Origin: a virus
Taxonomy: Duplodnaviria > Heunggongvirae > Uroviricota > Caudoviricetes
Strand: one strand, 5' to 3'
IMG/VR virus record: IMGVR_UViG_3300010282_000006
Coordinates: 10,315 to 74,314 of that record
DNA: 64,000 nucleotides
In this document: positions 1-64,000 of the stretch, piece by piece
Numbering within the stretch: position 1 is the first letter of the stretch
How the letters are laid out: each line of letters opens with the position of its first letter
Position numbers and translations under genes: made by a program
The notes under the pieces: generated by a model
Database searches by the model: none
The model's input: only the letters and a program-made list of their open reading frames with translations
What the model was told of the DNA's origin: nothing

Positions 1-339
1 ACGCGAAGAAAATGACGAATCGCGTATTCTGGCATGGTGCGGGCTGCGCGTGGATATTGTGACTGCGTTCGTTCGAGAACGACTTGCTTTTCAAAGATTT
101 TTGGAATCAGCTCGCCGTGGTCACACACACCATCGCCGAGATTCCACACAATCTCGTTATCATAGGTATATCGAACGCCGCTAATCTCTACCGGATTGTT
201 CGGCTCTCTGACCTTACATATGATCGCGTTGAGACGATAATGCGACTCCAAAACGCCGAGCTCACCCGATGAAAGATCCTTGATCTGTTCCGCAGGAACC
301 GCAAAAACATCCAGATCCCCGCGCAGATACAGCTCCAAA

Positions 340-1143
340 TCATGCCGATTCAGTACGATGTTGCTCATTGATTGCCTCCAATCTGGCTTCTGCAACCTCT
401 ACCCACGGCAAACCGTAGTATTGGCTGCTTTTCTTGTCGCATACGCCGTTGTCGATACCGATGTATCGGCGATTCTCAATTTTCGCGGCGAGGAGCGTTG
501 ATCCTGTACCGCAGCAGTTGTCAAGAACCACATCTCTCTCATTTGTATAGGTACGAATGGCATATCTCAGCAGCTCCACAGGCTTTTCCGTGCCGTGGAG
601 CGCCACAGACGGATGCGGCTTGGGAAAGCGCCAGATCGACGCCGGATATTTGAGATTGCTGTCGGACGTTTCGACCAGCTTGTAATTGCCGTAACTGCGA
701 TTGGAATGGATGTCTGCCGCCTGTTTGCCGACCGCGCTGCCTTTGCTGTGATTTTTCTCTCCAAGCTCCATCTGCGGATTGTAGACTGGAGGATTCGCGT
801 AGAACACCATGATGTCTTCATGCTCGCGTAGCGGCATTTTCTTGGCGTTGAGAAAACCGCTTTTGAGCACCTTATCCCAGATGATATTGTACCGATGGAG
901 CTTTTCGTTAGAGAGCATCATGCGCGCCGTAAATTTGTCCTGACCGAAGAGAAGAATTGCGCCGTTCGGCTTGATGATGCGCTCGTACTGCGCCCAAAGA
1001 AGAGTCGGGTCAATCACGACATCCCATTTGTTGCGGCTCAGTCCGTACGGCAAGTCGCAGAGGATCATGTCGACACTCTCAGAAGCGACATCCTTCATCA
1101 CCTCAAGGCAATCGCCGAATACAACGGCGTTTGGCGTGATCAT
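340..1143 (-). CDS. DNA methyltransferase, beta-class N6-adenine/N4-cytosine type (DLPYG motif IV, C-terminal CCGTGST SAM motif)
   Basis: 267 aa ORF; motif IV-like CDLPYG near N-terminus and FxGxG-like DNCCGTGST near C-terminus is the beta-class order. Confidence 0.75.
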   Translation of the reverse strand: MITPNAVVFGDCLEVMKDVASESVDMILCDLPYGLSRNKWDVVIDPTLLWAQYERIIKPNGAILLFGQDKFTARMMLSNEKLHRYNIIWDKVLKSGFLNAKKMPLREHEDIMVFYANPPVYNPQMELGEKNHSKGSAVGKQAADIHSNRSYGNYKLVETSDSNLKYPASIWRFPKPHPSVALHGTEKPVELLRYAIRTYTNERDVVLDNCCGTGSTLLAAKIENRRYIGIDNGVCDKKSSQYYGLPWVEVAEARLEAINEQHRTESA

Positions 1144-1475
1144 CCGTCGCTCACCGCCTTTTGTTCGTCAGCGAGGCGCTGGTTGATACGGTCGCAGGTC
1201 TCACAGTAGCCAAGAAGAGCGCGACGCAGCTCCTCCTTTTCCGCATCGTTCATCTTTTTGATGGTTTTTCCAATCTCAATGAGAATGGTGTTCGCATCCA
1301 TCGCGCTTACTTCTTCGGTGTTCGGGAAAAAGTCGGACGCCGGTTTGTTCATCCACTCATGGAAGGCCGCCTCCTGCTTTTCGTCCATCGGAACACCCAT
1401 CAAGCCCATAAGCGTCGCTTCAAAGAGGTCTTGCGGAAGCGTTTGGAGATATTCAAAGACTGTCACATCTATCAC
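1140..1475 (-). CDS. hypothetical phage protein
   Basis: 111 aa ORF, 4-nt overlap with flanking genes in the same operon. Confidence 0.45.
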
Positions 1476-2008
1476 CTCGTTCCAGTCGAGCCAAAGCCGC
1501 CGCGATCGCTGTTGCCGAGAGATTCGACCTCCTCAAAAGCCAGCGTCGGCTGGTGCTCGATGATGCGGAACTGGCAGATACGGTCGCCCGCGTGGATCTC
1601 CGTGTCGCGATCCGCGACGGCGGGGAAGCGCCACTGGTCGTTGTCGCCGCAGTATTTCTCGTCGATAACGCCGATGCTGTTTGCCTGTCTGACGCCGAAA
1701 TTCTTGTAGGTGGAGGAGCGCGGCGCGACGATAGCTTCGTATCCTTCGGGAAGCTGCATGGCGACGCCGAGTGGGATCAGCTTAGATTCTCCGGCCTTCA
1801 TGGTTACGTCCTCCGCTGCAGCGAGGTCAATCCAGTCGGACTTTCCGCCGACGTAACAGAGCTTGGGAATTTTGTCGGAGAAATAGCGGATGCGGATGGT
1901 CTCGTCCGGCTGATCGTCTGGGTATGTCATGATGCTGTGACTCGACGAATCGACATCGCCGGCGTCGTTGTAATGCTTGTAAGTTGTTTCAATCGTTGCA
2001 AATCCCAT
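1472..2008 (-). CDS. dut: dUTP diphosphatase (dUTPase)
   Basis: 178 aa; C-terminal RGGFGSTG motif 5 and overall dUTPase-like sequence. Confidence 0.8.
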
Positions 2009-2102
2009 TTTCGTGTTTCCTTTCTGAAATGTGAATCTTTTGAAAATCTTCGCTCAAAATCCGTGCTCGGAGCGGCGGCGTTTATTCGCCGCCGCTTTCC
2101 TG

Positions 2103-2579
2103 TTATAGAGCACGCGCAAATTGATTGTCAGATGCAAGCGTAACGCCAAGTAAATCGTCGTATCGTGTTGGACGGTTCGGGATATAGCGCCCAAACTTCA
2201 CAATGACATGCTTACCACGCAAAGCATCGAGCTTGTCTTTGATTTCTTCGGGATAATAGCCTGTGTAGATGACAAACGGACTTTCCGCGTCGTCCGCACG
2301 AAGCAAGGAGAGAAGATGATATAGCTCGTCGAATTGAAGCATTGGCTCCAAACCACCGACGACGATAGCCGTTGTGATTGGGTTGGACAGATACATCTTC
2401 ACAAGCGTTTCGTCCGATATGTCGCGGATTGGCGACTGCATGAGCGGACTATTCTGGCACAGCGCAACACTGTGTCCGGCTTCCGTGCAGCACTTCCAGT
2501 CACAAACAGCGCTTGCGATGAACATGGACGGGCGCTTATAATTACAGAAGTCCTCTGCAACAAAACCACGCAGCTTCAT
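2103..2579 (-). CDS. nrdG: anaerobic ribonucleotide reductase activating protein (small NrdG type)
   Basis: 158 aa directly downstream of nrdD; VVGGLEP, FVIYTGYYPEE and C-terminal DLLGVTLASDNQ segments resemble NrdG; Cys cluster is non-canonical (CDWKCC). Confidence 0.65.
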   Translation of the reverse strand: MKLRGFVAEDFCNYKRPSMFIASAVCDWKCCTEAGHSVALCQNSPLMQSPIRDISDETLVKMYLSNPITTAIVVGGLEPMLQFDELYHLLSLLRADDAESPFVIYTGYYPEEIKDKLDALRGKHVIVKFGRYIPNRPTRYDDLLGVTLASDNQFARAL

Positions 2580-4591
2580 TACATCATCCCGTCCTTCTGG
2601 AGCACGTTAAACCAACGGCGTCTGTCGAACTCACGCTTGCGAATTTTCTGGTAGCTGCTGACGGGGACATAAAAGCCGACGACGCGAGCGTAGGTGTCGG
2701 CAACGGGCTTGCCACAGTTGGGGCATGTCGCCGTACCGATAAAGGCGTGCTTATCCTCGCAGACAGAAATCTTCGTTGTGAAAGCGAAGTATATAACGCC
2801 CATTGCCGCGACATAGTTGAGCATATCCCATGCGGATTCTTTATCAGGGAAACGGTTTTCGATGTTGATGTGTGCAATGCAGCCGCCGCCACACTTGGCG
2901 TCAAACAGACTGCCAAGCCTGCACTTCTCCTGAATGGTGCATTTCTCCATCAGCGGAATCCACTGATTAGAGTAGATGAAATACTTGTCCTGCTCATAGA
3001 GGAGGTTGTCAGCCTGACAAATGACACCTGCGCAATTTTCAGCCGGAATCATCTCCACATTGAACGAAAAATCGCAGTCGAAACTGTCCTTTACTTTGTT
3101 TATCGTATCAAGGATCTTGGTGGCAAACCTGACAGCCTCATCGGAATAGCTTTTGTTCCCGACCTCATCCGTGTCAATCAGTCCGAAAAGATCCATAACC
3201 TCATACATCCCGATGCCGCCGATCGTGCAGAACTGTTTGTCCAGCTCAACTGCGCCATCCTGATAGTTCGGCAGCAAACCCTTTTCGATGTTGCGCTTGA
3301 TGATGTGGCGCATGGAAGTAAGCGCCTTGCAGTCGAGGAGAACACGCTTTTTCAGAATCTTGATGTATTCTGCCTGATCGAAATTGCTCTCGTAGGCAAT
3401 TCGGACAAGGTTGATGGTGCTGACACGGCAGGAGCCGACGGATAGCGCCGTACCGCCGATGCTGTTGATGAAGGCGTCGAGCTTTTTGGTGTCGCTGAGG
3501 AGACGGCAGCAGTTGGAAAGCACGCCGACATTATCACTACAGAAGAAATTGCTGTCAGACCAGTCAATGTTGTGATCAGAGCACCAACGCGCAAACGGCA
3601 CGTCAACAAACACGTCCCATTCGCGTGTCTTGATCATTTCGGCGACTTTCTCCGGCGTAAGCGGTTTCTTGAGCAATGAATATGTGAGCACCGGATAGGT
3701 GAACATATTTACAACGCGAATTTCGCTGACGACCTCCATAAACACCTTCTGACATTCCACCAGTTCATCAATGTGGTCGATGGCAAACGTACCGTCAGGG
3801 AAGACCACGCCGCCGAACAGGGACTCCATGTACGGATGGTCGAAGATAGAAATGTTGGTAAATGAACTCTGATCCACGCGCAGAAACGGCTGGTTCAAAC
3901 GGTAGATCAGCTTTTGGAACTGCTGACGAAGATAGTAGTCCGGATCTTTCATGTAGTATCCGTCCTCAACGTCTTTCTTCCAGAAGTACCATGCCCAAAC
4001 CAGAACATTCGGCATACCAACGGCTCCGCTCTGGCGGTTGGAAAGGAACGACACGAACTCGATCACATCGTCAAAATAGGTTGTAAGGTGCTTCGGTGCC
4101 TGATTGTTGTAGCGCTTTTTGGTGAACACGATCTCTCCGTTTACGTCCTCGAACTGACCGTTGAGGAAGAACAGCCCTTCCTCGGCGAGTCGTGTGAAAT
4201 CGTTAGCCCAACAATACGGGAAGTAACTTGCTGTTGCGCTGTCGTTGAGATAGAAACCTTTGGAAAACTCTTGCTCCAGCCATTCCTTTGCCGTACGCAA
4301 GCCCCAGCGCTTCTTGGTCTCGTAGAAAATCTTATTGAGGCCGAATAACTTATCTTCGCTCTTCCCTTTTTCCGTCATGAAACTGCGAATGTCCTTGTGA
4401 TTTGCATTTGCGTTCGGATCAATGCTCGCGTCGGCAAGCGTATCCTTGTCGACGAAATTTTCGATGAACTCCGAAAAATCCAACTGGCTCGGATGGATGC
4501 CGTTTAGATATTCAAAATCCTCGCCATATTTCTTTTTCAGGTCTTCCAAGCACCGTTCAAAGTCCTTGGAAAGTTTCAGCTCAATGTTCAT
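2579..4591 (-). CDS. nrdD: anaerobic ribonucleoside-triphosphate reductase (class III RNR)
   Basis: 670 aa; C-terminal zinc ribbon CPNCG and glycyl-radical motif RVVGFYVP. Confidence 0.9.
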   Translation of the reverse strand: MNIELKLSKDFERCLEDLKKKYGEDFEYLNGIHPSQLDFSEFIENFVDKDTLADASIDPNANANHKDIRSFMTEKGKSEDKLFGLNKIFYETKKRWGLRTAKEWLEQEFSKGFYLNDSATASYFPYCWANDFTRLAEEGLFFLNGQFEDVNGEIVFTKKRYNNQAPKHLTTYFDDVIEFVSFLSNRQSGAVGMPNVLVWAWYFWKKDVEDGYYMKDPDYYLRQQFQKLIYRLNQPFLRVDQSSFTNISIFDHPYMESLFGGVVFPDGTFAIDHIDELVECQKVFMEVVSEIRVVNMFTYPVLTYSLLKKPLTPEKVAEMIKTREWDVFVDVPFARWCSDHNIDWSDSNFFCSDNVGVLSNCCRLLSDTKKLDAFINSIGGTALSVGSCRVSTINLVRIAYESNFDQAEYIKILKKRVLLDCKALTSMRHIIKRNIEKGLLPNYQDGAVELDKQFCTIGGIGMYEVMDLFGLIDTDEVGNKSYSDEAVRFATKILDTINKVKDSFDCDFSFNVEMIPAENCAGVICQADNLLYEQDKYFIYSNQWIPLMEKCTIQEKCRLGSLFDAKCGGGCIAHINIENRFPDKESAWDMLNYVAAMGVIYFAFTTKISVCEDKHAFIGTATCPNCGKPVADTYARVVGFYVPVSSYQKIRKREFDRRRWFNVLQKDGMM

Positions 4592-4601
4592 GCCCGCCCT
4601 C

Positions 4602-4805
4602 CTACTTCAAATTATTCAACCAGTTGTTCGCCGCGACGAAATCAAGCAGCGTGCCATCGTCAAGGCGAAGTGCCGGCGACGAGCTCAGACCAAGCGCCAG
4701 CATCTCGTCGACATCCGTGTTGACCTCGAACGAGACACCCATCTGCGTCATTTTCATCTCAAGCATCTTGCATTTCGGGCAGTTGGTCGAAAAAAGCGTG
4801 ATCAT
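4602..4805 (-). CDS. glutaredoxin/NrdH-like thioredoxin-fold protein
   Basis: 67 aa with CPKC redox motif, adjacent to nrdD. Confidence 0.55.
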   Translation of the reverse strand: MITLFSTNCPKCKMLEMKMTQMGVSFEVNTDVDEMLALGLSSSPALRLDDGTLLDFVAANNWLNNLK

Positions 4806-4808
4806 ATC

Positions 4809-5081
4809 CTATCCCTCCTTTTCTTGCGGCATGGCTTTTGCTATGACACATCCGCCTCTGCCGATATTTTTTGAATTGCGCACATCCCAAGCTGCGCCGC
4901 CATCTTTCAAAAGGACTTGAAGCGCTGCTTTGAACACTTCTGCGATATCCGCATCGGATTTGCTCAGTATTGCATACATGTTGCAAGCGAGGGCGGCGAA
5001 CTCAGCAGCAATATGCAGCGAGTCGCCGGTTGCCTCTAATTGCGGGATGTAACCGTCGTCATTGATTTCCGCATGAATCAT
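4809..5081 (-). CDS. hypothetical protein (start moved to internal ATG overlapping upstream stop, ATGA)
   Basis: ORF 4809..5129 trimmed to ATG at 5081 that overlaps stop of upstream gene. Confidence 0.35.
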   Translation of the reverse strand: MIHAEINDDGYIPQLEATGDSLHIAAEFAALACNMYAILSKSDADIAEVFKAALQVLLKDGGAAWDVRNSKNIGRGGCVIAKAMPQEKEG

Positions 5082-5647
5082 GCCAGCGCCTCCGCAAGCC
5101 GTGTGATTTTGCCGTAAAGCTCCTCCCACGTCCGAACGCGGATCAAGCCGGCGCGGTGTTCGTCATAGTCGCGGTTGTGCGGGCGATCAAACAGAAAGAG
5201 ATGCGGTACGTTAGGAATAGCCGCCACAAGGTTGTGCGTGCCGTCGTCGATCATAACGTCCCCATACACGATCCCCTTGTCACTCGCAATGATGACATCC
5301 TCCCACTTGAACATCGGAAACAGTTCCAGAAAACGCTTGATTTTTGCCGGAACAGTTGCCGGATGCGTTGCAGTAAGGACGCGGACTTTGTGACCATCCA
5401 GCATGAGACGCTGAATGTATGTCGCCGAGTTTGCAATCGGAAGAATCCGCTGCCAGATGTTGTCATTGTGCAAGGGGGCAAAGACCTGATCAGACGTAAG
5501 ACCGGGGAAGAACTTCGCGATCTCCCAATCGGTAACATCGCGCGGCATGACATGTGTTCCGTAACAGCGGTTCAGCTCCGCAATCCATAGCCCGCACAGA
5601 TCCCATAGGACATCATCAAGATCAGTGAAAATTGTCAAAGATTTCAT
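5078..5647 (-). CDS. 5'(3')-deoxyribonucleotidase, HAD superfamily
   Basis: 189 aa; N-terminal DLDDVL HAD motif I and overall similarity to NT5C-type nucleotidases. Confidence 0.7.
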   Translation of the reverse strand: MKSLTIFTDLDDVLWDLCGLWIAELNRCYGTHVMPRDVTDWEIAKFFPGLTSDQVFAPLHNDNIWQRILPIANSATYIQRLMLDGHKVRVLTATHPATVPAKIKRFLELFPMFKWEDVIIASDKGIVYGDVMIDDGTHNLVAAIPNVPHLFLFDRPHNRDYDEHRAGLIRVRTWEELYGKITRLAEALA

Positions 5648-6177
5648 ACAATGCCCTCCGCATAGACAGCGTACTCGATTGCGTGCTTGAGCTGATCGAG
5701 TGTGCCGCCGTTTGTAATAACGGCATCGAAAGGATAGCCGTCAAGCGCGGTTTCGGAAGCATGCGCTTTTTGATCAGGAGTAAGCCCATTGTCAAACCCA
5801 GGACGTTCCACGCGGATCAGCGTGGCTTCAAACCCGTAGTCCTTGAAAATTTCATACTCGTTGGGAAAACGGCAGTCAGGGATCAGCACATAATCCCACT
5901 CGCCGTTGAAGAAGGTGAGCATCGAAACGACGAAATTCACCCAGAAATCCGGCGATTGTGCGCGAACGCGCTCCGTACCGACGTACTGAAGCAGCGTGCG
6001 GCCTGCCTCATCTTTCTTGCCGTTCCAGCCGAAATACTTTTCGGCGACAAATTTCACAGCGTCGCCGAAATGCGCGATCAGCACCTTCTTGCCCTGCGCC
6101 TCTAAAACCTCCTTGAGGAATCCGGCAGTCGTGTCCTTTCCGTGTTGCGCCTTTGCGCTGATGCAGACGATTTTCAT
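5644..6177 (-). CDS. deoxynucleoside monophosphate kinase (phage T4 gp1-like)
   Basis: 177 aa; P-loop SAKAQHGKDT; position in nucleotide-metabolism operon. Confidence 0.65.
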   Translation of the reverse strand: MKIVCISAKAQHGKDTTAGFLKEVLEAQGKKVLIAHFGDAVKFVAEKYFGWNGKKDEAGRTLLQYVGTERVRAQSPDFWVNFVVSMLTFFNGEWDYVLIPDCRFPNEYEIFKDYGFEATLIRVERPGFDNGLTPDQKAHASETALDGYPFDAVITNGGTLDQLKHAIEYAVYAEGIV

Positions 6178-6881
6178 ACAACGTACTCCTTTCGCAGGCA
6201 GTCAATGGTCTCCTCATCGACCTCGATGTCGTCGAACAGAACGGGGATCTGCTTCTTGAACGCCATGAGGAGCAGAATGGCAATCTCGCGCATCTGCGGG
6301 TGAGCCGCCTTTCCGGTGCGGAGCTTGAAGAAGTGCCGCCACTCGCGGATATTCATGGTGATGCAGATTTCCGTCTTCGTGGAGTTGTTCAGAACAGAAC
6401 GCGCGATTTGCGGCGACGCGCCAAGCTCCAACATGCGGAGGTAATGGCGCTCGGCGTCGCGGCACGCATCCCACCACTCCTCATAGATTGCATCAAACAG
6501 TTCTTCGGTCAGCTTTGACTCGCGCATCTTGGGATCGAGTCTCATGCCGCCCATAATGTCGATGTAGGTGATGCCGCCGCCGAACTTTTCCTTGCCGTAG
6601 TTGCAGTAGCGCGTGCTCTCCTGCGCGTAGCTCGCGATCCGGTGGCGGACTTCCTCATGCGAAACGCCGCGATCGTTTGTGAGGCGGACGGTAACGTTGA
6701 AATGCTCAATGACTGCCTCGTGGCCGCGCGTCAAGATGTCTTTGACGAAGCGAATGCAGGAATCGTCCGTTATCCTGTCCTCAGACTTGTAACACGTTCT
6801 GCCGACCCTCTCGATCTGCCTGAGAATTTCCATGCCGTCAATATCCGACATGATTTCAAATTTTGGCTTGATGATTCTCAT
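6174..6881 (-). CDS. thyX: FAD-dependent thymidylate synthase ThyX
   Basis: 235 aa; ThyX signature RHRIASYAQESTRY (RHRxxSxxxxSxR). Confidence 0.85.
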   Translation of the reverse strand: MRIIKPKFEIMSDIDGMEILRQIERVGRTCYKSEDRITDDSCIRFVKDILTRGHEAVIEHFNVTVRLTNDRGVSHEEVRHRIASYAQESTRYCNYGKEKFGGGITYIDIMGGMRLDPKMRESKLTEELFDAIYEEWWDACRDAERHYLRMLELGASPQIARSVLNNSTKTEICITMNIREWRHFFKLRTGKAAHPQMREIAILLLMAFKKQIPVLFDDIEVDEETIDCLRKEYVV

Positions 6882-6893
6882 AGATACCTCCTG

Positions 6894-6915
6894 TATAAAT
6901 TATTGTCGAGCTAAT
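6894..6915 (-). promoter_or_regulatory. upstream motif 1 (minus-strand sense ATTAGCRCGACAATAATTTAT, 4-8 nt before GGAGG RBS) in front of thyX
   Basis: one of 6 copies (also 15761-15781, 20641-20666, 25614-25636, 25677-25700, 32931-32954). Confidence 0.45.
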
Positions 6916-7534
6916 TGGAAGCATAGAAATTGTGATTGCCGATTGTGCAGACGTAGCGTAGACTGTTATGAAAGCGAGAGCTTGTTCCGACCGAACAGAA
7001 ATACTCGATCGTGTCGGCAACTGCGCTCTCTCCCTGACCGAAAACCAGCAAACAAACCTCGTTGACGGTCTCCATGTTGTCGGTGCAATCCTTTGAAACG
7101 GGAGAAGCATACTGACCGGAAACTTTGACGACCTGCTCCGGCGTCTGACCGGTACGCTCTGCGGTTGTTCGGATGCACTGAGCAACCGCCATGATTCCTT
7201 CATACGGCTCGCCGCGAGCCTCGGCACCGACAACGCGCACGACGTAATCAAAGTCGTATCCCCACTCTTCAAGACTTGGGTAGACGCTTTCTCCAACATC
7301 GTTGACTGCGGAAGTATCCAATTTGTCCTGCAACTCATAAAGCAAGTCGGCAAGAATTGCGTTATTCTTTTGCATCACTTCGTATTCGCCCTGTATGAGA
7401 CTAAGCTCGTCGCTTAGGCGGGTTGCCTTAGCGTAATACACACTGGCAATAATGACGAAAAGTATGCAAAAGAATAGGGAGAATACACATGTAGCATTTA
7501 CGATGGCGCGCAAATACCTTTCTCTGGTTTTCAT
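6911..7534 (-). CDS. cell wall hydrolase, SleB/Hydrolase_2-like with N-terminal TM helix
   Basis: 207 aa; hydrophobic N-terminus; VVGAEARGEPYEGIMAVAQCI resembles the conserved SleB-family core. Confidence 0.55.
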   Translation of the reverse strand: MKTRERYLRAIVNATCVFSLFFCILFVIIASVYYAKATRLSDELSLIQGEYEVMQKNNAILADLLYELQDKLDTSAVNDVGESVYPSLEEWGYDFDYVVRVVGAEARGEPYEGIMAVAQCIRTTAERTGQTPEQVVKVSGQYASPVSKDCTDNMETVNEVCLLVFGQGESAVADTIEYFCSVGTSSRFHNSLRYVCTIGNHNFYASN

Positions 7535-7552
7535 GGTGCTTTTGCTTCCTCC

Positions 7553-8476
7553 TTAAATGACGAGATCATAGTCGTTGAGATACCAGAACCCCGCTTTGTT
7601 TTTCTCAACCGACTTGGCGGCGATTACGTCTAGTTTTTTGAGCGGTTGTTTTTTGAAGTTTGACGCACGGAGCGTCAGGCGTGCAGTTTTTCCGCTTCCG
7701 ATGGATCTTGTCTGGATCGCGTACCCCCAAATCGAATTGTCCTTCTTGCTGCGAAGCGGGTAGACGTCCATAATGATGAGCTTTCTGCGGTCTTTTTCGT
7801 CGCCGGTCGTCAGATCGACATAACCGAGGTTTTCGAGCTGATCCTGCATCTTGCTCTTGAAGTCAAAATCCTCCAAGTGAAGCCCTTTGACCGTTTCTTC
7901 CAGCTCGGCAAGCAGGCCGTCCATATCGGTGATCGTGTAAGACTTAGCCGCTTCGCCATTTTTTGAGACGTCGGTGGCATGACGGGAAACGATCTGTGCA
8001 AGCTCGGCGTTGAGCTTCTCTTTGGCAACCTTTTTTGCGGTTCCGCATTTGAAAAACTCAAACAGCTCGACCATGCGCAGCAGTTCGCGCGCATTACCGT
8101 ATGCGGAAAAATAGTCGAGACAGATGAGAATACCGCGTTGTCGCGTATCAAGCTGTGTTTCAGCATCCATAATCCGCAGCAACTCCATAAAAGAGTCAAT
8201 CTTCCGTCCATGGGACAGTTCGTAAAGCTGATTGGCGACGGCGGCATTGAGGTACTTAACCGACGCAATGCCTTTGGAAATAATATTGTCATCCTTGTCG
8301 AACAGGTACTTGTCCTTTGATTTGCCGAATCGCGGCGGGACGATCTTGATGCCATAGACGGCAGCGAGCTCATTGCCGCTTTTAACATCCTCTTCTCCAT
8401 TGGCGTTGTTGAGATAGGCCGTAATGAACTCGTACGGATGGTAGTAGCGGAGGTAGGCGCAGAGATAGCCGATCAT
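7553..8476 (-). CDS. dnaE: DNA polymerase III alpha (DnaE-type) C-terminal segment, separated from the N-terminal segment by an HNH-endonuclease insertion
   Basis: 307 aa starting MIGYLCAYLRYYHPYEF, matching the region just after the FNKSH fingers motif of DnaE. Confidence 0.65.
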   Translation of the reverse strand: MIGYLCAYLRYYHPYEFITAYLNNANGEEDVKSGNELAAVYGIKIVPPRFGKSKDKYLFDKDDNIISKGIASVKYLNAAVANQLYELSHGRKIDSFMELLRIMDAETQLDTRQRGILICLDYFSAYGNARELLRMVELFEFFKCGTAKKVAKEKLNAELAQIVSRHATDVSKNGEAAKSYTITDMDGLLAELEETVKGLHLEDFDFKSKMQDQLENLGYVDLTTGDEKDRRKLIIMDVYPLRSKKDNSIWGYAIQTRSIGSGKTARLTLRASNFKKQPLKKLDVIAAKSVEKNKAGFWYLNDYDLVI

Positions 8477-9251
8477 GCAGTAACCGATCGAATGATTATC
8501 GCGTAGTCCGCCATTACTGGCGGGGCAGACTATATCTTCCGCTCAAATGAGCGGTCTTTGCGCTTCCACGGGCAGCTCATCCTCCCGTGTACTCCCTGTT
8601 GGGATAGTCGTTTGACTTTCAGATTGTTTCTTCCAGACAAATCCAAACGCTTGCTTTGTTCTTCCGTTGAGACAATGCGAAATCGCGCCATGCGAGCATC
8701 CAGTCGCCCGTTCTGCTTCCATCGAGGAGCGATACGATGCTATGTATTCGCCGTCAAGTGTAAACTGGTCAATCGCATTTCCGCGCGGAGAGCGCAGACC
8801 GTGAACAAGGGCGTGTTCGTTGTTTTCGCCGTATGACGCCCACTCAAGATTGCTTGACCTATTGTTGCGTTTGTTGCCGTCTTTATGGTTGACGGTCGGA
8901 AGATTGTCTGGATTTGGAATGAACGCGGTCGCCACGAGGATATGAACAGGAACTACCCACGAAGTATGATTTTTCCTCAGATTTACCACAAAGTAGCCGT
9001 CTTTGCGGTTTTTCCCAACGCTTTTCGTGAGCTTCATCGGAGCACCATTCAAAAAGCGCGTTACTCCGTTGGAGCTTGTGACGAAGCGGTCAACGCTTCT
9101 CACTTCTCCGGCGTCGCTTACCTCGTAATATCCTTCATATCCAACGATTTGCTTCCACATATCATTCTCCAATCCGCTTAGCACAGGATTGCCCTCCATT
9201 TCTGGATAGGGTTTCCCTGTTAGCGCATCTCTTCAACGCCATTTCCTGCGT
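8477..9251 (-). mobile_element. intervening sequence in dnaE carrying an HNH homing endonuclease (candidate group I intron or free-standing HEG insertion)
   Basis: 775 bp between the two dnaE segments; upstream segment ends in a stop, endonuclease ORF has its own RBS and frame. Confidence 0.55.
8543..9199 (-). CDS. HNH homing endonuclease (NUMOD4 + HNH_3 motifs)
   Basis: 218 aa; GYEGYYEVSDAGEVRS (NUMOD4-like) and VNHKDGNKRNNRSSNLEW (HNH). Confidence 0.8.
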   Translation of the reverse strand: MEGNPVLSGLENDMWKQIVGYEGYYEVSDAGEVRSVDRFVTSSNGVTRFLNGAPMKLTKSVGKNRKDGYFVVNLRKNHTSWVVPVHILVATAFIPNPDNLPTVNHKDGNKRNNRSSNLEWASYGENNEHALVHGLRSPRGNAIDQFTLDGEYIASYRSSMEAERATGCSHGAISHCLNGRTKQAFGFVWKKQSESQTTIPTGSTREDELPVEAQRPLI

Positions 9252-11732
9252 TTACTGAACGTGAGACGCACACCCATGAGCAATATGGTTCACAAAGAAT
9301 GGGCTAATCATTAACCCGAACATGTAGCTCGACGCATCGGAGATGATCTGCACAAACTCCTTGGCCTCCTGCTCAGCGACCTCGCGCGGCTGCGGCGACA
9401 TTTTACAGTAACCGTCTAAAATATCAGGAAGCGCTTTTGCCAACTCCTCCGGTTTCTTCCTCGCTATCATGCGCCGCGTATTGTCCGCCGCGCTGCCGGA
9501 ATAACCACAGATTTGCTGTAGGAATTTGATGACGTCCTCCTGATAGACGAGATAGCCATAGTTGTCGGCAAGTAGCTCGTCGATGATCGCTGACGGATTC
9601 TTGTGCGGCTTGTGCTTCATCAGGTCGTCGCGGTACGACGCGCCAGACGGACGCAGCGCCGCCGTGATGAGGCTCATATCGAAGATCGAGTGCGGCTCGT
9701 ACTGCTTGAGCATGGAGAACGCGAAGTCTCCCTCAAACTGGAAGATCCCAACGGGGGAGCGGAGCATATCCTTCCAGACAGCCTCATCGTTCCAGTTGAT
9801 TTCATGCGATTTCGGGTACGGCGTCCCGATGAGCTTGTAGGCATCCTTGATGATCTCGACGTTTTTGAGTCCGAGGATGTCGTATTTGACAAGCCCCGCG
9901 TCGTGGACGCAATCCATGTCGATTTGCAGGATCTCCTTGCCATCCGAGAGGAACGTGCCATAGTTGTCGCGCAGCGTGATCGGGCTTGCGACGATGCCGG
10001 CTGGGTGCATGGACTGCGAGATCGCAACGTCAAGAAGACCGTCGTAGTAGTAGAAGACTTCGGGATACTTCTCGCGCGTCTTTTCCTCGTTCGCCTCGAA
10101 CTCATCCTTGATCTGCGTGGAGATCTTGCCGATCCACGGATTTTTCGCGGAAATGGCGTCGTTCTCTTTTTTCAGGCGTTCAAGCTCTTTCGACAACGCT
10201 TTTACGAGTTCATCATGCGGCGTTCCACTCATCTTCTCTGGAAAGATCAGTTCTCGTGTCTTTCTATCAAAGTAGTAAGCACCGGGACATCTGGCATCAC
10301 CAAACGAAACATCAACGCCGTTATCTTTCAGAGCAGAGATAATAGAGCGTAGCTCTTTAACAGGATGCAGATGCTCGTTGTCCCACCGGACGCTCAATCC
10401 GCGACAAATCTCGTCGATCGCGCCCTTGGACTTGATCGTGCCGATGGCGAGGATGTACGCCGTTTTCTCCTGCCCGAAGCGGTTGATGATGTACTCATAC
10501 ACCTTGTCGCGGTCAGACGGCGAGACGTCGATGTCGATGTCGCCGATCTCCTTGCGGTCTTCGTTTGCAAATCGGCTAAAGACCGTTTTCCACGTTTCGG
10601 GATTGAGGTCGGTCGTGTCGGTCAGAAACGCCACACGAGAACCGCCGCACGAACCACGATTAAAGCCGAGCGGAATGTCGTGCGTCTTGCACCACGTCGC
10701 AAGCTCGCTCATAAAGAGCATGAATCCAGACATCTCGATCTTGTCGAAGACGTGCATTTCGTCCTGAATCGCCGCGCAGAAAGGCGCTTCCTGCTCCTTA
10801 GTCACCGCGCAGGAAGAGAGCTTTTCCCGCAAGCCCTGTTCGATGCGCTCCATCAAAACGCTGCGATCGCGTTCGCCGTACAAAATCGGGTACTTGAAGC
10901 TCTTGTCGAGGTCGAACGCTTCCACGGAGTCCGCGATGACGTTTGTGTTCTCGATCGCCTCAGCCCAGAGCTTTTCCGGTATGGCATCCTGCGCGCGGAA
11001 CATCTTGCACAGCTCGTCGTAGCTCTTGTAGGTAAGGTCAAACGTGTCCTCATCCGCAAACTCGATGTGCTTGGCGAGCTGCATCATCGTGCGGCACTCC
11101 GCCTTGTACTTATCAAGGCTGTGTGTATCGGTGGTTGCCACCAGCGGGATGCCGTATTTCTGCGACATCTCCGCAAGGTGACGGTTGAACGCGATCTGGT
11201 CGGGATGGTTGTGCGGTTGGATTTCGAGATAGTCGTAGTGTTTTACCAACCGTTCATAAATCGGGTGCGTAATGGAAAGGCGATTGAGGGGCGAGGCAAG
11301 ACAGGCGCTCATCTTGATCACGTTGTCGGAGATTTTGAAGAACTCATCAAACGTAATGCGCGGCTTGTAGTAGAAGTGGTCTTCCGTGCTTGAGCGGCTG
11401 ACCAGCTCGTTGATCTCGCGCAGCCCATCCATATTCTTTGCAAGGAGAATCGTATGAAAATTGTCGCGGAGCTTGGACGATTCACCGGTGTGAGGATCTT
11501 TCCAGATGAGCTTTTCCGTCAGATAGACCTCAACACCATGAATGTACTTAATACCGGCCTTGTCGCAGGCGAGTTTTTTTGCAACCCATTGGTAAACATT
11601 TCCGTGCTCCGTGAACGCAATCGCTTTTTGCCCAAGCCCAACGGCGTGCGCGATATAGTCCTGAAACTTTGTCGCGCTGTCAAGAAGCGAAAGCTCGCTG
11701 TGCAGATGAAGCGTGGTGTAGTTGTTGTTCAT
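9252..11732 (-). CDS. dnaE: DNA polymerase III alpha (DnaE-type) N-terminal segment: PHP domain and polymerase core
   Basis: 826 aa; PHP motif HLHSELSLLDS..AFTEHGNV; ORF ends in a stop at the position of the conserved FNKSH region. Confidence 0.8.
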   Translation of the reverse strand: MNNNYTTLHLHSELSLLDSATKFQDYIAHAVGLGQKAIAFTEHGNVYQWVAKKLACDKAGIKYIHGVEVYLTEKLIWKDPHTGESSKLRDNFHTILLAKNMDGLREINELVSRSSTEDHFYYKPRITFDEFFKISDNVIKMSACLASPLNRLSITHPIYERLVKHYDYLEIQPHNHPDQIAFNRHLAEMSQKYGIPLVATTDTHSLDKYKAECRTMMQLAKHIEFADEDTFDLTYKSYDELCKMFRAQDAIPEKLWAEAIENTNVIADSVEAFDLDKSFKYPILYGERDRSVLMERIEQGLREKLSSCAVTKEQEAPFCAAIQDEMHVFDKIEMSGFMLFMSELATWCKTHDIPLGFNRGSCGGSRVAFLTDTTDLNPETWKTVFSRFANEDRKEIGDIDIDVSPSDRDKVYEYIINRFGQEKTAYILAIGTIKSKGAIDEICRGLSVRWDNEHLHPVKELRSIISALKDNGVDVSFGDARCPGAYYFDRKTRELIFPEKMSGTPHDELVKALSKELERLKKENDAISAKNPWIGKISTQIKDEFEANEEKTREKYPEVFYYYDGLLDVAISQSMHPAGIVASPITLRDNYGTFLSDGKEILQIDMDCVHDAGLVKYDILGLKNVEIIKDAYKLIGTPYPKSHEINWNDEAVWKDMLRSPVGIFQFEGDFAFSMLKQYEPHSIFDMSLITAALRPSGASYRDDLMKHKPHKNPSAIIDELLADNYGYLVYQEDVIKFLQQICGYSGSAADNTRRMIARKKPEELAKALPDILDGYCKMSPQPREVAEQEAKEFVQIISDASSYMFGLMISPFFVNHIAHGCASHVQ

Positions 11733-11822
11733 TGAAAACCTTCTTTCGTTGGCTCCTCAAGAGACATGCCCGTGCAAAAGATACGGCGCTCTTTCTTGGA
11801 GCGTAATAAGTTGTTGACACAC

Positions 11823-13754
11823 CTATCCGGTTCTTCCGAAAACCTCATCCTCGTCGCCCTGCTCGGTGAGTTGCGGCGGCGGATAGGGGAGGGAAGTCGT
11901 GTACTTCGTCTTGTCCCACCCGTACTGATAGTCCAGCTCCTCTTCGGTGGAGAAGAAGCGCTTGGACGGGCGATCGTAGAACACTTCGATACTGCGTCCC
12001 TCGTATCCGTTCAGACGGTCTTTGAGAATGTCGATCACAACGTCGCCCTTGAGCGGCTTCGACGCCATCCGGTCGCGCTCTTGCACACGGTAGAGTGAGA
12101 TGATACGGTGCGCGAGGTCGATGATCGCAGAGATACCCTGCACGTCCATCTTGCTCAGACGACGCATCGCCTCGATCTTGTGCGGATGCACAACGAGGAT
12201 TACAACGACGTTGAACTTTACCGCAAAAGCAATGAGATCCATCACAAGCTCCGCCTGCTTGTCGTACTTGTTGTCATCGTTGCTTTCAAGGTTCATAGCT
12301 GTCATGTTGTCGAGGATCAGCAGCTTGACGCCGTACTTTCGCACAGAATCCTCCATCGACTGAAGGATATCCGTTTTCTTGTTTGACTCACCATCCTTAC
12401 GGATGAATAGCTTGCCGCGATAGTATTCGCTGATTGCGCGCTTGGCCTCCGGCTTGATTTTGTAGTACGGCGAACCGTCAAAATCCTTCTGCTCGACATT
12501 GCGCTGACCGGCGAAAATGTAGTTGATCCAGTTCTTTGCCTGAAAGTTTGGCAACTCTCCGGAAAACAAGTAGGCGTTTTCGCCGCGATCGAGACATCGG
12601 CAAATGACCTGATTGAGAAAGGATGACTTACCACTGCCGTTGATTCCCGTCACGATGTTCAGCGTGCCGTAAAACAGCCGCATGAGATAGCGGTCAAGCT
12701 CCGGAAGCCCCGTCTTGATGCCATCCATCGCGTCAAGATCAAGGTCTTCGATGTCGGCAAAGTCAACGACGCCGGGAACAGGGGAGTCCTTGGCGTCCAG
12801 AATGATACGGAGGACTTCCTCCTTGCCGAAGTAATACAGAACCTCGTTCAGGTCTTTGATTGGCGTTTTCTTGCCCTTCGGCGAGACATACCACCGAGGA
12901 ACCTCGACGACCTTTGTGCGCCAGCTTCCAAGACGATATATGCACTCTTTCTGCATCTTCAGGCCGGCCTCGTCGTTGTCGGAACAGACAATGATGGAGT
13001 CAAACTGCTCCAGCCAGTCCCAATTTTCCTCGATCCAGTGGAAGTTGCCGCTTCCGAGCGGGACGGAAACCGCGTTGGTGAAGCCAGCCTCGATTGCCGA
13101 AAGGCAGTCCGGCTCGCCCTCGCAGATAAGGAGAGGCACGGTCGTGTTGATACGGTTCATGTTCCACAGCAACGGCGTCGTGTCTGCATCCTTCTGACAC
13201 CAGCATTTGTTTTCGCCGTGCTCAACTTTTCTGGACGGCCTGTATTTGACCATCGTGAGGACGTCGTTGGTATCGTAGTAGTTCCAGACGATGTTCCCCT
13301 TCTCGTCTTGCCGCACGTCACAGTAGTCCAGCGTTTTCGGGCTGATTTTCCGTAGCTTGAAATACTCATAGACCTTTGACTTGTCATCGCAGACAACCTC
13401 TTTCGGATAGCGATACTGCCGACGTGTCTTCACACCAAGCTCGCCAAAAGAATACGGCATTTCCGCCCGTTCAAAGAGCCTGCGGCACGCCTCGGCGTAC
13501 GTTGCGCCCTTATACATCAGCACGTCCAGCAGATCGTAGCTTCTTTGGCACGCGCCGAAGCATCGGAAGTTGTACCCCTTCTTGTTGTAGATAAACGACG
13601 GATGATCCTCTTGATGGAACGGGCAGCAGCACTTCATGTCGCGCTCGTCGTAGTCCTGAATGTCCAGCTCCTCCACGATCAGGCGGGCATTTTCGTCGCC
13701 GAGTTTTTCCTTCGCCTGCATGATCGCGTCTCTGTCAATCTGCAAGGCGACCAC
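11823..13754 (-). CDS. bifunctional DNA primase/helicase (T7 gp4-like)
   Basis: 643 aa; zinc-binding CCCPFHQEDHPS, Toprim LLICEGEPD, DnaB-like Walker A GINGSGKSSF. Confidence 0.85.
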   Translation of the reverse strand: MVALQIDRDAIMQAKEKLGDENARLIVEELDIQDYDERDMKCCCPFHQEDHPSFIYNKKGYNFRCFGACQRSYDLLDVLMYKGATYAEACRRLFERAEMPYSFGELGVKTRRQYRYPKEVVCDDKSKVYEYFKLRKISPKTLDYCDVRQDEKGNIVWNYYDTNDVLTMVKYRPSRKVEHGENKCWCQKDADTTPLLWNMNRINTTVPLLICEGEPDCLSAIEAGFTNAVSVPLGSGNFHWIEENWDWLEQFDSIIVCSDNDEAGLKMQKECIYRLGSWRTKVVEVPRWYVSPKGKKTPIKDLNEVLYYFGKEEVLRIILDAKDSPVPGVVDFADIEDLDLDAMDGIKTGLPELDRYLMRLFYGTLNIVTGINGSGKSSFLNQVICRCLDRGENAYLFSGELPNFQAKNWINYIFAGQRNVEQKDFDGSPYYKIKPEAKRAISEYYRGKLFIRKDGESNKKTDILQSMEDSVRKYGVKLLILDNMTAMNLESNDDNKYDKQAELVMDLIAFAVKFNVVVILVVHPHKIEAMRRLSKMDVQGISAIIDLAHRIISLYRVQERDRMASKPLKGDVVIDILKDRLNGYEGRSIEVFYDRPSKRFFSTEEELDYQYGWDKTKYTTSLPYPPPQLTEQGDEDEVFGRTG

Positions 13755-13763
13755 CTCCTTTAA

Positions 13764-14534
13764 TCAAAGCAGCTCTTCATATTCGCACTCGGCGCTCGTA
13801 TCACACAGGTGCTTGCAGTACCAGAAATCAAGAGCCGGCAGCCACTCGTCCGTCCGTGTGATCTCGTCGATTCTGCTTGCCGCCCACGCCTCAACCTCCT
13901 GCAACCGCTCTTTTTTGAACGGTTCCGTAATCCATACGCCATTTCGGAAGCAGTTGAACTCCAGATAATCCGGGTAACGTCCGTAAAGCTGGTGGACTGC
14001 GTGCGCATAGAGGTAGAGCTGCCGCAGGTATTGATCCAGCTCCAAATCCGACGCAGTAGGCTTTGCACGATTGCTGCGCGGTTTCAGCGCGCGGGATTTG
14101 TGGTCGGTCAGATAGAGCGTTCCGACGCTATCTTCAGACAGCAGATCGAGGAAGCCGACAAATGGATGAGCGGCAAACTCAAAGTGCATCTCCTGCTCGA
14201 CCTTGAGGATCTTTCGCTCTGGGAACGACAGCACTTTGAGGTACTGCCGTCCCTGCTCGAAATATGCGTCGTAGATCTTCTGGCTCGGCGGCCTCCCCGT
14301 TACTTCATCGCGAAAGTGCATCAGGTAATACGCCACCAGCTCATTTCGCGCAAGTTCGCCGGAAAAGTACCGACGTAAGATGTCGTGCATAAATTTTCCA
14401 TACTGCGCAAAGAACTTCGATTGCGTATCGACGTTGTAGATGTACTTCTGCATCCAACAGTAGGGGCAATCCTCAAACAGGGTGATGCGAGAATAGCTCC
14501 ACTCCATCTGATCAATCAAAAGATCGTATCGCAT
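13764..14534 (-). CDS. PD-(D/E)XK nuclease with Cas4/RecB-like Fe-S cysteine motif
   Basis: 256 aa; N-terminal DCPYC and C-terminal CKHLCDTSAEC cysteines around a PD-(D/E)XK-like core. Confidence 0.65.
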   Translation of the reverse strand: MRYDLLIDQMEWSYSRITLFEDCPYCWMQKYIYNVDTQSKFFAQYGKFMHDILRRYFSGELARNELVAYYLMHFRDEVTGRPPSQKIYDAYFEQGRQYLKVLSFPERKILKVEQEMHFEFAAHPFVGFLDLLSEDSVGTLYLTDHKSRALKPRSNRAKPTASDLELDQYLRQLYLYAHAVHQLYGRYPDYLEFNCFRNGVWITEPFKKERLQEVEAWAASRIDEITRTDEWLPALDFWYCKHLCDTSAECEYEELL

Positions 14535-14543
14535 AAGACCTCC

Positions 14544-14990
14544 TTAGAAGGGGAGATCTTCTTCGCCATCTTCGCCGTCGTCCTTGGCAGGTTCTTCTTT
14601 CTTCTTGGACTTCACACTCGACTTGGACGACTTCTTGGCGGGCTTGGGAGCCTCTTCCTCCTCGTCGTCGGACGCTCCGGCGTCATTCCTGCCGCCGCAG
14701 AACTCCACGCGATCCGCCTTGACCTCCCACGCGATGCGGTTGTTGCCGTCCTTGTCCTTCCATTTGCGGCTCTGAAGGACGCCCTCGATGAGGATTTCGC
14801 GCCCCTTGATAAAATACTTGCTTACGAACTCAGCGGTCTGCTGCCAGAACACGCAGTCGATGAAGTCCGCCTCGTCCTTCGCATACGGACGATCCACCGC
14901 CACGCTTGCGTTGCAAACGGCCGTGCCGCTCTCAGTGCGACGCAGCTCCGGATCGCGTACAAGCCTGCCTTTGATGATGATTCTGTTCAT
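14544..14990 (-). CDS. ssb: single-stranded DNA-binding protein
   Basis: 148 aa OB-fold sequence with acidic C-terminal tail ending DLPF. Confidence 0.9.
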   Translation of the reverse strand: MNRIIIKGRLVRDPELRRTESGTAVCNASVAVDRPYAKDEADFIDCVFWQQTAEFVSKYFIKGREILIEGVLQSRKWKDKDGNNRIAWEVKADRVEFCGGRNDAGASDDEEEEAPKPAKKSSKSSVKSKKKEEPAKDDGEDGEEDLPF

Positions 14991-15745
14991 TCCTCGTTAC
15001 CTCCGATGAATTTTTTGATGGCCTCAAAGAGGTCGGTCGCAGTCTTCATATCCTTCAGATTGCGATAATCGCCGCTGGGCTTACCCTTGCCGTCCTTGAC
15101 GTACTTGCGAATGACCTCGGCGAGATCAGCGCGCGCCTTCTTCGACTCTGCCTCGTCCGTGATGTTCTTGAGATAATTGGAGACAACCGCTCCGATTTCG
15201 TCGATCATGCCGTCAACGAGCTTCTGCTCCTCCTGCTGCGCCGCCTCCTGCTTCTTGGAGCGCCAGTTGTCCGGATCGTCGTCTGGCGTCGCGACCTGAA
15301 AGAATTTGAGTAGAAAGTAGCGGTTGAGATAGCTCAGACCGGAGCCGACTGCCTGCGAAGCGTCGCTCTGCTGACCAACCAACGTCCAAGGCACCTCCAG
15401 CGTGTCAGTGGCGTTGTCGAGGTTGACCCAAGTAAAGGTCATGTCGGAATTGACAAGGATCTCGTTGACCTTCTCCTCCACGGTTCCGCCGCCCTTAACG
15501 CCCTTGACCTTCGTATAGCTGTAGGGCGTGACCTGCATCGTTTGCGGGACGATTCCGGGGTAGAGAAGGACATGGTACTTGTCCATGCCCGCCGTTACCT
15601 TGGCGAGGATCTCGTCCTCAGAGACGTACTTATAGTTGTAGCCTGCCTTGTTTTTTCGGATGACTTCAACCATCTTGCGGATGCCGGCGAGCTTCTGATA
15701 AATGCTCATTTCCTCGACGGCAAGCTCTTTCTTCTCATTTGCCAT
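14987..15745 (-). CDS. erf: ERF-family single-strand annealing protein
   Basis: 252 aa; GYNYKYVSEDEIL and GSGLSYLNRYFL segments match the conserved ERF core (compared from memory with P22 Erf). Confidence 0.75.
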   Translation of the reverse strand: MANEKKELAVEEMSIYQKLAGIRKMVEVIRKNKAGYNYKYVSEDEILAKVTAGMDKYHVLLYPGIVPQTMQVTPYSYTKVKGVKGGGTVEEKVNEILVNSDMTFTWVNLDNATDTLEVPWTLVGQQSDASQAVGSGLSYLNRYFLLKFFQVATPDDDPDNWRSKKQEAAQQEEQKLVDGMIDEIGAVVSNYLKNITDEAESKKARADLAEVIRKYVKDGKGKPSGDYRNLKDMKTATDLFEAIKKFIGGNEE

Positions 15746-15780
15746 ATATAAGCCTCCTGATATAAATTATTGGCGCGCTA

Positions 15781-16050
15781 TCAATCATCAAGCGCCCGCA
15801 GTACAAAGCAGGCGTCGCAATAGCGTTTCCTGTCGTGTTCGATTTGGACGTAATCGCCCTTAATCGCTTCGCCGCAGCCGTCGCACACGATCGTTCTCAC
15901 ATAGGCTCCGCCACAAAACGGGCAGCATGTCGATGTCTCGTAAGGAGGCGAGTGAAACCCGTGACGCTCTACGATGGTTTGCGGATCGTCGAACAGCTCT
16001 CCGCAGTCCAAGCAAGTGTATGTCGGCATCATGCTCCGACCGCTTTCCAA
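15781..16050 (-). CDS. small Cys-rich zinc-ribbon protein
   Basis: 89 aa with CLDCG..CCPFCGG..CDGCG..CDAC. Confidence 0.4.
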   Translation of the reverse strand: MESGRSMMPTYTCLDCGELFDDPQTIVERHGFHSPPYETSTCCPFCGGAYVRTIVCDGCGEAIKGDYVQIEHDRKRYCDACFVLRALDD

Positions 16051-16340
16051 ACCGTCGTATTGCGCATCGTTGTCGGGCTGCGCCGACGACCAACAGCCTT
16101 AACAATGCCGTCGTCGCGCATTTCGGTTAGGCGGGGCTTGACATAGTTTCGATCGGTGGATGGGATCGTTCCGTTTTTACACAGAACGTCGGTAATCTCC
16201 TCGGCGGTCATGCCATTTGGATCGCCGTTTTTCATCACCGCGAGGATGTTGTTTTTGCGGTTTATGCGCGCAGGCTTCACCGCATTAAATGCTTCACGTC
16301 GATTTTTGAGAGGGATGCTCAATTCGTTCGCTCCTTTCAA
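16029..16340 (-). CDS. hypothetical protein
   Basis: 103 aa ORF in operon. Confidence 0.35.
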   Translation of the reverse strand: MKGANELSIPLKNRREAFNAVKPARINRKNNILAVMKNGDPNGMTAEEITDVLCKNGTIPSTDRNYVKPRLTEMRDDGIVKAVGRRRSPTTMRNTTVWKAVGA

Positions 16341-16501
16341 TGATACAAACTCCGGTTTCTTGCGCAGTGATCGTCGGGCATATCATTCCGCCGCCCTGCA
16401 CTCTGCCGCGCCGCGTTTTACTGTTGGGATAGGACAGGTCGACAGCCCCCACGACACACTCGATAAATCCTTGCTTGGTGGCCTGCTTGATCTTTACCGT
16501 C

Positions 16502-17203
16502 TCAATACGCCATCACTCCTTTTGCGGGACACTGTACCATCCGGTCTTCGCACCCCCCCCCGCCTGCCTCTGCCTTGAGCGCGCGGGAGATTCCAGAACT
16601 GTCGTAGATGCGGTTTGCGTCGCCGTTGTAGTTGTTGATGTACCCGATCTGACGAAGCTCGGCGACGTCCGCCAACTCTCCGGTCATTTTTCTGCCATTC
16701 GTCGGATCAAGCCGCGTCAGCGCGGCCTCAAACGCTCCGATACCGGAGAAAAATGAACCGACCGTCATGTCTTCGAACAAATACGGCATCGCATCGTAGA
16801 GATTCGCCATGATCTGCTCAAGAACATCGACAACAATGCTGTTACCGGCCTGCTTGTAGAGCTGACTGCCGCATTTGTCCTTGCCGTGGTAAATCTTATC
16901 GTTCATAGCGTTCCTCGCTCTGTCAAACTGATCATCGAAGAAGCCCATCAAACGCCAGCACTCACGCTGCGTCAATTTGCGCACGCGAAAACCTGTGCGC
17001 TTTGCAATGCTTTCCATAGATCCCCTCTCTGTGTCATCCAGTTCACAAAAGCTCACCAGAACATTGTCCTTCTGCACGCCTGTCAGGGTGTTGGTAAAAT
17101 CGTCTCGGCGCAATTCGAGCCGTTGGATAATACCCCCCCCATCATCGTATCTGCCGCGTATTGCGGCTGGGAAGATCTGACTGTGGTATTCCATCCGTCT
17201 CAA
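16502..17203 (-). CDS. C5-cytosine DNA methyltransferase module: TRD-like segment, motif IX (RKLTQRECWRLMGF), motif X (QAGNSIVV) and then motif I (FFSGIGAFEAAL) at the C-terminal side; ORF-track start is TTG
   Basis: motif order read directly from translation; two G8/G9 tracts inside (17133-17140, 16553-16561). Confidence 0.6.
   Translation of the reverse strand: MRRMEYHSQIFPAAIRGRYDDGGGIIQRLELRRDDFTNTLTGVQKDNVLVSFCELDDTERGSMESIAKRTGFRVRKLTQRECWRLMGFFDDQFDRARNAMNDKIYHGKDKCGSQLYKQAGNSIVVDVLEQIMANLYDAMPYLFEDMTVGSFFSGIGAFEAALTRLDPTNGRKMTGELADVAELRQIGYINNYNGDANRIYDSSGISRALKAEAGGGGCEDRMVQCPAKGVMAY
16553..16561 (-). repeat. G9 homopolymer (coding strand) in C5-methyltransferase module
   Basis: counted in sequence. 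Confidence 0.9.
17133..17140 (-). repeat. G8 homopolymer (coding strand) in C5-methyltransferase module
   Basis: counted in sequence. Confidence 0.9.
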
Positions 17204-17392
17204 TCACTCCTGTCATCTGCTGATTTCCAAACCCCTTATAATCTCTCGCAAGGAGAGCCAAGGATACATCCGAATATCCTTCAAACCGCTCGCCCTTGTT
17301 GCTGAGTCTTGCGCCCGCCTTCGACGGAGAGCAAGTCCCAAGTGTGGCGGTCGATTGAACCGCGCCCTCCCGAACGGACGGTGTGGCTGATG

Positions 17393-18088
17393 TTACGGAG
17401 CGGTGGGGGGGGCGAAGCTGTCAGATGAAATCATCTCGGCGACCTTTTCGTCGGAGAGATAGTATTTCTCGTCAACGTCGTCCTCCAGCAAATCGCCCAA
17501 AGCGACTTTGAGCGGAACGGGATCGGGGAATTTGAACTTGCCGTTGTCCAGATCGCTTCGGACAATGACGCAGTAGACGCGCTCGCGGTTCTGCGGGATG
17601 CCATAGTTCTTCGCGTTGAGAACCTGCCAATAGACGTTGTAGCCGTACTCTTCCAGTTCCTTGACGAACATATCGAAGGTGTCGCGGAAGCGTGCGCCGG
17701 TGATATTCTTGACGTTCTCATAGATTGCGAAACGCGGCTTTTTCTCGCGCAAAAAGCGGAGCCATTCTACCAAGAGAGAAGAGCGGGTTTTCTCGATCTT
17801 CGTTGAGCCGCACTTCGGGCATTTGTCGCGCTGTGCGTAATGCGCTTCTAACGGGTTATAGGTGTGACCGCAGTTTTTACAAGTCCACGCAGCCCCCCCC
17901 TGCTTGCCCGCGATAGAAAAATCCTGACAAGGTGAACCGCCGAACATGGTGTTAAAATCAGGGACAACCTTTTCGTCCGCCTTGGTGATGTCACCAATAT
18001 TCAGAACCGGATCGACGCCGTGAATGGCGGCGTAACTCGTTGCGGCGTACTTGTCGAACTCGCAAAATAGGGCAGTTTTGTATTGCAT
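17393..18088 (-). CDS. C5-cytosine DNA methyltransferase catalytic core, motifs II-VIII (FCEFDKYA, GGSPCQDFS, ENV, QNRERV), lacking motif I, with an inserted CxxC..CxxC zinc ribbon
   Basis: 231 aa; RBS-preceded ATG directly after the upstream stop, so motif I is truly absent from the N-terminus; two 8-nt G/C tracts inside. Confidence 0.7.
   Translation of the reverse strand: MQYKTALFCEFDKYAATSYAAIHGVDPVLNIGDITKADEKVVPDFNTMFGGSPCQDFSIAGKQGGAAWTCKNCGHTYNPLEAHYAQRDKCPKCGSTKIEKTRSSLLVEWLRFLREKKPRFAIYENVKNITGARFRDTFDMFVKELEEYGYNVYWQVLNAKNYGIPQNRERVYCVIVRSDLDNGKFKFPDPVPLKVALGDLLEDDVDEKYYLSDEKVAEMISSDSFAPPTAP
17405..17412 (-). repeat. C8 homopolymer (coding strand) three codons before the stop of the C5-methyltransferase core ORF
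   Basis: counted in sequence. Confidence 0.9.
17893..17900 (-). repeat. G8 homopolymer (coding strand) in C5-methyltransferase core ORF
   Basis: counted in sequence. Confidence 0.9.
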
Positions 18089-18105
18089 GTAGATATCTCC
18101 TTAGA

Positions 18106-18426
18106 TCAGCTTTTCGTGATCGAGTTAATCGCTCTCTGCGCAGCACCAACGCCGTTGTCGCGGTCGTACAGCCGTTCATCAATCTCGTCGTCAGAATCCA
18201 ATGACACTTTCATAACTCTGCCTTTCAGATAGTCAAAGTACAGCATAGCGCCTTTTGATCTCATATCATCCAAAATAGCAGCCGCTTCACCCTCCGTCAT
18301 ATCGGCAGGGTCATATTGCAGGAATCCCATACCCTGCGGATGAGAGTGGTTATAGAGCGAAGCCAATACTGCAGCCTTGCTCAAACCTTTAATCAGAACC
18401 ATAGTTACCTCTCTTTCAAAGCACAC
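18106..18426 (-). CDS. hypothetical protein
   Basis: 106 aa. Confidence 0.4.
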   Translation of the reverse strand: MCFEREVTMVLIKGLSKAAVLASLYNHSHPQGMGFLQYDPADMTEGEAAAILDDMRSKGAMLYFDYLKGRVMKVSLDSDDEIDERLYDRDNGVGAAQRAINSITKS

Positions 18427-18959
18427 GACCGAAGGATTTCCTCTGTCAATACATCTGTGTCCTTTGTTGCTTCATAGAGCTTTTCTAAGTCGAACTCTTC
18501 TTCCTGAAACTTGAACTGAATCCATTTTGGCTCATGCTCGCGCCAGTCAAGCCACGATGCAGGATTTTCAATGCCAAGAACATCCTTGACCATTTGCAAA
18601 ATGCGTTCTCCTGCTTTTTTGGATTTTACGAACCCGCTTAGATCGTAGCCAATACCGCGAGGACGCCAAAATTCGCCACCGCCGTCAGGTCTCGGATCAG
18701 GCCACTCATACGGATGCCACGGCGTACCCTTTCGCGGATGCTCTTGAACTTTGGGATAATAGAAACCTCCGTTCCCATCATCAAATCCGATGTTGGATTG
18801 TATTACCCCGTCATCAAAAAATATCTGCTTTTGTCCACATTCTTCACATGTCCCGAAACCACCGATACCGAATCCTTGAAGAACGATGTCGCAACCGCAA
18901 TTAGCACACCCGTACTTCAAAAAATCGTGGTATCGGATTGCAATAACCTTGTTTTTCAT
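18405..18959 (-). CDS. hypothetical zinc-ribbon protein
   Basis: 184 aa with CANCGC...CEECG. Confidence 0.4.
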   Translation of the reverse strand: MKNKVIAIRYHDFLKYGCANCGCDIVLQGFGIGGFGTCEECGQKQIFFDDGVIQSNIGFDDGNGGFYYPKVQEHPRKGTPWHPYEWPDPRPDGGGEFWRPRGIGYDLSGFVKSKKAGERILQMVKDVLGIENPASWLDWREHEPKWIQFKFQEEEFDLEKLYEATKDTDVLTEEILRSCALKER

Positions 18960-18984
18960 GACGCAAACTCCTCATTTTCAATCG

Positions 18985-19489
18985 TTACAGCTTTCGCTCT
19001 ACTGTGACGATCGTGTCGTTCTTACTTCCGCCATGCGGAACCAGCAGCACTTCGAGCATTTCAAAACCGCGTGTCTTTCCGACGCCGTTGCTGTTCCAGC
19101 CGAAGCAAATAGCGATTCCACCCGGTTTTGTGATGCGCCGAATCTCATCCAAATGCTTCGCCCGCCATGATGACTGCGTGGTTTCCTGCGTTACCTCGTA
19201 TCCGAAGCCCTTGTAGCACTCTGCTACCTGACGTAATGAATACGGCGGGTCGTACAGAACGCAGTCAACGGTGCCGTTGCCAAACATCTTCAAAAAGTCC
19301 AGCGCGTCCATGTGATACATGCTGTCGCAGTCCGGATTGATGTCGTTTGTTACCGTTGCGATTTTCGCGTTGTTCGCAAACGGATCAACGACCACCCCCC
19401 CCCTCGACGTACCGGCCAAGAAGCTCGCGGATGGGCTTGATCGAGAAGGTGTATCGGTTTGGCATTGACCAAACTCTACTGAATTTCAT
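18985..19489 (-). CDS. small DPPY-type DNA methyltransferase; the authentic RBS+ATG (19489) is out of frame with the methyltransferase body across a G9 tract (currently OFF)
   Basis: body (ORF 18985..19419, TTG start, no RBS) has CVLYDPPYS; upstream AAGGAGA-N6-ATG encodes MKFSRVWSMPNRYTFSIKPIRELLGRYVE then hits the tract; G8 or G11 restores the frame. Confidence 0.6.
19395..19403 (-). repeat. G9 homopolymer (coding strand) between the ATG and the catalytic body of the small DPPY methyltransferase
   Basis: counted in sequence. Confidence 0.9.
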
Positions 19490-19507
19490 TTGTGATCTCC
19501 TTGTGAT

Positions 19508-20350
19508 TCAAAATGAACACTCGCACGGTAGGTTGTCGTCGTCTTGAATCAACCGCCGCGCGGTCGCCCAAAATTTCTGAGGCGTTGTCTTTTCCGTGGG
19601 ACAAAGCGCCTTTTCTTTGAGCTTTGCAAATTCTTTCTCAAACTCACGAAGATACCCCTGCTTCAAAATGCTAAATCCGATCTGGTCTTCCGCCCATTTC
19701 GCCTTCTCCCAAACGTCAGGCCGCAGACAATAGACAATGAACCAATGCTGCTTTCCAGCTTTGAGACAGCCGATGCAGTTTGCGTGGTTGAATGTCGCGT
19801 AGGTGCTCGGTCTGCGGATTCCGACATCTTCGATTGCGTGGATCGTCCGAGCCTCCCATGTCAGCGGATACTCGGTCAGGTATCCCATTGCCGCCATGAT
19901 GCCCTTGCGCCGCGTGATACGGTTTTGCTCCGTGGCGTCAAATCCATAGACGACGGACACATCCTGCCGGATGCTCTGCGGCGACGTCGGATAGTTCTTG
20001 GACAGCCATTTTGTGAACGGCTTGGTTTTCAACGTCTCCGTGCAAAGCGCCTGCGATTGAACGCCGTATTTGAACGCTTTTCGCTCTACACAGACGTCAA
20101 ACTGGTCTTTTTCCAACCATCCCTGCATATTTGCGTATGTTATCGGTATGCCGAGATAATCGGCGACCTCTTTTTTGAAGCGTTTAATATCTTCGTGTTC
20201 CGTGCGCGGGCAAAGATCGTGGTTTAATAGGATCGTTTTGCCAGCGCCATAGCGCCTGACGGTCTCCACGGCGGCAAGCGCCGAGGAGTGACCGCCGGAA
20301 AAACAAACGATGTGAGTCATACCGACCACAACCATCACGGTTGAGGTCAA
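19508..20350 (-). CDS. PAPS reductase / DndC-like PP-loop ATP pyrophosphatase family protein
   Basis: 280 aa; PP-loop CFSGGHSS; C-terminal cysteine cluster. Confidence 0.65.
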   Translation of the reverse strand: MTSTVMVVVGMTHIVCFSGGHSSALAAVETVRRYGAGKTILLNHDLCPRTEHEDIKRFKKEVADYLGIPITYANMQGWLEKDQFDVCVERKAFKYGVQSQALCTETLKTKPFTKWLSKNYPTSPQSIRQDVSVVYGFDATEQNRITRRKGIMAAMGYLTEYPLTWEARTIHAIEDVGIRRPSTYATFNHANCIGCLKAGKQHWFIVYCLRPDVWEKAKWAEDQIGFSILKQGYLREFEKEFAKLKEKALCPTEKTTPQKFWATARRLIQDDDNLPCECSF

Positions 20351-20456
20351 CCGTCTAATCCTCCTAAGCTACTTGCCATGCGGCTTTCACGCTGTAACAG
20401 ACGGCTTTACCCTGTGCTTATCAATCTCGCAGGAACCCGGCTTACCGGGATTGGTA

Positions 20457-20627
20457 TTAGCTCCTTTCCCTCTTTCTCGCCGCGTTGATCTGGCGGCTCT
20501 TTTTCGCCATCTTACGGCGGATCTTGCGCTTGGCGGCGTAGTTCTTGGGCTTCTTCCAGCCCTTCGCGTGGCGGCCAAACGTATAGCCGTGGAGTCTGAT
20601 CGTGGAATGAGCATTGGAAACCGGCAT
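20457..20627 (-). CDS. small highly basic protein (start trimmed to RBS-preceded ATG)
   Basis: 56 aa, Lys/Arg-rich; preceded by conserved upstream motif 1. Confidence 0.4.
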   Translation of the reverse strand: MPVSNAHSTIRLHGYTFGRHAKGWKKPKNYAAKRKIRRKMAKKSRQINAARKRERS

Positions 20628-20671
20628 GTGAGAATCCTCCTTATAGATTATTGTCGCGCATAGCACGAATA

Positions 20672-20893
20672 TTAGTCGTCTCTCTTTCTTGACGACGTGC
20701 TTCCCTTGAAAAGTATCTGGCTCAACAGCGAAACGCCGAAAGCCTGCCAGTAGGTAAGTGTTGTCAGCCCGAAAATGTCAGGCATGATTGCGTTCCATAG
20801 TAGCTTGACCAGAAAAGCACGGATCGGCATACCAACCACAATGAGCGCAACAGCCAGAAAGATTGACATGGCAAGTTGATCACCGTCTTTCAT
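20672..20893 (-). CDS. small membrane protein
   Basis: 73 aa, two hydrophobic segments. Confidence 0.35.
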   Translation of the reverse strand: MKDGDQLAMSIFLAVALIVVGMPIRAFLVKLLWNAIMPDIFGLTTLTYWQAFGVSLLSQILFKGSTSSRKRDD

Positions 20894-20902
20894 AAGCCCT
20901 CC

Positions 20903-21847
20903 TTAATGCGCGTTCCGGTCGCAGTTGTTCATCACCATGATGCGCTCCCAAGTCTGCTCGCCAAGCAAGCCCTTAAACTTTGCCTCTGTCTTCGGCGGAT
21001 GATTGGATTTTTTCACCACGAACGGAGCCATGTGCCAGCGAATCAGCAGCGCGACTCCAGTCGCCTCATCATCGCTCAGGTCGCCGGTGTAGCGAAAGCT
21101 CTCGTAAGCGCCGACACGCTCATGGTTGTAGTAGTGAGCCGTTTTGCACGGATTTCCTTTGGAATCAACAAACGACTTGGTGCGCTCCTTGCCAAAGTCG
21201 TGCAGCAGCATGGCGCGGAGAAGAACGTCGTCCGTATTGGGATAGTGCTCACGCATATAGCTCCAAGCCGCCATACAGTGCTGCCCGATGGTCAGCGTGT
21301 GGTGCGGATTGTCATGCGCAATCTGAGAGAGAAACCGCAGCTTGTCGTCGATACAGCCGGAAACAAACGTCGGCGCGTTACAGACCTCAATCTTATCCCA
21401 GCCCTCCGCGTACATCGGCACGTCAAACTTGCGGTACATCTGCGAGATTACATCATTCGGAACAACACGATTGCGATTCTCGTTATATCGCAGACACGCT
21501 TCAATCGGCGTCGCCATGAATACGCAAACCGTTCGCAAATCGGGGATGTGCAGTCCGCGCAGACTGTGGAGAAACGCGCGGCGGTGCTTATAGTGGATGT
21601 TGGTCGCGTCGTAAACAACGCTGTTGCCGCCGCGCAGATCATCAAAAATGCGCTGATGCAATGTCTTGAAGACAAGATCCTGCTGCGTCTGATCGTTCGC
21701 ATCACCCAAAAGCTCAGCACGAATTGCGTCGCTGGAGTGGACGACGACCTTTTCGGCAAACGGAAGCGCCTTAGATAGCTCCTTTGCCTTTGTGGTCTTG
21801 CCGCTGCCGGGAAGACCAACCATCATATAGAAGATTTGCGCCATCAC
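20903..21847 (-). CDS. P-loop polynucleotide kinase fused to HD-domain phosphohydrolase
   Basis: 314 aa; Walker A GLPGSGKTT at N-terminus; HD motif LLHDFGK in C-terminal half. Confidence 0.65.
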   Translation of the reverse strand: MMAQIFYMMVGLPGSGKTTKAKELSKALPFAEKVVVHSSDAIRAELLGDANDQTQQDLVFKTLHQRIFDDLRGGNSVVYDATNIHYKHRRAFLHSLRGLHIPDLRTVCVFMATPIEACLRYNENRNRVVPNDVISQMYRKFDVPMYAEGWDKIEVCNAPTFVSGCIDDKLRFLSQIAHDNPHHTLTIGQHCMAAWSYMREHYPNTDDVLLRAMLLHDFGKERTKSFVDSKGNPCKTAHYYNHERVGAYESFRYTGDLSDDEATGVALLIRWHMAPFVVKKSNHPPKTEAKFKGLLGEQTWERIMVMNNCDRNAH

Positions 21848-22335
21848 TCAGCCCTCTTGCCGTCGCCGCTCTGCCGATTGTCGATGCAATAACAAATGTA
21901 AACGGGAGGATACTTGAGACCGAGCATTTTGGCGACAAGATATGCGGAGTAGCCGTCGATCAGCTCATGCTCACAGTTGATAGCAACCGTGGTGAAGAAC
22001 GCGCGGCGCTTTCTGTACTCGTCAAGTCGTTTGGCGATCTTTTCAGTCGCCGGAATCGACTTTGCGATGTAATCGGGAATCTCAATCTCGTCCATCGGAA
22101 TGCTGACGAGCACGCTGTCGATTTCCGCAAGAGGGAAGTGTGCGCAGTGCAGCTTCGCGACGTCCTCCGCGCCATCGCCGGTGATTACACCGGTCATGGC
22201 AATACCATCCTTCATACCGCGCGCCGTGTTGCAGATTACTTTGCTGCCGCGCCTGACGCTGGTGGCAAGATGATCGGGAACGGAAAAGCAGTAGAGCTTC
22301 GCGCTGTCGGGATGCTTGACGAGAATGATGTTCAT
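21844..22335 (-). CDS. hypothetical protein
   Basis: 163 aa. Confidence 0.35.
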   Translation of the reverse strand: MNIILVKHPDSAKLYCFSVPDHLATSVRRGSKVICNTARGMKDGIAMTGVITGDGAEDVAKLHCAHFPLAEIDSVLVSIPMDEIEIPDYIAKSIPATEKIAKRLDEYRKRRAFFTTVAINCEHELIDGYSAYLVAKMLGLKYPPVYICYCIDNRQSGDGKRAE

Positions 22336-23159
22336 GTCGTTTTCTCCTTATCGTATTGAATTTCGCTGAGGAAGTTCTTCCTGAACAGCTCCACCAGAGC
22401 CGTATTGAGGATTTCGTCAACGCCTCTGTCAATCGTCGGCTGATTGGCGAGCATATAGGCATCTTTGATGTTCTTCATGTAGGACACAGCGTTGTTGCAG
22501 CCGTCGATTGCAGATTTGAGATCGCCATACTCGTACTTCTTGATCGCAAGAAGCAGGTCGCGCTGCTTTGGAATCAGACAGTCGACATACGGCTCTCCGT
22601 CCATCCATCTAAGCATGAAATCCTGCATCCGAAGGACGTGATGCCACTGCTTGCTGTCGTACCCGAACCTTTCAATCTTCCACGCCGTTGTCGGATACGG
22701 ATGACAAAGCGCCTTTTGTTTTTCAAGCGCCATACCGACCATGCAGTTGAGCGCGGCGAAGTCGTTATAGCGACCGATCCGTTCACGAGCGTCGATGACA
22801 GGCTGAAACAGCACCGCGTACTTCGGATTGAGGATTCTGTACGGAGTGAACAGGATTTCGACAAAGTTGATGTTCTGCTTGCGGAAGCAGTCAAACATCA
22901 GCCGAATATCCTTGACATCGACATGCTCGTCGTTCTCCATAACGTGCGTATAGCTGACCGGTTTGCGGTTGAGCACAAAGTCCTCGAACGTCGGCAAGAC
23001 AATGAGTTTGGTGTCGATGTCGCTGCCTTCATAGTCCAGCTCGTAGTTCTGCGAGCCTTGCAGGAAGATTCCAACCCATTCGGGATGCCTATACTTCACG
23101 GCATCCAAATGCTCAGACAGCCGGCGCATGATGTTTGCATAGCGTTCATCTTGCGTCAT
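22332..23159 (-). CDS. nucleotidyltransferase-fold protein (Pol beta superfamily GS..DxD motif)
   Basis: 275 aa; GSQNYELDYEGSDIDTKLIV. Confidence 0.5.
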   Translation of the reverse strand: MTQDERYANIMRRLSEHLDAVKYRHPEWVGIFLQGSQNYELDYEGSDIDTKLIVLPTFEDFVLNRKPVSYTHVMENDEHVDVKDIRLMFDCFRKQNINFVEILFTPYRILNPKYAVLFQPVIDARERIGRYNDFAALNCMVGMALEKQKALCHPYPTTAWKIERFGYDSKQWHHVLRMQDFMLRWMDGEPYVDCLIPKQRDLLLAIKKYEYGDLKSAIDGCNNAVSYMKNIKDAYMLANQPTIDRGVDEILNTALVELFRKNFLSEIQYDKEKTT

Positions 23160-23586
23160 GCAAGAATGTCACCTCTTTCTTTTCTCCGTACTGCGTGAGC
23201 AGCTTCATCACCTTTAGGCTGTCACACAGAATGATGTGATCTTTGATGATCTCCAAATCCGTCTTTGACGGTTTGAAATGCTGGCGACACAGCTCCGTGA
23301 CGTTCTCGATGCAGATTTGCACATTGTCCGCCTGAATCTCCATGCCGTAAACCGACTCGATCGCCGTTGTAAAATCCGTGCGTTTTTTGCAACGGGCAAA
23401 TTTGCGGCGCAGGATCTCCAGAATGAAGACGCCCTCACCGCAGGACGGTTCCAGAAACGTTGCGTCCGGAGCAAATGCGTCTGGATTCTCGCGCTCCAGC
23501 GCATCGCACATATCGCTGACCACCCACTGCGGCGTGAAGACTTCACCGTACTTCTGGATGCGTTCTTTCTTTTCCACCGTCACCAT
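23146..23586 (-). CDS. SAM-dependent methyltransferase-like N-terminal domain (gamma-class motifs X FTPxxV and I EPSCGEG) lacking the (N/D)PP(Y/F) catalytic motif
   Basis: 146 aa; YGEVFTPQWV and FLEPSCGEGVFI; overlaps next gene by 14 nt. Confidence 0.45.
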   Translation of the reverse strand: MVTVEKKERIQKYGEVFTPQWVVSDMCDALERENPDAFAPDATFLEPSCGEGVFILEILRRKFARCKKRTDFTTAIESVYGMEIQADNVQICIENVTELCRQHFKPSKTDLEIIKDHIILCDSLKVMKLLTQYGEKKEVTFLHDAR

Positions 23587-24152
23587 TACAAAGCACCGCC
23601 TTTACTGACAGAAACCATACAGGAGTCAATGAATGCGTGGCGACCGCCGTACTTTGCGGCGTTGACCTGCTGTGCTTTTGCAAGGCGGCTCATAGACGTA
23701 TTGTAGTGTTCATCGCAGACCTTGAAGCGCGTTCCGTAGGTTGTGAATCCTTCTTTCACCGGCTTTCCGCAGAAGAAACACAGCCCATATTGCATACGAC
23801 GCTGCGCATCGCCGGCGGAATAGCCGCGTTTCTTTTCGGCCTCAGCACGCTTGTGATTGCGGAAATATGCTCTGTGCTTGTCGCACATGGCATACGGCGA
23901 GCCTTTCGGCAGAGGTTTTCCGCAGCGAACGCACACATGATCGGCTCGTGATTTGGCGCGCTCTTCTTTTCTGCGCTTCTGACGATCGCTCTCCCCGCCG
24001 TTGTCGCGGTATTTCTGATTGTACGCTCTAAAACGTTCTGCGCACTCGAAGCAATACGATCGCCCGTTGAGCGTATATGCGTCCTGCTTATGGCAGTTTA
24101 CGCAGCGATGGAGAGCCTTGTAGTAGCGGTAGTTTTCCGTACTGCTGCTCAT
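23586..24152 (-). CDS. Cys-rich zinc-finger protein
   Basis: 188 aa with multiple CxxC pairs. Confidence 0.4.
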   Translation of the reverse strand: MSSSTENYRYYKALHRCVNCHKQDAYTLNGRSYCFECAERFRAYNQKYRDNGGESDRQKRRKEERAKSRADHVCVRCGKPLPKGSPYAMCDKHRAYFRNHKRAEAEKKRGYSAGDAQRRMQYGLCFFCGKPVKEGFTTYGTRFKVCDEHYNTSMSRLAKAQQVNAAKYGGRHAFIDSCMVSVSKGGAL

Positions 24153-25597
24153 CCCGCCATCGCGTCTTCCGCCGCCAGCTCTTCCGCCTCTTCCATATCA
24201 GGGGCGGCCGCCGTTTCCTTGATGAGACCTTCGAGAACCTTGAAGGAGAAGTTCTTAATCTTGTACGCCGCGAACTTCGGCCGATCCACGATGCGGACGA
24301 CCACACCCTCACGAACATGCGTCTTTCCGACCGGATCAACGCCGTCGTAGAACAGCTCCGCCATCGCCTTGACATACTCACCGGCGGAACTGAGGTGCAG
24401 CAGGTTGCCGTCCCCATCCATGAACGAATATCCACCATTGGCGTCCGGCTCCGGAATGATGAAGCGCTTGAACATCTGCACGCACTTGACGCCCATTTGC
24501 TTGCAACGATAGCGAACAAAGTCGGGCGGATACTCCACCACATCGCCGTCCTCGTTCGTCATGGTCATACGGTAGACGAACAGATCGGACTGCGGCACAG
24601 ACATATCAATGGAAAACGCGCCGTGATCGTCAGATCCGTGCATGAGCTTCTTGCCAGTCGGGGCGCATCCATAGGAGAAAACAGTTCTCGCACCGTACTG
24701 GCTGGAAAAAGTCTTGTCGCCGTTGGCGTTGTCGACCTTCTTGTTGTCCACGCTTGCCATGATCGGCGTGCCGTCCATCGTGAAGCCAACGACCTCGTAA
24801 TAGACCGTCTCTCCCTTGAACAGCTTTCCCTCAAACGCCTTGCTGTGCTCCTCGCGGAAGGTGTTGTTGCCGTACCAACCGCCCTCGTAGCTTTCGAGAA
24901 CCGTGCGGCGCGTGCCGGAAACGTATCCCCAATCGTAGACGGGGGTTCCGTCGCGTCGCAGGAGCTTGTCAAGCAGCGTGCGCTTGAAGCCCTTGAAAAC
25001 AGGGAGATAGCCGGTGCGCTGGCTCGTTCCGTGCATTTTGAGAGTGATCTCAATGAGATCGCCGGGGTAGAACGCCGAAAGGTTGTAAGCAAGCTGTTCC
25101 GTGTCGGCGTGCTCGGCAAAGAGCGGAGCAATCGGCGCGCGCTTCTTGCGAGTACGATTGCCGCCTCTTCCTGTGTTATGACCGGAACGGTTGGCGCGGG
25201 GGATGTACTTCTCGCAGATGGTCACGCCGTTCAGCATGGTGATCCGGTCGCCCTCCTTGAGCTTCGAGACATCCGTGAAGCTCGACAGGCTGGAAAGCGG
25301 CATGAACAGACCGTCGCTCTTTTCTCCGCGCAGCTTGAGCGCCTTGATGTTGCGCTTTTCGGGATCGAGATAGCCGCCTGCAGGCTTTCCGTTCTCGTCC
25401 TTGCGGCGAAGAAGGTCGTTCTTGACGGCGTATTCCATGCCGAGCTTTCCATCGACAGGGAAATACACGCCGAGGGCGTTCGGCTCCGTTTTCAGATCGA
25501 CGATCACTGTGTTGCCAAAGCACTCGCCACACAGCAGACGATCCGCATTGCTGTGCTTTCGCAGGTTTTCGATGCGCGTGATGTAACCGCAGTACAT
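24149..25597 (-). CDS. putative ATP-dependent RNA ligase (Rnl5/DraRnl-like: N-terminal Myf-type OB domain plus nucleotidyltransferase domain with KxHG motif)
   Basis: 482 aa; HSNADRLLCGECFG (tRNA-binding OB-like), ITLKMHGTS (ligase motif I variant). Confidence 0.55.
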   Translation of the reverse strand: MYCGYITRIENLRKHSNADRLLCGECFGNTVIVDLKTEPNALGVYFPVDGKLGMEYAVKNDLLRRKDENGKPAGGYLDPEKRNIKALKLRGEKSDGLFMPLSSLSSFTDVSKLKEGDRITMLNGVTICEKYIPRANRSGHNTGRGGNRTRKKRAPIAPLFAEHADTEQLAYNLSAFYPGDLIEITLKMHGTSQRTGYLPVFKGFKRTLLDKLLRRDGTPVYDWGYVSGTRRTVLESYEGGWYGNNTFREEHSKAFEGKLFKGETVYYEVVGFTMDGTPIMASVDNKKVDNANGDKTFSSQYGARTVFSYGCAPTGKKLMHGSDDHGAFSIDMSVPQSDLFVYRMTMTNEDGDVVEYPPDFVRYRCKQMGVKCVQMFKRFIIPEPDANGGYSFMDGDGNLLHLSSAGEYVKAMAELFYDGVDPVGKTHVREGVVVRIVDRPKFAAYKIKNFSFKVLEGLIKETAAAPDMEEAEELAAEDAMAG

Positions 25598-25639
25598 TTC
25601 TTCAACTCCTCATAAATAAATTATTGTCGCGCTAATAGA

Positions 25640-25673
25640 AGCGGTAGAAAGCACCGTTAAGCACCTTCTACCG
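25640..25673 (-). terminator. stem-loop (9-bp stem GCGGTAGAA/TTCTACCGC) between cysteine desulfurase and RNA ligase genes, flanked by two copies of upstream motif 1
   Basis: inverted repeat read from sequence. Confidence 0.4.
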
Positions 25674-25701
25674 CATATTATAGATTATTGTCGTGCAAAA
25701 G

Positions 25702-26856
25702 TCAAGACATTTTTGAAAGTCTTTGTGAGATTTCCGCAATCTTATATGCTGCGTCGACCACATCCGTTCCATCGTTGGTCTCGCCAAAAGATATACGGAC
25801 TGTGCAGGCAGCTTCTTCATCCGGCATACCAATCGCACGCAACACATGGGAGACGCCATTGCCGGATGAACAGGCCGCGCCTGCGGAGATGCAGACGCCA
25901 TCCATATCGAGCGCCATCAAAAGCGCCTCGCTGTGGACGCCGAAGATCGTCAGACTGACGATGTTGTCAATGTGCGGCGCGTTGTCGCAGTTGACACGAA
26001 ACCGACCAGCGCCGAGCTTATGCGCAAGACTGCTCAGAAATACATTACGAAGCGCCATGTATTGTGTCATACGATCAATCAGACTTTTCGTGATGATTTC
26101 CGCCGCTTTTCCAAGCCCTACAATACCGGGTACATTCTGTGTCCCGCCGCGTAATCCACGCTCCTGACCGCCTCCGAAAATCAGAGGTTTCTTGTGTATT
26201 TTACTGCTGATATAGAGGAATCCAGTGCCTTGCGGCGCACCGAACTTGTGACCGGACGCGGACAGCATATCAATGTGACACTTTTTGACGTCAATCGGCG
26301 TATGGCCAACTGCGGCTACCGCGTCCGTGTGGAGCGGAATGTCATACTTTTTGCAAACAGTTCCGATTTCCTCCATCGGATTGATTGATCCAAGCTCGTT
26401 GTTCGCCCACATGATAGATACCGCACCGATCCGATCCTTTATGCTTGCCGAATTGTTGCGAATCTCAAAATCGAGCCACTTCGGATCGACACGGCAATCA
26501 TTGCCGACGTCCAGAGCGATAGAAGGGACGCCGAGCGCTCCACGGTCATAATGCGCCAGAGGTTCGGATACGGAGTGATGCTCCGCCTTTGTGGTGATGA
26601 TCGTTCCACGGTCGATGCAACGAAGCCAAGCGTTGTTGGACTCCGTGCCGCCGGACGTGAAATAGATTTCCGATGCGTCCGCGTTTATCATGGCGGCGAC
26701 CTGCTCTCTCGCTCGTTCGATTGCCTGATGCGCCGCAACGCCCTGTGCGTGCAGGCTGGACGGATTGCCGACGCTGCCGTCGCCAAACCACGGAAGCATG
26801 GCCTCCAGAACTTCGGGACTCACCGGCGTGGTTGCCGCGTGGTCAAGATAAATCAT
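25702..26856 (-). CDS. cysteine desulfurase (NifS/IscS family); start trimmed to MIYLDHAATTP
   Basis: PLP-dependent class V aminotransferase signature (SGHKF, active-site Cys in SAGAACSSG loop). Confidence 0.85.
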   Translation of the reverse strand: MIYLDHAATTPVSPEVLEAMLPWFGDGSVGNPSSLHAQGVAAHQAIERAREQVAAMINADASEIYFTSGGTESNNAWLRCIDRGTIITTKAEHHSVSEPLAHYDRGALGVPSIALDVGNDCRVDPKWLDFEIRNNSASIKDRIGAVSIMWANNELGSINPMEEIGTVCKKYDIPLHTDAVAAVGHTPIDVKKCHIDMLSASGHKFGAPQGTGFLYISSKIHKKPLIFGGGQERGLRGGTQNVPGIVGLGKAAEIITKSLIDRMTQYMALRNVFLSSLAHKLGAGRFRVNCDNAPHIDNIVSLTIFGVHSEALLMALDMDGVCISAGAACSSGNGVSHVLRAIGMPDEEAACTVRISFGETNDGTDVVDAAYKIAEISQRLSKMS

Positions 26857-28444
26857 GATTTTCCTCCCTGCAAAACATCTCTTTGTTGCACATCTCTCTA
26901 CTCCAGCAGAAAGCATACTCCGGCAAAACGCGCCGCTTCTCCTGCGGAATACGGCGATCCTCCTCCAGATACCGCAAATACGACGCTTTGATGCTGTCTT
27001 CGTTCTCCGTGACCACGGAAGCGAGGCTTTCCACCTCTGCCCGGTCATACCATCGGACGTTCCACAGCGAGAGAATCAGCAATCGCTCATCTACAACGCT
27101 CAACGGCAGGCGTCTCGAAGCGCGCAGCTCCTTTGAGACAAGAAGAGCCAAATCCATGCCGCAAAGCGGCACCTTGACGCCGAAAAGGTTGGCGGAAAAA
27201 CGCTTGACTACCTTGTGTGCGTGAGACTCAAGATACAGGCAGCGGCATTTCTGCTTGTTCCGAAAGCCCTCCCAAAAAACAGCGGATACAACGGCTTGAA
27301 TATGCTTTTTCACGAGAAAAGAACAGACACCATCGTAATAGAAAAGCGTACTGTACGGAAAATCCCGCAGAGCGCGGGAAAGACAGGCTGAAATATATCC
27401 GCCGTTCCAAAATCCGAATGGAGGGAGCTGCAAATAATCGCGCAATTCGTTTATTTCGCAGTATCCGCAAGCCTGAATCCGGGATTTTATGAAATTTCGG
27501 ATGTCGCGTATGACCGAGGCGTGGTCGTCCAGCGAAAAACCAAGCCTCTTATCACAGCTTCCATTCATCCCATAGTCGACGCCTGCCTTGATGCCAGCAA
27601 TCGAGACGGACGCGAACGGATTGAGCGAAAGCGCCTCCACTCCGCGCGGATAAACCGATAAAACGAGGTCGTCCAACGTCGCAGGCTCTTTTTGTCTTAC
27701 GGCATCGCGCATTTTTACAATGCGCTTGTGAACTGCCACATTCGACATGGTGCCGATCCTCGCGGCGATCTCACGTTCCGTCGCTCCGCGTTCCGCCAGA
27801 TCTGCGATTCTTCGGTCTGTTTGATCCGCCGCGCCGGAGGTCAGCTTCCGCCTGTCCGGGTCTGGTTCTCCACGCAGATAGAGCGTAGACGGTTCATGCC
27901 CCGAACGGTAGCAGGTAAAATGACTGAACCACTCATTTTCCGCCTGACGCTTCATTTCCTCATAGGCGTGCAGCAGTTCTATATGCTCGCGATCCAGTTT
28001 TACGAACGATTCCAATTCTTCCGGGAAGCACTTGTATTGCTCGGCGTTGTTCTCAGCCGCGCGGAACCACGCATCGCTTGGCTTGTTTCCCTCCGTATCC
28101 CACAAGCCGGCGCTTTTTAGCTGGGTGCGCATCGCATCGAAACGCTCGTACAGATCCATTGCGGCATCGGGAAAGTCAGACGTCAGGACGCATAGGCGGT
28201 CGCTGCATCCGGTTTCCGCAAACAGGCTTTCTATCTTGCTGCGCTTCGGCTGACCGACGATATAAACCAGGCAAATTCTGTCTGGATAGTCGAAATGCGC
28301 CGCGTAGCGAACCATCTTTGCGATATTCCTTGCGTATCCGTGGAATGTCAGGAATCGGCGCAACTGCTGCCGTGAATATTCAATTTTTGGAAAACCGTCG
28401 AGTACAAATGTTTCCTTGTACTCGACGGCTCTTTCCTTCTTCAT
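26843..28444 (-). CDS. large protein with sigma-70 region-4-like HTH (TEREIAARIGTMSNVAVHKRIVKMR); start trimmed to RBS-preceded ATG
   Basis: 534 aa; HTH segment shared with gene 55700..56503. Confidence 0.45.
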   Translation of the reverse strand: MKKERAVEYKETFVLDGFPKIEYSRQQLRRFLTFHGYARNIAKMVRYAAHFDYPDRICLVYIVGQPKRSKIESLFAETGCSDRLCVLTSDFPDAAMDLYERFDAMRTQLKSAGLWDTEGNKPSDAWFRAAENNAEQYKCFPEELESFVKLDREHIELLHAYEEMKRQAENEWFSHFTCYRSGHEPSTLYLRGEPDPDRRKLTSGAADQTDRRIADLAERGATEREIAARIGTMSNVAVHKRIVKMRDAVRQKEPATLDDLVLSVYPRGVEALSLNPFASVSIAGIKAGVDYGMNGSCDKRLGFSLDDHASVIRDIRNFIKSRIQACGYCEINELRDYLQLPPFGFWNGGYISACLSRALRDFPYSTLFYYDGVCSFLVKKHIQAVVSAVFWEGFRNKQKCRCLYLESHAHKVVKRFSANLFGVKVPLCGMDLALLVSKELRASRRLPLSVVDERLLILSLWNVRWYDRAEVESLASVVTENEDSIKASYLRYLEEDRRIPQEKRRVLPEYAFCWSREMCNKEMFCREENHDLS

Positions 28445-28510
28445 TTCTGCCACTCCTTTTGATCGAATCAGCGGTTCCATAAAATCAAACAAAAGTTGTT
28501 GCAAATCTCG

Positions 28511-28625
28511 TTGCGGGAAGCGGGACTTGAACCCGCAGCTTGCGAAGACTGTTCGCCGCCCGACCGTCGAGCTGTTCCCGCGTGCCGCCGCGTAAGCGGC
28601 GGTTGCCGTCTTTCCGGCTGCCAGA
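28511..28625 (-). tRNA. tRNA-like sequence with canonical T-arm and acceptor stem but a non-canonical (5-nt) anticodon loop; possible pseudo-tRNA
   Basis: GCGGGTTCAAGTCCCGC T-arm and GCGGGAA/TTCCCGC acceptor pairing; anticodon arm does not fold canonically. Confidence 0.3.
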
Positions 28626-28660
28626 AAAAAGGAGAAACGTTTGCCGCCCACCACAACGGC

Positions 28661-28750
28661 TGGCGGAAGGGGAGGGGATCGAACCCTCGCGCCGCTTTCG
28701 CGGCCTAGCGGTTTAGCAAACCGCCCTCTTCACCGCTTGAGTACCCTTCC
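28661..28750 (-). tRNA. tRNA-Ser (anticodon GCU) with long variable arm and encoded CCA
   Basis: hand-folded cloverleaf: acceptor GGAAGGG/CCCTTCC, anticodon loop TTGCTAA, T-arm GAGGGTTCGATCCCCTC. Confidence 0.65.
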
Positions 28751-28994
28751 ATGTCGGAGCATCCGCGAAGTGGACGCTCCGGAAAAGAAACCTGTTAAAA
28801 ACACTCGAATATTATATGAAAGAATCGCCATTCAGGGCTGATCTCGTGCTCTCATATCTTCCTCCGATCGTATGCGGTTCGCCGGAGTCCGGCGTTCCGC
28901 CGCAGGTGTAGCCGGTGAAATCATTTGTGTATCACAGCAGGATCTTCTTCATGGGAATCATCTCCTTTTGCCTTTGCGTCCATCATACGGACAC

Positions 28995-30161
28995 TTAGGG
29001 AAACAAGTTATCTACAAACCGATCCATGTCGGTCGTCAGCTTGTAACAGTTGCCATGAGAGGCATGGTTTTTCCAAGAGTTGTATTTTTCGTCAAATTTT
29101 TCGCGCGTCATTTTGCCGGACAGCACCAGCTTCGCGTCCTTTCGTAGTCTCTTTTTGATCTGGCGCTTGTTGTCGCCGGTCAACCTCCGAATGACCTTGC
29201 CGTCCTCGGTAAGATAGCTGTGGAACCCAAGAAAACGGACGCCCTTTCGCATTGGCACGATCTCCGTCTTGCTGTTGAGCGTCAGACGAAGCTCTGATAA
29301 ATACGCTTCGATCTTCTTCTTGCAATCCTTCAAATAATTCTTATCGTCGGAGAGCAAATAGAAGTCGTCCGCATATCGGCCGTACCACACACAGCCAAGG
29401 TCTTCCGTAACGTAGTGATCGAGGCCGTCAAGAAACATCAGCGCAAATACCTGACTGCACTGATTGCCAAGCGGCAACCCGAGACCATCCGTGCTGTCTA
29501 TCAGAAGATTGCAAATCCATCGAATACCATCGTCGTCGAAGTAGCGGCGAACGCAGGCTTTCATCAGGTCGTGGTCGATGCTGTAAAAGAACTTGGTAAT
29601 GTCGCATTTGAGAATGTATCCGCCGCTTCCGTGCTTCGCGTAGAAATCCAGCAGGTTTTCCGAAAGTCGATCCAGCCCGAACAAGGTTCCCTTGCCTGCC
29701 TGACCGGCGTAGTTGTCGAGAACGAAACAGCTTTGCAGCCTCGGCAGCAACACGCAGTCGCACAGGCAATGCTGGAGAACCTTATCGCGGAACGTACCTG
29801 ACTTGACGATCCTTCTTTTCGGCTCGGAAACAACAAACGCGGTGTACGCTCCGACGCGGTATGTTCGCTCCTCCAACTGGCGCTTCATCACGACCAGATT
29901 TTCAAGAGCCAACACGCTGAACCGCTGTGCGCTGCGCTTCTTTCCCTTGCCTTTGCGAGCGACCTGATAGGAACTAAACAGATTTTCAAAGCTGGTCAGC
30001 TTCTCAAAGTCGCTCACGGCTTTTGTATTTGTCCCGCCGACGGCGAGAGAGGTTGTGTACTCTTTTGATAGTATGGCGCACTCCTTGTAGCTGTCTAAGC
30101 AGCTTATAGACCTCGCAAATCCACCAGAACGGGCGAACGTCGTTGCTGTAGTCGCAGTCAT
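28995..30161 (-). CDS. diversity-generating retroelement reverse transcriptase
   Basis: 388 aa; RT motifs incl. YADDF and the DGR-diagnostic LGNQCSQ (in place of QGxxxSP); ATG lies inside the template repeat. Confidence 0.85.
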   Translation of the reverse strand: MTATTATTFARSGGFARSISCLDSYKECAILSKEYTTSLAVGGTNTKAVSDFEKLTSFENLFSSYQVARKGKGKKRSAQRFSVLALENLVVMKRQLEERTYRVGAYTAFVVSEPKRRIVKSGTFRDKVLQHCLCDCVLLPRLQSCFVLDNYAGQAGKGTLFGLDRLSENLLDFYAKHGSGGYILKCDITKFFYSIDHDLMKACVRRYFDDDGIRWICNLLIDSTDGLGLPLGNQCSQVFALMFLDGLDHYVTEDLGCVWYGRYADDFYLLSDDKNYLKDCKKKIEAYLSELRLTLNSKTEIVPMRKGVRFLGFHSYLTEDGKVIRRLTGDNKRQIKKRLRKDAKLVLSGKMTREKFDEKYNSWKNHASHGNCYKLTTDMDRFVDNLFP

Positions 30162-30207
30162 TCCAGTTCAGAATGCCATTGGAGTTGACGTAGCAGACGT
30201 TGCGAGC
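30128..30207 (-). repeat. DGR template repeat (TR), ~80 nt
   Basis: near-identical to two variable regions; differences are confined almost entirely to TR adenines (coding strand). Confidence 0.8.
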
Positions 30208-30238
30208 ATCAGCACACAGCCTGAAGGTCGTCGTCAAG

Positions 30239-30607
30239 TCAGGTCTTCCGCCAAGCGAGTGTCATATATTTGACATCGTGGGCTAAGGCAGACCACGATT
30301 CGCCTGTTGCGGCGCTGATCAGATGAGCGTGGAGGCTGTATTTCACAAGACTTAGGAATTTATTGCAGTTCGTAACCGCGCTTGTCTGGAAATCAAAGCG
30401 TTTTTGCCGCTGTGAGGATGAATCTGTCCGAAAGGAATTGGCATCCATCACATTGCTGTGGATGTTCAGCGCGTATGTTTGAAGCTGGTCGGCCAGCCGA
30501 CGGAACTTTACCGGATAATGCTGTCGGCTGGTCGTCAGATCAAACACGCTGAAAAGAAGCTCCTCTGCTTTGTCTCCTATGTCAAACTTAACCTCTTCGC
30601 TCATCAC
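30239..30607 (-). CDS. avd: Avd-like accessory variability determinant
   Basis: 122 aa basic helical protein between target gene and TR/RT, the canonical position. Confidence 0.6.
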   Translation of the reverse strand: MMSEEVKFDIGDKAEELLFSVFDLTTSRQHYPVKFRRLADQLQTYALNIHSNVMDANSFRTDSSSQRQKRFDFQTSAVTNCNKFLSLVKYSLHAHLISAATGESWSALAHDVKYMTLAWRKT

Positions 30608-30613
30608 AAGACA

Positions 30614-31225
30614 TCAAGATACGAAGATGGAAGAATCCAAGATACAAAACGGGCGAACGTGGCGGCTGCAGTCGCAGCCATTCCAGAACAGAATGCCATA
30701 GGAGCTGACGAAGCAGACGAGGCGAGTGTAGCTGGTACTCTCGTCGAATGTTACGCGCGTGGCAGTCCACCACGGTGAACCCATCTTGGGAAGATACTCG
30801 CGATAGCGGCGGTAGAGATCGGTCGTGAGCAAGGAAATATTGTCACGGACGCTGAACGACTTACCCGTACCGTCGTCTGCGACGAGCTTGACGGTGTGCT
30901 CCACGATGTTGCTTGCGCCAACCGCCTTGGAAAGCTCCTTATAGAAGGTATCGTTGAGATAGCGGCGCACGTCGCTCTTTGCGTAGTCGCCGCCACCGCC
31001 GTATTCCATCGTCTTGACAGAATCCTTGGCGAGAACCGCCGTAGTGGTCGCGCTGTGCTCCAGAACGTAGAACTCGCGGCTGCCGATTTTCACAACGGAG
31101 CCCGCCTTGATCTCGCCGAGCGTGCGGCGAGGCTGCTCAGACAGGGTAACGATGATGTTACCGTTGCCCTGCTCCTTGACGTCGACCTTGACGTTGGGGC
31201 ATTCGTTTTTGATCTCGATCTGCAT
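30614..31225 (-). CDS. DGR target protein 1 with C-terminal variable region (CLec/DUF1566-like)
   Basis: 203 aa; C-terminal ...WWTATRVTFDESTSYTRLVCFVSSYGILFWNGCDCSRHVRPF encoded by VR1. Confidence 0.8.
   Translation of the reverse strand: MQIEIKNECPNVKVDVKEQGNGNIIVTLSEQPRRTLGEIKAGSVVKIGSREFYVLEHSATTTAVLAKDSVKTMEYGGGGDYAKSDVRRYLNDTFYKELSKAVGASNIVEHTVKLVADDGTGKSFSVRDNISLLTTDLYRRYREYLPKMGSPWWTATRVTFDESTSYTRLVCFVSSYGILFWNGCDCSRHVRPFCILDSSIFVS
30648..30726 (-). repeat. DGR variable region VR1
   Basis: 12 mismatches to TR over 79 nt, 11 at TR adenines, 1 G/C mismatch. Confidence 0.8.
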
Positions 31226-31572
31226 TATGCGTCCTCCTCATTCTTCGGCGATTCATCCGCGTCGTCCACGGACAAGAGCCTTGTGAAGTTCTGAATGATC
31301 GCGCTGTTGTGCGAGCGCGCCCGCGCCATCGTCTGCCGCGTCTTGGCAAGCTCGCTCGTGTAAGCGTCCAGCTCGTCCATTCCGTCGCTGATCTGCTGAT
31401 TGATGAGTTCGAGATTGCTGATCGTCTGCGTGACCAAAGAGACGGCGTTATCCGCCTCCTGTGTGAGACGCTGAATCTCCGCAGACTTTTCGCGCAGCAT
31501 GTCGCGTGCTGCGGGTGTGTTGCGCATGTTTCTCATATCGACCTCCTTACTCCATACCGCCGATGCTGACAA
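31225..31572 (-). CDS. hypothetical coiled-coil protein
   Basis: 115 aa. Confidence 0.4.
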   Translation of the reverse strand: MSASAVWSKEVDMRNMRNTPAARDMLREKSAEIQRLTQEADNAVSLVTQTISNLELINQQISDGMDELDAYTSELAKTRQTMARARSHNSAIIQNFTRLLSVDDADESPKNEEDA

Positions 31573-32446
31573 TGGCTCCGCTGCCGGAAACCGTGGGAAG
31601 TTCGCCGTTCCACTGCTCGTACTTGATCTTCTCGATCAGCTCAGGCGTAAGGGACGCCGCAATCTTGCGGTTGGCGTCAGCCTCCGCCTCAGCCGCAATA
31701 CGCATGACCTCAGCCTCCGCGTTTGCCTGAATGACGGCTGTTTCCGCTGTGACCTGCGCGACCGCCTTGTCCTTGTTTGCCTGAACCTTTGCGGTTTGCG
31801 CCTCAATGTTGGCCAGCTCAAGCTCCTGCTGGGCGTTGACCTTCTTTTGGATTGCCGCCGCAGTCTCAGGATCGACGTCAATATTTGTAAAATTCACGGT
31901 GTCGATCAGGATGCCGTACTGGTCAAATTTCTCGCGCAAATACTCGTCCAGATGCGCGTTGATGTCCGTGCGTTTGTCGCCAAAGATGTCGGTGACGGGA
32001 TAGAGCGCCGTGATTTCCTGCGTCCATGCGGAAACCTTGGGCTTGATAAACGTGTCCTTGATCGTCTCACCGTTTTTGCCCTTGAAGGTCACGAACGTAC
32101 CGGAGACACGCGACTCATCGAAGCGATAGGAAAATTCCAGCTCGACCGTGACGCTCTTTCCGTCTGACGTGGGACACTTGAAGCTCTCATCGTGCTTGGA
32201 GTCGCCCTTTTCGCCGGAGACAAGGTAGGATTGCTCCAAGCCGATCGAATAGGTTGTGACCTTCTTCGTGGGGCTGACCATGTGCCATCCCTGCGAAAGA
32301 ATCTCTCCATCAACGCCGCCGTTCATATTGTAAATGACGCCGACATAACCGGCGGGGATCTTCTTGACGCACATAAGCGTCAGGGTCAGCGCGAGGACGA
32401 GGCCGATGCCGAGGATAATGCCACCGATGTATCCGTTTTTCTTCAT
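31547..32446 (-). CDS. SPFH/Band-7 (stomatin/prohibitin-like) membrane protein
   Basis: 299 aa; N-terminal TM, SPFH-like core, Ala/Glu/Gln-rich coiled-coil tail. Confidence 0.65.
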   Translation of the reverse strand: MKKNGYIGGIILGIGLVLALTLTLMCVKKIPAGYVGVIYNMNGGVDGEILSQGWHMVSPTKKVTTYSIGLEQSYLVSGEKGDSKHDESFKCPTSDGKSVTVELEFSYRFDESRVSGTFVTFKGKNGETIKDTFIKPKVSAWTQEITALYPVTDIFGDKRTDINAHLDEYLREKFDQYGILIDTVNFTNIDVDPETAAAIQKKVNAQQELELANIEAQTAKVQANKDKAVAQVTAETAVIQANAEAEVMRIAAEAEADANRKIAASLTPELIEKIKYEQWNGELPTVSGSGAIVSIGGME

Positions 32447-32448
32447 GC

Positions 32449-32640
32449 TTACTTACTCTCCTTTTCTTCTTTGTTGTTGGTGTTTTCTGCTTCGGATGCG
32501 GGATTATCGTCTTCAGTCATGGCTTTTTTGGCGTCGCCATACAGCTTGTTCGCAAGCCTTCCGATCGGCTTGAAACAGAACGGCAGGAGAAACCAGAGAA
32601 GAACCACGCCGAGGATCAACAAAATGTAGAACACAGGCAT
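32449..32640 (-). CDS. small membrane protein (start trimmed)
   Basis: hydrophobic MPVFYILLILGVVLLWFLLPF. Confidence 0.35.
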   Translation of the reverse strand: MPVFYILLILGVVLLWFLLPFCFKPIGRLANKLYGDAKKAMTEDDNPASEAENTNNKEEKESK

Positions 32641-32653
32641 GAGATCGCCTCCG

Positions 32654-32917
32654 TTACGCCGGCGCAATCGCGGCTTCCACGTTTGCCTCATCCGCAGGCT
32701 GCGCGCCGGCGCTGCCTGCCTTGGGCGTCTGCTTTTTGACACCCCATTCGTTCCCGTTCGTCCAACGGAGCGTTCCGTCCTTGTAGCGGACGAAGTAGCG
32801 CAGGAAGGAATCGTTGGGATCGACCTTGCGGATCACACCGCGCACCTTGCGCTTGACATCGTAGACCACATCGCCGACCTTGTGAATGATGGGAGCGCCC
32901 TTCTTCTTGTGTTCCAT
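32654..32917 (-). CDS. hypothetical protein
   Basis: 87 aa, RBS-preceded, upstream motif 1. Confidence 0.45.
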   Translation of the reverse strand: MEHKKKGAPIIHKVGDVVYDVKRKVRGVIRKVDPNDSFLRYFVRYKDGTLRWTNGNEWGVKKQTPKAGSAGAQPADEANVEAAIAPA

Positions 32918-32990
32918 GTTTATGCCTCCTAAAATAAATTATTGTCGTGCTAATGAAATCTGAAAGGCTTTCGCCCTCAGATGCGCTGTT

Positions 32991-33929
32991 TTAGTAGAAC
33001 AGCTTCTTGTAATGCGCGTAATCGGACAGTGCGTTCCGATATGCCTGATCGTTTTCAAACGTCGTCTCAAAGACACGTTCCGCGAACGCTCTGTCATTGA
33101 GGTCGAACGTTCTGATCTCCACCTCCAACGCATGAGCTCGGTTAAAAATGCCGGACGTATGGATCACATTGTAGGTCAGAGAATAGCGCCCGTCCATGAT
33201 CGCGTTGAAGCGCTTGAGGAGCTGGTATAGCTGCTGTGTAGTGATGTGGCTGCTGCGTTCCGTACGGAAGAGATATTCCGACGCTTGGTATGTGTGGAAG
33301 ATCACACCACGCGCCTGCTGGTTGAATCCACGGGAATCCTTGTAGTCATTGAGCTGATCCGCAACAAACTGCGGCAGCTCCATGAACTTCCCACCGAGCA
33401 AAATCCCGTTTTCCAGCACGTCAGACTTTTTCAGCTCGCACATCTGCTCCATCGTCAGGCCAAACCATGCAAGATAGCAGGCGGACATGTGAGGGTCAAA
33501 CTTTCCGGTATTGTCACGCTCCGGATCTTTCGCCGTCTCCTCCACACAGAAGCGCAAATCGTTCAGATTGCGAAAGTAGGCGAGCTTTTTCCCGCCGCTT
33601 GTCGCATTGGAATCCACAGCGCTGAGATCTTCCAAATTGACAGACTTCAAAATCTGCATCTGATTCTCCGAAAAACGTCCGCTCTCTATCTGGTAGCTGA
33701 CATAGCGGCAAAGAGCCATTCGGTATTGCACAAAGCTGGTCTTGCGGCGTATGCCGATCGCATTGAACAGGGAGATGTAATCATCTCGCGTCATATCCGA
33801 ATCTAGCTTGCCGTTGTTCGCCTTATCCCATGCGCGGATCGCCTTTTCCTTCTGTAGGAAGACATTTATTATAGAATCCGAGCAGGATTTCAGCCCGCGT
33901 TTCTCGTCCGTAAAAAACGAATCGTTCAT
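32991..33929 (-). CDS. hypothetical protein (start trimmed to RBS-preceded MNDSFF)
   Basis: 312 aa; own sigma70 promoter upstream. Confidence 0.45.
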   Translation of the reverse strand: MNDSFFTDEKRGLKSCSDSIINVFLQKEKAIRAWDKANNGKLDSDMTRDDYISLFNAIGIRRKTSFVQYRMALCRYVSYQIESGRFSENQMQILKSVNLEDLSAVDSNATSGGKKLAYFRNLNDLRFCVEETAKDPERDNTGKFDPHMSACYLAWFGLTMEQMCELKKSDVLENGILLGGKFMELPQFVADQLNDYKDSRGFNQQARGVIFHTYQASEYLFRTERSSHITTQQLYQLLKRFNAIMDGRYSLTYNVIHTSGIFNRAHALEVEIRTFDLNDRAFAERVFETTFENDQAYRNALSDYAHYKKLFY

Positions 33930-33968
33930 GTCGCTCCCTCCAATCCGCTGTTCCGGTGGCGTATAGAC

Positions 33969-33997
33969 ATAGTAGCATGTTGGAGGTCGCTTGTCAA
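33969..33997 (-). promoter_or_regulatory. sigma70-type promoter (TTGACA-17-TACTAT) for gene 32991..33929
   Basis: hexamers read on minus strand. Confidence 0.5.
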
Positions 33998-34029
33998 TAG
34001 CAAAACATAAATTTATTGGAAATTCTGCA

Positions 34030-34500
34030 TTACCACCGATTGACAACGGACTTGAGTACCTCGCGGCGTTCCGAATCCATCTCGGCAATGTTCGCTCGCA
34101 GGCGGCGGGGCTGTTCCACGAAACGCCGCCAGCTTTCGTAGCACGCCTGCCTGTAGCCGTAATAGTAATCCGAGATCGCGCCGCGCGACTTGTTTGCGCC
34201 GTAAAAGTAGCGTTCCAACAGCGATTTGATTTCATCTGCCGTGGTGCTGAGCGTATGCCGCTCGTTCCGCCCGTCCGCGTAATCGCAGATCATCGCGGCG
34301 CTTGCCTCGCAGCCAAGCTCAACGTTTATGTAGAGCACGCAGCTCTTCGCATCGGCGAACCGTTCCGGCAGTTTACCCTTGTATGGGAAGAAAAGGAACT
34401 TGTCGCTCTCACTGGCGAGCTTGACCTTGGAAAGATCCAGCTCAAAATTTCCAAAATCCTCTACGGGATTCCCGACGAGAATCAAACAAACCGCCTCCAA
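34030..34500 (-). CDS. hypothetical protein (TTG start in ORF track; weak)
   Basis: 156 aa. Confidence 0.3.
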   Translation of the reverse strand: MEAVCLILVGNPVEDFGNFELDLSKVKLASESDKFLFFPYKGKLPERFADAKSCVLYINVELGCEASAAMICDYADGRNERHTLSTTADEIKSLLERYFYGANKSRGAISDYYYGYRQACYESWRRFVEQPRRLRANIAEMDSERREVLKSVVNRW

Positions 34501-34514
34501 CCTCTTATTGTATA

Positions 34515-34543
34515 TTGACAGGCACGATTACAAGTGGTATGAT
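34515..34543 (+). promoter_or_regulatory. sigma70-type promoter (TTGACA-17-TATGAT) for immR-like gene
   Basis: hexamers read on plus strand. Confidence 0.5.
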
Positions 34544-34651
34544 TAAAACAATCCACGAAGAAAATCGTTCCATCTGCGGCATACTATACCACGACCATAA
34601 TCGTTATGTCAATACCTTTTCACGAAAAAATTCGTGAGCTAGGAGATTTTT

Positions 34652-35050
34652 ATGGACTCCACAATTTATATCCGCACAAAAGAGCTGTGCGATGAACGCG
34701 GAATGTCGATCACCAGACTTGAGGGCGAGCTTGGACTTGGACAATATGCGATCGGTCGGCTCAAATCCTCATCCAATCCGACGGTCGAAACGGCCATGAA
34801 GATCGCCGGATACTTCGGCGTTTCCGTCGATTATCTGATCGGAGCCTCCGACATTCGCACCAAGGCAGACGATCTGGTGCATGACAACGACTTTGTATCG
34901 CTCCAGCGCGCACGCGAGAGGATGACGGATGTTGACCGAGACCGCATGATGGCGATGCTCCAAATTGCTTTTAACAAAGCGTTCGGAGATGAGACCGCCA
35001 GCGTTGAGCAGTATATCCTGAATGTCGAACGTGAGGAGAAGAAGGAGTGA
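34652..35050 (+). CDS. XRE-family HTH transcriptional regulator (ImmR-like)
   Basis: 132 aa; N-terminal HTH_XRE; paired with ImmA-like peptidase. Confidence 0.8.
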   Translation: MDSTIYIRTKELCDERGMSITRLEGELGLGQYAIGRLKSSSNPTVETAMKIAGYFGVSVDYLIGASDIRTKADDLVHDNDFVSLQRARERMTDVDRDRMMAMLQIAFNKAFGDETASVEQYILNVEREEKKE

Positions 35051-35051
35051 C

Positions 35052-35759
35052 ATGATCCGATACGGGAAAATCCACGATGAGGTGTTGAAGCTCTACTGCA
35101 ACATGAATCCGCTGGTGTTTCCGATCCAACCGGAGGAAGCTATGCGAGCCGTTCCAAATTGCAGGATGATGACATACCGCGAGTTTTCCGCACTCAACAA
35201 CTGTTCCGTAGAGGAGACGGTGCGGCTTTGCAGCAGCAAATCAGGCTGCACGCAATATGACGTGCTCCGCAATCGCCATCTTATCCTGTGGAACGACGAT
35301 CCATCCGATAATAATGTGCTTGGTCGCCAGAGGTGGACGAAGGCGCACGAGCTGGGGCATGTGGTTTTGCGGCATCTTCCGCAAACCGCGCGTTCCAGAA
35401 GCGAACCGTCAGGATTTTATGCCGAGCACTGCAAGGAATACGAGGACGAGGCGGATCTGTTCGCGTCGATCCTCCTTTGCCCGTGGCCTCTCTTTTTCCA
35501 ACTGCACATTCATTCCGCCGCCGACGTCGCCAATGTGTTTGGCCTTTCCACAGAGGCTTCCAATGTGCGCTGGGCGGATTATCTGCGGTGGAGAAGCTGC
35601 AAACGCAATGACAAAGAGCTGCGCTGGGCTGGATGGATGGAAGGACTGTATCAGCTTCGTAAAAAATCCGGTATGGTGGAGCACCCACCGTTCCGCTACG
35701 GAGGAAGAAGATACAGCGGCATCGACGTATGGCCGGAAAAGGCTTCAGGCGATCCCTAA
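35052..35759 (+). CDS. ImmA/IrrE-family zinc metallopeptidase (HEXXH)
   Basis: HELGHVVLRH motif; start ATG overlapping immR stop. Confidence 0.75.
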   Translation: MIRYGKIHDEVLKLYCNMNPLVFPIQPEEAMRAVPNCRMMTYREFSALNNCSVEETVRLCSSKSGCTQYDVLRNRHLILWNDDPSDNNVLGRQRWTKAHELGHVVLRHLPQTARSRSEPSGFYAEHCKEYEDEADLFASILLCPWPLFFQLHIHSAADVANVFGLSTEASNVRWADYLRWRSCKRNDKELRWAGWMEGLYQLRKKSGMVEHPPFRYGGRRYSGIDVWPEKASGDP

Positions 35760-35790
35760 CATGGGGTCGCCTGTTTTTTTTGCGCAGCCT
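35749..35790 (+). terminator. intrinsic terminator (hairpin GGCGATCCC...GGGGTCGCC followed by T8)
   Basis: read from sequence. Confidence 0.55.
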
Positions 35791-35813
35791 GTTTTTTTTG
35801 AGCGGTTCCAAAA

Positions 35814-36311
35814 TCAATTCCGGCATGGAAGAAGAATCGCTGTGAGCGGAGAATCCATGACGCCCGCCTTGGAGTAGACCATCAGTGACGCGACGCTCCC
35901 CACAAACGGCTTCGCGTAACCGAGATAGGCCGTGCAGCCCGTCCCGGCCGACTCCAAGGTCGTGATCAGACGGCGAACGTCGAAGACGCTGCTGATCGTC
36001 GTCCCGTCAAAGCGCTCTGCGGTGAGGGTGATCTTTCCCGGCGTCTTGCGCAGCACTTCCAGCGCCGGAAGATCCTCGACGAGGAAGAAGTCGCATCCCT
36101 CCGCCTCGCGCATCATCTCGTCATACTTGTCCTCGCGCGTTCCCGCCGGCAGTTCGTCCGGCGCTTCCTTGAGCATGACGAGGGTGTATCCGTCCGTCAC
36201 GGCGTAGCGGTCGCCGGAACGGTGGTAGCCGGTAATATGATGCGGATACCTGCGCCACTCTTCCGAGATGAGCCGCTTGAGTGCGGCGAGCTGTTTCTTT
36301 GTGAGCTTCAT
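35814..36311 (-). CDS. hypothetical protein (start trimmed to MKLTKKQ)
   Basis: 165 aa. Confidence 0.4.
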   Translation of the reverse strand: MKLTKKQLAALKRLISEEWRRYPHHITGYHRSGDRYAVTDGYTLVMLKEAPDELPAGTREDKYDEMMREAEGCDFFLVEDLPALEVLRKTPGKITLTAERFDGTTISSVFDVRRLITTLESAGTGCTAYLGYAKPFVGSVASLMVYSKAGVMDSPLTAILLPCRN

Positions 36312-36436
36312 TTTGCTCCTCCTTTGCAAATCATGCGTGCGGCGTATTCCGCAGCGGATTTTTCCTGCGCCTTTTCCACGCAGAGACGGATGATGAGATA
36401 GATAATGCCTGCCATAAACGACATGTTGACACCTCC

Positions 36437-36754
36437 TCAAACCATGTGCTCGGCCATGAAGTTCTCGAAGACGTCCGGCGTCCAGAGTCCGGAGCCGTCA
36501 TCCGCCGCGATGCCGGTTTGTTCCAGCTTCGTCACAAGACTGTCATAGGGGAGGGTATCGACCTCCAAGCCGAAGTGCAGGCACAGCGTCGTCCAGAGCG
36601 CTCGGAGCTGGCTCTGGAAGCCGCAGTCGTTCCAGTCGTCGCGGTGGTACTGGATAAAGATTTTGATGAACTCAAACTCCGCGTCCTGCTGAATCTCCTC
36701 CGCGCGGCGCTCCATCTCCTCGCGCAGCATTTCCTGATCCATGATCTGTTCCAT
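36437..36754 (-). CDS. hypothetical acidic protein
   Basis: 105 aa. Confidence 0.4.
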   Translation of the reverse strand: MEQIMDQEMLREEMERRAEEIQQDAEFEFIKIFIQYHRDDWNDCGFQSQLRALWTTLCLHFGLEVDTLPYDSLVTKLEQTGIAADDGSGLWTPDVFENFMAEHMV

Positions 36755-36773
36755 ATTCAGTCCTCCCGTTTTC

Positions 36774-37616
36774 TCAGTCGTTCCAGTTTTCGTGCTGCGT
36801 CAGGTACACGGCATAGTCGAACTCGGTCTTGCTGACCTTGTAGGACACGGAATCCTTCGCTATGCGATACTCCGTTCTGGGCTTGCTCTCCTTGACGTTC
36901 CAGCGGCTTCCGTACCACGACGTCACGCCCTCCTCCTTTTTCGGCGTCCAGCCGTCCTTGATAAGCGATTCCACAAACGCGCGCTTATTCTGCACGCCAT
37001 ATTCACTCGTGCGGATGAGCTTTTCCATCGCTGCGCGGAGCTTGCCGAAGCGCATGGGGGAGAAATCATCAGCAAATCCGTGGTACTTCGCGCGCTCCAG
37101 CCTGTCCTCCTCGGCCGCCTGACGCGCGCGCTCCGCCTCCTCCGCGCTGCGCTGCTCCTCGCGGACGCGCTGCTCCTCCTCCTTGCGGGCATACCACGCG
37201 GCGCGGTGCTGTGCGTAGACGTCGGCGCGTTCCGGATTCCACTGGCGCACGAACTCGATCCACGCATTGCCGATGAAGCGATTGCTTTCCATCGCCAGAT
37301 TCATCGCGGCGACGAACGCCTCCGGAGACTCGCCGCCAAAGTTCTTGACGCCCTCGGCGTAACGATCATCGGTCATATAGTCGCGGTAGATGCTGCGGTT
37401 CTCAACCTTCAAGCCGTCCGGCACGCCGTCAAAGAAGATGAACGTGTCAAATTGGCGCTCGCCGTACTGGTTGGTTCCATGATCGGCGGCGTAGACCGTT
37501 CCGACGACGGGGAAGACATCGTAGTAGTGGCGGACGACCTTGTTGCCGTCCGCTCCATATTCGAGCACGCGGCGCTTGCTCGTCGGCTGCGCGGACAGTT
37601 CCAGTAACGTTTTCAT
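36774..37616 (-). CDS. hypothetical protein
   Basis: 280 aa. Confidence 0.4.
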   Translation of the reverse strand: MKTLLELSAQPTSKRRVLEYGADGNKVVRHYYDVFPVVGTVYAADHGTNQYGERQFDTFIFFDGVPDGLKVENRSIYRDYMTDDRYAEGVKNFGGESPEAFVAAMNLAMESNRFIGNAWIEFVRQWNPERADVYAQHRAAWYARKEEEQRVREEQRSAEEAERARQAAEEDRLERAKYHGFADDFSPMRFGKLRAAMEKLIRTSEYGVQNKRAFVESLIKDGWTPKKEEGVTSWYGSRWNVKESKPRTEYRIAKDSVSYKVSKTEFDYAVYLTQHENWND

Positions 37617-37626
37617 ATACTCCTCC

Positions 37627-38004
37627 TTATTTGTTGTATGGGTAAGTCAACATCCACAGGTTTTTCACTTCGTCCAGCGTCAGGCGATAGTGCTCGCCCT
37701 GCGGGGCGCGGTCAGTCGTTCCGTCTGATTCGAGACTCAGCCACGCTTCAACGACATCGCCGTTCGCATCCTCGCGCTCGTGCAGCTTCATGCTGAGCAG
37801 AGACGGATGGACGCGGGACGGGTCTTGCGAGAGGTACGAAAAGATAATGCGGTACGCCTCGGCAAGATAGCGCTCATCCAATCCGACGCCGTAAAACAGT
37901 GCGTCCTCCATCTGTTGCAGCGTAAAGGCGTTCGGATGCTTCGCGCTCTCCATGTAGTGCTGAAACACCTTGCCGTTCAATCGCTGCTTTTCTGTTTCTG
38001 TCAT
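37627..38004 (-). CDS. hypothetical protein
   Basis: 125 aa. Confidence 0.4.
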   Translation of the reverse strand: MTETEKQRLNGKVFQHYMESAKHPNAFTLQQMEDALFYGVGLDERYLAEAYRIIFSYLSQDPSRVHPSLLSMKLHEREDANGDVVEAWLSLESDGTTDRAPQGEHYRLTLDEVKNLWMLTYPYNK

Positions 38005-38051
38005 GGCTTGTTCCTCCTTCCTCTTGTACCAGAGAAGAGATCCGTCGGGCG

Positions 38052-38429
38052 CTAACCGGCGGGTATGAATTTTTCCTCCACGCGGATCACGCCGGTCGGA
38101 TTGCGGTCGGTCAGACGTTGCTCAAAATAGCGCAGGCATTCGCTGAGAATGACGCCGCGCTGGAATGCGTTGAGGTCGTCCAAGTCGATTGCCTGAGCGG
38201 TTTCGTCCGTCAGATCGTAACGGTCTGCCACCGTGTCGTCCTCCGGCCTACCATAGACCGTATAAACGGCGCGGAAGCCCTGCGTTCCGCTGAACATGGC
38301 GGCGGCCTGCTCGTCCGAAAGTTTGTAAAGCCTTTGGAAATAGGCGTGGTCGTCAATGGTAAACTGAACTACTCTCACTCCACGCCCATCTCCTTCGCAA
38401 AATTGTCGATCTGTTCCGCCGTCAACCAC
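38052..38429 (-). CDS. hypothetical protein
   Basis: 125 aa. Confidence 0.4.
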   Translation of the reverse strand: MVDGGTDRQFCEGDGRGVRVVQFTIDDHAYFQRLYKLSDEQAAAMFSGTQGFRAVYTVYGRPEDDTVADRYDLTDETAQAIDLDDLNAFQRGVILSECLRYFEQRLTDRNPTGVIRVEEKFIPAG

Positions 38430-38950
38430 TCCGGCTTTTCCGGCAGAATCGCGTAGACCGCACGCATCAGCTCGATCTGCGTCTTTTCATCGTGCGTCCA
38501 GAGATGCTTCGTGTGCCGGCTGCGTCCGTCGTTGCCGAGGAAGTAGCTGCAATCAGAACGGAGACGGTCGAGAAACATGTAGTAGAAGCGCGAGCTGTAT
38601 GAGGTGATGTCGAAACGCCGCAGGACGGCCACCGCATCTTCGTACTCGCGCGCTCTGAGGTTCCGGCAAAGCTGCGCATCGCGCAAGCCTTCGCGCATCC
38701 ATTCCAGCCAGTCCGCCGCATCCACGGGCGGACGCAAATTGTAGGCGACGACACAGATCGCGCCGTAGGTCGCACCGATGTTGTTGACACCGTAGTCGCC
38801 GAAGTCCGGCAGCGCAGCGCCGCACTCGCGGGCAAATCGCTGGCAGCCCTCTTTTCCGCCGTAAAACATCCCATCCGTGCAGAGATGAGCGGCAGCGCGC
38901 GCTGTGGTGGACATCCAGTTATTGAATCTCTCGGAAATATTCTGTTCCAT
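38375..38950 (-). CDS. hypothetical protein (start trimmed)
   Basis: 191 aa. Confidence 0.4.
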   Translation of the reverse strand: MEQNISERFNNWMSTTARAAAHLCTDGMFYGGKEGCQRFARECGAALPDFGDYGVNNIGATYGAICVVAYNLRPPVDAADWLEWMREGLRDAQLCRNLRAREYEDAVAVLRRFDITSYSSRFYYMFLDRLRSDCSYFLGNDGRSRHTKHLWTHDEKTQIELMRAVYAILPEKPEWLTAEQIDNFAKEMGVE

Positions 38951-38954
38951 TTTT

Positions 38955-39245
38955 TTACTCCTTTCCCTCATAGCGGAACGCATACGGTGTGCCGACGCGG
39001 TACGGATAGAGACAAAACCAGTCGTCGCCGTCGATGTTCAAGGCGTGCTTGCTTCCGTCCTTCCGAATGACCACGCGCGGAGACTCGCGGAAGAGCTCGT
39101 CGAGCTGCGGCGCGTTGTACCGGCAGGCGTTTTCCAGCAGCGTGATGATGAACGACGCACTCGTCTCTTTCATTTTGACTTTTACGAAGCCTCCAAAAAT
39201 ACCGGGTTCGTCGCTTTCCCATTTGTAGATGCCGGTTTTTAGCAT
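38955..39245 (-). CDS. hypothetical protein (start trimmed)
   Basis: 96 aa. Confidence 0.4.
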   Translation of the reverse strand: MLKTGIYKWESDEPGIFGGFVKVKMKETSASFIITLLENACRYNAPQLDELFRESPRVVIRKDGSKHALNIDGDDWFCLYPYRVGTPYAFRYEGKE

Positions 39246-39329
39246 AATGTTTCCTCCTTCGATTTTGCGCTTCTTACGCCCATATAAGAGAAAAAGGAGC
39301 GCAAGTGCTAACCTGCGCTCCAAATTTTC

Positions 39330-41273
39330 TTACGCGGTGAGGAGAGGCATAGTCGATGCGGGGGAGATGATGTAGTTCTGCGGCGCGCGCATGACCTCCT
39401 CGTACTCCTCGCGGCCTTGGAACTCATCGACCACGGCGCGGGATTCCGCGTCCATATCGTTGTAGTGCTTCTTTCCATAATCCGGCGGGAGCCACTGGCG
39501 GCTGCGCGCTGCAAAGATGTTGAGGCGGTCAATCAGGCGCTTCGCGTCGTCGTCAAACTTGATGTGGCAGGTTCCCTTCTTGTAGAACGTGGCGGTGAAG
39601 TATTTGAAGTTCATCGTCGTGCGCTGGCACTGTTCCGCAACATGCGCCACGGTGTAGGGGTCGATGGAGGAGCCGGTTTCGCCGCGATCCAGATAGTTCA
39701 AAGCGCGTTCGATGTCCGCGATTTTGCCGGAGAACTCGCGCGCTTCCAATTTCTTCTTGCCGTCATATTTCGTGTAGAATCCGTTGATGGGGAGAATGAC
39801 CTTCATACCGACCTTGTGCGCCTTATTCGTCGCCCACCCACTATAGTAGTGGATGTTCTTGGCGCATTCCGGATACCATGCGTGTTCGGCGGACAGCTCA
39901 TCGAAGAGCTTGTAGATCGCATCCTCCACGCCACGCGAGAGACGCGCGGAGATTTCCAGCATGACCTGCTGAATGTTGTAACGCGAGAAGTCGTAGTCCT
40001 TCATCTCGCTGATTTTGTTGTAATACTCATTATGGAGATCGGAGGTCATCTTTTCCGTCAGTTCGCGGCGGGAAAGCAGCAGATTCCAATACCTTGAGCG
40101 CAAACCGCGCAGATAGGAGTTGATCGTGTCGCTCGTCGCATGGTCGCACTTGTGGTCGTTCACGGAGAGCTGGATGAGCGGCTGGCTGTAAGTATCGGAG
40201 CCGTTCATAATGTACGGCGCAAGCGCGTTATACTCGCGCATGAGAGCGACGCCGGCCTTTGCCTCCATGTTGTAGCCGGAAACAAGCTGATCCATCCAGT
40301 CACCGGCGACCAGATCGGTGACTCCTGCGCTGCGTTCCTCCTCCATCTCAGCGGCGCGTTTGAGACCTTCCAGAATGTTCGACTTACGTTCCGGCTCCGG
40401 AATCCTCAGATAGACGATTGCGACCTCGACGTCGCTCTGACGCTCGGCATGTGAGAAAGCACCGGAAACAAACTCAATCTTGGCCTCGTAACGGGCGAGT
40501 TGCTCCTGCAGCACCTTCCGTCGCTGCGTGTACGGGTTGCGGATGGTCTCTGCATTGAGCAGAGATACGATTTGTCCGCCCGCGTCCTTCTGCATGGAGA
40601 TCGCCTTGAGTAGGTGTTCGTCTCCATTGGAAAACGGCGGATTCATCAGGATCACGTCGTAGTGCTTCATGGTGAAGTAGGTGAGAAAGTCGTCCGACAC
40701 GACACGATAGCCCTTGCCTTTGAGGATCATCTGAAGATTGGCGTCGCGTTCGATGCAGTCCACTCGTTCCATAAAGAAATCGTCCCGATAGTTCCCGTGC
40801 TTGTGGTTGAAGCACTTGAGCGCACAGGAAATCAAGTCGCCCTTTCCGGCGGACGGTTCCAACATTGTATCCGCGTACCGCCAGTCGATCAGATTGACCA
40901 TGCGACCGGCAAGCGCCGTCGGTGTCGGAAAAAACTCTGCATCAGGGGAGGCTGGAAGTGCTCGGACATCCGCGTGCAGCACTTCTGCTCTGTGCTCTGC
41001 ATACCAGTCAGCGAAAATTCTCTTGCCCTCTGCGACGGTTTTGCAGCGACCGATGGGGTTTGTGCGAAAATAGTTGCCGGTGCGCTCGGTGTAGTATTCC
41101 ACATCCATCGGCTTATCCTTATTCCAATGCTCGACCGCAGGCGTGCCGTCCATATAGAAGATCCCGCGAATCACGCCGACCGGCTGCGCGTCCTTGTGGA
41201 TGATGACGCTGCGCTGATAGGCCGGTTTCTCCCATCTGGTACAGCGCTCGGTTTTTTCGGTGTAGTAAAACAT
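39330..41273 (-). CDS. N6-adenine DNA methyltransferase, gamma-class (FPTP motif X, EPSAGKG motif I, NPPF motif IV) with ~400-aa C-terminal domain of unknown function
   Basis: 648 aa after trimming to RBS-preceded MFYYTEK. Confidence 0.75.
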   Translation of the reverse strand: MFYYTEKTERCTRWEKPAYQRSVIIHKDAQPVGVIRGIFYMDGTPAVEHWNKDKPMDVEYYTERTGNYFRTNPIGRCKTVAEGKRIFADWYAEHRAEVLHADVRALPASPDAEFFPTPTALAGRMVNLIDWRYADTMLEPSAGKGDLISCALKCFNHKHGNYRDDFFMERVDCIERDANLQMILKGKGYRVVSDDFLTYFTMKHYDVILMNPPFSNGDEHLLKAISMQKDAGGQIVSLLNAETIRNPYTQRRKVLQEQLARYEAKIEFVSGAFSHAERQSDVEVAIVYLRIPEPERKSNILEGLKRAAEMEEERSAGVTDLVAGDWMDQLVSGYNMEAKAGVALMREYNALAPYIMNGSDTYSQPLIQLSVNDHKCDHATSDTINSYLRGLRSRYWNLLLSRRELTEKMTSDLHNEYYNKISEMKDYDFSRYNIQQVMLEISARLSRGVEDAIYKLFDELSAEHAWYPECAKNIHYYSGWATNKAHKVGMKVILPINGFYTKYDGKKKLEAREFSGKIADIERALNYLDRGETGSSIDPYTVAHVAEQCQRTTMNFKYFTATFYKKGTCHIKFDDDAKRLIDRLNIFAARSRQWLPPDYGKKHYNDMDAESRAVVDEFQGREEYEEVMRAPQNYIISPASTMPLLTA

Positions 41274-41552
41274 TCCGTTCCTCCTTTTCAAATTTGCTGC
41301 TTGCACTCTTACCAGAGAACGATTTGTGAATTTGCTAACTGAACAAAAAAAGACGCCGGATTGCTCCGGCGTCTCACAATTTACAGCAGCTCTACACAGG
41401 TCAGATAGTCATATTCGTCTCCATCAACGGATACGGTGTCGCCGCTCTCAAAGAGGTTTTGCAGCCACTCGTCGTATGCCTCCGGGCTTCCGGCGTTCCA
41501 GCGCTTTTCGTCCAGCCACTCACGGAGCGCGCGGACGCTGGAGAACGTGTAG

Positions 41553-41891
41553 TTAAACACAGCCGTCAGCCTCCGTCATCTTGTGGTAGGTGTGCTCCTG
41601 CGGCTCGTCGTCAAACGTGACGTGCAGCGTACAGCCGTGCATATTCGAGCCGAACCAGTTGTTGAGAAACAGCGTCGCAACATTGACCAGATTGCGCCGC
41701 GCGTAACGGTTGTCGAGAAGCTGCGCAAGATCGGGTCGTCCGTCGAACTTGACGCTGACATACTCGCCGCTTCCATAATGCGGCTTGTTGGGATCGGGGT
41801 CGAGTCGGGTGAAGGTGAGCTTTTGGGTGAAGCTCTTGCCATCGCAGACGCCGGAAACCTCGGCGACGATCATACGCGGATTCTTTTCCAT
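41553..41891 (-). CDS. hypothetical protein
   Basis: 112 aa. Confidence 0.4.
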   Translation of the reverse strand: MEKNPRMIVAEVSGVCDGKSFTQKLTFTRLDPDPNKPHYGSGEYVSVKFDGRPDLAQLLDNRYARRNLVNVATLFLNNWFGSNMHGCTLHVTFDDEPQEHTYHKMTEADGCV

Positions 41892-41906
41892 ATTGCGCTC
41901 CTTTCG

Positions 41907-42539
41907 TTAGTTGGCAAGCACCAAGATCGAAGAGTCAAGAGTCAAAAACGGGCGAACGCCGCTGCTGCAGCCGCAGCCATACCAGTTCAGAATGCCATCG
42001 GAGTTGACGAAGCAGACGAGGCGAGCGTAACCGTTACTAGGCGTGGATGCGGGCGTGATTGTCCACCACCAGCTTTCATAGCTGCTGTTCAGTCCGAGCG
42101 TCTTGTGGTACTTCGCATACTCGGCGGCGGTGAGCAGGCTGACGGAATCCGCACACTTCCCATAGTCATCGAGGCCATCCAGCGACGTCAAATCACGCTC
42201 CATCGAGATAATGTTCTCGACGCCGACGATTGCTGAGAGCTTCCGGAAATACTCGTCGTTCAGCTTGTCGCGGATGGGGGATTCCCTCCAGTCGGAGCAG
42301 TCGCCGAACTCCTCGCCGCTGTACGGGAAGCCCTCGGAGATGACGCGCGTGCCGTTCTCGGTCTGTTCCAGCACGATGAACGTCTCGTCGCCGATGGAGA
42401 AGGTCTCGCCGGGTGAGAGGGTGGAAAGCGGCACCTTGCGCTCTTCAAGCAGCGGCGCGAGCGCTGCGGCATCCGACACCTCGATGATGAGCTTGTTGCC
42501 CTCGACAGTCACGACGCTCTTGTCAAATTCCAGTTTCAT
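41907..42539 (-). CDS. DGR target protein 2 (remote), paralog of target 1
   Basis: 210 aa; C-terminal ...WWWTITPASTPSNGYARLVCFVNSDGILNWYGCGCSSGVRPF encoded by VR2. Confidence 0.8.
   Translation of the reverse strand: MKLEFDKSVVTVEGNKLIIEVSDAAALAPLLEERKVPLSTLSPGETFSIGDETFIVLEQTENGTRVISEGFPYSGEEFGDCSDWRESPIRDKLNDEYFRKLSAIVGVENIISMERDLTSLDGLDDYGKCADSVSLLTAAEYAKYHKTLGLNSSYESWWWTITPASTPSNGYARLVCFVNSDGILNWYGCGCSSGVRPFLTLDSSILVLAN
41947..42026 (-). repeat. DGR variable region VR2
   Basis: 12 mismatches to TR over 80 nt, all at TR adenines. Confidence 0.8.
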
Positions 42540-42622
42540 GTAATGTTGTCCTCCTTTTCTGTCGTTGTGTTGTTACATGAGAAGAGCGGGCGGCATTGCT
42601 AACCGCCCGCTCCGTTTTCCCG

Positions 42623-43558
42623 TTACACCTTGGCAGCGAGCAGCTCCGCCATCTTGTCCATCATGGCGTGGCCGTCCATGATCCTGCCCCAGTTGTTCTC
42701 GCGGTAGTTCGCCGTCTGACGGCGCGGCGCGTTGTGGGATACCATATCGCTCATGGCGTTGATCGCACCCCACGCCGTTCCACGGAACTTGATGAGATCG
42801 GGCGCGAACCAGCAGACCATGTACTCGTCCTTGATCGCCTTGACGTTGTTCTTCTCACGGTCGCTCGCGTCCTCCTTGAGCGGGAACATCTCAGAGAGAA
42901 TCTTCTGAATCTCATCCTCGCTGACGTTCGTGTTGGCGAGCTGATCGGCGTAGACGCCGAGCCGCTCCATATACTTGCCGGCCATGTCGAGGCAGCGATG
43001 CGCCTCCGCGAGCTTCATCTGAAGGTCGCCGGTGTGACGCGCCGCCCACGTCCGCTTTGCGCCGTGCAGGGCAAGGTTGAGCGTGTTGTTGCAGACCACG
43101 CGAATCGGCGTCATGCAGACGCGAATCGCTCCGCCGCCGTCGTGGGAGTTGGTGAAGCACAGGTACGGCTCCGTCTTGTCGCCGACGATCTCCGTGTCGG
43201 GGAGCTTTGCCAGCAGCCAGATCTTCCGGCCTCCGCTCAGGCTGCCCGCCGTCTCATAGCGGACGTCGCCGCCGATGAGATTGTCCGTGAACGCGAAGGC
43301 GTCCGCATTCTGACAGACCTTGTAGCGGTCGGAAACGACGCCCAAGACCGTGCCGTCCGAGGAGCGGACGTTCGCCTTGAAGCCCGGAATCTTGCTGCCG
43401 CCGCAGACCTGCATCTCCTTCTGATTGACATTCCAGTCGAGACCGGCCAGCCTGAGCGCGTCCGCGCTCGTCGGGGCCTCGGCGACCTCCGTGCCGAGAC
43501 CGTGCCACGGCTTCTCACGAACGTACATCATGGTTTCCACATTAGCAGACATTTTCAA
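42623..43558 (-). CDS. hypothetical protein (possibly DUF932-type phage/plasmid protein; recollection only)
   Basis: 311 aa. Confidence 0.4.
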   Translation of the reverse strand: MKMSANVETMMYVREKPWHGLGTEVAEAPTSADALRLAGLDWNVNQKEMQVCGGSKIPGFKANVRSSDGTVLGVVSDRYKVCQNADAFAFTDNLIGGDVRYETAGSLSGGRKIWLLAKLPDTEIVGDKTEPYLCFTNSHDGGGAIRVCMTPIRVVCNNTLNLALHGAKRTWAARHTGDLQMKLAEAHRCLDMAGKYMERLGVYADQLANTNVSEDEIQKILSEMFPLKEDASDREKNNVKAIKDEYMVCWFAPDLIKFRGTAWGAINAMSDMVSHNAPRRQTANYRENNWGRIMDGHAMMDKMAELLAAKV

Positions 43559-43628
43559 GTCCTCCTTATATTTTGTTTGTTGTTGGTTTGTTGCTTACAC
43601 TCTTACAAGAGAACGGATGTGGGATTTG

Positions 43629-43898
43629 CTAACCGAGTGTTGATTTTTTCTCGTCCGGCATATCAACGCTTTCCGCGATGACCTCTTCCCAGCTCGTGAT
43701 GATCTGGTTCCAGTGCTCGATTGCCTTCTCCCGCGTGGGACTGCCGCGCAGATTGAAGCGGCCTTCGTCGCAGCGAGAACACACAACGCGCCACGCCGTC
43801 ATTTTCCCTTTGCCGAGAAATCCGAATTTGAGCGATATGAACGATTCCAAACGCGGCGCAGCGCCACAATAACAGCGCTTCATATCAATCTGCCCCAT
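43629..43898 (-). CDS. Lar-family restriction-alleviation-like zinc-finger protein
   Basis: CYCG...CSRCDEG...EKAIEHWN pattern. Confidence 0.45.
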   Translation of the reverse strand: MGQIDMKRCYCGAAPRLESFISLKFGFLGKGKMTAWRVVCSRCDEGRFNLRGSPTREKAIEHWNQIITSWEEVIAESVDMPDEKKSTLG

Positions 43899-43901
43899 CG
43901 C

Positions 43902-44147
43902 TTACTCATCCCACAGAGAATCCCGATAAAGGAAGATCGCCGTCAGGCTCATCTCGACGTCGGACGCCGCTCCGGTTTCGTCGGTTTCGCCGTTGACATT
44001 TTCAATCACGACGGTTCCGTTATCGCGGTCGATGCTTTTTACCGTTCCTGAGTTGATGCCGCCGCCTTTGGTGTCAGAGAAAAGAATGTAATCCCCAACA
44101 GTAAGCAAATTGATTGCCTCCGCCTGATGCTCATACGGATAAACCAT
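43902..44147 (-). CDS. hypothetical protein
   Basis: 81 aa. Confidence 0.35.
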   Translation of the reverse strand: MVYPYEHQAEAINLLTVGDYILFSDTKGGGINSGTVKSIDRDNGTVVIENVNGETDETGAASDVEMSLTAIFLYRDSLWDE

Positions 44148-44150
44148 TGT

Positions 44151-44582
44151 TCAGTCCTCCCTGCAAAGTTCTTCGACCTCTGCGCGCTTCCAGCCGTTTT
44201 CGTCGCAGACCTGCCAGTCATCTTCCGTGAAGTCGGCCAGTCCGACGCTGCTCTCATAGTCCATGATGGCATAGGGAAGTCCCTCGTCACGCCACATCCA
44301 GTTTAGCTCGCCATAGGCGTTGAAGTAATTCTCCTTCGCCTGCGCGATACGGTTGCGGAGCGTGAACGCGGTGTCCAAGACAATGCGCTGCACCGTCCAG
44401 TCCGCTCCAAGCGTCGCCGTACCTCTCCGGTCGAACTCGTCGCGAACTTCGACGGTGTAAATCGGGTTCCCTGCTCCGTCCGTCAGGTTTTGCTTCATGT
44501 CTGCGGTGTTGAATTTGTAGAGTCTTCCGTCGTGCGAAAAGAGCACTTCGAGATCGTTGATTCCTTTTGTGATTTCCGTCAT
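44151..44582 (-). CDS. hypothetical protein
   Basis: 143 aa. Confidence 0.4.
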   Translation of the reverse strand: MTEITKGINDLEVLFSHDGRLYKFNTADMKQNLTDGAGNPIYTVEVRDEFDRRGTATLGADWTVQRIVLDTAFTLRNRIAQAKENYFNAYGELNWMWRDEGLPYAIMDYESSVGLADFTEDDWQVCDENGWKRAEVEELCRED

Positions 44583-44627
44583 TTGATGTCACCTCCTGTT
44601 GATATATGAGACGTTTTCTGTGATTTG

Positions 44628-45077
44628 CTAACCTCTCTCGCGCGTCTTCCAGATGTTTTCCACGGAGAAGCTGTAACGGATGAAGTCGTCCACCAGACTG
44701 ACGACCACAAAGTCCGCGAGTTTCAGCGCTTCCGCCAGAAGTCTCGCCTCGGCCTTGTTCATCGTCGTGATCGCCTTGACGTCCAGCCGGATTGTGGCAT
44801 TCCGTTCCTCGCGCACAGGCTCGCTCTCCGTTATCTGATGCGCTTCGGCACAGACAGACATCAAATCCGTTACGGCGTCCTTGAGCGCGGCGTACCGGCG
44901 CAGCTTGTCCGTATCGACGTCCTTGCCGCAAAAATTCTCGTTGAGATCGTAAAGAACGCCGATTTCCTTCGACGTCAACTCGTTAATGGGCTTGCGGCGA
45001 AGCTCCTGCTCATAGGCAAGCTCCGCCTCGGCCTGTTCCGCCTCCCGTTCCGCGCGATATTTAATAAAATCTACCAT
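44628..45077 (-). CDS. hypothetical protein
   Basis: 149 aa. Confidence 0.4.
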   Translation of the reverse strand: MVDFIKYRAEREAEQAEAELAYEQELRRKPINELTSKEIGVLYDLNENFCGKDVDTDKLRRYAALKDAVTDLMSVCAEAHQITESEPVREERNATIRLDVKAITTMNKAEARLLAEALKLADFVVVSLVDDFIRYSFSVENIWKTRERG

Positions 45078-45141
45078 TTTGCCTCCTTATTCCACATCCC
45101 ACTGACAGATATAGTATCGCGTTGGATAAGCTGATACCTCC

Positions 45142-45597
45142 TCACCAAATTTTCTCCCATGCCGGATCGCTGGCGATTGCGTTGATTTCGCGATCTTGCC
45201 GTGCGACGTCATCCAGCTCTCCTTCGTCTGGAAAAGCCGACACATCCAGATCGTAAACATCGCATCCGACGCGCTCGCCGTCCGTATAGACGCTTTGCAC
45301 CATGCCGCCTTCGACGCAAATGGCAACAGAGACGCAGGGCAATTCGATTTCGCACTCCTCGATCATCCAACCCTTTTCATCTCCGTAATCCTTGATTTTC
45401 GCCACACCCGTATCTTCCAGCCCATAACAGTTGTGGTCGTCCGTCTGTTCGCTCGTATCGAAATTCCACAGCCGCAGCGTCTCCTCGTAGTCGGCGCGCA
45501 GCGCCTCACGCGCGGCTTCCTTGGTTGTGAACGATTTGCAGGATGCAAGAATCTCGCATTCCACGCAGCCGGCACAAATCAGATTGTAGATTTTCAT
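45142..45597 (-). CDS. hypothetical acidic Cys-containing protein
   Basis: 151 aa. Confidence 0.4.
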   Translation of the reverse strand: MKIYNLICAGCVECEILASCKSFTTKEAAREALRADYEETLRLWNFDTSEQTDDHNCYGLEDTGVAKIKDYGDEKGWMIEECEIELPCVSVAICVEGGMVQSVYTDGERVGCDVYDLDVSAFPDEGELDDVARQDREINAIASDPAWEKIW

Positions 45598-45860
45598 GCT
45601 GATACCTCCTTAACAATTTCAAATCTTGGATGATAGAGCGTTCCGATATTGTTGACGTAGTATTTCTTCCGATCGAATACGACGTATTGGCGGAATCCTT
45701 TATCCATGATACTGCACGCTTTTTCCTTTGTGCCGTCAGAAACAAGCAGCTTCCCGTATGGCATGACGCGGCTGTTTCCAAACGTCGGTATCGTATAGGA
45801 AAGAATCTCCAACACTTTCGGCAGATCGGGCTTGTGAAGCCTCACGTTTCTCACCTCCAC
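45594..45860 (-). CDS. hypothetical protein (start uncertain, GTG)
   Basis: 88 aa. Confidence 0.3.
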   Translation of the reverse strand: MEVRNVRLHKPDLPKVLEILSYTIPTFGNSRVMPYGKLLVSDGTKEKACSIMDKGFRQYVVFDRKKYYVNNIGTLYHPRFEIVKEVSA

Positions 45861-45901
45861 GGATATAAGAGAACGATTCGCCGATTTGCTAACCGCTTAA
45901 T

Positions 45902-45930
45902 AAAAAATCCCGCCTCTCGGCGGGATTTGT
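45902..45930 (-). terminator. intrinsic terminator (hairpin ATCCCGCC/GGCGGGAT followed by U-run on minus strand)
   Basis: read from sequence. Confidence 0.5.
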
Positions 45931-45946
45931 CAAAATGCTGTCGATT

Positions 45947-46531
45947 TTACTTGTTGAAGTTCTCGTTGAAGGTGCCGGAGTAGGCCATGACGTCGTTCCA
46001 GTCGTCGTATGTAACCTTTTCACGCTGCCCGTCGCACACGAAAACCGTGTTGGGGCGCGGCAGGCTTCCGTCTCCGGCGTTTGCGCTGCAACCGTAGCAA
46101 AACCACTTTGCGCAATTCTCGCGCGGGAAGTAGACCTCGCGGGCATAGTACAGATCGTCCAGCAGCCCACGGTAAATCTCGCGGCCGGTTCCGTTCTCGG
46201 TCTTGACGAAGCGAACGGGAATGACACGCTCAGGATTGCGGTGCGGATTGTTGTGCCAGTCGCTCTGCGAGACTTCGACCTTGAAGTCGCCCAACATCGG
46301 GACGATAACGGCGTGATCGGCCACATACTGAACGCCGAGGCGTTTCACGGTCTCGCGCTCCATAAAAACAACGCCGCTTGTGCCGGTGCAATCCGTTGCC
46401 GTCACCTTGACGCGCTTTGAAAAGTCGATGTTGAATCCGTATTTGATAAACGGCTGAATATCCTCCTGCGTCGGCTCGGAAAAACGAACCGTCACATCGG
46501 TATCGCGGTGGGAAATGATCGTCTGTTCCAT
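45947..46531 (-). CDS. hypothetical protein (start trimmed)
   Basis: 195 aa. Confidence 0.4.
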   Translation of the reverse strand: MEQTIISHRDTDVTVRFSEPTQEDIQPFIKYGFNIDFSKRVKVTATDCTGTSGVVFMERETVKRLGVQYVADHAVIVPMLGDFKVEVSQSDWHNNPHRNPERVIPVRFVKTENGTGREIYRGLLDDLYYAREVYFPRENCAKWFCYGCSANAGDGSLPRPNTVFVCDGQREKVTYDDWNDVMAYSGTFNENFNK

Positions 46532-46541
46532 GTTGTCCTCC

Positions 46542-47027
46542 TTATCTGTACCAGAACTCACCTTTGAGCGCCATGTCCTTCGGATAGACGGGATGGACTT
46601 CGCCATTTGCGAACTCGATGCGCTCCTCATCCAAAACATCCAGATCGCCGTCCACGCCGGACAGCTCGATTTCCAAGACCTCCTTCGTCTTCATATTGAC
46701 CTTGCACTTGCTTTCTGCGGAGATTTCGCCGTCGTTCCACAGACTGATGAATGTTGCATCCACCAGCTCATCCGCCAGCGGCGGAACAGAGAAGACCGGC
46801 GCGTCCTGCGTGGCGGAGATCGTCGCCGTGGAGCTGATTGCCATGCGGTAAATCTGCCCGACCACCTCGTCCGGAAGATCGGCCTTGTAGAATTTCACGC
46901 TGCGGTCAGATGCAATGTGCGCGACGTTCTCATAGTCGCCGTGCTCATATTTGAGACGGTTCCAGACAGACAGGCCATTCCCAAAATGACCGAAGCCCAG
47001 AGAAAAATCCTTGCTTGTGCGTTCCAT
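46542..47027 (-). CDS. hypothetical protein (start trimmed)
   Basis: 161 aa. Confidence 0.4.
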   Translation of the reverse strand: MERTSKDFSLGFGHFGNGLSVWNRLKYEHGDYENVAHIASDRSVKFYKADLPDEVVGQIYRMAISSTATISATQDAPVFSVPPLADELVDATFISLWNDGEISAESKCKVNMKTKEVLEIELSGVDGDLDVLDEERIEFANGEVHPVYPKDMALKGEFWYR

Positions 47028-47052
47028 GCTGTTATCCTCCCTTCGCCTCTGC

Positions 47053-47562
47053 TTACCTGTTTTCCACGCGGCGATAATGGGCTTCTCCGTTGGAAAACGT
47101 GCCGACAACATGGTATTCCTCGAAGCCGTATTCCTGAGCCAGCTTGCGAAGCGCGCGGGTGATCTTGCGCTGCTCGCTCGCGTACTTCCGCCGTGCCGCG
47201 CTCCGGCAAAGGTCGAAGTAGTAGCGGCAATCCTCGTTGTCGTAGTCGTCGCCGTCCAGATCGTGCTCCGTCTCGACGTAGAACTGAGCGCCAGTCCAGT
47301 AACCGCCGCGCAGATCGGTCTTGTGGAACAGCAGGTCACGATTTAACTCCTCCATCCGTTCGCCGACATCATGGAAGATTTCGTCTCGGAGAAAATCATC
47401 GAAAGATGTGTCGTCTTCCAGATCGTCGCTTCCGCAGACGGGGCAGACGTCGGTATCGTCGTAGATGATCGCGCCGCAGTCGGCGCAGCGCTTGACCTCC
47501 GTGTAGAAGTCACGGGCGAAAAGAGGAAAATCCCTCATGGTGCAGAAATTCGGGCAGCTCAT
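47053..47562 (-). CDS. hypothetical zinc-ribbon protein
   Basis: 169 aa, CADCG..CPVCG. Confidence 0.4.
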   Translation of the reverse strand: MSCPNFCTMRDFPLFARDFYTEVKRCADCGAIIYDDTDVCPVCGSDDLEDDTSFDDFLRDEIFHDVGERMEELNRDLLFHKTDLRGGYWTGAQFYVETEHDLDGDDYDNEDCRYYFDLCRSAARRKYASEQRKITRALRKLAQEYGFEEYHVVGTFSNGEAHYRRVENR

Positions 47563-47651
47563 AGCTCACAGCCTCCGTTTTCAGATTGACCTTGCGGCCA
47601 TCTATACAAGAGAAAGAAAACGCCGGCTGCTAACCGGCGCTTCCAAAATAT

Positions 47652-47993
47652 TTATGCCTCGCGGAGCTTCTTTTGCAGCGCTTCGATGCTGTCGATACAG
47701 TCCTGATCTGCTTCGACAATATCCATGTCGTCGCCCGCCCATTTGATTTCGCTCTCCCGCGCTTCGGAGAGGGCGTTCAGCGCGTCCATAATCAGCTCGT
47801 AATCGCTGCTGTCCAGCTCGACCAGTGTGTTCTCCCGATGCGTTTTGCTGACGGGTCCATCCTCGATCTCATAGACCAGTTGCTCCGTTTCGCTGTCGCT
47901 CAAGAGTACCGCCGTGCGTCCATCGTTGATGATCTCGCGTGCGGTGATTTGCAGTTCGTACTGCCTGCCGTTCCATGTGATGTTTTTGTGCAT
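47652..47993 (-). CDS. hypothetical protein
   Basis: 113 aa. Confidence 0.4.
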   Translation of the reverse strand: MHKNITWNGRQYELQITAREIINDGRTAVLLSDSETEQLVYEIEDGPVSKTHRENTLVELDSSDYELIMDALNALSEARESEIKWAGDDMDIVEADQDCIDSIEALQKKLREA

Positions 47994-48040
47994 GGTGTTA
48001 CCTCCTTTTCACATATACCAGAGAAGAAAAGAGACCGGTG

Positions 48041-48283
48041 CTAACCGGTCTCTGAAAAATTCTCGTTGCCTGCGTCATGCCCCAGCTCGTAGACCTCATA
48101 CGCCGCGCGTTCCAGCCGGTCGATCGTGTTGGTCGCATACGGCTCCGCCTCTTTCAGTGCATCCGCCTCGGCCGTCAGCACCTCGTTGACAAAGGCGAAC
48201 GCCTCCTCGACGTCGCTGTCCAGCACCAGTAGCGTGCTGTGTTTTTTGACGATCTTGTTAAACTGCTCCTTGGAAAGAACCAT
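48041..48283 (-). CDS. hypothetical protein (start trimmed)
   Basis: 80 aa. Confidence 0.35.
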   Translation of the reverse strand: MVLSKEQFNKIVKKHSTLLVLDSDVEEAFAFVNEVLTAEADALKEAEPYATNTIDRLERAAYEVYELGHDAGNENFSETG

Positions 48284-48296
48284 ATTGTCCTCCTTT

Positions 48297-48926
48297 TCAC
48301 ACGTTGATGATTCCGTCTTTGATAACGCCCTCGGTGCATCCGTCTTCCTCCGTGATGACCGGCGGACGGTCGAAGACCGCTTGGAAGCGGCACTCGCCGC
48401 CGTTGTTGTACGCGCAGGCCGTTGTTCCGCAATCCTGCGGCTCATCCTCGCCGCTCAACTTGATCTCGTCCTTGTTCCATAGGATTCGCGAACAAGAGAC
48501 AGACTGGATGCCTCCGGCGTTCCCGCGCTTGACATGGCAGTCGATGATACGGCTATACGCCTCCGCCAGACTGTTCGCCTCCACGGTCATGCCGCGCGCC
48601 TCGCCGTTTGCATAGTTGACAATCGCGACGAATCTGTCGGGCGCGTATTCCTCCTTAAACTCCACGCGGCTGAGACCATCTACCACATCGAACCCGCAAT
48701 GCGGGCAGGCCGTGAAGCTCTGGCCGTAGATTTTCTCGTCGTGAAGGGAAGAGGCAAGAAACATCTCACCGCAGGCTTCGCAGCGAATGAGCTTGCCGCT
48801 GTCCTCCATCTCTCCGGCGCAGGTGTCGCAGACCAGACGCGCCGTGGGAAGTCCGACGTCGATCTCGCGCAGCTCGTCCTCGTCGACGTTCCAGCCGCAC
48901 TCGGTACAGATTTTCTTTTTACACAT
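48297..48926 (-). CDS. hypothetical Cys-rich protein
   Basis: 209 aa. Confidence 0.4.
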   Translation of the reverse strand: MCKKKICTECGWNVDEDELREIDVGLPTARLVCDTCAGEMEDSGKLIRCEACGEMFLASSLHDEKIYGQSFTACPHCGFDVVDGLSRVEFKEEYAPDRFVAIVNYANGEARGMTVEANSLAEAYSRIIDCHVKRGNAGGIQSVSCSRILWNKDEIKLSGEDEPQDCGTTACAYNNGGECRFQAVFDRPPVITEEDGCTEGVIKDGIINV

Positions 48927-49031
48927 GATGAAGTCCTCCTTTCAGGCTTCTGTCTCTATATCAGAACTATTCCACGATTTGCTAACCGCTAAATAAAAAA
49001 AGCGGCGGAGTGATCCGCCGCTCCTGTTCCG

Positions 49032-49472
49032 CTATCCGTAAACCAGCTCTCCGAAAAGCGCATACTGGACGATCATGTCCGCCATCTCCGCGTCGATCTC
49101 GCCCGTGTCAATCTTGCCGGTTTTCAGATCGACTGCACCGTACACATCGCCGCCGTTCTGAATCCACAGCTTGATGCCGGACAGCAGCTTTTCCAGATTG
49201 AGAAGCCAGCCCTCGCCGTCGTCCTCGTCCTCTGCGTCGAAAAAGCGGATAGACTTCATGGTGGACGGGCGTGCGCTGTCGCAGTCCAGCAGTATCTTCG
49301 CCGCCGTGGTCTCCACCGGCTCATCCTCCGGTGCATTTTCAAACGCGCTCGTCGTGTTGTCCAGACACGCCCAATAGCCGATTCCGCCTTCCAGCGCGGC
49401 GCTGAGAATGTCCTTGACGTCCTCGTCCGTCAGCGTGACGGTCGCCTCGATTTTGATTTTATATTCGTTCAT
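49032..49472 (-). CDS. hypothetical protein (start trimmed)
   Basis: 146 aa. Confidence 0.4.
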   Translation of the reverse strand: MNEYKIKIEATVTLTDEDVKDILSAALEGGIGYWACLDNTTSAFENAPEDEPVETTAAKILLDCDSARPSTMKSIRFFDAEDEDDGEGWLLNLEKLLSGIKLWIQNGGDVYGAVDLKTGKIDTGEIDAEMADMIVQYALFGELVYG

Positions 49473-49609
49473 GGGAAACCTCCTCGCTTTAAGTACATAT
49501 ATTAGAGAAGCATGTGTATATTTGCTAACCGTTCCGATTTTGAATATGCAAAAAAATAGAGCGGGGAAGACCGACCACCACGACGGCCTTCCCCTAAAAA
49601 AGAGATACC

Positions 49610-50044
49610 TTATTTTTCGTGCCAGAAGACAGGCGCAATGTAGTATCCGTCGTGATACAGCGCACCGCTCCATCCGTTCAGCCTGTCAAACAAAAACTCA
49701 AAAAGAACATGCCACACACCGCAATCCGTTTGAACAGTGAATAAACGGAAATCCGTGTCGATCTCGACAGACAACACCTCGCGCGTCTCCGTTCCATCCG
49801 AAATGAGCACGGGCACGCCCTTGGCCTTGTGAAGTGCGATTTCGCGGAAAATCTGATGGACGTCGCTTGTCGCATCCGCTCCCTCTTTGCGGAAATGCTC
49901 CGCCAGATAGACGGCGCTGAGGGCGTGTTCCTTGTTGTCATCGTCCGCCGTGATGATTCCGCCGTCCTCCATGTAGTCCAGCACGGGGTAGAATTTTCCG
50001 GCGGTGAAATACTCGCCGTCTGTGATTGCCTGATAGTATTGCAT
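49610..50044 (-). CDS. hypothetical protein (start trimmed)
   Basis: 144 aa. Confidence 0.4.
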   Translation of the reverse strand: MQYYQAITDGEYFTAGKFYPVLDYMEDGGIITADDDNKEHALSAVYLAEHFRKEGADATSDVHQIFREIALHKAKGVPVLISDGTETREVLSVEIDTDFRLFTVQTDCGVWHVLFEFLFDRLNGWSGALYHDGYYIAPVFWHEK

Positions 50045-50113
50045 GATCGTCAACCCCTTCCATACATACAAGAGAAACCGGCGTGATTTTGCTAACCACG
50101 CCGGTAAATTTTT

Positions 50114-50317
50114 TCAGTTGATCGCAATGCGCTTGTCGCCGTGTTCCAGCGCGTTTTTCAGCTTCTCGCCGATGATCGTCAACTGCTCATAGCGCAGGTG
50201 AGACAGTCCGCGCTCGACCTGATTGGACGCGCGGCGGCTGTTGTTGTCGTAGTGTTGGCCGGTCATCTTCACGACCTCCGCGAGCCATTGCAGCTCTGCC
50301 TTGCTCAGATGTTCCAT
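50114..50317 (-). CDS. hypothetical protein
   Basis: 67 aa. Confidence 0.35.
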   Translation of the reverse strand: MEHLSKAELQWLAEVVKMTGQHYDNNSRRASNQVERGLSHLRYEQLTIIGEKLKNALEHGDKRIAIN

Positions 50318-50319
50318 TT

Positions 50320-50619
50320 TCAGACCTCCATGCCTCTCGCAAATTTCTCCTGGTCGATGATGCAGGTGATCGCGCTCATGGCGTCCATGTACTGCATCGA
50401 CTTGTCGCGCTCGCCCAGATGATCGCAGCGGTCGCTCATCTGATTATAGATTATGACCACCATGTCGCGGACGTTGTTCAGCTCGATAGGCGTTCTGCTT
50501 TCCAGTTCCAGAATGCGCCTGATCGTCTCCGCCTCCTCAGCATTCACGATGCCGCGCTGTGCGGGCGTATAGGCGTTGTTCAACTCAAGGATGGATTGAA
50601 AATCTGTTTTTGTCGTCAT
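50320..50619 (-). CDS. hypothetical protein
   Basis: 99 aa. Confidence 0.4.
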   Translation of the reverse strand: MTTKTDFQSILELNNAYTPAQRGIVNAEEAETIRRILELESRTPIELNNVRDMVVIIYNQMSDRCDHLGERDKSMQYMDAMSAITCIIDQEKFARGMEV

Positions 50620-50674
50620 ATCGAAGCACCTCCCACAGATACTTGAGATTGTTTTCCGGTCTTGCTAACCACTG

Positions 50675-50914
50675 TTACTGAAAAATCGGCCAGTCCGATT
50701 CGCCTGAGAAATCAAACGCTCCTTCTGCGTCCTTGCGCGTCCACTCTTCAACCAAAATCACCTCGGATTCGCGCAGCTTTTGCATATCCTCGGCAACAAA
50801 TGCTGCAGCCTCGTCCAATGTTGGTTCCCGCAGCGCCTTGATTATCATGGAATATCCGCTACTGAAACAGACCTCGAAGTATTTGATTTTCTTATCCATA
50901 TCGCTATCCTCCAA
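50675..50914 (-). CDS. hypothetical protein
   Basis: 79 aa. Confidence 0.35.
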   Translation of the reverse strand: MEDSDMDKKIKYFEVCFSSGYSMIIKALREPTLDEAAAFVAEDMQKLRESEVILVEEWTRKDAEGAFDFSGESDWPIFQ

Positions 50915-51247
50915 TCAATATTCACCCGGCCACCGTTCCACGATACCGGGATGCCAGCGGTAAAGTCCGATTGCCTCGCACTGTGCGTCGAAGTTGTTCG
51001 GAAAGTTGACCGCGCTCGGCACGACGGTCGTTCCGTCCGGCAGCTCTACCGGCTTGCTATATCCACCGAGGTCGTGGATGCACTCGTCCAGCGTGTCGAA
51101 AAGACGGTCAACCAGCCGCGCTCCGTTGTAGATCGCCACGCAGCTACGCAGCGGGCTCGTGCTCAGGTTCCGAACGCCGCGCCGCTCGTCGTACTCTCGG
51201 ACGACCATGCCTCGTGCAGTAAATTCAGGATAGTATTTCATGTTCAT
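50915..51247 (-). CDS. hypothetical protein (start trimmed)
   Basis: 110 aa. Confidence 0.4.
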   Translation of the reverse strand: MNMKYYPEFTARGMVVREYDERRGVRNLSTSPLRSCVAIYNGARLVDRLFDTLDECIHDLGGYSKPVELPDGTTVVPSAVNFPNNFDAQCEAIGLYRWHPGIVERWPGEY

Positions 51248-51282
51248 CGCCTCCATCCATACATGAGAACGGTTCCGCGATT

Positions 51283-51316
51283 TGCTAACCGCTGAAAAAA
51301 CTTTTTTGCGCGTCGC
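51283..51316 (-). promoter_or_regulatory. upstream motif 2 (minus-strand sense GGTTAGCAAA-N16-18-TCAT/TTAT-ATAT...GGAGG-ATG), representative copy; sigma70-like -35 TTAGCA / -10 TATAT-type
   Basis: one of 22 copies between 38.0 and 56.7 kb, each in front of a small minus-strand gene. Confidence 0.5.
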
Positions 51317-51380
51317 AGTTGGCTTTCCAATGCCTCCGTGCAAAAAGAAGAACGGCGGGCGATTTGCCCGCCGTGTTCCG

Positions 51381-51812
51381 TTACGCCTGCACGCAGCGGC
51401 GAAATCCGTCGCGCTCGCGCTCTCCCATGTGCCACTCCGCCACGAAATCCCAGCCACGCTGATACTGCGTATAGCGGCGGAAGCTCCGCACGATTGCCAG
51501 CACCGCATTGGGGTCAGCGCCGACCGTTTTGCAAACCAGCCGCAACGTGTCCCATGCACCGTCGCTCTCCGCATCTCTCTTCCAGTAGATGCCAGATTCC
51601 TTGTCCGTCATTGTCCTACCGGCGTACAGGCGGGCAATCTCCAAAAAGCTCCGGCGCGCCTCGATGTACGCCTCAGCAGCCTCCATAACCGCCGCGACGT
51701 CGTACTTGATCGGCTCGTGCTTCGCAGCGCCTTGTTCATTACTCAGATACCCTCCGCCAAATGCTACACAGTTATCCATCACGCGCGACCATACTCCCCA
51801 ACTTGCCGCCAT
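51381..51812 (-). CDS. hypothetical protein (start trimmed)
   Basis: 143 aa. Confidence 0.4.
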   Translation of the reverse strand: MAASWGVWSRVMDNCVAFGGGYLSNEQGAAKHEPIKYDVAAVMEAAEAYIEARRSFLEIARLYAGRTMTDKESGIYWKRDAESDGAWDTLRLVCKTVGADPNAVLAIVRSFRRYTQYQRGWDFVAEWHMGERERDGFRRCVQA

Positions 51813-51945
51813 TGTTTTGTACCTCCGTTCTGGATTTTTGGATTTCCTGTTGATACAAGAGAGTATTTTCCGCATTTGCTAACCTGCTCCCAAAAAAATT
51901 GCGGCGGACAGAAATGTCCGCCGCTCGTCTGTTCCGTCTGTTCCG

Positions 51946-52758
51946 TCAATAGTCCTCGCCGAGTCCGGCGTGGTATCTCCTGCGCGCCTCGAAGTATGCG
52001 CGGCGCTGGACGTCGTTGAATCCAAGGTCGTCGAAGTAGCACGCCAGATTCTCCTGTTCCCCACGCCAGCGGACGCGGCCAAATGCGCCGAGCGTATCAT
52101 AATCCGCCTGCCAGTTGATGTGATACTCGTGATTCGCCATCTCCCGGACGAAAGCGTCCACCCAATACTCGAAATTCTCGCTGTTTCCATCCTTCGCCGC
52201 CACCAGCGCCGCATAGAGCTGATCCTGATGGTCGCGGAAATCCTTGTCGGCGTAGTAGCAGAAGGAAACCTCGCTGTAATAGGGATAATTCCCCTTCAGC
52301 CGGTCAAAGACGCTCTGCTCCTTGATGTGCGTGACCGTCGCTCCGCTGTAGTCGATTCCAAAAATGGACAGGTGATCGACGCGCAGCGGGTAGAGGTCGC
52401 GCAGAAAACGCTCACGGCGCTGAAATTCGTCGTACTCCGCCAGCGGCGCGGTCAGCTCCTCCTCCGTGAAAAGCGTCTGGCGCAGCTTTTCCTCGTACAG
52501 CGCGCGCAGCTCCTCGTGCGTCTTCTCGTGCTGATCTTCGTCCCAGCGCGTCGGACGGTGGTGCAGCTCGTAGTCGTTCGCGTACCCGATCTGATGCCCA
52601 TTGAAAAAGACCAGCGCGCTGTATCCGAAGTGTCCGCCGAAGTCGATGAACAGGACGTCGTGCTCCTTGATGACCGTCGTGTCCTCCGCCAGCTCAAACG
52701 CGGCGTCCTCGTCCAGCGCCTCAATGTCTGTGATCGTCCAGTTTTTCGTCTGTTCCAT
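51946..52758 (-). CDS. hypothetical acidic protein
   Basis: 270 aa. Confidence 0.4.
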   Translation of the reverse strand: MEQTKNWTITDIEALDEDAAFELAEDTTVIKEHDVLFIDFGGHFGYSALVFFNGHQIGYANDYELHHRPTRWDEDQHEKTHEELRALYEEKLRQTLFTEEELTAPLAEYDEFQRRERFLRDLYPLRVDHLSIFGIDYSGATVTHIKEQSVFDRLKGNYPYYSEVSFCYYADKDFRDHQDQLYAALVAAKDGNSENFEYWVDAFVREMANHEYHINWQADYDTLGAFGRVRWRGEQENLACYFDDLGFNDVQRRAYFEARRRYHAGLGEDY

Positions 52759-52886
52759 GTTGTGCTCCCTTCCGGCCTGCGGCCTTGTTCTGTGAATACT
52801 TGAGAATGATTTTCTGTTCTGCTAACCAAACGGCTGAATTTTTCCAAAAAAAAGAGACGGACATTGCTGCCCGCCTCCGCGTTCCG

Positions 52887-53378
52887 TCACGCGCTGATCT
52901 TGTCCCGCTTGCCGTCCGTGTTGACGACCTCGCTCCCGTAATAGCCCCGGATGTCGTCCATCGAAAGGTTCCGACTGCTCCGCTTTTTGTAACCGTCGCG
53001 GTGGAAATACCACGCGCTTTTGTTGCTGCTCCACCGGAAGGACAGCGCCTTCAGCTCGTCCTTGTGCGGCTTCGTGTCGCCCGTCACCCACAGCCACGAG
53101 CCGCAGACCTCGATCGTGATTCCCTCCATGTGAATCAGCTTTTCAATGACGTCCATGAACTCCGCCGCCGTCTCCGTCGTCGCCGTGCGGCTCGTGTAAA
53201 ATTCGCCGTCCTTGTTCTGGTGGACGTCCTTGAGGCGCGCAAAGAGCTTTTCATACTCCGCGTTGATCTGCTGCATATCCACCGTGCTTCCGCCCATGTC
53301 GGGATGGTGCTTCATGGCGAGGCGCTTGTACTGCTTCTTCAGCTCTTCCAGCGTCTTCGGATTATCAAACCACTTCAT
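52887..53378 (-). CDS. J-domain (DnaJ-like) protein
   Basis: HPD tripeptide in KKQYKRLAMKHHPDMGGS near N-terminus (start trimmed). Confidence 0.65.
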   Translation of the reverse strand: MKWFDNPKTLEELKKQYKRLAMKHHPDMGGSTVDMQQINAEYEKLFARLKDVHQNKDGEFYTSRTATTETAAEFMDVIEKLIHMEGITIEVCGSWLWVTGDTKPHKDELKALSFRWSSNKSAWYFHRDGYKKRSSRNLSMDDIRGYYGSEVVNTDGKRDKISA

Positions 53379-53503
53379 CGTCGTGTCCTCCAAAAAATCA
53401 GATTTGGAATCTTCCATCCATATATGAGAACAGTTCCGGCGTTTGCTAACCGTTCCAAAAAATAAAAAATCCGGGAAGTTTCCCTCCCGGATTTTCCACC
53501 GAT

Positions 53504-53719
53504 TCAAACAGTCGGCACATAATCAAAATAGCCGATGCGCTCGAAGATTTCCAGCGCGCCGTGCGCGGCCTGTTTCGGCATGTCCGCAGCCCACATAAGC
53601 GGGAAGCGTAAATTGTCCATGTCGCAGACCTGAACGTGCGCCCTGTCCTCGTGAAAATCCGCCCTCATGCGGTACTGGCCGTATGTCTTTTCCATCGTGC
53701 AAAGCGGCGTGTTATACAT
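53504..53719 (-). CDS. hypothetical protein
   Basis: 71 aa. Confidence 0.35.
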   Translation of the reverse strand: MYNTPLCTMEKTYGQYRMRADFHEDRAHVQVCDMDNLRFPLMWAADMPKQAAHGALEIFERIGYFDYVPTV

Positions 53720-53892
53720 GGTTTCGCCCTCCGTTCCAAAAGTCGGTTTGTTCCTCCCGCTGATATATTAGAGCGTTTTCCGCGCCTGCTAACCGGTTTC
53801 AAAAAATATTTTCTTGTTCCATTTCGCGCGAAACATGAGAAGTGGCGGCGAAACAAAAAAAAGCGGCGGGATTGCTCCCGCCGCCCGTTCTG

Positions 53893-54114
53893 CTACTCTG
53901 CGTGAAACTCTCTTGTCGGCTGAATCGTAAATGGTACGCAAGAAACGATTTCGTCCAGCGCATCCTGCTCTTCATCCGACAAGACGCCTGTTCCATAACA
54001 TATTGCGACCTCCACGTCCTTTGTGTCGCTGAAAATGTTGATGATTTTGCCGTTTACAATGTCGATTGCAATTCTCATATTCAAATCCTCCGTTCCGTTT
54101 TTGTGATTCCTCAC
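53893..54114 (-). CDS. hypothetical protein
   Basis: 73 aa. Confidence 0.35.
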   Translation of the reverse strand: MRNHKNGTEDLNMRIAIDIVNGKIINIFSDTKDVEVAICYGTGVLSDEEQDALDEIVSCVPFTIQPTREFHAE

Positions 54115-54230
54115 ACTGTTATATGAGAAAGAATGCAGCGCTTGCTAACCAGTCTGCAAAAAAAATCAGTCGTTCCAAAAAAAATCGAAAGAGGCGGAGC
54201 GATCAAGCTCCGCCCGTTCCGTTACAGGGA

Positions 54231-54533
54231 TTATGCGGCCTGCTTCGGTTCGTAAACCGTTTTGTAATACTCCGGCAGCGTCATCCACCGGCCTTCCGGC
54301 GAGCGTTCCCACGCCCACATCTCATCGAAGAACGCCTGCAGGTGCTTCGGCTGTTTTGCCGCCAGATCGACGTCCCGCAGCTCGTCGCTGTCCAGGCAGC
54401 CGGACGCCTGAAGCTCCGGGTAGGTTCCAGCTTTGCGGTATCCGTTCATCTTCGCCACCCACAGCGATTCGTTCACGACCTGTTCCAAACTCAACATTTC
54501 GTTCCCTCCGTTCCAAGCTCCGCGGCCGCGCAA
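54231..54533 (-). CDS. hypothetical protein
   Basis: 100 aa. Confidence 0.4.
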   Translation of the reverse strand: MRGRGAWNGGNEMLSLEQVVNESLWVAKMNGYRKAGTYPELQASGCLDSDELRDVDLAAKQPKHLQAFFDEMWAWERSPEGRWMTLPEYYKTVYEPKQAA

Positions 54534-54611
54534 GCGCGCGCCGTCGTCTCATCCATTCCGTCGTCCAGCAGCATTTCCAGCAGCTCGTTATAGCTCATCG
54601 TGTTGCCCTCT

Positions 54612-54794
54612 TCAGTCCACGACCTCAATGTCGGTCAGCTCGTAGTATTCCAGCAGTTCCAGCGCGTTTGTGTAATCGCCGAAGTCGTAAAGCTCTTCCG
54701 CCTGCTCGATCATTTCGCAGTAGGTCAGCAGCTCGCCGGTCTCCAGATTCATGTAGTAGCGCCTGCGCGGGAAGGTATTCCTCATCGTGTTCAT
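54612..54794 (-). CDS. hypothetical protein
   Basis: 60 aa. Confidence 0.3.
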   Translation of the reverse strand: MNTMRNTFPRRRYYMNLETGELLTYCEMIEQAEELYDFGDYTNALELLEYYELTDIEVVD

Positions 54795-55236
54795 GTGTTC
54801 CAGCCTCCACTATTTTAACTCGCGTCGTCCGGTGGTCTCCGCAGCTTTTGCCGCAGTCCGTCGCGCGATTCTCACCTATACTTGAGAACGTTCTGCTGTT
54901 CTGCTAACCGGCAGCAAAGAAAATTTTCCAGCCGTTCCAAAATCTGAGCCGTTCCAGCGCCAGCCCAGCAGCACCAGCACCGGCGCAAAAAAGGCGGAGC
55001 CGCAAAAGCTCCGCCCTGTTCCGTCATCGCCGCGTCAGCGCTTCGGATTATCCAGCCATTCCACAAACCGCATAATCAGCTCCACCACCCTGAACGCGCC
55101 GACCGTTACCACGATGTAATACAGTGCGCCGTACTCCATGCCGTTTTACCTCCCCTAATCGTTTCATTCGTTCCGCCAGACGTTCCACCGGCAGCGCGGC
55201 CAGCCATTCCAGAAGCCAGCCGCGCGCCGCGTTCCG

Positions 55237-55599
55237 TCAAATGAAATACATTTCCCCGTTGAGCTCCAAGGCGACAGCCTCCTGCCCCATGTCCGCCTTC
55301 AGCCGCTCGCAATGCTCGACAACTTCGCCGATGTGCTCCTGCAGATCCGCGTCGCTCGCGTAGGCGAAAACGACCGTTGTATTTTCCGCGACCAGACCGG
55401 CCGCAGGGCTGAGCCAGTAACCCAGCGCCGGCGTGCTCGTCGCCCCACCGAAGAGCCGCGACAGCAGCGCCGCCGTCGCCTTGACCTGTTCCGTATTGTC
55501 CACGGCCTGATCGACCGCAGCCGTCGCCGGAACGTAGACCGTTATCTTGCTGGACAGCTTGAAGCACCGCTGCAGCTTCGCATTGTTGATCGTCATGGT
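55237..55599 (-). CDS. hypothetical protein (start trimmed)
   Basis: 120 aa. Confidence 0.4.
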   Translation of the reverse strand, partial: TMTINNAKLQRCFKLSSKITVYVPATAAVDQAVDNTEQVKATAALLSRLFGGATSTPALGYWLSPAAGLVAENTTVVFAYASDADLQEHIGEVVEHCERLKADMGQEAVALELNGEMYFI

Positions 55600-55699
55600 G
55601 GTATCTCCTTTTCCGTTTTGAAGTAGGGGCGAGCGGATGCCCGCCCCTCGCATACATGAGATTAGATTATTGGCTTGCTAACCGTTCCGAAAAATTTTC

Positions 55700-56503
55700 T
55701 TACATGTGCAGCGCCGTCAACTGCTCGCGCAGCTTCACAATACGCTTGTGCACGGCGACGTTGGAGATCGTTCCGATGTCCTGTGCAATCTCGCGTTCCG
55801 TGTATCCGCGCCCGACAAGCTCCAAAATCCTGTTGTTGATTTCGTCGCAGCCGTCCCGGAAGTCCTCCATATCTGCCTTGAGGATAGCGGCGCGTTCCGT
55901 GTCGTCTTCGCTCGCGCAAATCGTTTCGACCGCGCTGCAGGTCTCCCCGTCTTCCGTTTCCAGCTCGCGCACGCTCGCCGCGCTGTGCTTGCTGTCCTGA
56001 TAGAAAACCGCTGCAACGCTCGCGTCGGCAGCCTCATAGACCAGCTTGACCAGCTCAAGCGGGCGCTTGCCCTGAGCCGCGCGGCGCTCGTTTCGCTTCG
56101 TCAGCTTGTCGGCGTCGAGCTTGACCGCCAGCCGCAGCCACGTTTCTGAAACGAACTCGTCAAGATCGTGCAGCCCGTACAGGCCGAACGCGGGCACCTC
56201 GGAGAACTGCAAATCGTGGTCTTCGGTGCTGTACTTGATGCGGTCTTTCGCGGCTTTGTGGATGCACTTCTTCATGAATGCGACCTGCTCGCCCTCAGAC
56301 AGGGCAGCCCACGCGGAGACGACGCGCGCCGCGTTCGCGCCAGCGTTCGCGCCTTCGGTCTCTGCCCACGCAATACGCAGGCAGGCGGAGAAGAGGACTT
56401 CAGAGACCTTGCAGCCGATTTCAGAGGCAGCCGCGCGGCGAATGTCCCACGCGCGGAGCATAACGGCGGACTTGTTGGTGGTGTTGGTGGTGGTGGTTTT
56501 CAT
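55700..56503 (-). CDS. sigma-70-like protein (C-terminal region-4 HTH TEREIAQDIGTISNVAVHKRIVKLR); first gene of the leftward array
   Basis: 267 aa; HTH shared with 26843..28444. Confidence 0.45.
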   Translation of the reverse strand: MKTTTTNTTNKSAVMLRAWDIRRAAASEIGCKVSEVLFSACLRIAWAETEGANAGANAARVVSAWAALSEGEQVAFMKKCIHKAAKDRIKYSTEDHDLQFSEVPAFGLYGLHDLDEFVSETWLRLAVKLDADKLTKRNERRAAQGKRPLELVKLVYEAADASVAAVFYQDSKHSAASVRELETEDGETCSAVETICASEDDTERAAILKADMEDFRDGCDEINNRILELVGRGYTEREIAQDIGTISNVAVHKRIVKLREQLTALHM

Positions 56504-56602
56504 GGTGGTATCTCCTTTACAAAATAGATTTTTGTCGCCATATCGGAAGAGCCGGAGCGGAGCCGGAGCCGAAGCCCCGAAGCGCCCCGCGCGCCCCTCT
56601 TG

Positions 56603-56631
56603 AGCTACCTATATTGTACCACGGTCAACCC
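56603..56631 (-). promoter_or_regulatory. canonical sigma70 promoter (TTGCAA-17-TACAAT) heading the leftward gene array
   Basis: hexamers read on minus strand. Confidence 0.5.
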
Positions 56632-56705
56632 TATATTGCAACAGATTTTTGTCTTGCTAACCTCAGAACGGTATAAATTTTTGTCGTTCAAAATTGTGCA
56701 AAATA

Positions 56706-57118
56706 CCGAAGCCCTGACAGATCAGCCGGAGACCTGGCACGGCAGCGGAGCAGGCGAGCAGGGCGACGCATAGCGGAGCCATGCACCGACGAGCGAAGCG
56801 AGCGCGAGCGCCAGCAGGCGCAGCGCAGCGGAGCCAGCAAGCGAGGCCGCCAGCCCAGCAGCAGCACCAGCACCACCGGCAGCGGGCAGCAGAGGCGAAG
56901 AGCAGCCAGAACGGAGAGAGGGAAGGGGGAGAGGAGCGGAACGCCGCCACACGTCCAGCACATAAGGCCGGAGACCGAACGCCCAGCACCAGCACCACCG
57001 GCACGCCCTCAGCAGGCCGCCACCAGCGCCCGCAGATCGACCGGAAGAGCGCCAGCAGGCGCAGCCTACCAGACGCGGACACAGCGCCAGAGGCGAAGCG
57101 CCGCCGCCGTCACCATCC
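56706..57118. repeat. ~410-bp compositionally extreme block: T almost absent on plus strand (A absent on minus), with CAGCACCAGCACCACCGGCA-type short repeats
   Basis: about 11 T in 413 nt by eye-count; overlapping ORFs are low-complexity artefacts. Confidence 0.6.
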
Positions 57119-57712
57119 CGCGCACGGTCTCCGCAGGCGCTCCGCCGGTTCTACTTTTTGCGAGTATGCAGAACCGGACGCCCGGAAGCCCTGAAACGGC
57201 GCGCCCTCAGCGCTTGCGCCGCGTCGATGCAGGCAGCGCAGCAGACCAGCGCGCCGCGAATAGTCCACAGGGGGAGCCTTGACATTTTGGCGCGTACCCA
57301 TAACGCAACCTCGTGGTATAGTACCTCACACCACGCACCAATTCTCAAAAATCCCCTCACACATCACACCCCACCTTGCACCACGCAAGTGTTCTGATAG
57401 AAACAATACAAACTACCATACATAATTGAGAGCTTCTAAATAACCGGCGTTCTCGAACGGTTTTTCCAAGCACCTCAAAGAATCATTCTGCATTTACATC
57501 CCTTTGTGTTGTTATACCGACAACGCTCGGAAAGCATACCATAAATCTATCCTCAGCACGGTAAGAAACCCGCATACAGAAAGGCTTTGACCGACATGAC
57601 ATCGTGCGATCTTGCGTTGAATGATGGATTCTAGCGTTTCTGCAGGATCATCGAAATCGTCAAAGTTCATAAAAACATACGCCGAAAGTACGATAAAAAT
57701 TTATATAATGTA

Positions 57713-57741
57713 TTGACTTCAGCAGAGAGATAAAGTATAAT
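57713..57741 (+). promoter_or_regulatory. sigma70-type promoter (TTGACT-17-TATAAT) for integrase
   Basis: hexamers read on plus strand in AT-rich leader. Confidence 0.45.
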
Positions 57742-57816
57742 AAAGCCAATGAGACAGGCGTGTTTTTTGCTTTTTCTAAAGTACGACATAAATCTATTTA
57801 CGGAAGGAGCAGCAAT

Positions 57817-58752
57817 ATGAACGAGCAGATAGACCTCTTCTCTGCGGCTGTATATGCTGAGCGCACTGCGGGACTGGCCGTATGCGGTGAACATGCCGTT
57901 GAGATCAGAGACGAATCGGAAATCGACGAATGGCGTGACAAAGCGATAGACTCCGCAACCTATCCGGGAACGACGATCACAACCAGAAACGGTAAGAAGG
58001 TCTCTGACAAGCTGCTGCTGTTCCCCGGCGTCGATCCTACGCTTGAAGCACACAGTAAAGGCTATCGACCCAACTACCGTAAAGGAGGAACACAGACTGT
58101 CTACCCCATCAAGAAATGGGATGAATTAGAACGTGTCGCTCTTTGGCTCTACGAGAACAAGGATCGCAAATACCTTCTTGGATTTATCCTTGGTATCAAC
58201 CTCGGATTGAGAGCAAACGAGCTTTTGAAGCTCAGGATGCTTGACGTCTATCTGCCTGACGGTACAATCCGCTACGTCGAAGATACGCAGGACACCAATG
58301 ACCGCATCAATATCTCTCAGAGCAAGACACACGGCAAGATCCGTACTGTCTATCTCAACACCGCTTGCGCATCTGCTTTGCACTGGTACTTTGGTGATCA
58401 TCCTTACGGATTGGATAAGAATAAACTGATTTTCTCCTCAAGAGAGGGAGGAGCTATCGAAGTCGACACCTTCCGCAAGGTACTGAAGGAAGCCTGCGAA
58501 GCCGTAGGCATTCGTCAGAACATCGGTACTCACACCATGCGGAAGACATGGGGATGGTGGCAGTACACTACCAACACCGGCAAGCAGTACGGTGATGTCA
58601 CACAGCTCCAACGGTTGTACGGACATGAAAGCCCGATGACGACCTTGCGGTATATCGGTGTGATGGATGAAGAGGATAAGGCTCTCTATCATTCGATGGT
58701 GCTTGCGGTTGCCGGAGACGTCATCGCTTATCGGGACGGAGAATACAAATAA
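57817..58752 (+). CDS. int: tyrosine recombinase / phage integrase
   Basis: 311 aa; C-terminal catalytic region with GTHTMRKTW and LYGHESPMTTLRYIGV (R..H..R..Y pattern); RBS GGAAGGAG. Confidence 0.8.
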   Translation: MNEQIDLFSAAVYAERTAGLAVCGEHAVEIRDESEIDEWRDKAIDSATYPGTTITTRNGKKVSDKLLLFPGVDPTLEAHSKGYRPNYRKGGTQTVYPIKKWDELERVALWLYENKDRKYLLGFILGINLGLRANELLKLRMLDVYLPDGTIRYVEDTQDTNDRINISQSKTHGKIRTVYLNTACASALHWYFGDHPYGLDKNKLIFSSREGGAIEVDTFRKVLKEACEAVGIRQNIGTHTMRKTWGWWQYTTNTGKQYGDVTQLQRLYGHESPMTTLRYIGVMDEEDKALYHSMVLAVAGDVIAYRDGEYK

Positions 58753-59026
58753 TTTATTTTTCCATCCCATTTCTGTACGGTAATACCATCATCGAGACCT
58801 TGTACGGTAACGAGTCGAGGATAATCTGGCGGTATGTAAGGCTTGGCAATTATTATAAGGCTTTACGGTATACAAAATCCGCATCGCGTAAATTGTCCGT
58901 CTTGCACTGCTTAGGAGGTGCTGCGCAAAGCAAAGCTCGACGCCCCTGTCGAGCGGCAGATGGCAGAACGGCCGCCTGTCCGCTGCAGAGCTTTCAAGTA
59001 TCCCGCGAGCGAAGCGAAGCGGACAG

Positions 59027-59479
59027 GTGCAAAACGTGAAAAAGTTATTTTTGCAACTTTTTTGCAAGAAACAGAATCCCCTTACCCCTTTAAGGGTCTA
59101 CGTTCAAGAATCGCCTGTTTATGCGGGTTTGAGATGGGTCAAAATCGAGTTTTGGAACCTCGATGGTTCCAAGCAAAAAGTGAAACTGCAATTTTGCAAC
59201 TATTTTGGAGGTTTTGGATTGAGTGCCGACGTGTGCGTTTTTGATTTGTGGCTGAAGGGCTGCGAGATAAACGAGACAAAAATCTATCCGTTGGAAGGGC
59301 AAGGCAAAACGGCGCTCTACAAAGTTTGGAAAGATTTTATCGGCGCGGACTATCACGAATACCACACAACGCCGGTCTTTATCGGCTGGGTGGACGGAAG
59401 GCAGGTCTGCGCGACGACGAACTATAAAAGCGCTTTGGCGTGTTGGAGAAATTACGCGAAAAGCGGAGGTCGTGTTTGA
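59027..59479 (+). CDS. hypothetical protein
   Basis: 150 aa. Confidence 0.35.
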   Translation: MQNVKKLFLQLFCKKQNPLTPLRVYVQESPVYAGLRWVKIEFWNLDGSKQKVKLQFCNYFGGFGLSADVCVFDLWLKGCEINETKIYPLEGQGKTALYKVWKDFIGADYHEYHTTPVFIGWVDGRQVCATTNYKSALACWRNYAKSGGRV

Positions 59480-59629
59480 GATTTGGAGGTGGATCGGTGC
59501 TTTACTGGTGGCAACGGCTTGAAATCTGGTTGTGTGGGAGAATGTGTCGGCTGCGTAACCGTTATTGTGGCTGTGGCAAGATGGGAAAGTGGTTCTGTAT
59601 GCGGTGCAGATTAAAGTAGGAGGATTGAT

Positions 59630-60007
59630 ATGGCAATAAGAGATGACCTGATTCGCCGCCGTGATGCGATTGAAAGCGTTGCTGGTCTTGCGGATACCAT
59701 GTCCGTGTGTGTGAGCACGGATGAGTGCCGTGGCATGATGAGAATGAAAATGTGTGCTCTGTCTGCGATCAATGAAGTACCTGCAGCAGCGCCGCGCGGT
59801 GAAGAGGCGGACGGTGAACGCGAGAATGCGTGGGTGAGCGTTAAGGATGCGCTTCCCGACAACCACACGGACTGCCTTGTCTACTGCGGCGATGACTACG
59901 GCATTATGATCTCTCATTACTGCTATGGCTTTTACACCTACGATAGCAAGGTGACGCACTGGCAGTATTTGCCGAAAGCACCGGAGGGAGAGCTGACTCG
60001 TGGGTGA
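59630..60007 (+). CDS. hypothetical phage protein (DUF551-like C-terminal WVSVKDALPDNHTDCLVY)
   Basis: 125 aa. Confidence 0.4.
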   Translation: MAIRDDLIRRRDAIESVAGLADTMSVCVSTDECRGMMRMKMCALSAINEVPAAAPRGEEADGERENAWVSVKDALPDNHTDCLVYCGDDYGIMISHYCYGFYTYDSKVTHWQYLPKAPEGELTRG

Positions 60008-60191
60008 TATAAAGCGTAGGCTGATAGCCTGCCAGCATTGCGGGCAGATATACCTGACGCAGAACGAAGTAACGGGAAAATGGGGCGTTGCTTGCGATTG
60101 CGGATTTGCAAAGAGAAAAATCGGCTGGTACGATACAGAGCGCGAAGCAATCAAAAGGTGGAATTACGTCGCTATGGACTGGGAGGCGTGA
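60000..60191 (+). CDS. Lar-family restriction alleviation-like protein
   Basis: CQHCG...CDCG...REAIKRWN. Confidence 0.5.
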   Translation: MGDIKRRLIACQHCGQIYLTQNEVTGKWGVACDCGFAKRKIGWYDTEREAIKRWNYVAMDWEA

Positions 60192-60192
60192 C

Positions 60193-60537
60193 ATGGAACG
60201 ACTGACACAGAAAAGTTTTGATATTTGCGCGGATTACTGCGCGTGTAGCAAGGATTGCGGGTTCTTTAAGCATGAAGTCAATGTAATGTGCAATGACGCG
60301 GAGATATACAACAAATTGCGCGCCTACGAGGACGCGGAGGAACAAGGACTGCTTATCCGCTTGCCGTGCAAGGTGAACGAGGTGGTGTGGATGTTCCACC
60401 CGAAATATAAAGCAGTGCATAGATGTATGTACCCATCGGCGTCTAATATGTTGGCCGATATCGAAAGCGGTTGTCTAATTTTTAAGACCCGTGAAGAAGC
60501 CGAAGCCGCGCTTGCCAAGGAAGGCGGCGCGATATGA
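60193..60537 (+). CDS. hypothetical protein, paralog of 61813..62265 (shared LRAYEDAEEQGLLIRLPC and TREEAEAALAK)
   Basis: start trimmed to MERLTQ. Confidence 0.4.
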   Translation: MERLTQKSFDICADYCACSKDCGFFKHEVNVMCNDAEIYNKLRAYEDAEEQGLLIRLPCKVNEVVWMFHPKYKAVHRCMYPSASNMLADIESGCLIFKTREEAEAALAKEGGAI

Positions 60538-60743
60538 CCGCAGTTGAGAAGCTGATATTGGAAAACCAGAAAATAATACTTCTCGGCATCTCGGCACTTC
60601 TCACGCCCAAATGCAGGGGAATGATGGATGCCAACGGAGAAACAAAAACGAATGTGCGCCTTATTGAGAGATACAAGGGAACCAGTCGCTTTTTGGAAGA
60701 AGCTGCATTAAAGGATGGTGACGAATGGCACGAATTGAACTGA
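60534..60743 (+). CDS. hypothetical protein
   Basis: 69 aa. Confidence 0.3.
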   Translation: MTAVEKLILENQKIILLGISALLTPKCRGMMDANGETKTNVRLIERYKGTSRFLEEAALKDGDEWHELN

Positions 60744-60913
60744 TGGACGTCGCGGATCGTGTTGGGTGGCACTGCTATTATTGCGGAGAGCGCAGAAGTG
60801 TTAAGTACAAGTTGCATTTTGGCAGTTTTACAATCCCTGTTTGCAATGCTTGCGCGGCGCGATTGTCTGGAAAAACAATGCTGAAGAAGGAGGAGAATCA
60901 TGGGTGTGTATAA
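60725..60913 (+). CDS. zinc-ribbon protein
   Basis: 62 aa CYYCG...CNAC. Confidence 0.35.
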   Translation: MARIELMDVADRVGWHCYYCGERRSVKYKLHFGSFTIPVCNACAARLSGKTMLKKEENHGCV

Positions 60914-61199
60914 TCCGCTTTTGGATATGCCGGTGAGTTGTGCGGAGTGTGATACGCGCGGCGGTAGCAACTGCTTTTTATCAAACCAGTTATCTTATCC
61001 TGATGTTCTGAGACGCAGGCATCCCGATTGCCCGCTTGTTGAGGTGAAGGTTCCACACGGGCGGCTGATCGACGCGGACGAGGCTTACATAAACATGATG
61101 TGTGAGATGTGTGGGTCTGGGTATCAGGGTCGAGCACTGAGTATTTTGAGATCTGATTTATACTCTCCTTCCATCATTGAAGCGGAAAGTGCGGATTAA
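60900..61199 (+). CDS. hypothetical protein, MGVYNP family (paralog of 61591..61809 and 62267..62434)
   Basis: 99 aa. Confidence 0.4.
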   Translation: MGVYNPLLDMPVSCAECDTRGGSNCFLSNQLSYPDVLRRRHPDCPLVEVKVPHGRLIDADEAYINMMCEMCGSGYQGRALSILRSDLYSPSIIEAESAD

Positions 61200-61210
61200 G
61201 GAGGTCGGCT

Positions 61211-61453
61211 GTGATTTTCTTTACGAAAGTAAAAGAGTCGTGCTCGTGTAACAACTGCCATAGTCCGAACTACTATACGCCGATTGCGACGTTGGAAACG
61301 GTGGATGAGCTGTTCGATTTGCAGATTGGAAGTTGTGTAGTAACGCTTTGCCGCGACTGCATAAGGCAGTTGAGCCTGCAGGCTGATATGCTAAACGGTG
61401 TTACCCGCGAGAGCGGACAATATACCAAGGAGAAACAGCATGAGGGGTCTTGA
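61211..61453 (+). CDS. hypothetical Cys-rich protein
   Basis: 80 aa. Confidence 0.3.
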   Translation: MIFFTKVKESCSCNNCHSPNYYTPIATLETVDELFDLQIGSCVVTLCRDCIRQLSLQADMLNGVTRESGQYTKEKQHEGS

Positions 61454-61590
61454 AAACGGGATCACGCTGTCAAAGGTGTGGTTTTTTGTATCGGCGCTTA
61501 TAATCGGCGTTTCGCTTAAAGAGCCGTATTTGGGAATGGGTGTGTGGTTCTTTGGATGCGGGATTGAAGCCGCGATAAAGGGGGTATAGC

Positions 61591-61809
61591 GTGGGAGTGT
61601 ATAACCCGTTTGCGGAGCTTCCGAATAGCTGCGTATTGTGCGAATCCAGAGAGAAATGCGATTTATACCGCCAGAACGTCGGCAGGTCGGTTTACCGACA
61701 CAACGATTGCCCGCTTGTTGAGATAGACAGACCGCATGGCGATATACTTGACATCGAAGAGTACGAGCGATACGGAGAGGCGAAAATACTTATAGAGGCG
61801 GAGAAATAA
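61591..61809 (+). CDS. hypothetical protein, MGVYNP family
   Basis: 72 aa. Confidence 0.4.
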   Translation: MGVYNPFAELPNSCVLCESREKCDLYRQNVGRSVYRHNDCPLVEIDRPHGDILDIEEYERYGEAKILIEAEK

Positions 61810-61812
61810 GCA

Positions 61813-62265
61813 ATGGAACGACTGACAGGTAGGTATGACGGCGGTGCCATTTTAATTTGCGAACAAGATGCGTGCAAACTGTATGGTGATGGTATGTGTT
61901 CTGCGAGCAATCCGTGCAATGTGGAACAAAATATGATCGACCGCCTTGCAGCATACGAGGACGCGGAGGAACAGGGTTTGCTTATCCGTTTGCCGTGCAA
62001 TGTTGGCGATACGGTGTACTGCTTGTGGTACGAGCCGTGCCACTTAGGAAATAGTCACCCTAACAGCTATGATTGCGAGGGGTGCGAGGACGAGTGCGAC
62101 TTAAAGAAAGCAGTTGTTGAGCAGGTAGCGGGTGGCGTTGAATGGATAGTTCGCAATATGCTTGGTAAAAGGCCGTTTGCATACGCTACGCGCGAAGAAG
62201 CCGCAGCCGCGCTTGCAAAGGACATAAATGTCCCCGGCAAAGATGTCGGGAAGATGGAGGGATAG
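61813..62265 (+). CDS. hypothetical protein, paralog of 60193..60537
   Basis: 150 aa. Confidence 0.4.
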   Translation: MERLTGRYDGGAILICEQDACKLYGDGMCSASNPCNVEQNMIDRLAAYEDAEEQGLLIRLPCNVGDTVYCLWYEPCHLGNSHPNSYDCEGCEDECDLKKAVVEQVAGGVEWIVRNMLGKRPFAYATREEAAAALAKDINVPGKDVGKMEG

Positions 62266-62266
62266 C

Positions 62267-62434
62267 ATGGGAGTGTATATTAAAGGCATGAATATGCCGA
62301 AGGACTTTTTTCGATGCCCGTTTGCAGTCATTCTCAATGCGATAAACTCAAGCGGAAGAATGGGTTATGGTGATTATTGCGAATTGTATGACGCAATCTC
62401 GGATATTTATGGAACGACTGGTGGTGCGGTATGA
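62267..62434 (+). CDS. hypothetical protein, MGVY family (start trimmed)
   Basis: 55 aa. Confidence 0.3.
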   Translation: MGVYIKGMNMPKDFFRCPFAVILNAINSSGRMGYGDYCELYDAISDIYGTTGGAV

Positions 62435-62841
62435 CAGTAAAGGATTTTAGCGTTGGGAAGCCTGCGTACCTTTTGCGTTGCAATGGGTATGACAAATATC
62501 CTGATCCGCCGCGAGAAGTCGAGGTGGCAAAGGTTGGTCGCAAGCTGGTTTATGTTAAGACGAGCAGTTGGGGAATGACTTCGTTTGTTGCTCCGCTTTG
62601 TCCGGATACGCGCCCGTACTTTGAGCAGAACATTGACTACGGTAATAAGGATCTTCTGTTCTCGACGATTGAGGTGTACAACGAGTGGATGGAGCAGAAG
62701 GAGCTGTCGCGATGGTTCCGTGAAAACTTCCATAAAATCGAATCGCTCAACGCTGAGCGCCTGCGCCTCGCAAAGCAGGTGCTCGTGTCGGACGACTGGC
62801 ACGACCCAAAACGCGCGGCGGAGTGGAAGGGGCTTCGCTGA
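62431..62841 (+). CDS. hypothetical protein
   Basis: 136 aa. Confidence 0.4.
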   Translation: MTVKDFSVGKPAYLLRCNGYDKYPDPPREVEVAKVGRKLVYVKTSSWGMTSFVAPLCPDTRPYFEQNIDYGNKDLLFSTIEVYNEWMEQKELSRWFRENFHKIESLNAERLRLAKQVLVSDDWHDPKRAAEWKGLR

Positions 62842-63160
62842 ATAAATTGTTAAGGTGTTACCCCGCGAGAGCGGATAATATACCAAAGCCATTGCCGATT
62901 TGCACATCTGCAATAAGAAAGTCCGCAGACGTATGGTGCTGCGGTGAGCGGGTGGGATCGCCGATCGGTTGGGAAATGACGCCGATAAAAGTACCGTAAA
63001 ACGGCCATTCGGCAAATCTATATGCGCCATTGGTGTAATTGGTATTAGCACGCCCCATAAGTGGGAGGGCAGCGGAAATAGTTGTTGCCGACGAATACCA
63101 CTGACGATGCAGAAAAAATCGTGAACGAGGGCAACATCGCACACGATTCTGTTTCGGCTT

Positions 63161-63187
63161 CCGGTTCGAGTCCGGAATGGCGCACCA
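63161..63187 (+). other. tRNA 3'-end-like fragment (T-arm TCCGGTTCGAGTCCGGA + acceptor ATGGCGC + A + CCA) without a canonical 5' half; candidate att-site remnant
   Basis: read from sequence; the matching 5' acceptor strand is 150 nt upstream. Confidence 0.3.
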
Positions 63188-63308
63188 AATCCGCAAGCGG
63201 TCGAGGAAGCGCGAGAAGTTAAGCGCATGGAGCTGTGCGCACAGCAACGGCCATTTAAGCCGGATGTACCATGTGGCTGATGAAAAGGCGAAGCGCGGCG
63301 GATGATAC

Positions 63309-63385
63309 GCGGGAGTAGCTCAATTTGGCGGAGCACCGGTCTTCCAAACCGGGTGTTGCGGGTTCGAGTCCCGTTTCCCGCTCCA
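63309..63385 (+). tRNA. tRNA-Gly (anticodon UCC), CCA encoded
   Basis: hand-folded cloverleaf: acceptor GCGGGAG/TTCCCGC, anticodon stem CCGGT/ACCGG loop CTTCCAA, T-arm GCGGGTTCGAGTCCCGT. Confidence 0.75.
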
Positions 63386-63613
63386 AAAGTGGCGGTTCGA
63401 TTCCGCATCGGTGATAGAGCGCTTGGCAGCGACGGGGTTCTCCGGGCAGGATCGGAGATGATTTGTGGCGAGTCAGACGGCGACTCTCGCCTAACCTTCC
63501 GGCGTGACCGGACAGTAGGACAAGATCCGTCCGCATGGCAAGGCGGACGTTAAACTGCCAAAGATTCCAAAAAATTCAGAGACTACTTATGCACTGGAAT
63601 GGAGGTGCGGCGG

Positions 63614-64000
63614 ATGGCAATGTATAAGATCGGCGTGACAGAGGCCGGTGACGCGGGGCTTGACCTTTCGTGGGAAGAGAAGCTCGACAGCGTGGATGGA
63701 GCAGTCCTGATTACGAAGCGCGTGACGCATGACTTCATCAATGCAGTCCACCGACATCCGGAGAAGCTGATCGTCCATGCGACATGCACCGGATACGGCG
63801 GTACTGTGATCGAGCCGCGCGTGCCGCGAGACGGATACCAGCTCGGTTCCGCAAAGGCGCTGGTGAACGACAATTTCCCCATTGATCGAATTGTGATACG
63901 GGTAGACCCTATTATTCCGACGATGAAGGGGATGCGGCGGGCGGTCGGCGTGATCAAGACAGCCATCATCCTTGGTTTCAGTCGGTTTCGGATCAGTGTG
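63614..64000 (+). CDS. partial CDS running off the window (host-like gene, function not recognised)
   Basis: RBS GGAGGTG then ATG; open to window end. Confidence 0.4.
   Translation, partial: MAMYKIGVTEAGDAGLDLSWEEKLDSVDGAVLITKRVTHDFINAVHRHPEKLIVHATCTGYGGTVIEPRVPRDGYQLGSAKALVNDNFPIDRIVIRVDPIIPTMKGMRRAVGVIKTAIILGFSRFRISV

Follow-up and report, generated by a model that had tools for sequence, protein, structure and literature searches.

The DnaE-type replicative polymerase gene of this phage appears, with a probability that we put at roughly 0.93, to be interrupted by a mobile 814-nt group I intron of the IA type, with P7.1 and P7.2. Judging from the alignments, the intron sits inside the codon that matches the lysine of the finger-domain FNKSH motif, the region in which the original prediction had placed the insertion. 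Positions below are those of the window, i.e., the entire 64,000-nt stretch of viral DNA that was analysed; the three open reading frames (ORFs) and the intron all lie on its minus strand (Table 1).

Table 1. Features of the interrupted polymerase locus
Feature	Position	Strand	Details
DnaE N-terminal ORF	11732..9252	-	826 aa; end ...FVNHIAHGCASHVQ*
HNH ORF as first called	9199..8543	-	218 aa
DnaE C-terminal ORF	8476..7553	-	307 aa; start MIGYLCAYLRYYHPYEF
DnaE (Pol III alpha type) exon 1	9314..11732	-	codons 1-806 and base 1 of codon 807
DnaE exon 2	7553..8499	-	stop codon 7555..7553
Predicted group I intron, IA type (with P7.1, P7.2)	8500..9313	-	814 nt
P1 hairpin	9301..9317	-	exon GGGU (9317..9314) and intron UAA with guide UUAGCCC (9307..9301)
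P3 5' strand	9291..9298	-	UCUUUGUG; partner 8562..8555 (CGCAAAGA)
Two P3.1-like extra hairpins between P3 and J3/4	9225..9288	-	RNAalifold, RNAfold
J3/4, P4 and P5	9184..9222	-	J3/4 UAA; P4 CAGGG/UCCUG; P5 CCCUAUCCA-GAAA-UGGAGGG; RNAfold, RNAalifold
P6 and P6a 5' strands	9170..9182	-	GCU 9182..9180; CGGAUUG 9176..9170; duplex with 8626..8615
Homing endonuclease gene	8543..9160	-	205 aa, I-HmuI family, in P6a loop
Dual-use stretch	8543..8626	-	84 nt, endonuclease coding and ribozyme core
Ribozyme 3' core	8500..8611	-	P7 5' 8611..8605; P7.1 8604..8593; P7.2 8589..8567; P3' 8562..8555; P8 8554..8539; P9.0/P9 8526..8500
J8/7 and P7 3' strand	8538..8527	-	AAGAUAUAGUCU

Precise excision would restore an intact polymerase

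The 826-aa ORF carries the PHP, DNA_pol3_alpha and DNA_pol3_finger domains (Pfam), in agreement with its predicted identity as the N-terminal, PHP-plus-core segment; the PHP, polymerase core and finger domains are thus all encoded in exon 1, as expected of DnaE (Pol III alpha). The 307-aa ORF corresponds to positions 801-1044 of the 1190-position DNA polymerase profile phrog_405 (PHROGs), which bears out its assignment to the DnaE C-terminus. The closest polymerase from an isolate is that of Clostridioides phage LIBA6276 (41% amino acid identity). The two ORFs are separated by 775 nt, of which, as had been counted, only 118 nt (52 + 66) fall outside the HNH ORF. This gap had been taken for the insert, but the real one is longer, running from 9313 to 8500, and thereby begins upstream of the first ORF's stop codon and ends upstream of the second ORF's start.

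The intron begins with UAAUGAUUAGCCC and ends with ...ACUACGCG, its terminal G lying at 8500. Exon 1 ends in ...UUC GGG U, a boundary fixed by comparison with protein homologs and with L001, an allele that lacks the intron; relative to L001, the window differs by an indel of exactly these 814 nt. Exon 2 starts with AU AAU CAU UCG, which completes Tyr807 and continues as NHSIGYC..., so that YNHSIGYC makes up eight exon-2 codons upstream of the ATG at 8476; the 826-aa ORF, for its part, reads through into the intron over its final 20 codons. Tyr807, the split codon, aligns with the Lys of FNKSH in an alignment with Thermus Pol III alpha; in the family of the window DnaE, the equivalent motif reads FGYNHS.

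Deletion of 9313..8500 in silico yields a single in-frame ORF of 1121 aa, in which ...SSYMFG is joined to YNHSIGYCMIGY..., with a predicted ligated exon junction of ...UUCGGGU|AUAAUCAU.... Over 100 homologs without an interruption (1087-1134 aa, 66-88% identical) match it colinearly and cover 92-100% of its length, and 21 aligned homologs show no gap at the junction, SSYMFGYNHSIGYCMIGYLCAYLRYYHP; the product also aligns across the junction with the Pol III alpha structures of Thermus and E. coli. The exact splice points that the joining of the exons had been expected to reveal were obtained from homologs and from L001. Because excision of exactly 814 bases restores an intact polymerase, the insertion would be a classic selfish element rather than the mark of a broken or split gene.

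Splice-site pairings and predicted splicing pathway

P1 comprises 7 bp, with a U.G pair at the 5' splice site (U9314), and is predicted by both RNAfold and RNAalifold. P10 comprises 6 bp between UGAUUA (9310..9305) and exon-2 UAAUCA (8498..8493), and G8500 is the final intron base, as expected of the omega G. Among relatives, changes in the guide accompany changes at synonymous positions of the exon (guide GGUC where the exon has GGC), and L288 and L294 carry compensatory changes in P10, where the guide UGGUU faces exon-2 AACCA.

If the element splices as group I introns are known to, P1 would form in the pre-mRNA by pairing of the guide with the four bases that end the exon, GGGU, and the three that open the intron, whereupon a free guanosine bound in P7 would attack after U9314. 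The guide would then hold exon 2 through P10 (UGAUUA with UAAUCA), terminal G8500 would enter the G site with the assistance of P9.0, and exon ligation would produce the mRNA for the 1121-aa polymerase, with FGYNHS restored.

The ribozyme core is supported by covariation

Every helix of the group I core, P3-P4-P5-P6-P7-P8-P9 with the P3/P7 pseudoknot, is present and supported by covariation. The 5' strand of P3 lies directly 3' of P1, and the window intron has no P2. Of the 17 full-length introns at this site, 15 form P3 with 7-8 bp, and compensatory changes occur in the helix; in L304 and L310 it contains a 1-nt bulge. For the ORF-less relative L296, the Rfam model gives the same alignment of P3. 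The first of the extra hairpins pairs CCAU with AUGG (9288..9274), and the second pairs GCGUCUC with GAGAUGC (9269..9225) and encloses an inner hairpin, AACGC-AGGAAAUG-GCGUU; the UAA that stops the exon-1 frame (9254..9252) falls within this region. In the second hairpin, which has 9 pairs, 6 show compensatory changes (RNAalifold, six relatives); both hairpins are predicted by RNAfold, and neither is present in L296. P1, P4, P5 and the two extra hairpins were also found by RNAalifold on the six relatives. In L082, P5 has another sequence but forms the same helix. P6 reads GCU/AGU or GCC/GGU, and P6a sequences are wholly different between lineages, yet complementary throughout.

Applied to the 3' halves of introns at this site (21 distinct sequences), RNAalifold recovered P7, P7.1, P7.2, P8 and P9 without guidance, and 15 of the 25 pairs carry compensatory changes. 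When pairs of the named structure were counted, 96.4% of cells were paired and 18 of 28 pairs had changed on both sides, values reached by none of 500 shuffles; slid controls gave 30-44%. For the mini-intron, the folding energy is -107 kcal/mol (z = -4.1). P7.1 (UCCC/GGGA) and P7.2 (CACGGG/CCCGUG) are each 100% paired over the 21 relatives, with compensatory changes, and their position between P7 and P3' is that of subgroup IA, most likely IA2-like. The layout is atypical in the missing P2 and in the two hairpins between P3 and J3/4; P2 and P3.1 are given as optional pairings in a review-type statement (PMC3873408).

The Rfam search that had been suggested for finding the core gave, in the window, only a partial RF00028 match (17.8 bits, E = 0.4) at 8539..8509, covering model positions 220-251, which is the invariant J8/7-P7'-P9 segment. 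The match is partial and low because the ORF splits the ribozyme core; L296 (270 nt), the ORF-less relative at the same site, is matched by RF00028 over its full length (37.8 bits, E = 4e-6). The RF00028 gathering score of 50 bits, a curation cut-off and not a structural feature, is reached neither in the window nor in the same-site relatives, while other DnaE introns of relatives score up to 84.8 bits.

An I-HmuI-like endonuclease ORF overlaps the predicted core

The HNH endonuclease with a NUMOD4 domain that had been read from the sequence is confirmed by Pfam (NUMOD4 PF07463, 6.5e-12; HNH_3 PF13392, 2.2e-7). Its ribosome-binding site is also present, as GGAG at 9170..9167, but it lies 7 nt upstream of ATG 9160 (MWKQIVGYEGYYEVSD), which, and not ATG 9199, is the conserved start; the MWK start is kept in the lineage-A relatives L082, L285, L292, L302, L306 and L313. 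The protein matches I-HmuI (PDB 1U3E, E = 3.8e-13), with HKDGNK.NN...NL.W conserved, and phrog_59 (E = 1.7e-45), the commonest intron endonuclease family in polymerase introns of Bastillevirinae (PMC11878797). PF22083 and PF07453 (I-HmuI-NUMOD-like and NUMOD1) fall just under their cut-offs. On these matches, the enzyme is classified as an I-HmuI-like HNH endonuclease, with NUMOD4, a His-Me finger HNH domain and a predicted C-terminal NUMOD-type DNA-binding module. The conserved TTYGGNTAYAAYCAYTC region is a candidate target.

The final 27 endonuclease codons and the stop also form P6a', P6', J6/7, the 5' strand of P7, P7.1, P7.2, P3' and half of P8, with the UGA stop falling in the P8 loop. 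The same overlap, in the same frame, is found in L082, L285 and L302. Translation of exon 1 extends 60 nt into the intron, and that of the endonuclease crosses the 3' core; both could interfere with ribozyme folding. Since the last 84 nt of its ORF are ribozyme core, a ribosome completing the endonuclease would have to unfold P6a' to P8, and splicing and endonuclease translation are therefore probably mutually exclusive on any one transcript. That the conserved overlap is a built-in splice-or-translate switch rather than an accident of a lost stop codon, and that the P2-less, two-hairpin layout defines a distinct subclass, is a speculative and rather improbable extension. If true, each transcript would either fold and splice, giving polymerase, or be translated, giving endonuclease, and the layout would mark a subclass of such phage introns that is specialised to the genes of C-family polymerases.

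Distribution and mobility

Public metagenomes and viral contigs contain at least 23 introns at this site, with extensive compensatory changes among them; the family includes ORF-less forms and forms with different endonucleases. Of the 80 viral DnaE loci, 74 lack the intron, among them the closest (L002-L004, 93% amino acid identity). The hosts of the related introns share only 42-62% amino acid identity with the window in the flanking exons (70% across an 81-aa stretch of L302), whereas their ribozymes are 67-85% identical in nucleotides and their endonucleases 58-68% in amino acids. This presence/absence polymorphism and the discordance between host and intron point to ongoing homing. By analogy with I-HmuI and other intron endonucleases, the enzyme would cut or nick intron-less DnaE alleles of co-infecting relatives, and repair of the cut allele would copy the intron in.

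Alternative explanations

Endonuclease insertions have split some genes of T4-like phages, and the original prediction left room for a split gene beside an intron whose core overlaps the endonuclease ORF. A free-standing homing endonuclease would then have cut dnaE, and the 826-aa and 307-aa polypeptides would assemble. Gene calling does indeed give three separate ORFs, with an ATG at 8476 for the downstream one, and in public annotations of comparable cases, e.g., Thomasclavelia phage TR-TP1, an HNH gene is flanked by two CDSs labelled 'DNA polymerase'. However, the invariant YNHSIGYC is still encoded unchanged just upstream of that ATG, where as non-coding sequence it would be lost, and the N-terminal fragment would gain a 20-residue intron-encoded tail that matches no homolog. 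Moreover, the inter-ORF sequence together with 84 nt of the endonuclease ORF constitutes a covariation-supported group I core, and the guide tracks synonymous exon changes, which is sensible only if P1 and P10 are used. We thus regard a split gene as extremely unlikely, leaving the intron with its 84-nt overlap. An intron that has lost splicing, with dnaE a pseudogene or the contig that of a defective phage, is very unlikely: the case for splicing here comes from sequence, Rfam stays under its threshold in the window and P9.0 is weak, with only 2 bp, but every helix is intact in the window itself (P1, 7 bp; P3, 8; P4, 5-6; P6a, 7; P7, 5; P7.1, 4; P7.2, 6; P8, 6; P9, 6; P10, 6), the invariant junction bases of the same-site family are all present, and both exons and the endonuclease ORF are open.

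An element removed at the protein level, either an intein or a 'fractured gene' with split-intein halves flanking an endonuclease gene, deserved consideration, given that DnaE is a well-known intein host, a dnaE intein has been reported (PMC4853749) and fractured genes with endonucleases have been described in metagenomes (PMC2677866). The sequence refutes it. A continuous reading across the insert, which the original prediction had named as evidence for an intein, meets 25 stop codons in the exon-1 frame; the length of the insert is not a multiple of 3 that would keep a continuous ORF in phase; the extra residues number only 20 at the end of exon 1, with none before exon 2; and Pfam found no Hint/intein domain.

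Relation to known systems and significance

The preferred reading, a group I intron, has a close parallel in the I-HmuI system, which shares the endonuclease family (NUMOD4, HNH, I-HmuI NUMOD-like), the location of the endonuclease in a ribozyme loop and the IA-type ribozyme. There, however, the host gene is an A-family polymerase, whereas here it is C-family (DnaE, with a PHP domain), in a different, uncultured phage lineage. The T4 td intron with I-TevI likewise has its ORF in the P6a loop and both P7.1 and P7.2, and the core strings are near-identical (CUAAC.GGGAAACC, CAAUCCYGUGCUAA, AACGACUAUCCC and GAUAUAGUCUG). The td endonuclease, however, is GIY-YIG rather than HNH, and its ORF is confined to the loop, whereas that of the window intron continues through P7 to P8. 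The window intron also differs in having no P2 and in the two hairpins that separate P3 from J3/4. The DnaE introns of related uncultured phages (L064/L066/L068 and L081) are also group I and interrupt the same gene family, but at other sites (e.g., inside the YQED motif region), and several have no ORF; these other-site introns have IA-type 3' cores, and L064 matches RF00028 with 84.8 and 38.9 bits. Cyanobacterial split-intein DnaE and bacterial dnaE inteins, as cited in PMC2814812 and PMC4853749, similarly place a selfish element at a conserved dnaE site and leave an intact polymerase after expression; those act on the protein, whereas the interruption in the window, which contains no intein sequence, would be spliced out of the RNA.

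Our literature search turned up no paper that describes a phage dnaE interrupted by a group I intron. Automatic gene calling divides this polymerase into two ORFs, seemingly unrelated, and an HNH gene, whereas the splice points give the true 1121-aa replicase; the deposited phage genomes TR-TP1/TP2 seem to show the same misannotation. This is an ordinary mobile intron in a less familiar host gene, and the general understanding of introns is unchanged, but the same-site family provides a ready-made covariation data set. In these uncultured phages, for whose polymerases the nearest counterparts among isolates are those of Firmicutes phages, the classical partnership of group I intron and I-HmuI-type endonuclease has spread into C-family (DnaE) polymerases.

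An intron in the phage dnaE gene

Comparative sequence analysis and RNA modelling identify the insert in the phage dnaE gene as a type IA group I intron carrying an I-HmuI-type HNH endonuclease, with splicing predicted. The original prediction of a polymerase gene interrupted by an HNH insertion proved exact in the terminal sequences that it gave, and correct in its arithmetic (775 nt between the polymerase ORFs, 118 nt of them outside the HNH ORF); the three ORFs are consecutive and lie on the minus strand. The insertion does lie in the FNKSH region, essentially at the spot proposed, as seen in an alignment to Thermus Pol III alpha. Pfam assigned no domain to the 307-aa downstream ORF.

Coordinates of the features (window positions unless a locus is named)
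Feature	Position	Strand	Description
ORF 1	11732..9252	-	826 aa; PHP, DNA_pol3_alpha, DNA_pol3_finger (Pfam)
ORF 2	9199..8543	-	218 aa; NUMOD4, HNH_3, NUMOD1, I-HmuI-NUMOD-like (Pfam)
ORF 3	8476..7553	-	307 aa; DNA polymerase profile positions 801-1044 of 1190 (PHROGs)
Exon 1	9314..11732	-
Group I intron	9313..8500	-	814 nt
Endonuclease gene, conserved start	8543..9160	-	205 aa
Exon 2	7553..8499	-
Partial Rfam match	8539..8509	-	31 nt; model positions 220-251
NrdD	2579-4591	-	anaerobic ribonucleotide reductase
658-aa protein	39330-41306	-	Dam-like N6-adenine methyltransferase region, DUF4942
tRNA Thr-AGU	28512-28581	-
tRNA Ser-GCU	28661-28750	-
tRNA Gly-UCC	63309-63385	+
Other-site dnaE introns	L064 1700-1960, 2496-2767, 3134-3443		also in L066 and L068
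Other-site dnaE intron	L081 about 2032-2103

The exon 1-intron boundary reads ...AGC UAC AUG UUC GGG U↓UAAUGAUUAGCCC... and the intron-exon 2 boundary ...GGCGGACUACGCG↓AU AAU CAU UCG AUC GGU UAC UGC AUG... (arrows, splice sites). When U9314 is joined to A8499, 814 nt are lost and a single 1121-aa ORF results, with the junction SSYMFG-Y-NHSIGYCMIGYLCAYLRYYHP, the predicted ligated-exon sequence being ...UACAUGUUCGGGU-AUAAUCAUUCG...; the junction Tyr is obtained with these boundaries and with no alternative placement. Among 5.8 billion proteins searched, over 100 homologs of 1087-1134 aa proved uninterrupted, matching 92-100% of the predicted protein at 66-88% identity, and the junction region is gap-free and nearly invariant in an alignment of 21 uninterrupted homologs. 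L001, the contig encoding the closest homolog, carries an intron-less allele, relative to which the window has exactly 814 extra bases between L001 positions 4671 and 4676 (blastn). YMFGYNHS aligns with YGFNKSHA of Thermus Pol III alpha, which places the split codon opposite the Lys of FNKSH, a motif of the finger domain.

Identity to L001 is uneven around the insertion site: 95% over the 866 nt of exon 1 adjoining the intron (9316-10181), 87% farther upstream (10372-12065) and only 77% in exon 2 (7546-8497). Recombination or co-conversion are possible origins of this mosaic.

At gathering thresholds, Rfam detected only tRNAs in the window and no group I intron. The sole group I match in a permissive scan was partial (17.8 bits, E=0.4), spanning the near-universal GAAGAUAUAGUC (J8/7-P7') and P9. 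The covariance model is unable to bridge the 540-nt endonuclease ORF because the ORF splits the core; given this failure, we relied on relatives and manual modelling. In the ORF-less, 270-nt intron of L296, at the same site, RF00028 matches over its full length (37.8 bits, E=4e-6).

Introns at the same site in other loci

Same-site introns were found in at least 23 loci, each followed by YNHS[IV][AGS]YC. A search of viral contigs with the endonuclease recovered L082, in which a homologous intron interrupts the same codon of a diverged DnaE and encodes an endonuclease with 56% aa identity. Further relatives were recovered by scanning metagenomes for GAAGATATAGTCT-N(20-50)-ATAAYCAYTC and viral contigs for the P1 string; the exact 14-mer GTCAAACGACTATC gave mostly chance matches in viral contigs, which were filtered by a second motif. 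The metagenome scan also returned five loci (L290, L299, L307, L309 and L314) with group I-like 3' ends (GAAGATATAGTCT...AAATG↓ATAATCATTCT) followed by sequence other than DnaE; these may be introns of another gene whose 3' exon shares the same first ten bases by chance. No match to the locus was obtained by megablast among 50,697 phage records. Distant blastn of the 3' core yielded weak matches only, the best to a 'putative intron' of the polymerase in an Aeromonas phage.

The same-site introns of L296 and L311 (377 nt) have no ORF, and the P6a loops of L288 and L294 hold unrelated ORFs of 231 aa and 243 aa, respectively. The presence of unrelated ORFs, or none, at the same codon implies that ribozyme and endonuclease cargo are exchanged independently.

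Covariation supports the ribozyme structure

RNAalifold, given 21 distinct 3' halves aligned with MAFFT, recovered P7, P7.1, P7.2, P8 and P9 unguided, with compensatory changes in 15 of 25 pairs. For the named structure including P9.0, 96.4% of the cells were paired and 18 of 28 pairs had changes on both sides, values attained by none of 500 shuffles; sliding the partners by 1-3 columns left 30-44% of cells paired. MAFFT aligns P3 of L082 incorrectly, and likewise P8 in some rows, which depresses the counted P8 pairing (88%). The long-range P3 joins intron nt 16-23 (UCUUUGUG) to nt 752-759 (CGCAAAGA), directly 5' of P8; 15 of 17 full-length introns form it with 7-8 bp, L304 and L310 showing a 1-nt bulge, and its sequence varies in a compensatory manner (CCAAGUG/UGCUUGG, CGAUGUG/CGCAUCG, CUAUGUG/CGCAUAG). 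For L296, the Rfam alignment shows the same P3 pairing. An earlier P3 candidate, GCGCU (just 5' of J3/4) with AGCGC, was rejected, as it showed no compensatory change, unlike the adopted pairing.

P6 is either GCU/AGU or GCC/GGU, and P6a (CGGAUUG/CAAUCUG in the window) flanks the ORF on both sides, its sequences unrelated across lineages but always complementary. In the 5' half, RNAalifold on six sequences gave P1, P4, P5 and two extra hairpins; 13 of the 35 pairs changed in a compensatory way. RNAfold of the window intron without the ORF produced P1, P4, P5, P6a, P7.1, P7.2, P8, P9 and P3 (-107 kcal/mol, z = -4.1). The guide sequence covaries with synonymous exon positions: a GGC Gly codon accompanies guide GGUC instead of GCCC, and AAC in exon 2 accompanies UGGUU instead of UGAUU, a pattern not easily accounted for without working P1 and P10 helices.

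P2 is absent from the window intron and present in L082; the window intron has two hairpins separating P3 from the J3/4 UAA, and L296 has neither. P2 and P3.1 are among the optional group I pairings, and intron ORFs sometimes reach across adjacent pairings (PMC3873408), so these peripheral features are variations rather than departures. Scanned for promoters and terminators, the intron showed no convincing candidate, its lone 'terminator' being the P1 hairpin (9301-9317, minus strand) followed by the U-rich P3 strand (AUUCUUUGUG). The resemblance is most likely coincidental; alternatively, transcription entering the intron could pause or end there.

The original prediction had also allowed for a split gene, with the polymerase made as two polypeptides. 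This is very improbable: eight invariant residues, still encoded intact 5' of ATG 8476, would be lost, and the covarying RNA structure would be left unaccounted for. A decayed intron that no longer splices is unlikely, all helices and junctions being intact in the window itself. An intein or fractured gene was rejected because a straight reading across the insert in the exon-1 frame meets 25 stop codons, and no intein domains are present.

The endonuclease gene overlaps the ribozyme core

The conserved endonuclease start is ATG 9160 (MWKQIVGYEGYYEVSD); GGAG precedes it by 7 nt within the P6a loop, and the same MWK start occurs in the lineage-A relatives (L082, L285, L292, L302, L306 and L313); the upstream ATG 9199 of the 218-aa ORF falls within P5. 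The protein matches I-HmuI (PDB 1U3E, E=3.8e-13) and phrog_59, the commonest family in Bastillevirinae polymerase-gene introns (PMC11878797).

An overlap of core and endonuclease ORF, one option of the original prediction, is present: the final 84 nt of the gene (8626..8543) double as P6a', P6', P7 5', P7.1, P7.2, P3' and half of P8, with the stop codon inside the P8 loop. Frame and overlap are identical in L082, L285 and L302, and in L292, L306 and L313 the ORF extends nearly to the 3' splice site. In a second lineage, the ORF either ends where P7 begins, at the UAA in GU-UAA-CGACUA (L293, L297, L303), or continues into the 3' core (L304, L310); judging from these sequences, the overlap seems to have arisen by read-through once that stop was lost. 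A regulatory role of the overlap is possible. The intron-less site in L002, a candidate target of the endonuclease, reads TCGAGCTACATGTTCGGCTACAATCATTCGATCGGC.

Probable lateral spread and other introns in dnaE

The intron is absent from the site in 74 of 80 viral DnaE loci, including the nearest relatives L002-L004 (93% aa identity over the junction region). Flanking exons of the intron-bearing hosts share 42-62% aa identity with those of the window (70% in L302 across a short segment of 81 aa), compared with 67-85% nt identity for the ribozymes and 58-68% aa identity for the endonucleases. Similar introns in such divergent hosts fit lateral spread.

The window genes form a module for phage replication and nucleotide metabolism (primase-helicase, PD-(D/E)XK nuclease, ERF, ThyX, dNMP kinase, NT5C and anaerobic NrdD), the NrdD pointing to an anaerobic host. 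Of its three tRNAs, only Ser and Gly exceed the Rfam threshold. The closest polymerase of an isolate is that of Clostridioides phage LIBA6276 (41% aa identity).

The element belongs with the IA group I introns bearing an I-HmuI-type HNH endonuclease, as known from polymerase genes of Bacillus phage SPO1 and Bastillevirinae, and differs in its C-family DnaE host gene, phage lineage and some peripheral RNA features. A literature search of incomplete coverage found no published description of a group I intron in phage dnaE; in our data, such introns are common in public metagenomes. The main value of the finding lies in annotation, together with a tidy covariation family.

Several deposited phages have interrupted dnaE genes. 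In Thomasclavelia phage TR-TP1 (L317, PQ571309.1 68847-74295), two 'DNA polymerase' CDSs surround a 348-aa HNH endonuclease; it was rejected as a same-site case, as its DnaE is interrupted at about residue 552, a different site. DnaE of TR-TP2 is likewise deposited as two CDSs around an HNH endonuclease, and in Lysinibacillus phage LC76P1 the match is spread across 4.1 kb and three 'hypothetical' CDSs. All three interruptions are probably unannotated introns. Related uncultured phages have up to three additional group I introns at different sites in dnaE, as in L064: RF00028 matches two of them, at 84.8 and 38.9 bits, and the third shows an IA-type 3' core. This family of DnaE polymerases appears to be an intron hot spot.

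Follow-up and report, generated by a model that had tools for sequence, protein, structure and literature searches.

Phase-variable methyltransferases are known from host-adapted bacteria, among them the Type III mod genes of Haemophilus, Neisseria and Helicobacter and the polyG-bearing Type IIG gene cj0031 of Campylobacter jejuni (PMC4889913). Phages have contingency loci as well: an A-run in agt of T2/T4 forms such a locus in a DNA-modification gene (PMC12633550), a polyG tract is mentioned for the methylase gene of Bordetella phage BPP-1 (Liu 2004, as cited in PMC12633550), and polyG tracts occur in receptor-binding genes of Campylobacter Fletchervirus phages (Sorensen 2021). The locus considered here shares with the bacterial genes a simple-sequence tract inside an ORF, whose slipped-strand changes in length would shift the frame and leave a population heterogeneous in methylation, and with the phage loci the hypermutable homopolymers in phage genes from which mixed progeny would arise. 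As regards the enzymes themselves, M.AquI and M.EcoHK31I are two-subunit C5 methyltransferases, M.BssHII is circularly permuted, and homopolymer length in the NgoAV hsdS gene of Neisseria gonorrhoeae reportedly alters the translated recognition part of this Type I specificity gene, leading to a change of specificity.

In the window, by which is meant the whole 64-kb stretch of DNA analysed, G/C runs of at least 8 nt occur at five sites and nowhere else: 16553-16561 (C9), 17133-17140 (C8), 17405-17412 (G8), 17893-17900 (C8) and 19395-19403 (C9, all as plus-strand letters), exactly the positions given in the earlier note. Its statement that no other coding G/C run exceeds about 6 nt turned out to be sharper in fact, as the window holds 12 runs of length 5 and none of length 6 or 7. 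Because the genes lie on the minus strand, the coding-strand tracts read, in coordinate order, G9 (S6), G8 (S4), C8 (S2), G8 (S1) and G9 (S0); together they span 2.9 kb and two minus-strand methyltransferase genes. A chance origin of the five-tract cluster is excluded. In a scan for G/C 8-mers there were 7 overlapping matches; dinucleotide-preserving shuffles gave a mean of 0.43, and none of 100 reached 7. Extrapolated from the way run lengths decay in the window itself, about 0.02 runs of at least 8 would be predicted, and the chance that all five events land in the 2.26 kb of methyltransferase sequence is put at about 5e-8. The A/T runs of 8 (35774-35799, 52846-52853 and 53855-54184) all fall between likely genes, as had been claimed. 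The genes concerned are the following:

18985..19489, minus strand: small amino-methyltransferase gene, with motif I DPFA and motif IV DPPY
19395..19403, minus strand: tract S0, coding G9, in ...VEGG/VVVDPF just ahead of motif I
17393..18088, minus strand: C5-methyltransferase 'alpha' ORF, 231 aa (Pfam PF00145, 2.5e-47)
16502..17194, minus strand: C5-methyltransferase 'beta' ORF, 230 aa
16354..18964, minus strand: accessory cassette, comprising the whole C5 locus and the small ORFs 18405-18959 and 18106-18426
39330-41306: third methyltransferase-like gene (Dam plus DUF4942), without a tract

The placement of four tracts in the C5 locus and one in the DPPY gene stood, with the difference that what had been called a locus consists of two ORFs (17393-18088 and 16502-17194) plus out-of-frame recognition-domain segments. 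All the tracts do lie in DNA-methyltransferase genes, as the note had it, but the converse fails: because the gene at 39330-41306 is tract-free, the tracts are confined to methyltransferase genes, yet not every such gene has one.

Translation shows the small methyltransferase interrupted at its G9 tract, with 34 codons in the N-terminal piece (19489-19385) and 136 in the C-terminal one (19395-18985). The gene matches the PHROG 11619 profile 'DNA methyltransferase' (2.5e-51) and the N4-cytosine methyltransferase 8s9m (5.5e-5), its match to Pfam N6_N4_Mtase being weak and below the cut-off. It carries both a DPPY catalytic motif and VVDPFANN, a DPFxGSG-like AdoMet-binding motif, and would on these grounds be a beta-class-like amino (N4-C / N6-A) DNA methyltransferase; motif I precedes motif IV, which is opposite to the order in the matched structures. 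The S0 site holds G8 or G9 in L001, L033-L035 and L185. G8 would restore a 167-aa protein, and an in-frame G8 gene of 167 aa (P0019) does occur in L185, a phage 97% identical to that of the window.

The first half of the C5 locus is organised around two tracts:

17893..17900, minus strand: tract S1, coding G8, in AGKQGGA just after the catalytic PCQ motif
17405..17412, minus strand: tract S2, coding C8 (plus-strand G8), three-state selector
17329..17397, minus strand: TRD_A segment (RNISHTVRSGGRGSIDRHTWDLL), from the tblastn module map
17199..17306, minus strand: TRD_B segment (LSNKGERFEGYSDVSLALLARDYKGFGNQQMTGVIE), from the tblastn module map

The alpha ORF contains a II-like motif (FCEFDKYA), motif IV (GSPCQDF), a Zn-ribbon insert, motif VI (ENVKN) and motif VIII (QNRER), and motif I is absent from it. 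It matches positions 229-401 of the PHROG 116 profile, its counterpart in the relative L036 aligns to M.HhaI from residue 36 onward, and it is 35-37% identical to multispecific Bacillus phage C5 methyltransferases. S1 is ON at G8, the state of the window, and G7 or G9 leads to an early stop; across loci it is G8/ON in 78 and G6, G7 or G9/OFF in 32, and in L025 it is locked ON because the run is interrupted (GGAGGGG). S2 has three outcomes. At C8 or C11 translation stops after 2-5 codons (in the window, 3 codons past the tract), at C7 or C10 TRD_A is in frame, and at C6 or C9 TRD_B is in frame via an alternative frame of TRD_A. TRD_A lies at +1 relative to alpha and ends after 40 codons (dN/dS 0.11), and TRD_B at +2, reached through an 86-codon open 'bridge' frame (dN/dS 0.07). 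Of 45 loci, 43 keep this bridge open, where about 0.2 would be expected per lineage. In 99 of 107 tract-bearing loci the TRD in frame is the one predicted from the S2 length modulo 3, and natural alpha products of 228-239, 257-258 and 293-294 aa share one 90% cluster. In L005 the tract and TRD_A are deleted and TRD_B is fused in frame, as a 'locked' allele. Since the alpha ORF always stops ahead of beta, activity would require a putative two-subunit assembly.

The second half comprises:

17133..17140, minus strand: tract S4, coding G8, in RYDDGGGIIQRLE, near the beta start (TRD_E)
16709..16990, minus strand: motifs IX, X and I in that order, circular-permutation junction
16565..16648, minus strand: TRD_F (IGYINNYNGDANRIYDSSGISRALKAEA...), M.HhaI-like recognition domain after motif I
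16553..16561, minus strand: tract S6, coding G9, in the GGGG loop of TRD_F, three-state selector
16336..16497, minus strand: TRD_H segment (VKIKQATKQGFIECVVGAVDLSYPNSKTRRGRVQGGG...)

Beta runs from TRD_E through motif IX (RKLTQRECWRLMGF), motif X (YKQAGNSIVV), motif I (FFSGIGAFE) and a linker to TRD_F. It matches Pfam PF00145 (4e-10, profile positions 270-322), aligns to M.HhaI 270-321 and covers PHROG 116 positions 414-491, directly continuing those of alpha. A stretch of L036 (478-565) aligns across the X-to-I junction of permuted plant DRM/DRM2 enzymes. S4 is in frame (ON) in the window, and its site is G8 or G9 in L033-L035 and others. S6 ranges from G7 to G10 among loci and follows the same frame logic as S2: G8 completes TRD_F (GGGGAKTGWYSVPQKE*), G9, as in the window, reads CEDRMVQCPAKGVMAY* and cuts TRD_F short, and G7 or G10 reads VRRPDGTVSRKRSDGVLRR*; in relatives, one of the two non-TRD_F frames bridges into a further recognition domain. 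TRD_F (dN/dS 0.09), with its G8-state tail, aligns to M.HhaI residues 230-268, and its resemblance to the M.HhaI recognition loops offers a possible lead on target specificity. In relatives TRD_H stands alone as an ORF of about 70 aa that has its own ATG, a Shine-Dalgarno sequence and also a G7-G9 switch, which across loci is G8/ON in 35 and of other lengths/OFF in 34; in the window the run is only G5, with no switch, and there is no ATG. TRD_F, TRD_G and TRD_H were seen either after motif I or as free-standing 70-aa ORFs, a position for which we know of no precedent.

Across alpha and beta, C5 motifs IV (PCQ), VI (ENV), VIII (QxRxR), IX, X (GNS) and I (FxGxG) are all readable, and the enzyme belongs to the C5 cytosine DNA methyltransferase family (PF00145) as a permuted, split variant. 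Instead of the canonical order I to X in one polypeptide, the order found is II-VIII, TRDs, IX, X, I, over two ORFs. Judged by these motifs, it is a circularly permuted, putatively multispecific methyltransferase divided into alpha (II-VIII) and beta (TRD_E, IX, X, I). The tandem arrangement of recognition domains between motifs VIII and IX, as in multispecific phage C5 methyltransferases, is seen in 102 single-ORF relatives, which have 2-6 of these modules there in frame (TRD_B in 12 single-ORF relatives, TRD_H in 33-52); the window clade has kept the modules but scattered them over different frames and ORFs. The tracts are linked to this split architecture: among 126 more distant relatives, 99 have a single unbroken, tract-free ORF, and in 21 a split gene goes together with tracts (Fisher p = 9e-18).

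More than 100 related loci, cultured Oscillospiraceae isolates included, have the tracts at identical codon positions, over a GC range of 31 to 56%. G/C runs of 7-11 stand at the same offsets in the closest viral contigs, in 80 human-gut metagenome contigs and in isolates such as Dysosmobacter segnis, Hominicoprocola fusiformis, Clostridiales bacterium CCNA10 and others. When pooled, G/C runs show two peaks in their length spectrum, with 123 runs of length 5, 10 of 6, 49 of 7, 188 of 8 and 116 of 9, and A/T runs in the same pool decay monotonically with length. Because synonymous sites are saturated between lineages (dS 1.5-2) and the tracts use GGG, the rarest glycine codon (8-12% of glycine codons), the runs cannot persist passively. 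Every module is under purifying selection, with dN/dS of 0.05-0.11 even for those out of frame in many genomes. Tract lengths span 6-11 across loci and vary on a short time scale: L033, L034 and L035 are identical over 9.4 kb but for 7 of 9 tracts, and in 53 near-identical pairs 126 of 270 tract comparisons differ (47%), set against 278 kb with 102 SNPs and 10 other indels. The near-identical alignments contain one A/T-run indel, but almost no A/T runs of at least 7 for comparison. Two other assemblies of the window phage, L102 and L103, have identical lengths at all five tracts and may share one sample with it. In relatives, tracts are also found in an RNA ligase gene and in PAPS-reductase-like genes, so the phenomenon is not methyltransferase-specific. 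As expected of simple-sequence contingency loci, the repeats lie within ORFs at lengths far above the genomic background, are polymorphic among near-identical genomes and are under selection, with both expression states occurring.

The earlier note had raised assembly error as the alternative; the genes would then be intact, and homopolymer miscalls would mimic frameshifts and length differences. Homopolymers are error-prone, many of the metagenome contigs have 1-5x coverage and the window frameshifts fall exactly at tracts. Some of the length variation among low-coverage contigs could be sequencing error. As the explanation of the whole, such an artefact is nonetheless very improbable: error cannot create runs at orthologous codons despite saturated synonymous divergence and a rare codon, nor conserved recognition domains in each alternative frame; frame changes that involve no tract, from TRD_A to TRD_B and on to beta, are shared by the window and its relatives; and isolate and complete genomes carry the tracts as well. 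It is just as hard to believe that the methyltransferase cassette is a dispensable pseudogene set falling apart at mutational hot spots, without selection for switching. The cassette (16354..18964) is missing in L185 by blastn against the window, the window small methyltransferase is broken and TRD_H has no start codon, all of which would fit decay, but the low dN/dS holds in all modules across lineages, the tracts have been conserved, not eroded, the bridge frames have stayed open, and ON and OFF are both common at each site.

It is therefore likely, in our judgement, that the five tracts are selectively maintained hypermutable contingency loci which would give the phage population mixed methylation specificities. 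Slipped-strand contingency control of phage DNA modification, as the earlier note had proposed, is supported by tracts at orthologous codons despite saturated synonymous sites, by lengths differing between otherwise identical genomes, by length modulo 3 predicting the in-frame conserved module, by purifying selection on out-of-frame modules and by the in-frame G8 small methyltransferase of L185. Slipped-strand mispairing during replication would add or remove one G/C, presumably reversibly, and change the reading frame. S0 would turn the small amino-methyltransferase ON at G8 and OFF at G9 (OFF in the window), and S1 and S4 would act as ON/OFF switches for the two halves of the C5 enzyme, both ON in the window. 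The arrangement is richer than ON/OFF, two tracts choosing between alternative recognition domains: since the three downstream frames hold different conserved TRDs or an immediate stop, the length of S2 and S6 modulo 3 would decide which TRD joins the enzyme. In the window state, S2 would provide no TRD and S6 would leave TRD_F incomplete. If the products are catalytically active, the outcome would be a population whose members methylate different sets of sites.

The same layout has a possible reading at the RNA level, in which the tracts would be fixed sites of transcriptional slippage or ribosomal frameshifting, all isoforms being made at once and DNA length changes being incidental. Useful products in two frames also fit a programmed recoding site, and homopolymer runs are known RNA polymerase slippage sites, mostly A/T runs. 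RNA:DNA hybrids over G/C runs, on the other hand, are stable, and in bacteria such runs slip poorly; a recoding site would be expected at one optimal length, not at lengths that span 6-11 and differ in 47% of near-identical comparisons. RNA recoding is thus unlikely as the main explanation, and it may operate on top of DNA-level switching. A more ambitious extension of contingency control, which we put forward tentatively and with somewhat more doubt than belief, is that the frame selectors and the switchable recognition-domain ORFs form a combinatorial specificity generator in which a split C5 core would be re-equipped every few generations. Some recognition modules could then act in trans as separate specificity subunits, and dozens of distinct methylation patterns might come from one gut prophage; for the window alone, the states of its tracts multiply to 2 x 2 x 3 x 2 x 3 = 72 genotypes.

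The phage host group is the Oscillospiraceae-like gut Clostridia, and the element is temperate, to judge by its integrase (57760-58752), its ImmA-like peptidase (35022-35759) and the prophage copies in isolates. The window phage genome also carries a diversity-generating retroelement. No nuclease family match to suggest a cognate restriction endonuclease was found in the neighbouring ORFs, and partner ORFs are not conserved between the window, L033 and L185; both tract-bearing methyltransferases look orphan. Their mixed methylation would probably be a hedge on two fronts, as restriction enzymes cut unmethylated sites and methylation-dependent restriction cuts methylated DNA. It could also be argued that variable methylation in lysogens serves to alter host or prophage gene expression and not to shield phage DNA from restriction, given the temperate lifestyle and the regulons that phase-variable methyltransferases control in several bacteria according to the literature. 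The tract-bearing genes sit, however, in the replication and DNA-modification module, beside ERF, SSB, primase and polymerase, which is typical of lytic-growth expression, and multispecific phage C5 methyltransferases are classically anti-restriction. The system looks more like counter-defence bet-hedging than like a phasevarion; the latter purpose, which we regard as rather improbable, does not exclude the former.

If hypermutable control of methylation holds, the temperate phages that infect abundant Clostridia of the human gut have a built-in stochastic generator of epigenetic diversity, which would be a second diversity mechanism alongside the retroelement of the same genome and would explain how they cope with varied host restriction and anti-methylation defences. 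It would go beyond ON/OFF switching, homopolymer slippage re-dealing the recognition modules of a cytosine methyltransferase, and would offer a natural case in which overlapping-frame coding works as a three-way genetic switch. A frameshifted methyltransferase gene in a gut virome is not to be written off as a pseudogene or an assembly error. Among the lysogens in culture are Dysosmobacter segnis BX15, Hominicoprocola fusiformis CLA-AA-H269 and Clostridiales bacterium CCNA10.

Compared with the bacterial phase-variable methyltransferases, the window genes differ in being phage-borne and orphan Type II-like (a C5 and an amino-methyltransferase), with up to nine tracts per locus in their clade, two of which choose recognition domains. 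Both agt and the BPP-1 methylase are, like them, DNA-modification genes, and BPP-1 also has a diversity-generating retroelement; as far as the cited accounts go, however, the known phage contingency loci are single ON/OFF tracts, with no multispecific C5 enzyme, three-frame domain selection or clade-wide multi-tract layout in gut prophages. The Bacillus phage enzymes M.Phi3TI, M.SPRI, M.SPBetaI and their relatives are phage-encoded and carry short tandem recognition domains between VIII and IX, as do the window's tract-free relatives, but they are single polypeptides with normal motif order and no tracts, in contrast to the C-terminal motif I, split gene and three-frame domains found here. M.AquI, M.EcoHK31I, M.BssHII and plant DRM2 likewise have motifs divided between polypeptides or re-ordered, X then I; their break or permutation points are different, the window enzyme starting at motif II and ending at motif I, and to our knowledge none of them is multispecific or tract-controlled. 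NgoAV hsdS is the likeness in which specificity changes, and not just expression, although there a Type I S subunit is truncated in a bacterial chromosome, with no choice among overlapping-frame modules. Phage contingency loci and phase-variable methyltransferases are both already known; what appears to be new is the frame-selected switching of TRDs in a phage C5 methyltransferase.

The five G/C homopolymers of at least 8 nt in the 64-kb window (16553-16561, 17133-17140, 17405-17412, 17893-17900 and 19395-19403) are the only ones present, and all lie inside methyltransferase genes, as the earlier note had claimed and a run scan of the window confirmed. The scarcity of G/C runs elsewhere is even greater than that note had stated, with none of length 6 or 7 in the whole window and just 12 of length 5. 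At a window GC content of 53.7%, 7 G/C 8-mers are observed versus a mean of 0.43 in dinucleotide-preserving shuffles, 0 of 100 of which reached 7. From the rate at which run counts fall off with length in the window itself, about 0.02 runs of at least 8 would be expected, and five events would all fall by chance within the 2.26 kb of methyltransferase sequence with a probability of about 5e-8. Outside the five tracts, G/C runs are strongly depleted (2 runs of five C versus about 55 expected from base composition), which suggests that slippage-prone G/C runs are generally avoided in this genome. A third methyltransferase-like gene (39330-41306; 658 aa, with a Dam N6-adenine domain and DUF4942) lacks a homopolymer tract; tract control is therefore not common to every methyltransferase gene of the phage. 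The tract-bearing genes are all on the minus strand:

ATG at 19489, minus strand: small amino-methyltransferase with DPFA and DPPY motifs
18088-17393, minus strand: alpha, first ORF of the split C5 methyltransferase, with motifs II-like, IV (PCQ), VI (ENV) and VIII (QNRER)
17194-16502, minus strand: beta, second ORF, with its own ATG, target-recognition-domain module TRD_E (containing an in-frame G8), IX, X, motif I (FFSGIGAFE) and TRD_F

The small methyltransferase matches PHROG 11619 (2.5e-51), and its nearest solved relative is an N4-cytosine methyltransferase. Its G9 run (site S0) leads to a stop after 34 codons, the other 136 codons lying in a different frame. A G8 would yield a 167-aa protein, and the 97% identical phage L185 has G8 at this position and encodes the full 167 aa. 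A PAPS-reductase-like gene (19508-20350) is located immediately upstream.

In the C5 locus, alpha stays in frame across its first G8 and meets a stop three codons past the C8 run. The conserved recognition-domain segments TRD_A and TRD_B lie downstream of alpha, in the remaining two frames. TRD_F of beta runs into the last G9, and the TRD_H segment beyond it has no start codon. A single PHROG profile covers both ORFs, alpha at positions 229-401 and beta next at 414-491. The nearest enzymes from cultured phages are only 35-41% identical; among them are the classical multispecific methyltransferases of the Bacillus phages phi3T and SPbeta. In the low-GC relative L036, a single 576-aa ORF comprises the core, five tandem TRDs, IX, X and, at the extreme end, motif I; it aligns to M.HhaI residues 36-318, from motif II to motif X, and its X-to-I junction aligns with the circularly permuted plant DRM enzymes. 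On account of this layout and both alignments, the family is classified, from sequence, as a circularly permuted multispecific C5 methyltransferase. TRD_F with its G8-state tail aligns to the M.HhaI recognition loops (residues 230-268). TRD_B and TRD_E gave no meaningful match in PDB sequence searches and are putative recognition domains, judged by where they lie in single-ORF relatives. Within the window clade, motif I precedes both TRD_F and TRD_G, and TRD_H and others are independent ORFs of roughly 70 aa, each with a start codon and a Shine-Dalgarno sequence of its own. Reassignment of the lone TGA between TRD_F and TRD_H was ruled out, as other long ORFs are normal in the standard code. 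The idea that some tract length might join alpha to beta was likewise rejected: every frame leaving S2, the C tract of alpha, hits a stop before S4, the first tract of beta. Since alpha always ends before beta, activity would require a two-subunit enzyme, an arrangement with precedents in M.AquI and M.EcoHK31I.

The order of modules is fixed in the window and in the 46 relatives of the module map: core part 1, S1 (G), core part 2, S2 (C), TRD_A, TRD_B, further TRDs with their own tracts, IX-X-I, TRD_F, S6 (G), optional TRDs and finally TRD_H, which is split by a G tract, S7. In every locus, one frame leaving S2 reads TRD_A and stops after 31-40 codons, the second traverses a 64-86-codon open bridge via an alternative frame of TRD_A into TRD_B, and the third stops within 2-5 codons. 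The length of S2 modulo 3 thus selects TRD_A (C7/C10), TRD_B (C6/C9) or nothing (C8/C11). This rule fits 99 of 107 loci among those listed, and all three states are common. It is supported by the bridge, open in 43 of 45 loci versus about 0.2 expected per independent lineage; by products of 228-239, 257-258 and 293-294 aa within one 90%-identity protein cluster, whose ends match the three predicted states; and by a naturally locked allele in L005 (6660-6813), in which TRD_A and the C tract are deleted and TRD_B is fused in frame. S6 likewise offers three readings: completion of TRD_F (GGGGAKTGWY...), a bridge that in many relatives leads into a different TRD, and a short tail. S0, S1, S4 and S7 read as ON/OFF switches: among the loci listed, S1 is G8/ON in 78 and OFF in 32, and S7 is G8/ON in 35 and OFF in 34. 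A second naturally locked allele occurs in L025 (around 6189), where the first G tract is interrupted (GGAGGGG). By this frame reading, the window genome is predicted to have the small methyltransferase OFF, alpha ON without an appended TRD, and beta ON with TRD_E and an incomplete TRD_F. Its TRD_H tract, a third natural case of locking, is just G5 (16446-16450), and TRD_H is probably silent. The sequenced phage would methylate via TRD_E only, if alpha and beta assemble, and single-base slips would add or remove the remaining specificities.

The earlier note had left systematic assembly error as the alternative to phase variation. The tracts are nonetheless conserved well beyond this genome. 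A nucleotide search of 50,697 cultured-phage records returned no relative and a protein search at most 41% identity, so the clade is known solely from metagenomes and prophages. The closest viral contigs, about 35, are 80-93% identical in the core, span 42-56% GC and all share the tract positions, with G/C runs of 7-10; more distant low-GC relatives are mostly without them. A metagenome scan with the L033 protein showed the same conservation in at least 80 independent human-gut contigs among the matches listed, which contained no additional copy of the L033 phage. Tracts are also found in the cultured bacteria Dysosmobacter segnis BX15, Hominicoprocola fusiformis, Clostridiales bacterium CCNA10 (a complete genome) and Oscillospiraceae bacterium 50-58, and in a 31% GC goat-caecum genome assembled from a metagenome. 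Pooled over the loci listed, G/C runs of lengths 3 to 11 number 4966, 931, 123, 10, 49, 188, 116, 16 and 2, a bimodal spectrum; A/T runs decay smoothly with length. Because synonymous sites between lineages are saturated (dS 1.5-2) and glycine is encoded least often by GGG (8-12%), runs of GGG codons could not survive unless selected. Pure sequencing error explains neither this conservation nor the frame logic, and it also leaves unaccounted for the tract-free frame changes common to lineages; these three points argue against the assembly-error alternative. The near-invariance of S1 (G8 in 38 of 47 loci, with S2, S6 and S7 variable) was considered as a further argument against technical error and was weakened by the second, metagenome sample, in which S1 is OFF in 26 of 80 loci among the matches listed; it is therefore no longer used as a main argument.

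Tract length is unstable between otherwise near-identical genomes. Loci from four metagenomes (L001, L033, L034 and L035) are identical over up to 9.4 kb apart from their tracts, 7 of 9 of which vary among L033-L035. Across 53 near-identical pairs (at most 0.1% SNPs; 278 kb aligned), one of them an isolate genome and a viral contig, 126 of 270 tract comparisons differ in length versus 102 SNPs and 10 other indels. For the window phage, two other assemblies have identical lengths at all five tracts; the exact-protein look-ups are biased toward the same lengths, as the queried protein spans two tracts, and a look-up with a tract-free neighbouring protein returned the same contigs. Slippage at the RNA level may add a further layer of control, and it leaves this DNA length polymorphism unexplained. 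Slipped-strand gain or loss of one base is the best-supported mechanism: a base would be gained or lost at a tract during replication, yielding a population mixed in methylation specificities.

Pseudogene decay is contradicted by a dN/dS of 0.05-0.11 in every module, including TRD_A, TRD_B, TRD_F and TRD_H, which in many genomes are separate or not in frame; the modules must therefore be expressed with enough regularity to have been preserved. In a set of 126 more distant relatives that have both halves of the enzyme, 102 encode one uninterrupted ORF (99 without a tract) and 24 are split over frames (21 with tracts; Fisher p = 9e-18, split versus tract). As single-ORF enzymes carry the same TRD modules in frame between motifs VIII and IX, the tract-controlled layout looks derived from an ordinary multispecific enzyme. 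Elsewhere among relatives, 35% GC loci (L045, L047, L052, L055 and L068) have G7-G12 runs at other positions in the recognition-domain region, e.g., within GGG of TRD_A; the principle of switching seems to be shared, and its location to differ from lineage to lineage. Conserved tracts also occur in further genes of L003 (269, 3901, 4235, 4645 and 5555) and L033 (8296), encoding an RNA ligase, two PAPS-reductase-domain proteins, an NPPY N6-adenine methyltransferase and an MT-A70 methyltransferase; this RNA ligase is 69% identical to that at window 24149-25597, itself without a tract. The tracts are predicted to flag a broader group of genes for the modification and repair of nucleic acids.

The element is a temperate phage or prophage, with an integrase (57760-58752), an ImmA-like peptidase, an anaerobic ribonucleotide reductase and a replication module (ERF, SSB, PDDEXK nuclease, primase-helicase and DNA polymerase III alpha); related elements are found in genomes of Oscillospiraceae and Lachnospiraceae. 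The C5 cassette (16354-18964) is accessory, being missing from L185 (SRR25030108) as a 2.6-kb insertion/deletion. It also holds two small ORFs (18405-18959, with CxxC pairs, and 18106-18426) of lower GC, 46-47%. No nuclease partner was found for the methyltransferases, which therefore appear orphan. A kinase (AAA_33/KTI12) and HD phosphatase gene (20903-21847) and the RNA ligase gene resemble the tRNA-repair module that phages use against anticodon nucleases. A complete diversity-generating retroelement occupies window 28995-31225:

28995-30161, minus strand: reverse transcriptase (PF00078)
30125-30206: template repeat
30239-30607: Avd-like ORF
30645-30726: variable repeat, at the 3' end of ORF 30614-31225

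Its repeats differ at 13 positions, 11 of them adenines in the template copy. With the tracts, the phage therefore has two separate diversity mechanisms, as likewise reported for Bordetella phage BPP-1.

The contingency control of phage DNA modification proposed in the earlier note is supported by conservation, length polymorphism, frame logic and low dN/dS, with slippage as its best-supported mechanism. The T2 agt contingency locus (PMC12633550) suggests, by analogy, bet-hedging between classical and methylation-dependent restriction as the probable benefit; a phasevarion-like regulatory role in lysogens is possible. Phase-variable bacterial methyltransferases, polyG tracts in Campylobacter phage receptor-binding genes and T-even contingency loci (a 2025 preprint, PMC12633550) have already been described, as has a methylase polyG in Bordetella phage BPP-1 (Liu et al. 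2004, as cited in PMC12633550). Literature searches found no account of this gut-phage clade, nor of a phage C5 methyltransferase in which several tracts switch recognition domains by frame selection.

What the first reader, a model, noticed from the sequence alone, without database searches (positions are those of the whole stretch)
18985..19489. Small DPPY methyltransferase is separated from its real start codon by a G9 tract: OFF as sequenced, G8 or G11 turns it ON
The methyltransferase body (CVLYDPPYS) is only open from a TTG with no Shine-Dalgarno. A strong RBS (AAGGAGA) plus ATG sits 70 nt upstream at 19489 in the +1 frame. It encodes MKFSRVWSMPNRYTFSIKPIRELLGRYVE and then enters the G9 tract and stops after 34 codons. 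By frame arithmetic, removing one G (or adding two) fuses this N-terminus in frame to ...GGVVVDPFANNAKIATV... and the rest of the enzyme. This is a textbook ON/OFF slipped-strand switch located inside a phage genome.
Basis: seen in the sequence. Interest (0 to 1): 0.7.

Follow-up and report, generated by a model that had tools for sequence, protein, structure and literature searches.

The report
Poly-G on/off switch in phage methyltransferase
A phage gene for a small DNA-methylating enzyme is cut in two by a run of nine Gs whose length differs by one base between otherwise identical phage genomes, so it most likely acts as a reversible on/off switch, here caught in the off position.

Summary
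On the minus strand, a Shine-Dalgarno site plus ATG (19489) opens a 34-codon ORF that ends just after a G9 tract (19403..19395). G8 or G11 fuses it to the DPPY methyltransferase body, giving 167/168 aa.

- **The fused protein is the real gene.** It matches about 2,500 homologues end to end, and the match to PHROG 11619 runs across the junction.
- **The tract is real.** Three other assemblies from at least two sequencing runs are 100% identical to the window, including G9.
- **The tract is conserved and variable.** A 97%-identical relative has G8 (ON). In a sister phage, three samples have G8 and three have G9.
- **Tract lengths are the only differences.** Sister-phage genomes differ by 0 substitutions in up to 13.4 kb. 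All differences are indels in nine poly-G/C tracts in the methyltransferase module.
- **The tracts are clustered.** The window has five G/C runs of 8 or more, all within 3.2 kb, and no run of 6 or more elsewhere (P~1e-10).

This is a slipped-strand contingency switch, OFF as sequenced, and one of a cluster of such tracts. Its adaptive role (hedging between restriction systems) is inferred. I rate it a new member of a known kind. Precedents are T2 agt, Campylobacter-phage polyG tracts and bacterial phase-variable methyltransferases.

The parts
19496..19502 (-). Shine-Dalgarno site AAGGAGA, six bases upstream of the true start codon
   Evidence: Read directly from the sequence. It lies 18 nt after the stop of the upstream PAPS-reductase-like gene, which is an operon-like spacing.
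19385..19489 (-). OFF-state ORF: the true N-terminus of the methyltransferase (residues 1-29), then GGGGR and a stop
   Evidence: The 34-aa peptide is on record in public gene calls (P0243). Residues 5-20 are nearly invariant in the family. They form helices 11-27 that pack before strand beta-1 in the AlphaFold model.
19395..19403 (-). G9 homopolymer (C9 on the + strand): the switch. G8 or G11 is in frame; G9 is out of frame.
   Evidence: One search gives the in-silico lengths. The tract is G9 in three further identical assemblies and G8 in the 97% relative L174. It is G8 or G9 at the same position in the sister phage. It is an in-frame G9 at the same position in the 61%-identical homologue L108. 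About 150 other family members have no such tract.
18985..19394 (-). Methyltransferase body in the +1 frame: motif-I-like VVVDPFAN, motif IV DPPY, down to the stop codon
   Evidence: Purifying selection against the sister phage in this frame only: pN 0.09-0.11, pS 0.46-0.82.
18985..19489 (-). The complete switchable gene (167 aa when the tract is G8)
   Evidence: P0242 is the natural 167-aa ON allele, with 3 aa differences.
17893..17900 (-). Second tract, G8 on the coding strand, in the C5-cytosine methyltransferase just after the catalytic PCQ motif (..AGKQGGAAW..). It is in frame in the window.
   Evidence: The homologous tract is G9 (out of frame) in most sister-phage samples, G8 in L008 and G10 in L011.
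17405..17412 (-). Third tract, C8 on the coding strand, at the end of the C5 methyltransferase catalytic part. C8 gives an immediate stop. C7 joins one recognition-domain-like module. C9, by frame arithmetic, joins another.
   Evidence: C7 in L003 and L016 reads through into ..SRNISHAVRTGGRGSTDRHTWD..; C8 in L001 stops.
17133..17140 (-). Fourth tract, G8 on the coding strand, encoding Gly-Gly-Gly in ..AAIRGRYDDGGGIIQ.. It is in frame with the downstream piece that carries motifs IX, X and I.
   Evidence: The homologous tract is G8 in L001 and L003 and G9 in L016.
16553..16561 (-). Fifth tract, G9 on the coding strand, in ..KAEAGGGG|AKTGWY.. (an HhaI-like recognition module). It is out of frame in the window.
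   Evidence: The homologous tract is G8, G9 or G10 in L001, L003 and L016.
16297..18088 (-). Neighbouring C5-cytosine methyltransferase region, circularly permuted, with several recognition-domain modules. It is split into pieces in three frames.
   Evidence: Each piece is under purifying selection in its own frame. The continuous homologue P0121 covers 95% of the concatenated pieces. The whole region is absent from L174.

Best explanation
The G9 run is a hypermutable homopolymer (a contingency locus) inside the coding sequence of a phage-encoded small DPPY amino-methyltransferase.

How it most likely works:
- Slipped-strand mispairing during replication adds or removes one G.
- With G8 (or G11), the ribosome starting at ATG 19489 reads through and makes the full 167-aa enzyme. 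That is the ON state.
- With G9, as in this window, translation stops after 34 codons. At best an N-terminally truncated body lacking conserved helices can be made. That is the OFF state.
- The switch is heritable and reversible, and it is one of several such tracts in the phage's methyltransferase module.
- A phage population therefore carries a mixture of methylation states.

What is shown:
- The frame logic.
- That the fused product is the genuine protein.
- That G9 is reproducible.
- That the tract is conserved in position, varies by one base between otherwise identical or near-identical genomes, and is statistically improbable.

What is inferred:
- The slippage mechanism itself.
- That the truncated product is inactive.
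- That the enzyme methylates DNA.
- That the benefit is bet-hedging. Methylated phage DNA would escape classical restriction but be exposed to methylation-dependent restriction, and unmethylated DNA the reverse. If the phage is a prophage, the switch could instead give variable methylation of the host genome.
For: Frame logic.

Genuine full-length product:
- The PHROG 11619 match spans the junction, E=8e-51.
- 2,563 homologues, mostly about 168 aa with 99-100% coverage and a conserved N-terminus.
- The AlphaFold model puts residues 11-27 as helices directly before strand beta-1, VVVDPF.

Reproducibility: L175, L176 and L177 are 100% identical to the window over 20.4, 8.8 and 6.1 kb, including all five tract lengths.

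Toggling at the same tract:
- L174 (96-97% nt identity) has G8 and a called 167-aa protein, P0242.
- In the sister phage the tract is G8 in samples 3300021318, 3300023705 and 3300021310.
- It is G9 in samples 3300021311, 3300021306 and Ga0307462.

Hypermutability, from sister-phage comparisons:
- L001 vs L003: 13,410 bp, 0 mismatches, 5 gaps.
- L016 vs L001: 8,490 bp, 0 mismatches, 6 gaps.
- L008 vs L001: 4,452 bp, 0 mismatches, 2 gaps.
- L011 vs L001: 2,623 bp, 0 mismatches, 2 gaps.
- All gaps match the tract-length differences listed.

Tract not forced by coding:
- About 150 other family members have no run longer than 7 at this position.
- The flanking codons differ between lineages (GAG/GTG against GTG/GTA), yet the run is kept.
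- GGG is the rarest Gly codon elsewhere in the window.

Clustering: P~1e-10.

Gene not decaying: pN/pS is about 0.1-0.2.

Precedents:
- An A9 tract in T2 agt was shown experimentally to toggle DNA glucosylation between two type IV restriction systems (PMC12633550).
- PolyC/G tracts with a modal length of nine drive phase variation in C. jejuni (PMC3401435 abstract).
Against: - No reads were available, so heterogeneity within one population and the switching rate are not shown.
- In the window's own lineage all four assemblies are G9. The ON allele is seen only in a relative that differs by about 3%.
- The enzyme misses the Pfam gathering score for N6_N4_Mtase (18.9 against 26.7 bits).
- Its nearest structures are generic DPPY Rossmann methyltransferases that include tRNA enzymes, with TM 0.4-0.58. 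DNA methylation and its target are therefore unproven.
- The adaptive (bet-hedging) reading has no direct support here.
- The ENA and Logan assemblies may be re-assemblies of the same samples as the JGI ones. The number of truly independent samples is smaller than the number of loci.
Confidence: 0.78

Rival explanations
1. Dead gene. The frameshift is an ordinary inactivating mutation at a mutational hotspot, now fixed in this lineage. The tract is not maintained by selection as a switch.
For: All four assemblies of the window's lineage carry G9. The neighbouring C5 methyltransferase is broken in every genome seen and is deleted outright in L174, so methyltransferase loss does occur in this clade.
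Against: - The tract is kept at the same codon position in lineages differing by 3%, about 16% and 39% at the protein level, with both in-frame and out-of-frame lengths.
- Five such tracts cluster in 3.2 kb in a window that otherwise has no G/C run of 6 or more.
- Both halves of the gene show purifying selection and conserved residues.
- A frameshift at a G9 run is intrinsically reversible.
Confidence: 0.12
2. Sequencing or assembly artefact. The real tract is G8 and the gene is intact.
For: Homopolymers are the classic site of indel errors. No reads could be inspected.
Against: - The same G9, and the same four other tract lengths, appear in an ENA MEGAHIT assembly and in Logan assemblies of two separate runs.
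- JGI and ENA assemblies of the sister phage agree with each other at all nine tracts (L001=L002, L003=L004), while differing between samples.
- The other contigs fetched for this comparison come from JGI, ENA and Logan assemblies. I take these to be short-read (Illumina) data on general knowledge. The platform was not checked with any tool.
Confidence: 0.04
3. The G9 allele is expressed anyway. RNA polymerase slippage on the nine-base run, or a +1 ribosomal shift, restores the frame in a fraction of products, so G9 is a low-level or constitutive expression state rather than OFF.
For: Nine-base homopolymers are known sites of transcriptional slippage in bacteria (general knowledge). Losing one G in the mRNA would restore the frame.
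Against: - Known productive slippage sites are mostly A/T runs (general knowledge).
- A -1 ribosomal slip lands in the wrong frame. The required +1 shift has no hungry codon or stop in the A site (by inspection).
- The DNA-level length itself differs between genomes, which is sufficient to explain ON and OFF states.
Confidence: 0.06

Closest known systems
Contingency locus in phage T2 agt (alpha-glucosyltransferase), Gomez, Barrick & Waters, bioRxiv 2025 (PMC12633550)
   Same: A homopolymer of about nine bases sits inside a phage DNA-modification gene. Frameshifts of +/-1 switch the modification off and on again at high frequency. The proposed benefit is hedging between defence systems that attack modified and unmodified DNA.
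   Different: - The T2 tract is poly-A in an AT-rich lytic coliphage, and switching was measured experimentally.
- Here the tract is poly-G, in a methyltransferase of an uncultivated phage that carries an integrase and infects an anaerobe.
- Here there are five to nine clustered tracts confined to the methyltransferase module.
- The evidence here is comparative only.
Hypermutable polyG tracts of Campylobacter phages (Sorensen et al., Cell Rep 2021; cited in PMC12823448)
   Same: Phage-encoded poly-G tracts give phase-variable expression.
   Different: Those tracts lie in receptor-binding protein genes and change host range, not DNA modification. The host and phage group are unrelated.
Phase-variable bacterial methyltransferases: Type III mod 'phasevarions' of Haemophilus, Neisseria and Helicobacter, and the polyG-controlled Type IIG enzyme Cj0031 of C. 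jejuni (PMC4889913, PMC3230613)
   Same: A simple-sequence repeat lies within the methyltransferase reading frame. ON/OFF switching occurs by slipped-strand mispairing. The G tracts are 8-10 bases long.
   Different: Those are chromosomal genes that belong to restriction-modification systems and act as regulators of host genes. Here the gene is an orphan, very small (167 aa) enzyme in a phage replication/modification module, with no restriction partner nearby.
Beta-class N6-adenine/N4-cytosine DNA methyltransferases (M.RsrI, M.MboIIA, DpnA, CcrM, rotifer N4CMT)
   Same: They share the DPPY catalytic motif and following helices. These are the best sequence matches among solved structures.
   Different: - The motif order is reversed: the DPF(A) AdoMet-binding motif comes before DPPY.
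- There is no recognisable target-recognition domain.
- The protein is half the size.
- The Pfam threshold is not reached.
Multispecific C5-cytosine methyltransferases of Bacillus phages (SPR, phi3T, rho11s) - relevant to the neighbouring gene
   Same: The neighbouring gene is a phage C5 methyltransferase with several tandem recognition-domain-like modules between motifs VIII and IX.
   Different: The enzyme here is circularly permuted (motif I after motif X), carries a zinc-ribbon insert, and is interrupted by poly-G/C tracts. Multispecificity was not tested.

Membership tests
Simple-sequence-repeat contingency (phase-variable) locus | A repeat tract within the reading frame, so that gain or loss of one unit changes the frame | tested here: met
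   G8 and G11 give 167/168 aa. G9 gives 34 aa.
Simple-sequence-repeat contingency (phase-variable) locus | Tract length in the range known to be hypermutable (G/C runs of about 8 or more) | tested here: met
   The tract is G9. The modal polyC/G length in C. jejuni phase-variable genes is nine (PMC3401435 abstract).
Simple-sequence-repeat contingency (phase-variable) locus | Tract length polymorphic among otherwise identical genomes | tested here: met
   In the sister phage there are 0 substitutions, and only tract indels, over 2.6-13.4 kb between samples. The homologous tract is G8 in three samples and G9 in three. In the window's own lineage the contrast is G9 against G8 in a 97% relative.
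Simple-sequence-repeat contingency (phase-variable) locus | The ON state encodes a complete, conserved protein | tested here: met
   A natural ON allele, P0242, exists.
Simple-sequence-repeat contingency (phase-variable) locus | Measured high-frequency, reversible switching within a population | not testable with these tools
   No reads or cultures were available.
DNA amino-methyltransferase (N6-adenine / N4-cytosine, Pfam N6_N4_Mtase PF01555) | Catalytic motif IV (D/S)PP(Y/F) | tested here: met
   DPPY at residues 80-83, invariant in the family.
DNA amino-methyltransferase (N6-adenine / N4-cytosine, Pfam N6_N4_Mtase PF01555) | Score above the curated family threshold | tested here: not met
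   18.9 bits against a gathering score of 26.7. Only profile positions 1-54 of 221 are matched. The NCBIfam adenine methyltransferase models also fall far below their cut-offs.
DNA amino-methyltransferase (N6-adenine / N4-cytosine, Pfam N6_N4_Mtase PF01555) | DNA as substrate and a defined target base or sequence | not testable with these tools
   Only annotation names are available (PHROG 'DNA methyltransferase', NCBI 'adenine-specific DNA methylase'). The fold search also returns tRNA and rRNA DPPY enzymes.
PHROG 11619 (phage small DNA methyltransferase family) | Full-length profile match | tested here: met
   E=7.8e-51, residues 11-166 against profile positions 21-174 of 186.
Phasevarion (phase-variable Mod of a restriction-modification system controlling a regulon) | The methyltransferase is the mod or hsdM component of a restriction-modification system | tested here: not met
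   The neighbours are a PAPS-reductase-like gene, two small unknown genes, a C5 methyltransferase and recombination/replication genes. No restriction subunit was found.
Phasevarion (phase-variable Mod of a restriction-modification system controlling a regulon) | Switching changes expression of a set of host genes | not testable with these tools
   This would need methylome and transcriptome data from lysogens.
Phage contingency loci (T2 agt; Campylobacter phage polyG) | The locus lies in a phage genome | tested here: met
   The sister contigs are IMG/VR viral genomes of 91-126 kb. The window carries ERF, SSB, PD-(D/E)XK nuclease, primase-helicase, Pol III alpha, NrdD, RNA ligase, a reverse transcriptase and an integrase. 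No structural genes were identified in the ORFs I scanned.
Phage contingency loci (T2 agt; Campylobacter phage polyG) | Switching alters infection success against host defences or receptors | not testable with these tools
   This needs an experiment.

The most novel reading that the evidence does not exclude
The tract is one element of a phage-borne 'methylome randomiser'. In this clade, five to nine independently slipping poly-G/C tracts sit in up to three methyltransferase genes: the small DPPY enzyme, a circularly permuted C5 enzyme with several recognition modules, and an MT-A70 enzyme in the sister phage. Several tracts lie at Gly-Gly(-Gly) codons inside recognition-domain modules. One C tract selects among three alternative C-terminal continuations. 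Each burst would then release progeny with many different combinations of methylation activities, and possibly of specificities. An unrelated Lachnospiraceae element (L100) has six G9 tracts in a C5 methyltransferase with several recognition modules, and other gut or rumen phages also carry polyG in methyltransferase genes. The strategy may therefore be widespread among phages of anaerobic Bacillota.
Probability: 0.3. Interest if true: 0.8.

Novelty: new member of a known kind. Interest (0 to 1): 0.6.

Why it matters
Phages must cope with two opposed kinds of defence. Classical restriction enzymes cut unmethylated DNA, and type IV enzymes cut methylated DNA. A heritable, fast, reversible switch in the phage's own methyltransferases would let a clonal burst contain both kinds of progeny.

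Experimental proof of such switching in a phage DNA-modification gene exists so far for one coliphage glucosyltransferase (a 2025 preprint). Here, natural metagenomic populations show the expected footprint for methyltransferases. Genomes without a single substitution differ at up to six tracts.

Two practical points follow.
- Gene callers truncate or split these genes, as in the 136-aa and 34-aa calls in public databases.
- Tract length should be treated as a variable state when predicting phage methylation or host range.

Tried and rejected
- **Phage GenBank search.** Megablast of 16000-20500 against the phage GenBank collection gave no match. The phage has no sequenced cultured relative.
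- **Contig look-up.** The exact look-up of contigs for P0001 failed. The cluster look-up then gave P0241 and P0242, which led to the window's own lineage.
- **Metagenome scan.** Only one (L011) was relevant.
- **Simulation.** A Markov simulation for the clustering statistic timed out. I replaced it with the analytic expectation.
- **Literature.** Searches for sample accessions found nothing, so the environment and host stay unknown. Searches found no report of a phage-encoded polyG-controlled methyltransferase.
- **Host assignment.** The genome collection gave only homologues of 67% identity or less, spread over Clostridia and other Bacillota.
- **Ribosomal frameshifting.** I rejected it by inspection. 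A -1 slip on G GGG GGG enters the wrong frame, and the needed +1 shift has no stimulatory context.
- **Single full-length C5 methyltransferase.** I tried to restore one in the window by tract changes alone. It is not possible. Two frame changes, near 17290 and 17180, have no tract. The second coincides with a deletion relative to the sister phage.

Full report
**1. The observation**

On the minus strand the sequence reads ..cacAAGGAGAtcacaaATGAAATTC... The ATG at 19489 opens MKFSRVWSMPNRYTFSIKPIRELLGRYVEGGGGR*. The run of nine G occupies 19403..19395. The body VVVDPFANN...CVLYDPPYS...TVERKL* is open in the +1 frame down to 18985.

Rewriting the tract in silico gives these ORF lengths:
- G8: 167 aa.
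- G11: 168 aa.
- G6, G9, G12: 33-35 aa.
- G7, G10: 45-46 aa.

**2. Is the fused protein the real gene?**

Yes.
- The G8 product matches PHROG 11619 (DNA methyltransferase) with E=7.8e-51, in one stretch from residue 11 to 166, across the junction at about residue 30.
- A search of 5.8 billion proteins found 2,563 homologues. Most are about 168 aa long and cover 99-100% of the fused sequence at 66-75% identity.
- In an alignment of 28 of them, the part that is cut off in the window carries nearly invariant residues: R5, W7, M9, N11, T14, F15, I17, P19 and I20. The few residues around the tract are the most variable in sequence and length, so one more or one fewer glycine is tolerated.
- An AlphaFold model (pLDDT 75, pTM 0.76) places residues 11-27 as two helices immediately before the first strand, VVVDPF. 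A product starting after the tract would lack them.

**3. What kind of enzyme is it?**

- It has the DPPY motif of amino-methyltransferases, preceded by a DPFA(N) motif.
- The best sequence matches among solved structures are beta-class N4-cytosine and N6-adenine DNA methyltransferases, and these are weak.
- The fold search returns generic DPPY Rossmann enzymes, including Trm11, TrmN and RsmD-like proteins, with TM 0.4-0.58.
- The Pfam gathering score for N6_N4_Mtase is not reached, and the NCBIfam models fall far below their cut-offs.

I therefore call it a small DPPY amino-methyltransferase of a phage family annotated as a DNA methyltransferase. Its DNA substrate, target base and target sequence are not established.

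**4. Is G9 an artefact?**

The exact-sequence cluster of the truncated 136-aa public call (P0001) also holds P0241 (136 aa) and P0242 (167 aa). Their contigs show two things.

First, three assemblies are 100% identical to the window over 20.4, 8.8 and 6.1 kb, with the same five tract lengths (G9, G8, C8, G8, G9):
- L175, an ENA MEGAHIT assembly.
- L176, the Logan assembly of SRR5190121.
- L177, the Logan assembly of SRR5190120.

Second, L174 (Logan, SRR25030108) is 96-97% identical in nucleotide sequence. It has G8 at this position and a called 167-aa gene with only three amino-acid differences.

G9 is therefore the reproducible majority state of this phage in at least two sequencing runs. The ON allele exists in a close relative.

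**5. The same tract toggles in a sister phage**

A sister phage was recovered from six JGI samples. Its small methyltransferase is 84% identical in protein and the module is 81-87% identical in nucleotides. It has the run at the same codon position. The tract is G8 (in frame) in samples 3300021318, 3300023705 and 3300021310. It is G9 (out of frame) in samples 3300021311, 3300021306 and Ga0307462.

These genomes are otherwise clonal:

| Comparison | Length (bp) | Mismatches | Gaps |
|---|---|---|---|
| L001 vs L003 | 13,410 | 0 | 5 |
| L016 vs L001 | 8,490 | 0 | 6 |
| L008 vs L001 | 4,452 | 0 | 2 |
| L011 vs L001 | 2,623 | 0 | 2 |

The gaps match the differences in the tract table below. Tract lengths, for tracts t1 to t9:

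| Genome | t1 | t2 | t3 | t4 | t5 | t6 | t7 | t8 | t9 |
|---|---|---|---|---|---|---|---|---|---|
| L001 | 8 | 9 | 8 | 9 | 8 | 7 | 8 | 8 | 9 |
| L003 | 8 | 9 | 7 | 8 | 8 | 9 | 9 | 8 | 8 |
| L016 | 9 | 9 | 7 | 8 | 9 | 8 | 10 | 8 | 9 |
| L008 | 9 | 8 | - | - | - | - | - | - | - |
| L011 | 9 | 10 | - | - | - | - | - | - | - |

JGI and ENA assemblies agree with each other at all nine tracts (L001=L002, L003=L004). Consensus tract length is therefore reproducible, and the differences lie between samples. A tract changes far faster than an ordinary base, which is the signature of a hypermutable repeat.

**6. The tract is not forced by the protein**

- Among 77 other viral loci and 75 genomic loci encoding the family, the longest homopolymer in the 45 nt before DPFA is usually 2-5 bases.
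- The one exception is L108, a Eubacteriales MAG whose homologue is 61% identical. It has a G9 at the same position, in frame there.
- The flanking codons differ between the window (GAG GGG GGG GTG) and the sister phage (GTG GGG GGG GTA), yet the run is preserved.
- Elsewhere in the window GGG is the rarest glycine codon (11.8%). None of 75 Gly-Gly dipeptides is written GGGGGG.
- The window has no G/C run of 6 or more outside 16300-19500, but five runs of 8 or more inside it. The expectation is 0.028 and Poisson P is about 1e-10.
- The gene is under purifying selection in its own frame. Against the sister phage, pN is 0.09-0.11 and pS is 0.46-0.82.

**7. Mechanism**

*Shown:*
- A one-base length change at this run decides between a full-length conserved protein and a 34-codon stub.
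- Such changes have happened repeatedly in nature.

*Inferred from established knowledge of simple-sequence contingency loci:* the changes arise by slipped-strand mispairing during replication and are reversible.

*Inferred, in the absence of any test:*
- The OFF product is inactive.
- The enzyme methylates phage DNA, or host DNA if the phage is a prophage. The window carries an integrase at 57760-58752.
- The benefit is hedging between restriction of unmethylated DNA and restriction of methylated DNA.

The nearest experimental precedent is the A9 tract in T2 agt. It flips glucosylation off and on, trading sensitivity to TgvAB against sensitivity to McrA/BC (PMC12633550).

**8. Rivals**

- **Assembly error.** This is unlikely, for the reasons in sections 4 and 5.
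- **Plain pseudogene.** This cannot be excluded for this particular lineage, because all four assemblies are G9. It does not explain the conservation and clustering of the tracts, and a frameshift at a G9 run is reversible in any case.
- **Transcriptional slippage.** This could make the OFF state leaky.
- **Ribosomal frameshifting.** A -1 slip enters the wrong frame, and the required +1 shift has no stimulatory context (by inspection).

**9. Surroundings**

The gene sits in an operon-like array on the minus strand. In order, the array contains:
- a PAPS-reductase-like gene (19508..20350, PHROG 424);
- the small methyltransferase;
- two small unknown genes;
- a C5-cytosine methyltransferase region (18088..16297);
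- a winged-helix-like gene;
- ERF, SSB, a PD-(D/E)XK nuclease, a primase-helicase and Pol III alpha.

The C5 enzyme belongs to a large family of circularly permuted C5 methyltransferases. In this family motif I, SFFSGIGAFE, follows motif X, and a zinc ribbon follows PCQ. Intact members are 470-555 aa long. P0121 covers 95% of my concatenation of the window's pieces.

In the window and the sister phage this gene is split into pieces in three frames. Most breaks are at the tracts. Every piece is under purifying selection in its own frame. No genome seen encodes it intact, and L174 lacks it altogether. I could not resolve how, or whether, it is expressed.

**10. Comparison and novelty**

The kind of mechanism is well known: a repeat-mediated ON/OFF switch in a methyltransferase gene.
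- It is common in bacterial chromosomes, in the phasevarions and in Cj0031 of C. jejuni.
- It is documented for phage receptor-binding genes (Campylobacter phages).
- It has been shown for one phage DNA-modification gene (T2 agt).

I found no report of a phage-encoded methyltransferase controlled by a polyG tract, nor of a methyltransferase module with clustered tracts. My literature access is limited to open-access papers.

I rate the given finding as a new member of a known kind. The cluster-wide reading is the more novel possibility.

Noticed in passing
window 16297-18088 (minus strand); tracts at 17893-17900, 17405-17412, 17133-17140, 16553-16561: The neighbouring C5-cytosine methyltransferase is circularly permuted (motif I after motif X) and has a zinc-ribbon insert after PCQ. 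It carries several recognition-domain-like modules and is split into pieces in three frames, mostly at poly-G/C tracts. Each piece is under purifying selection in its own frame. Two frame changes (near 17290 and 17180) have no tract. No genome seen encodes it intact.
   Followed up: partly
window 17405-17412 (C8 on the coding strand): This tract looks like a three-way switch. C8 stops at once (..APPTAP*). C7 reads into the module ..NISHTVRSGGRGSIDRHTWD... C9, by frame arithmetic, reads into ..ERFEGYSDVSLALLARDYKG... Both alternative frames are open in the window and in the sister phage. C7 and C8 states are both seen in sister-phage samples.
   Followed up: partly
L001 10063-13076 (= L015, L016, L003 equivalents): The sister phage has nine G/C tracts in 3 kb across the small methyltransferase, the C5 methyltransferase and an inserted MT-A70 methyltransferase. 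The C8 tract in MT-A70 is in frame and constant in the three full haplotypes seen. The MT-A70 reading frame is displaced from its ATG and Shine-Dalgarno site at an A5 run (L001 ~12445).
   Followed up: partly
L174 4184-4707 against window 16354-18964: A 97%-identical relative lacks 2.6 kb present in the window: the two small unknown genes and the whole C5 methyltransferase. It keeps only the small methyltransferase, with its tract in the ON length.
   Followed up: yes
L100 5478-7317 (uncultured Lachnospiraceae MAG, contig CANQTL010000011.1): In a 46% G+C element, a C5 methyltransferase of normal motif order with many recognition modules carries one G7 and six G9 tracts within 1.9 kb. Several encode Gly-Gly-Gly, and the modules lie in different frames. 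It sits next to a tract-less homologue of the small methyltransferase.
   Followed up: partly
L108 4087-4095 (Eubacteriales MAG, JAQWCW010000033.1): A 61%-identical homologue of the small methyltransferase has an in-frame G9 at the same position (..EKYVAGGGTIIDPFA..). It is the only other case among about 150 family members examined.
   Followed up: yes
L022 2970, L026 4540, L136 3486, L062 5834, L033 1462, L028 3153: G8 or G9 runs occur in low-G+C (32-45%) phage or prophage loci:
- L022: just before motif IX of a C5 methyltransferase.
- L026: inside a natural fusion of the small methyltransferase with a C5 methyltransferase.
- L136: at the N-terminus of a beta-class methyltransferase.
- L062: in a PAPS-reductase-like protein.
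- L033 and L028: in proteins of unknown function.

The loci were chosen around methyltransferase genes, so the sample is biased.
   Followed up: partly
window 28995-30161 (minus strand); L001/L002 ~2990-3660: A reverse transcriptase gene (RVT_1) may belong to a diversity-generating retroelement. L001 and L002 are otherwise identical but differ by a 225-bp indel next to or within the homologous gene (called products of 221 and 296 aa).
   Followed up: no
window 39330-41306 (minus strand): A third, large methyltransferase-like gene (Dam domain plus DUF4942, 658 aa) has no homopolymer tract.
   Followed up: no
window 19508-20350 (minus strand): A PAPS-reductase-like PP-loop protein (PHROG 424) lies immediately upstream of the small methyltransferase, 18 nt from its Shine-Dalgarno site. 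The pairing with methyltransferases may point to a further DNA-modification function.
   Followed up: no
window 55700-64000: A tyrosine integrase gene lies on the opposite strand (57760-58752, +). GC skew flips from negative to positive at about 56 kb. The phage is probably temperate, or the window crosses a module or prophage boundary. NrdD (2579-4591) points to an anaerobic host.
   Followed up: no
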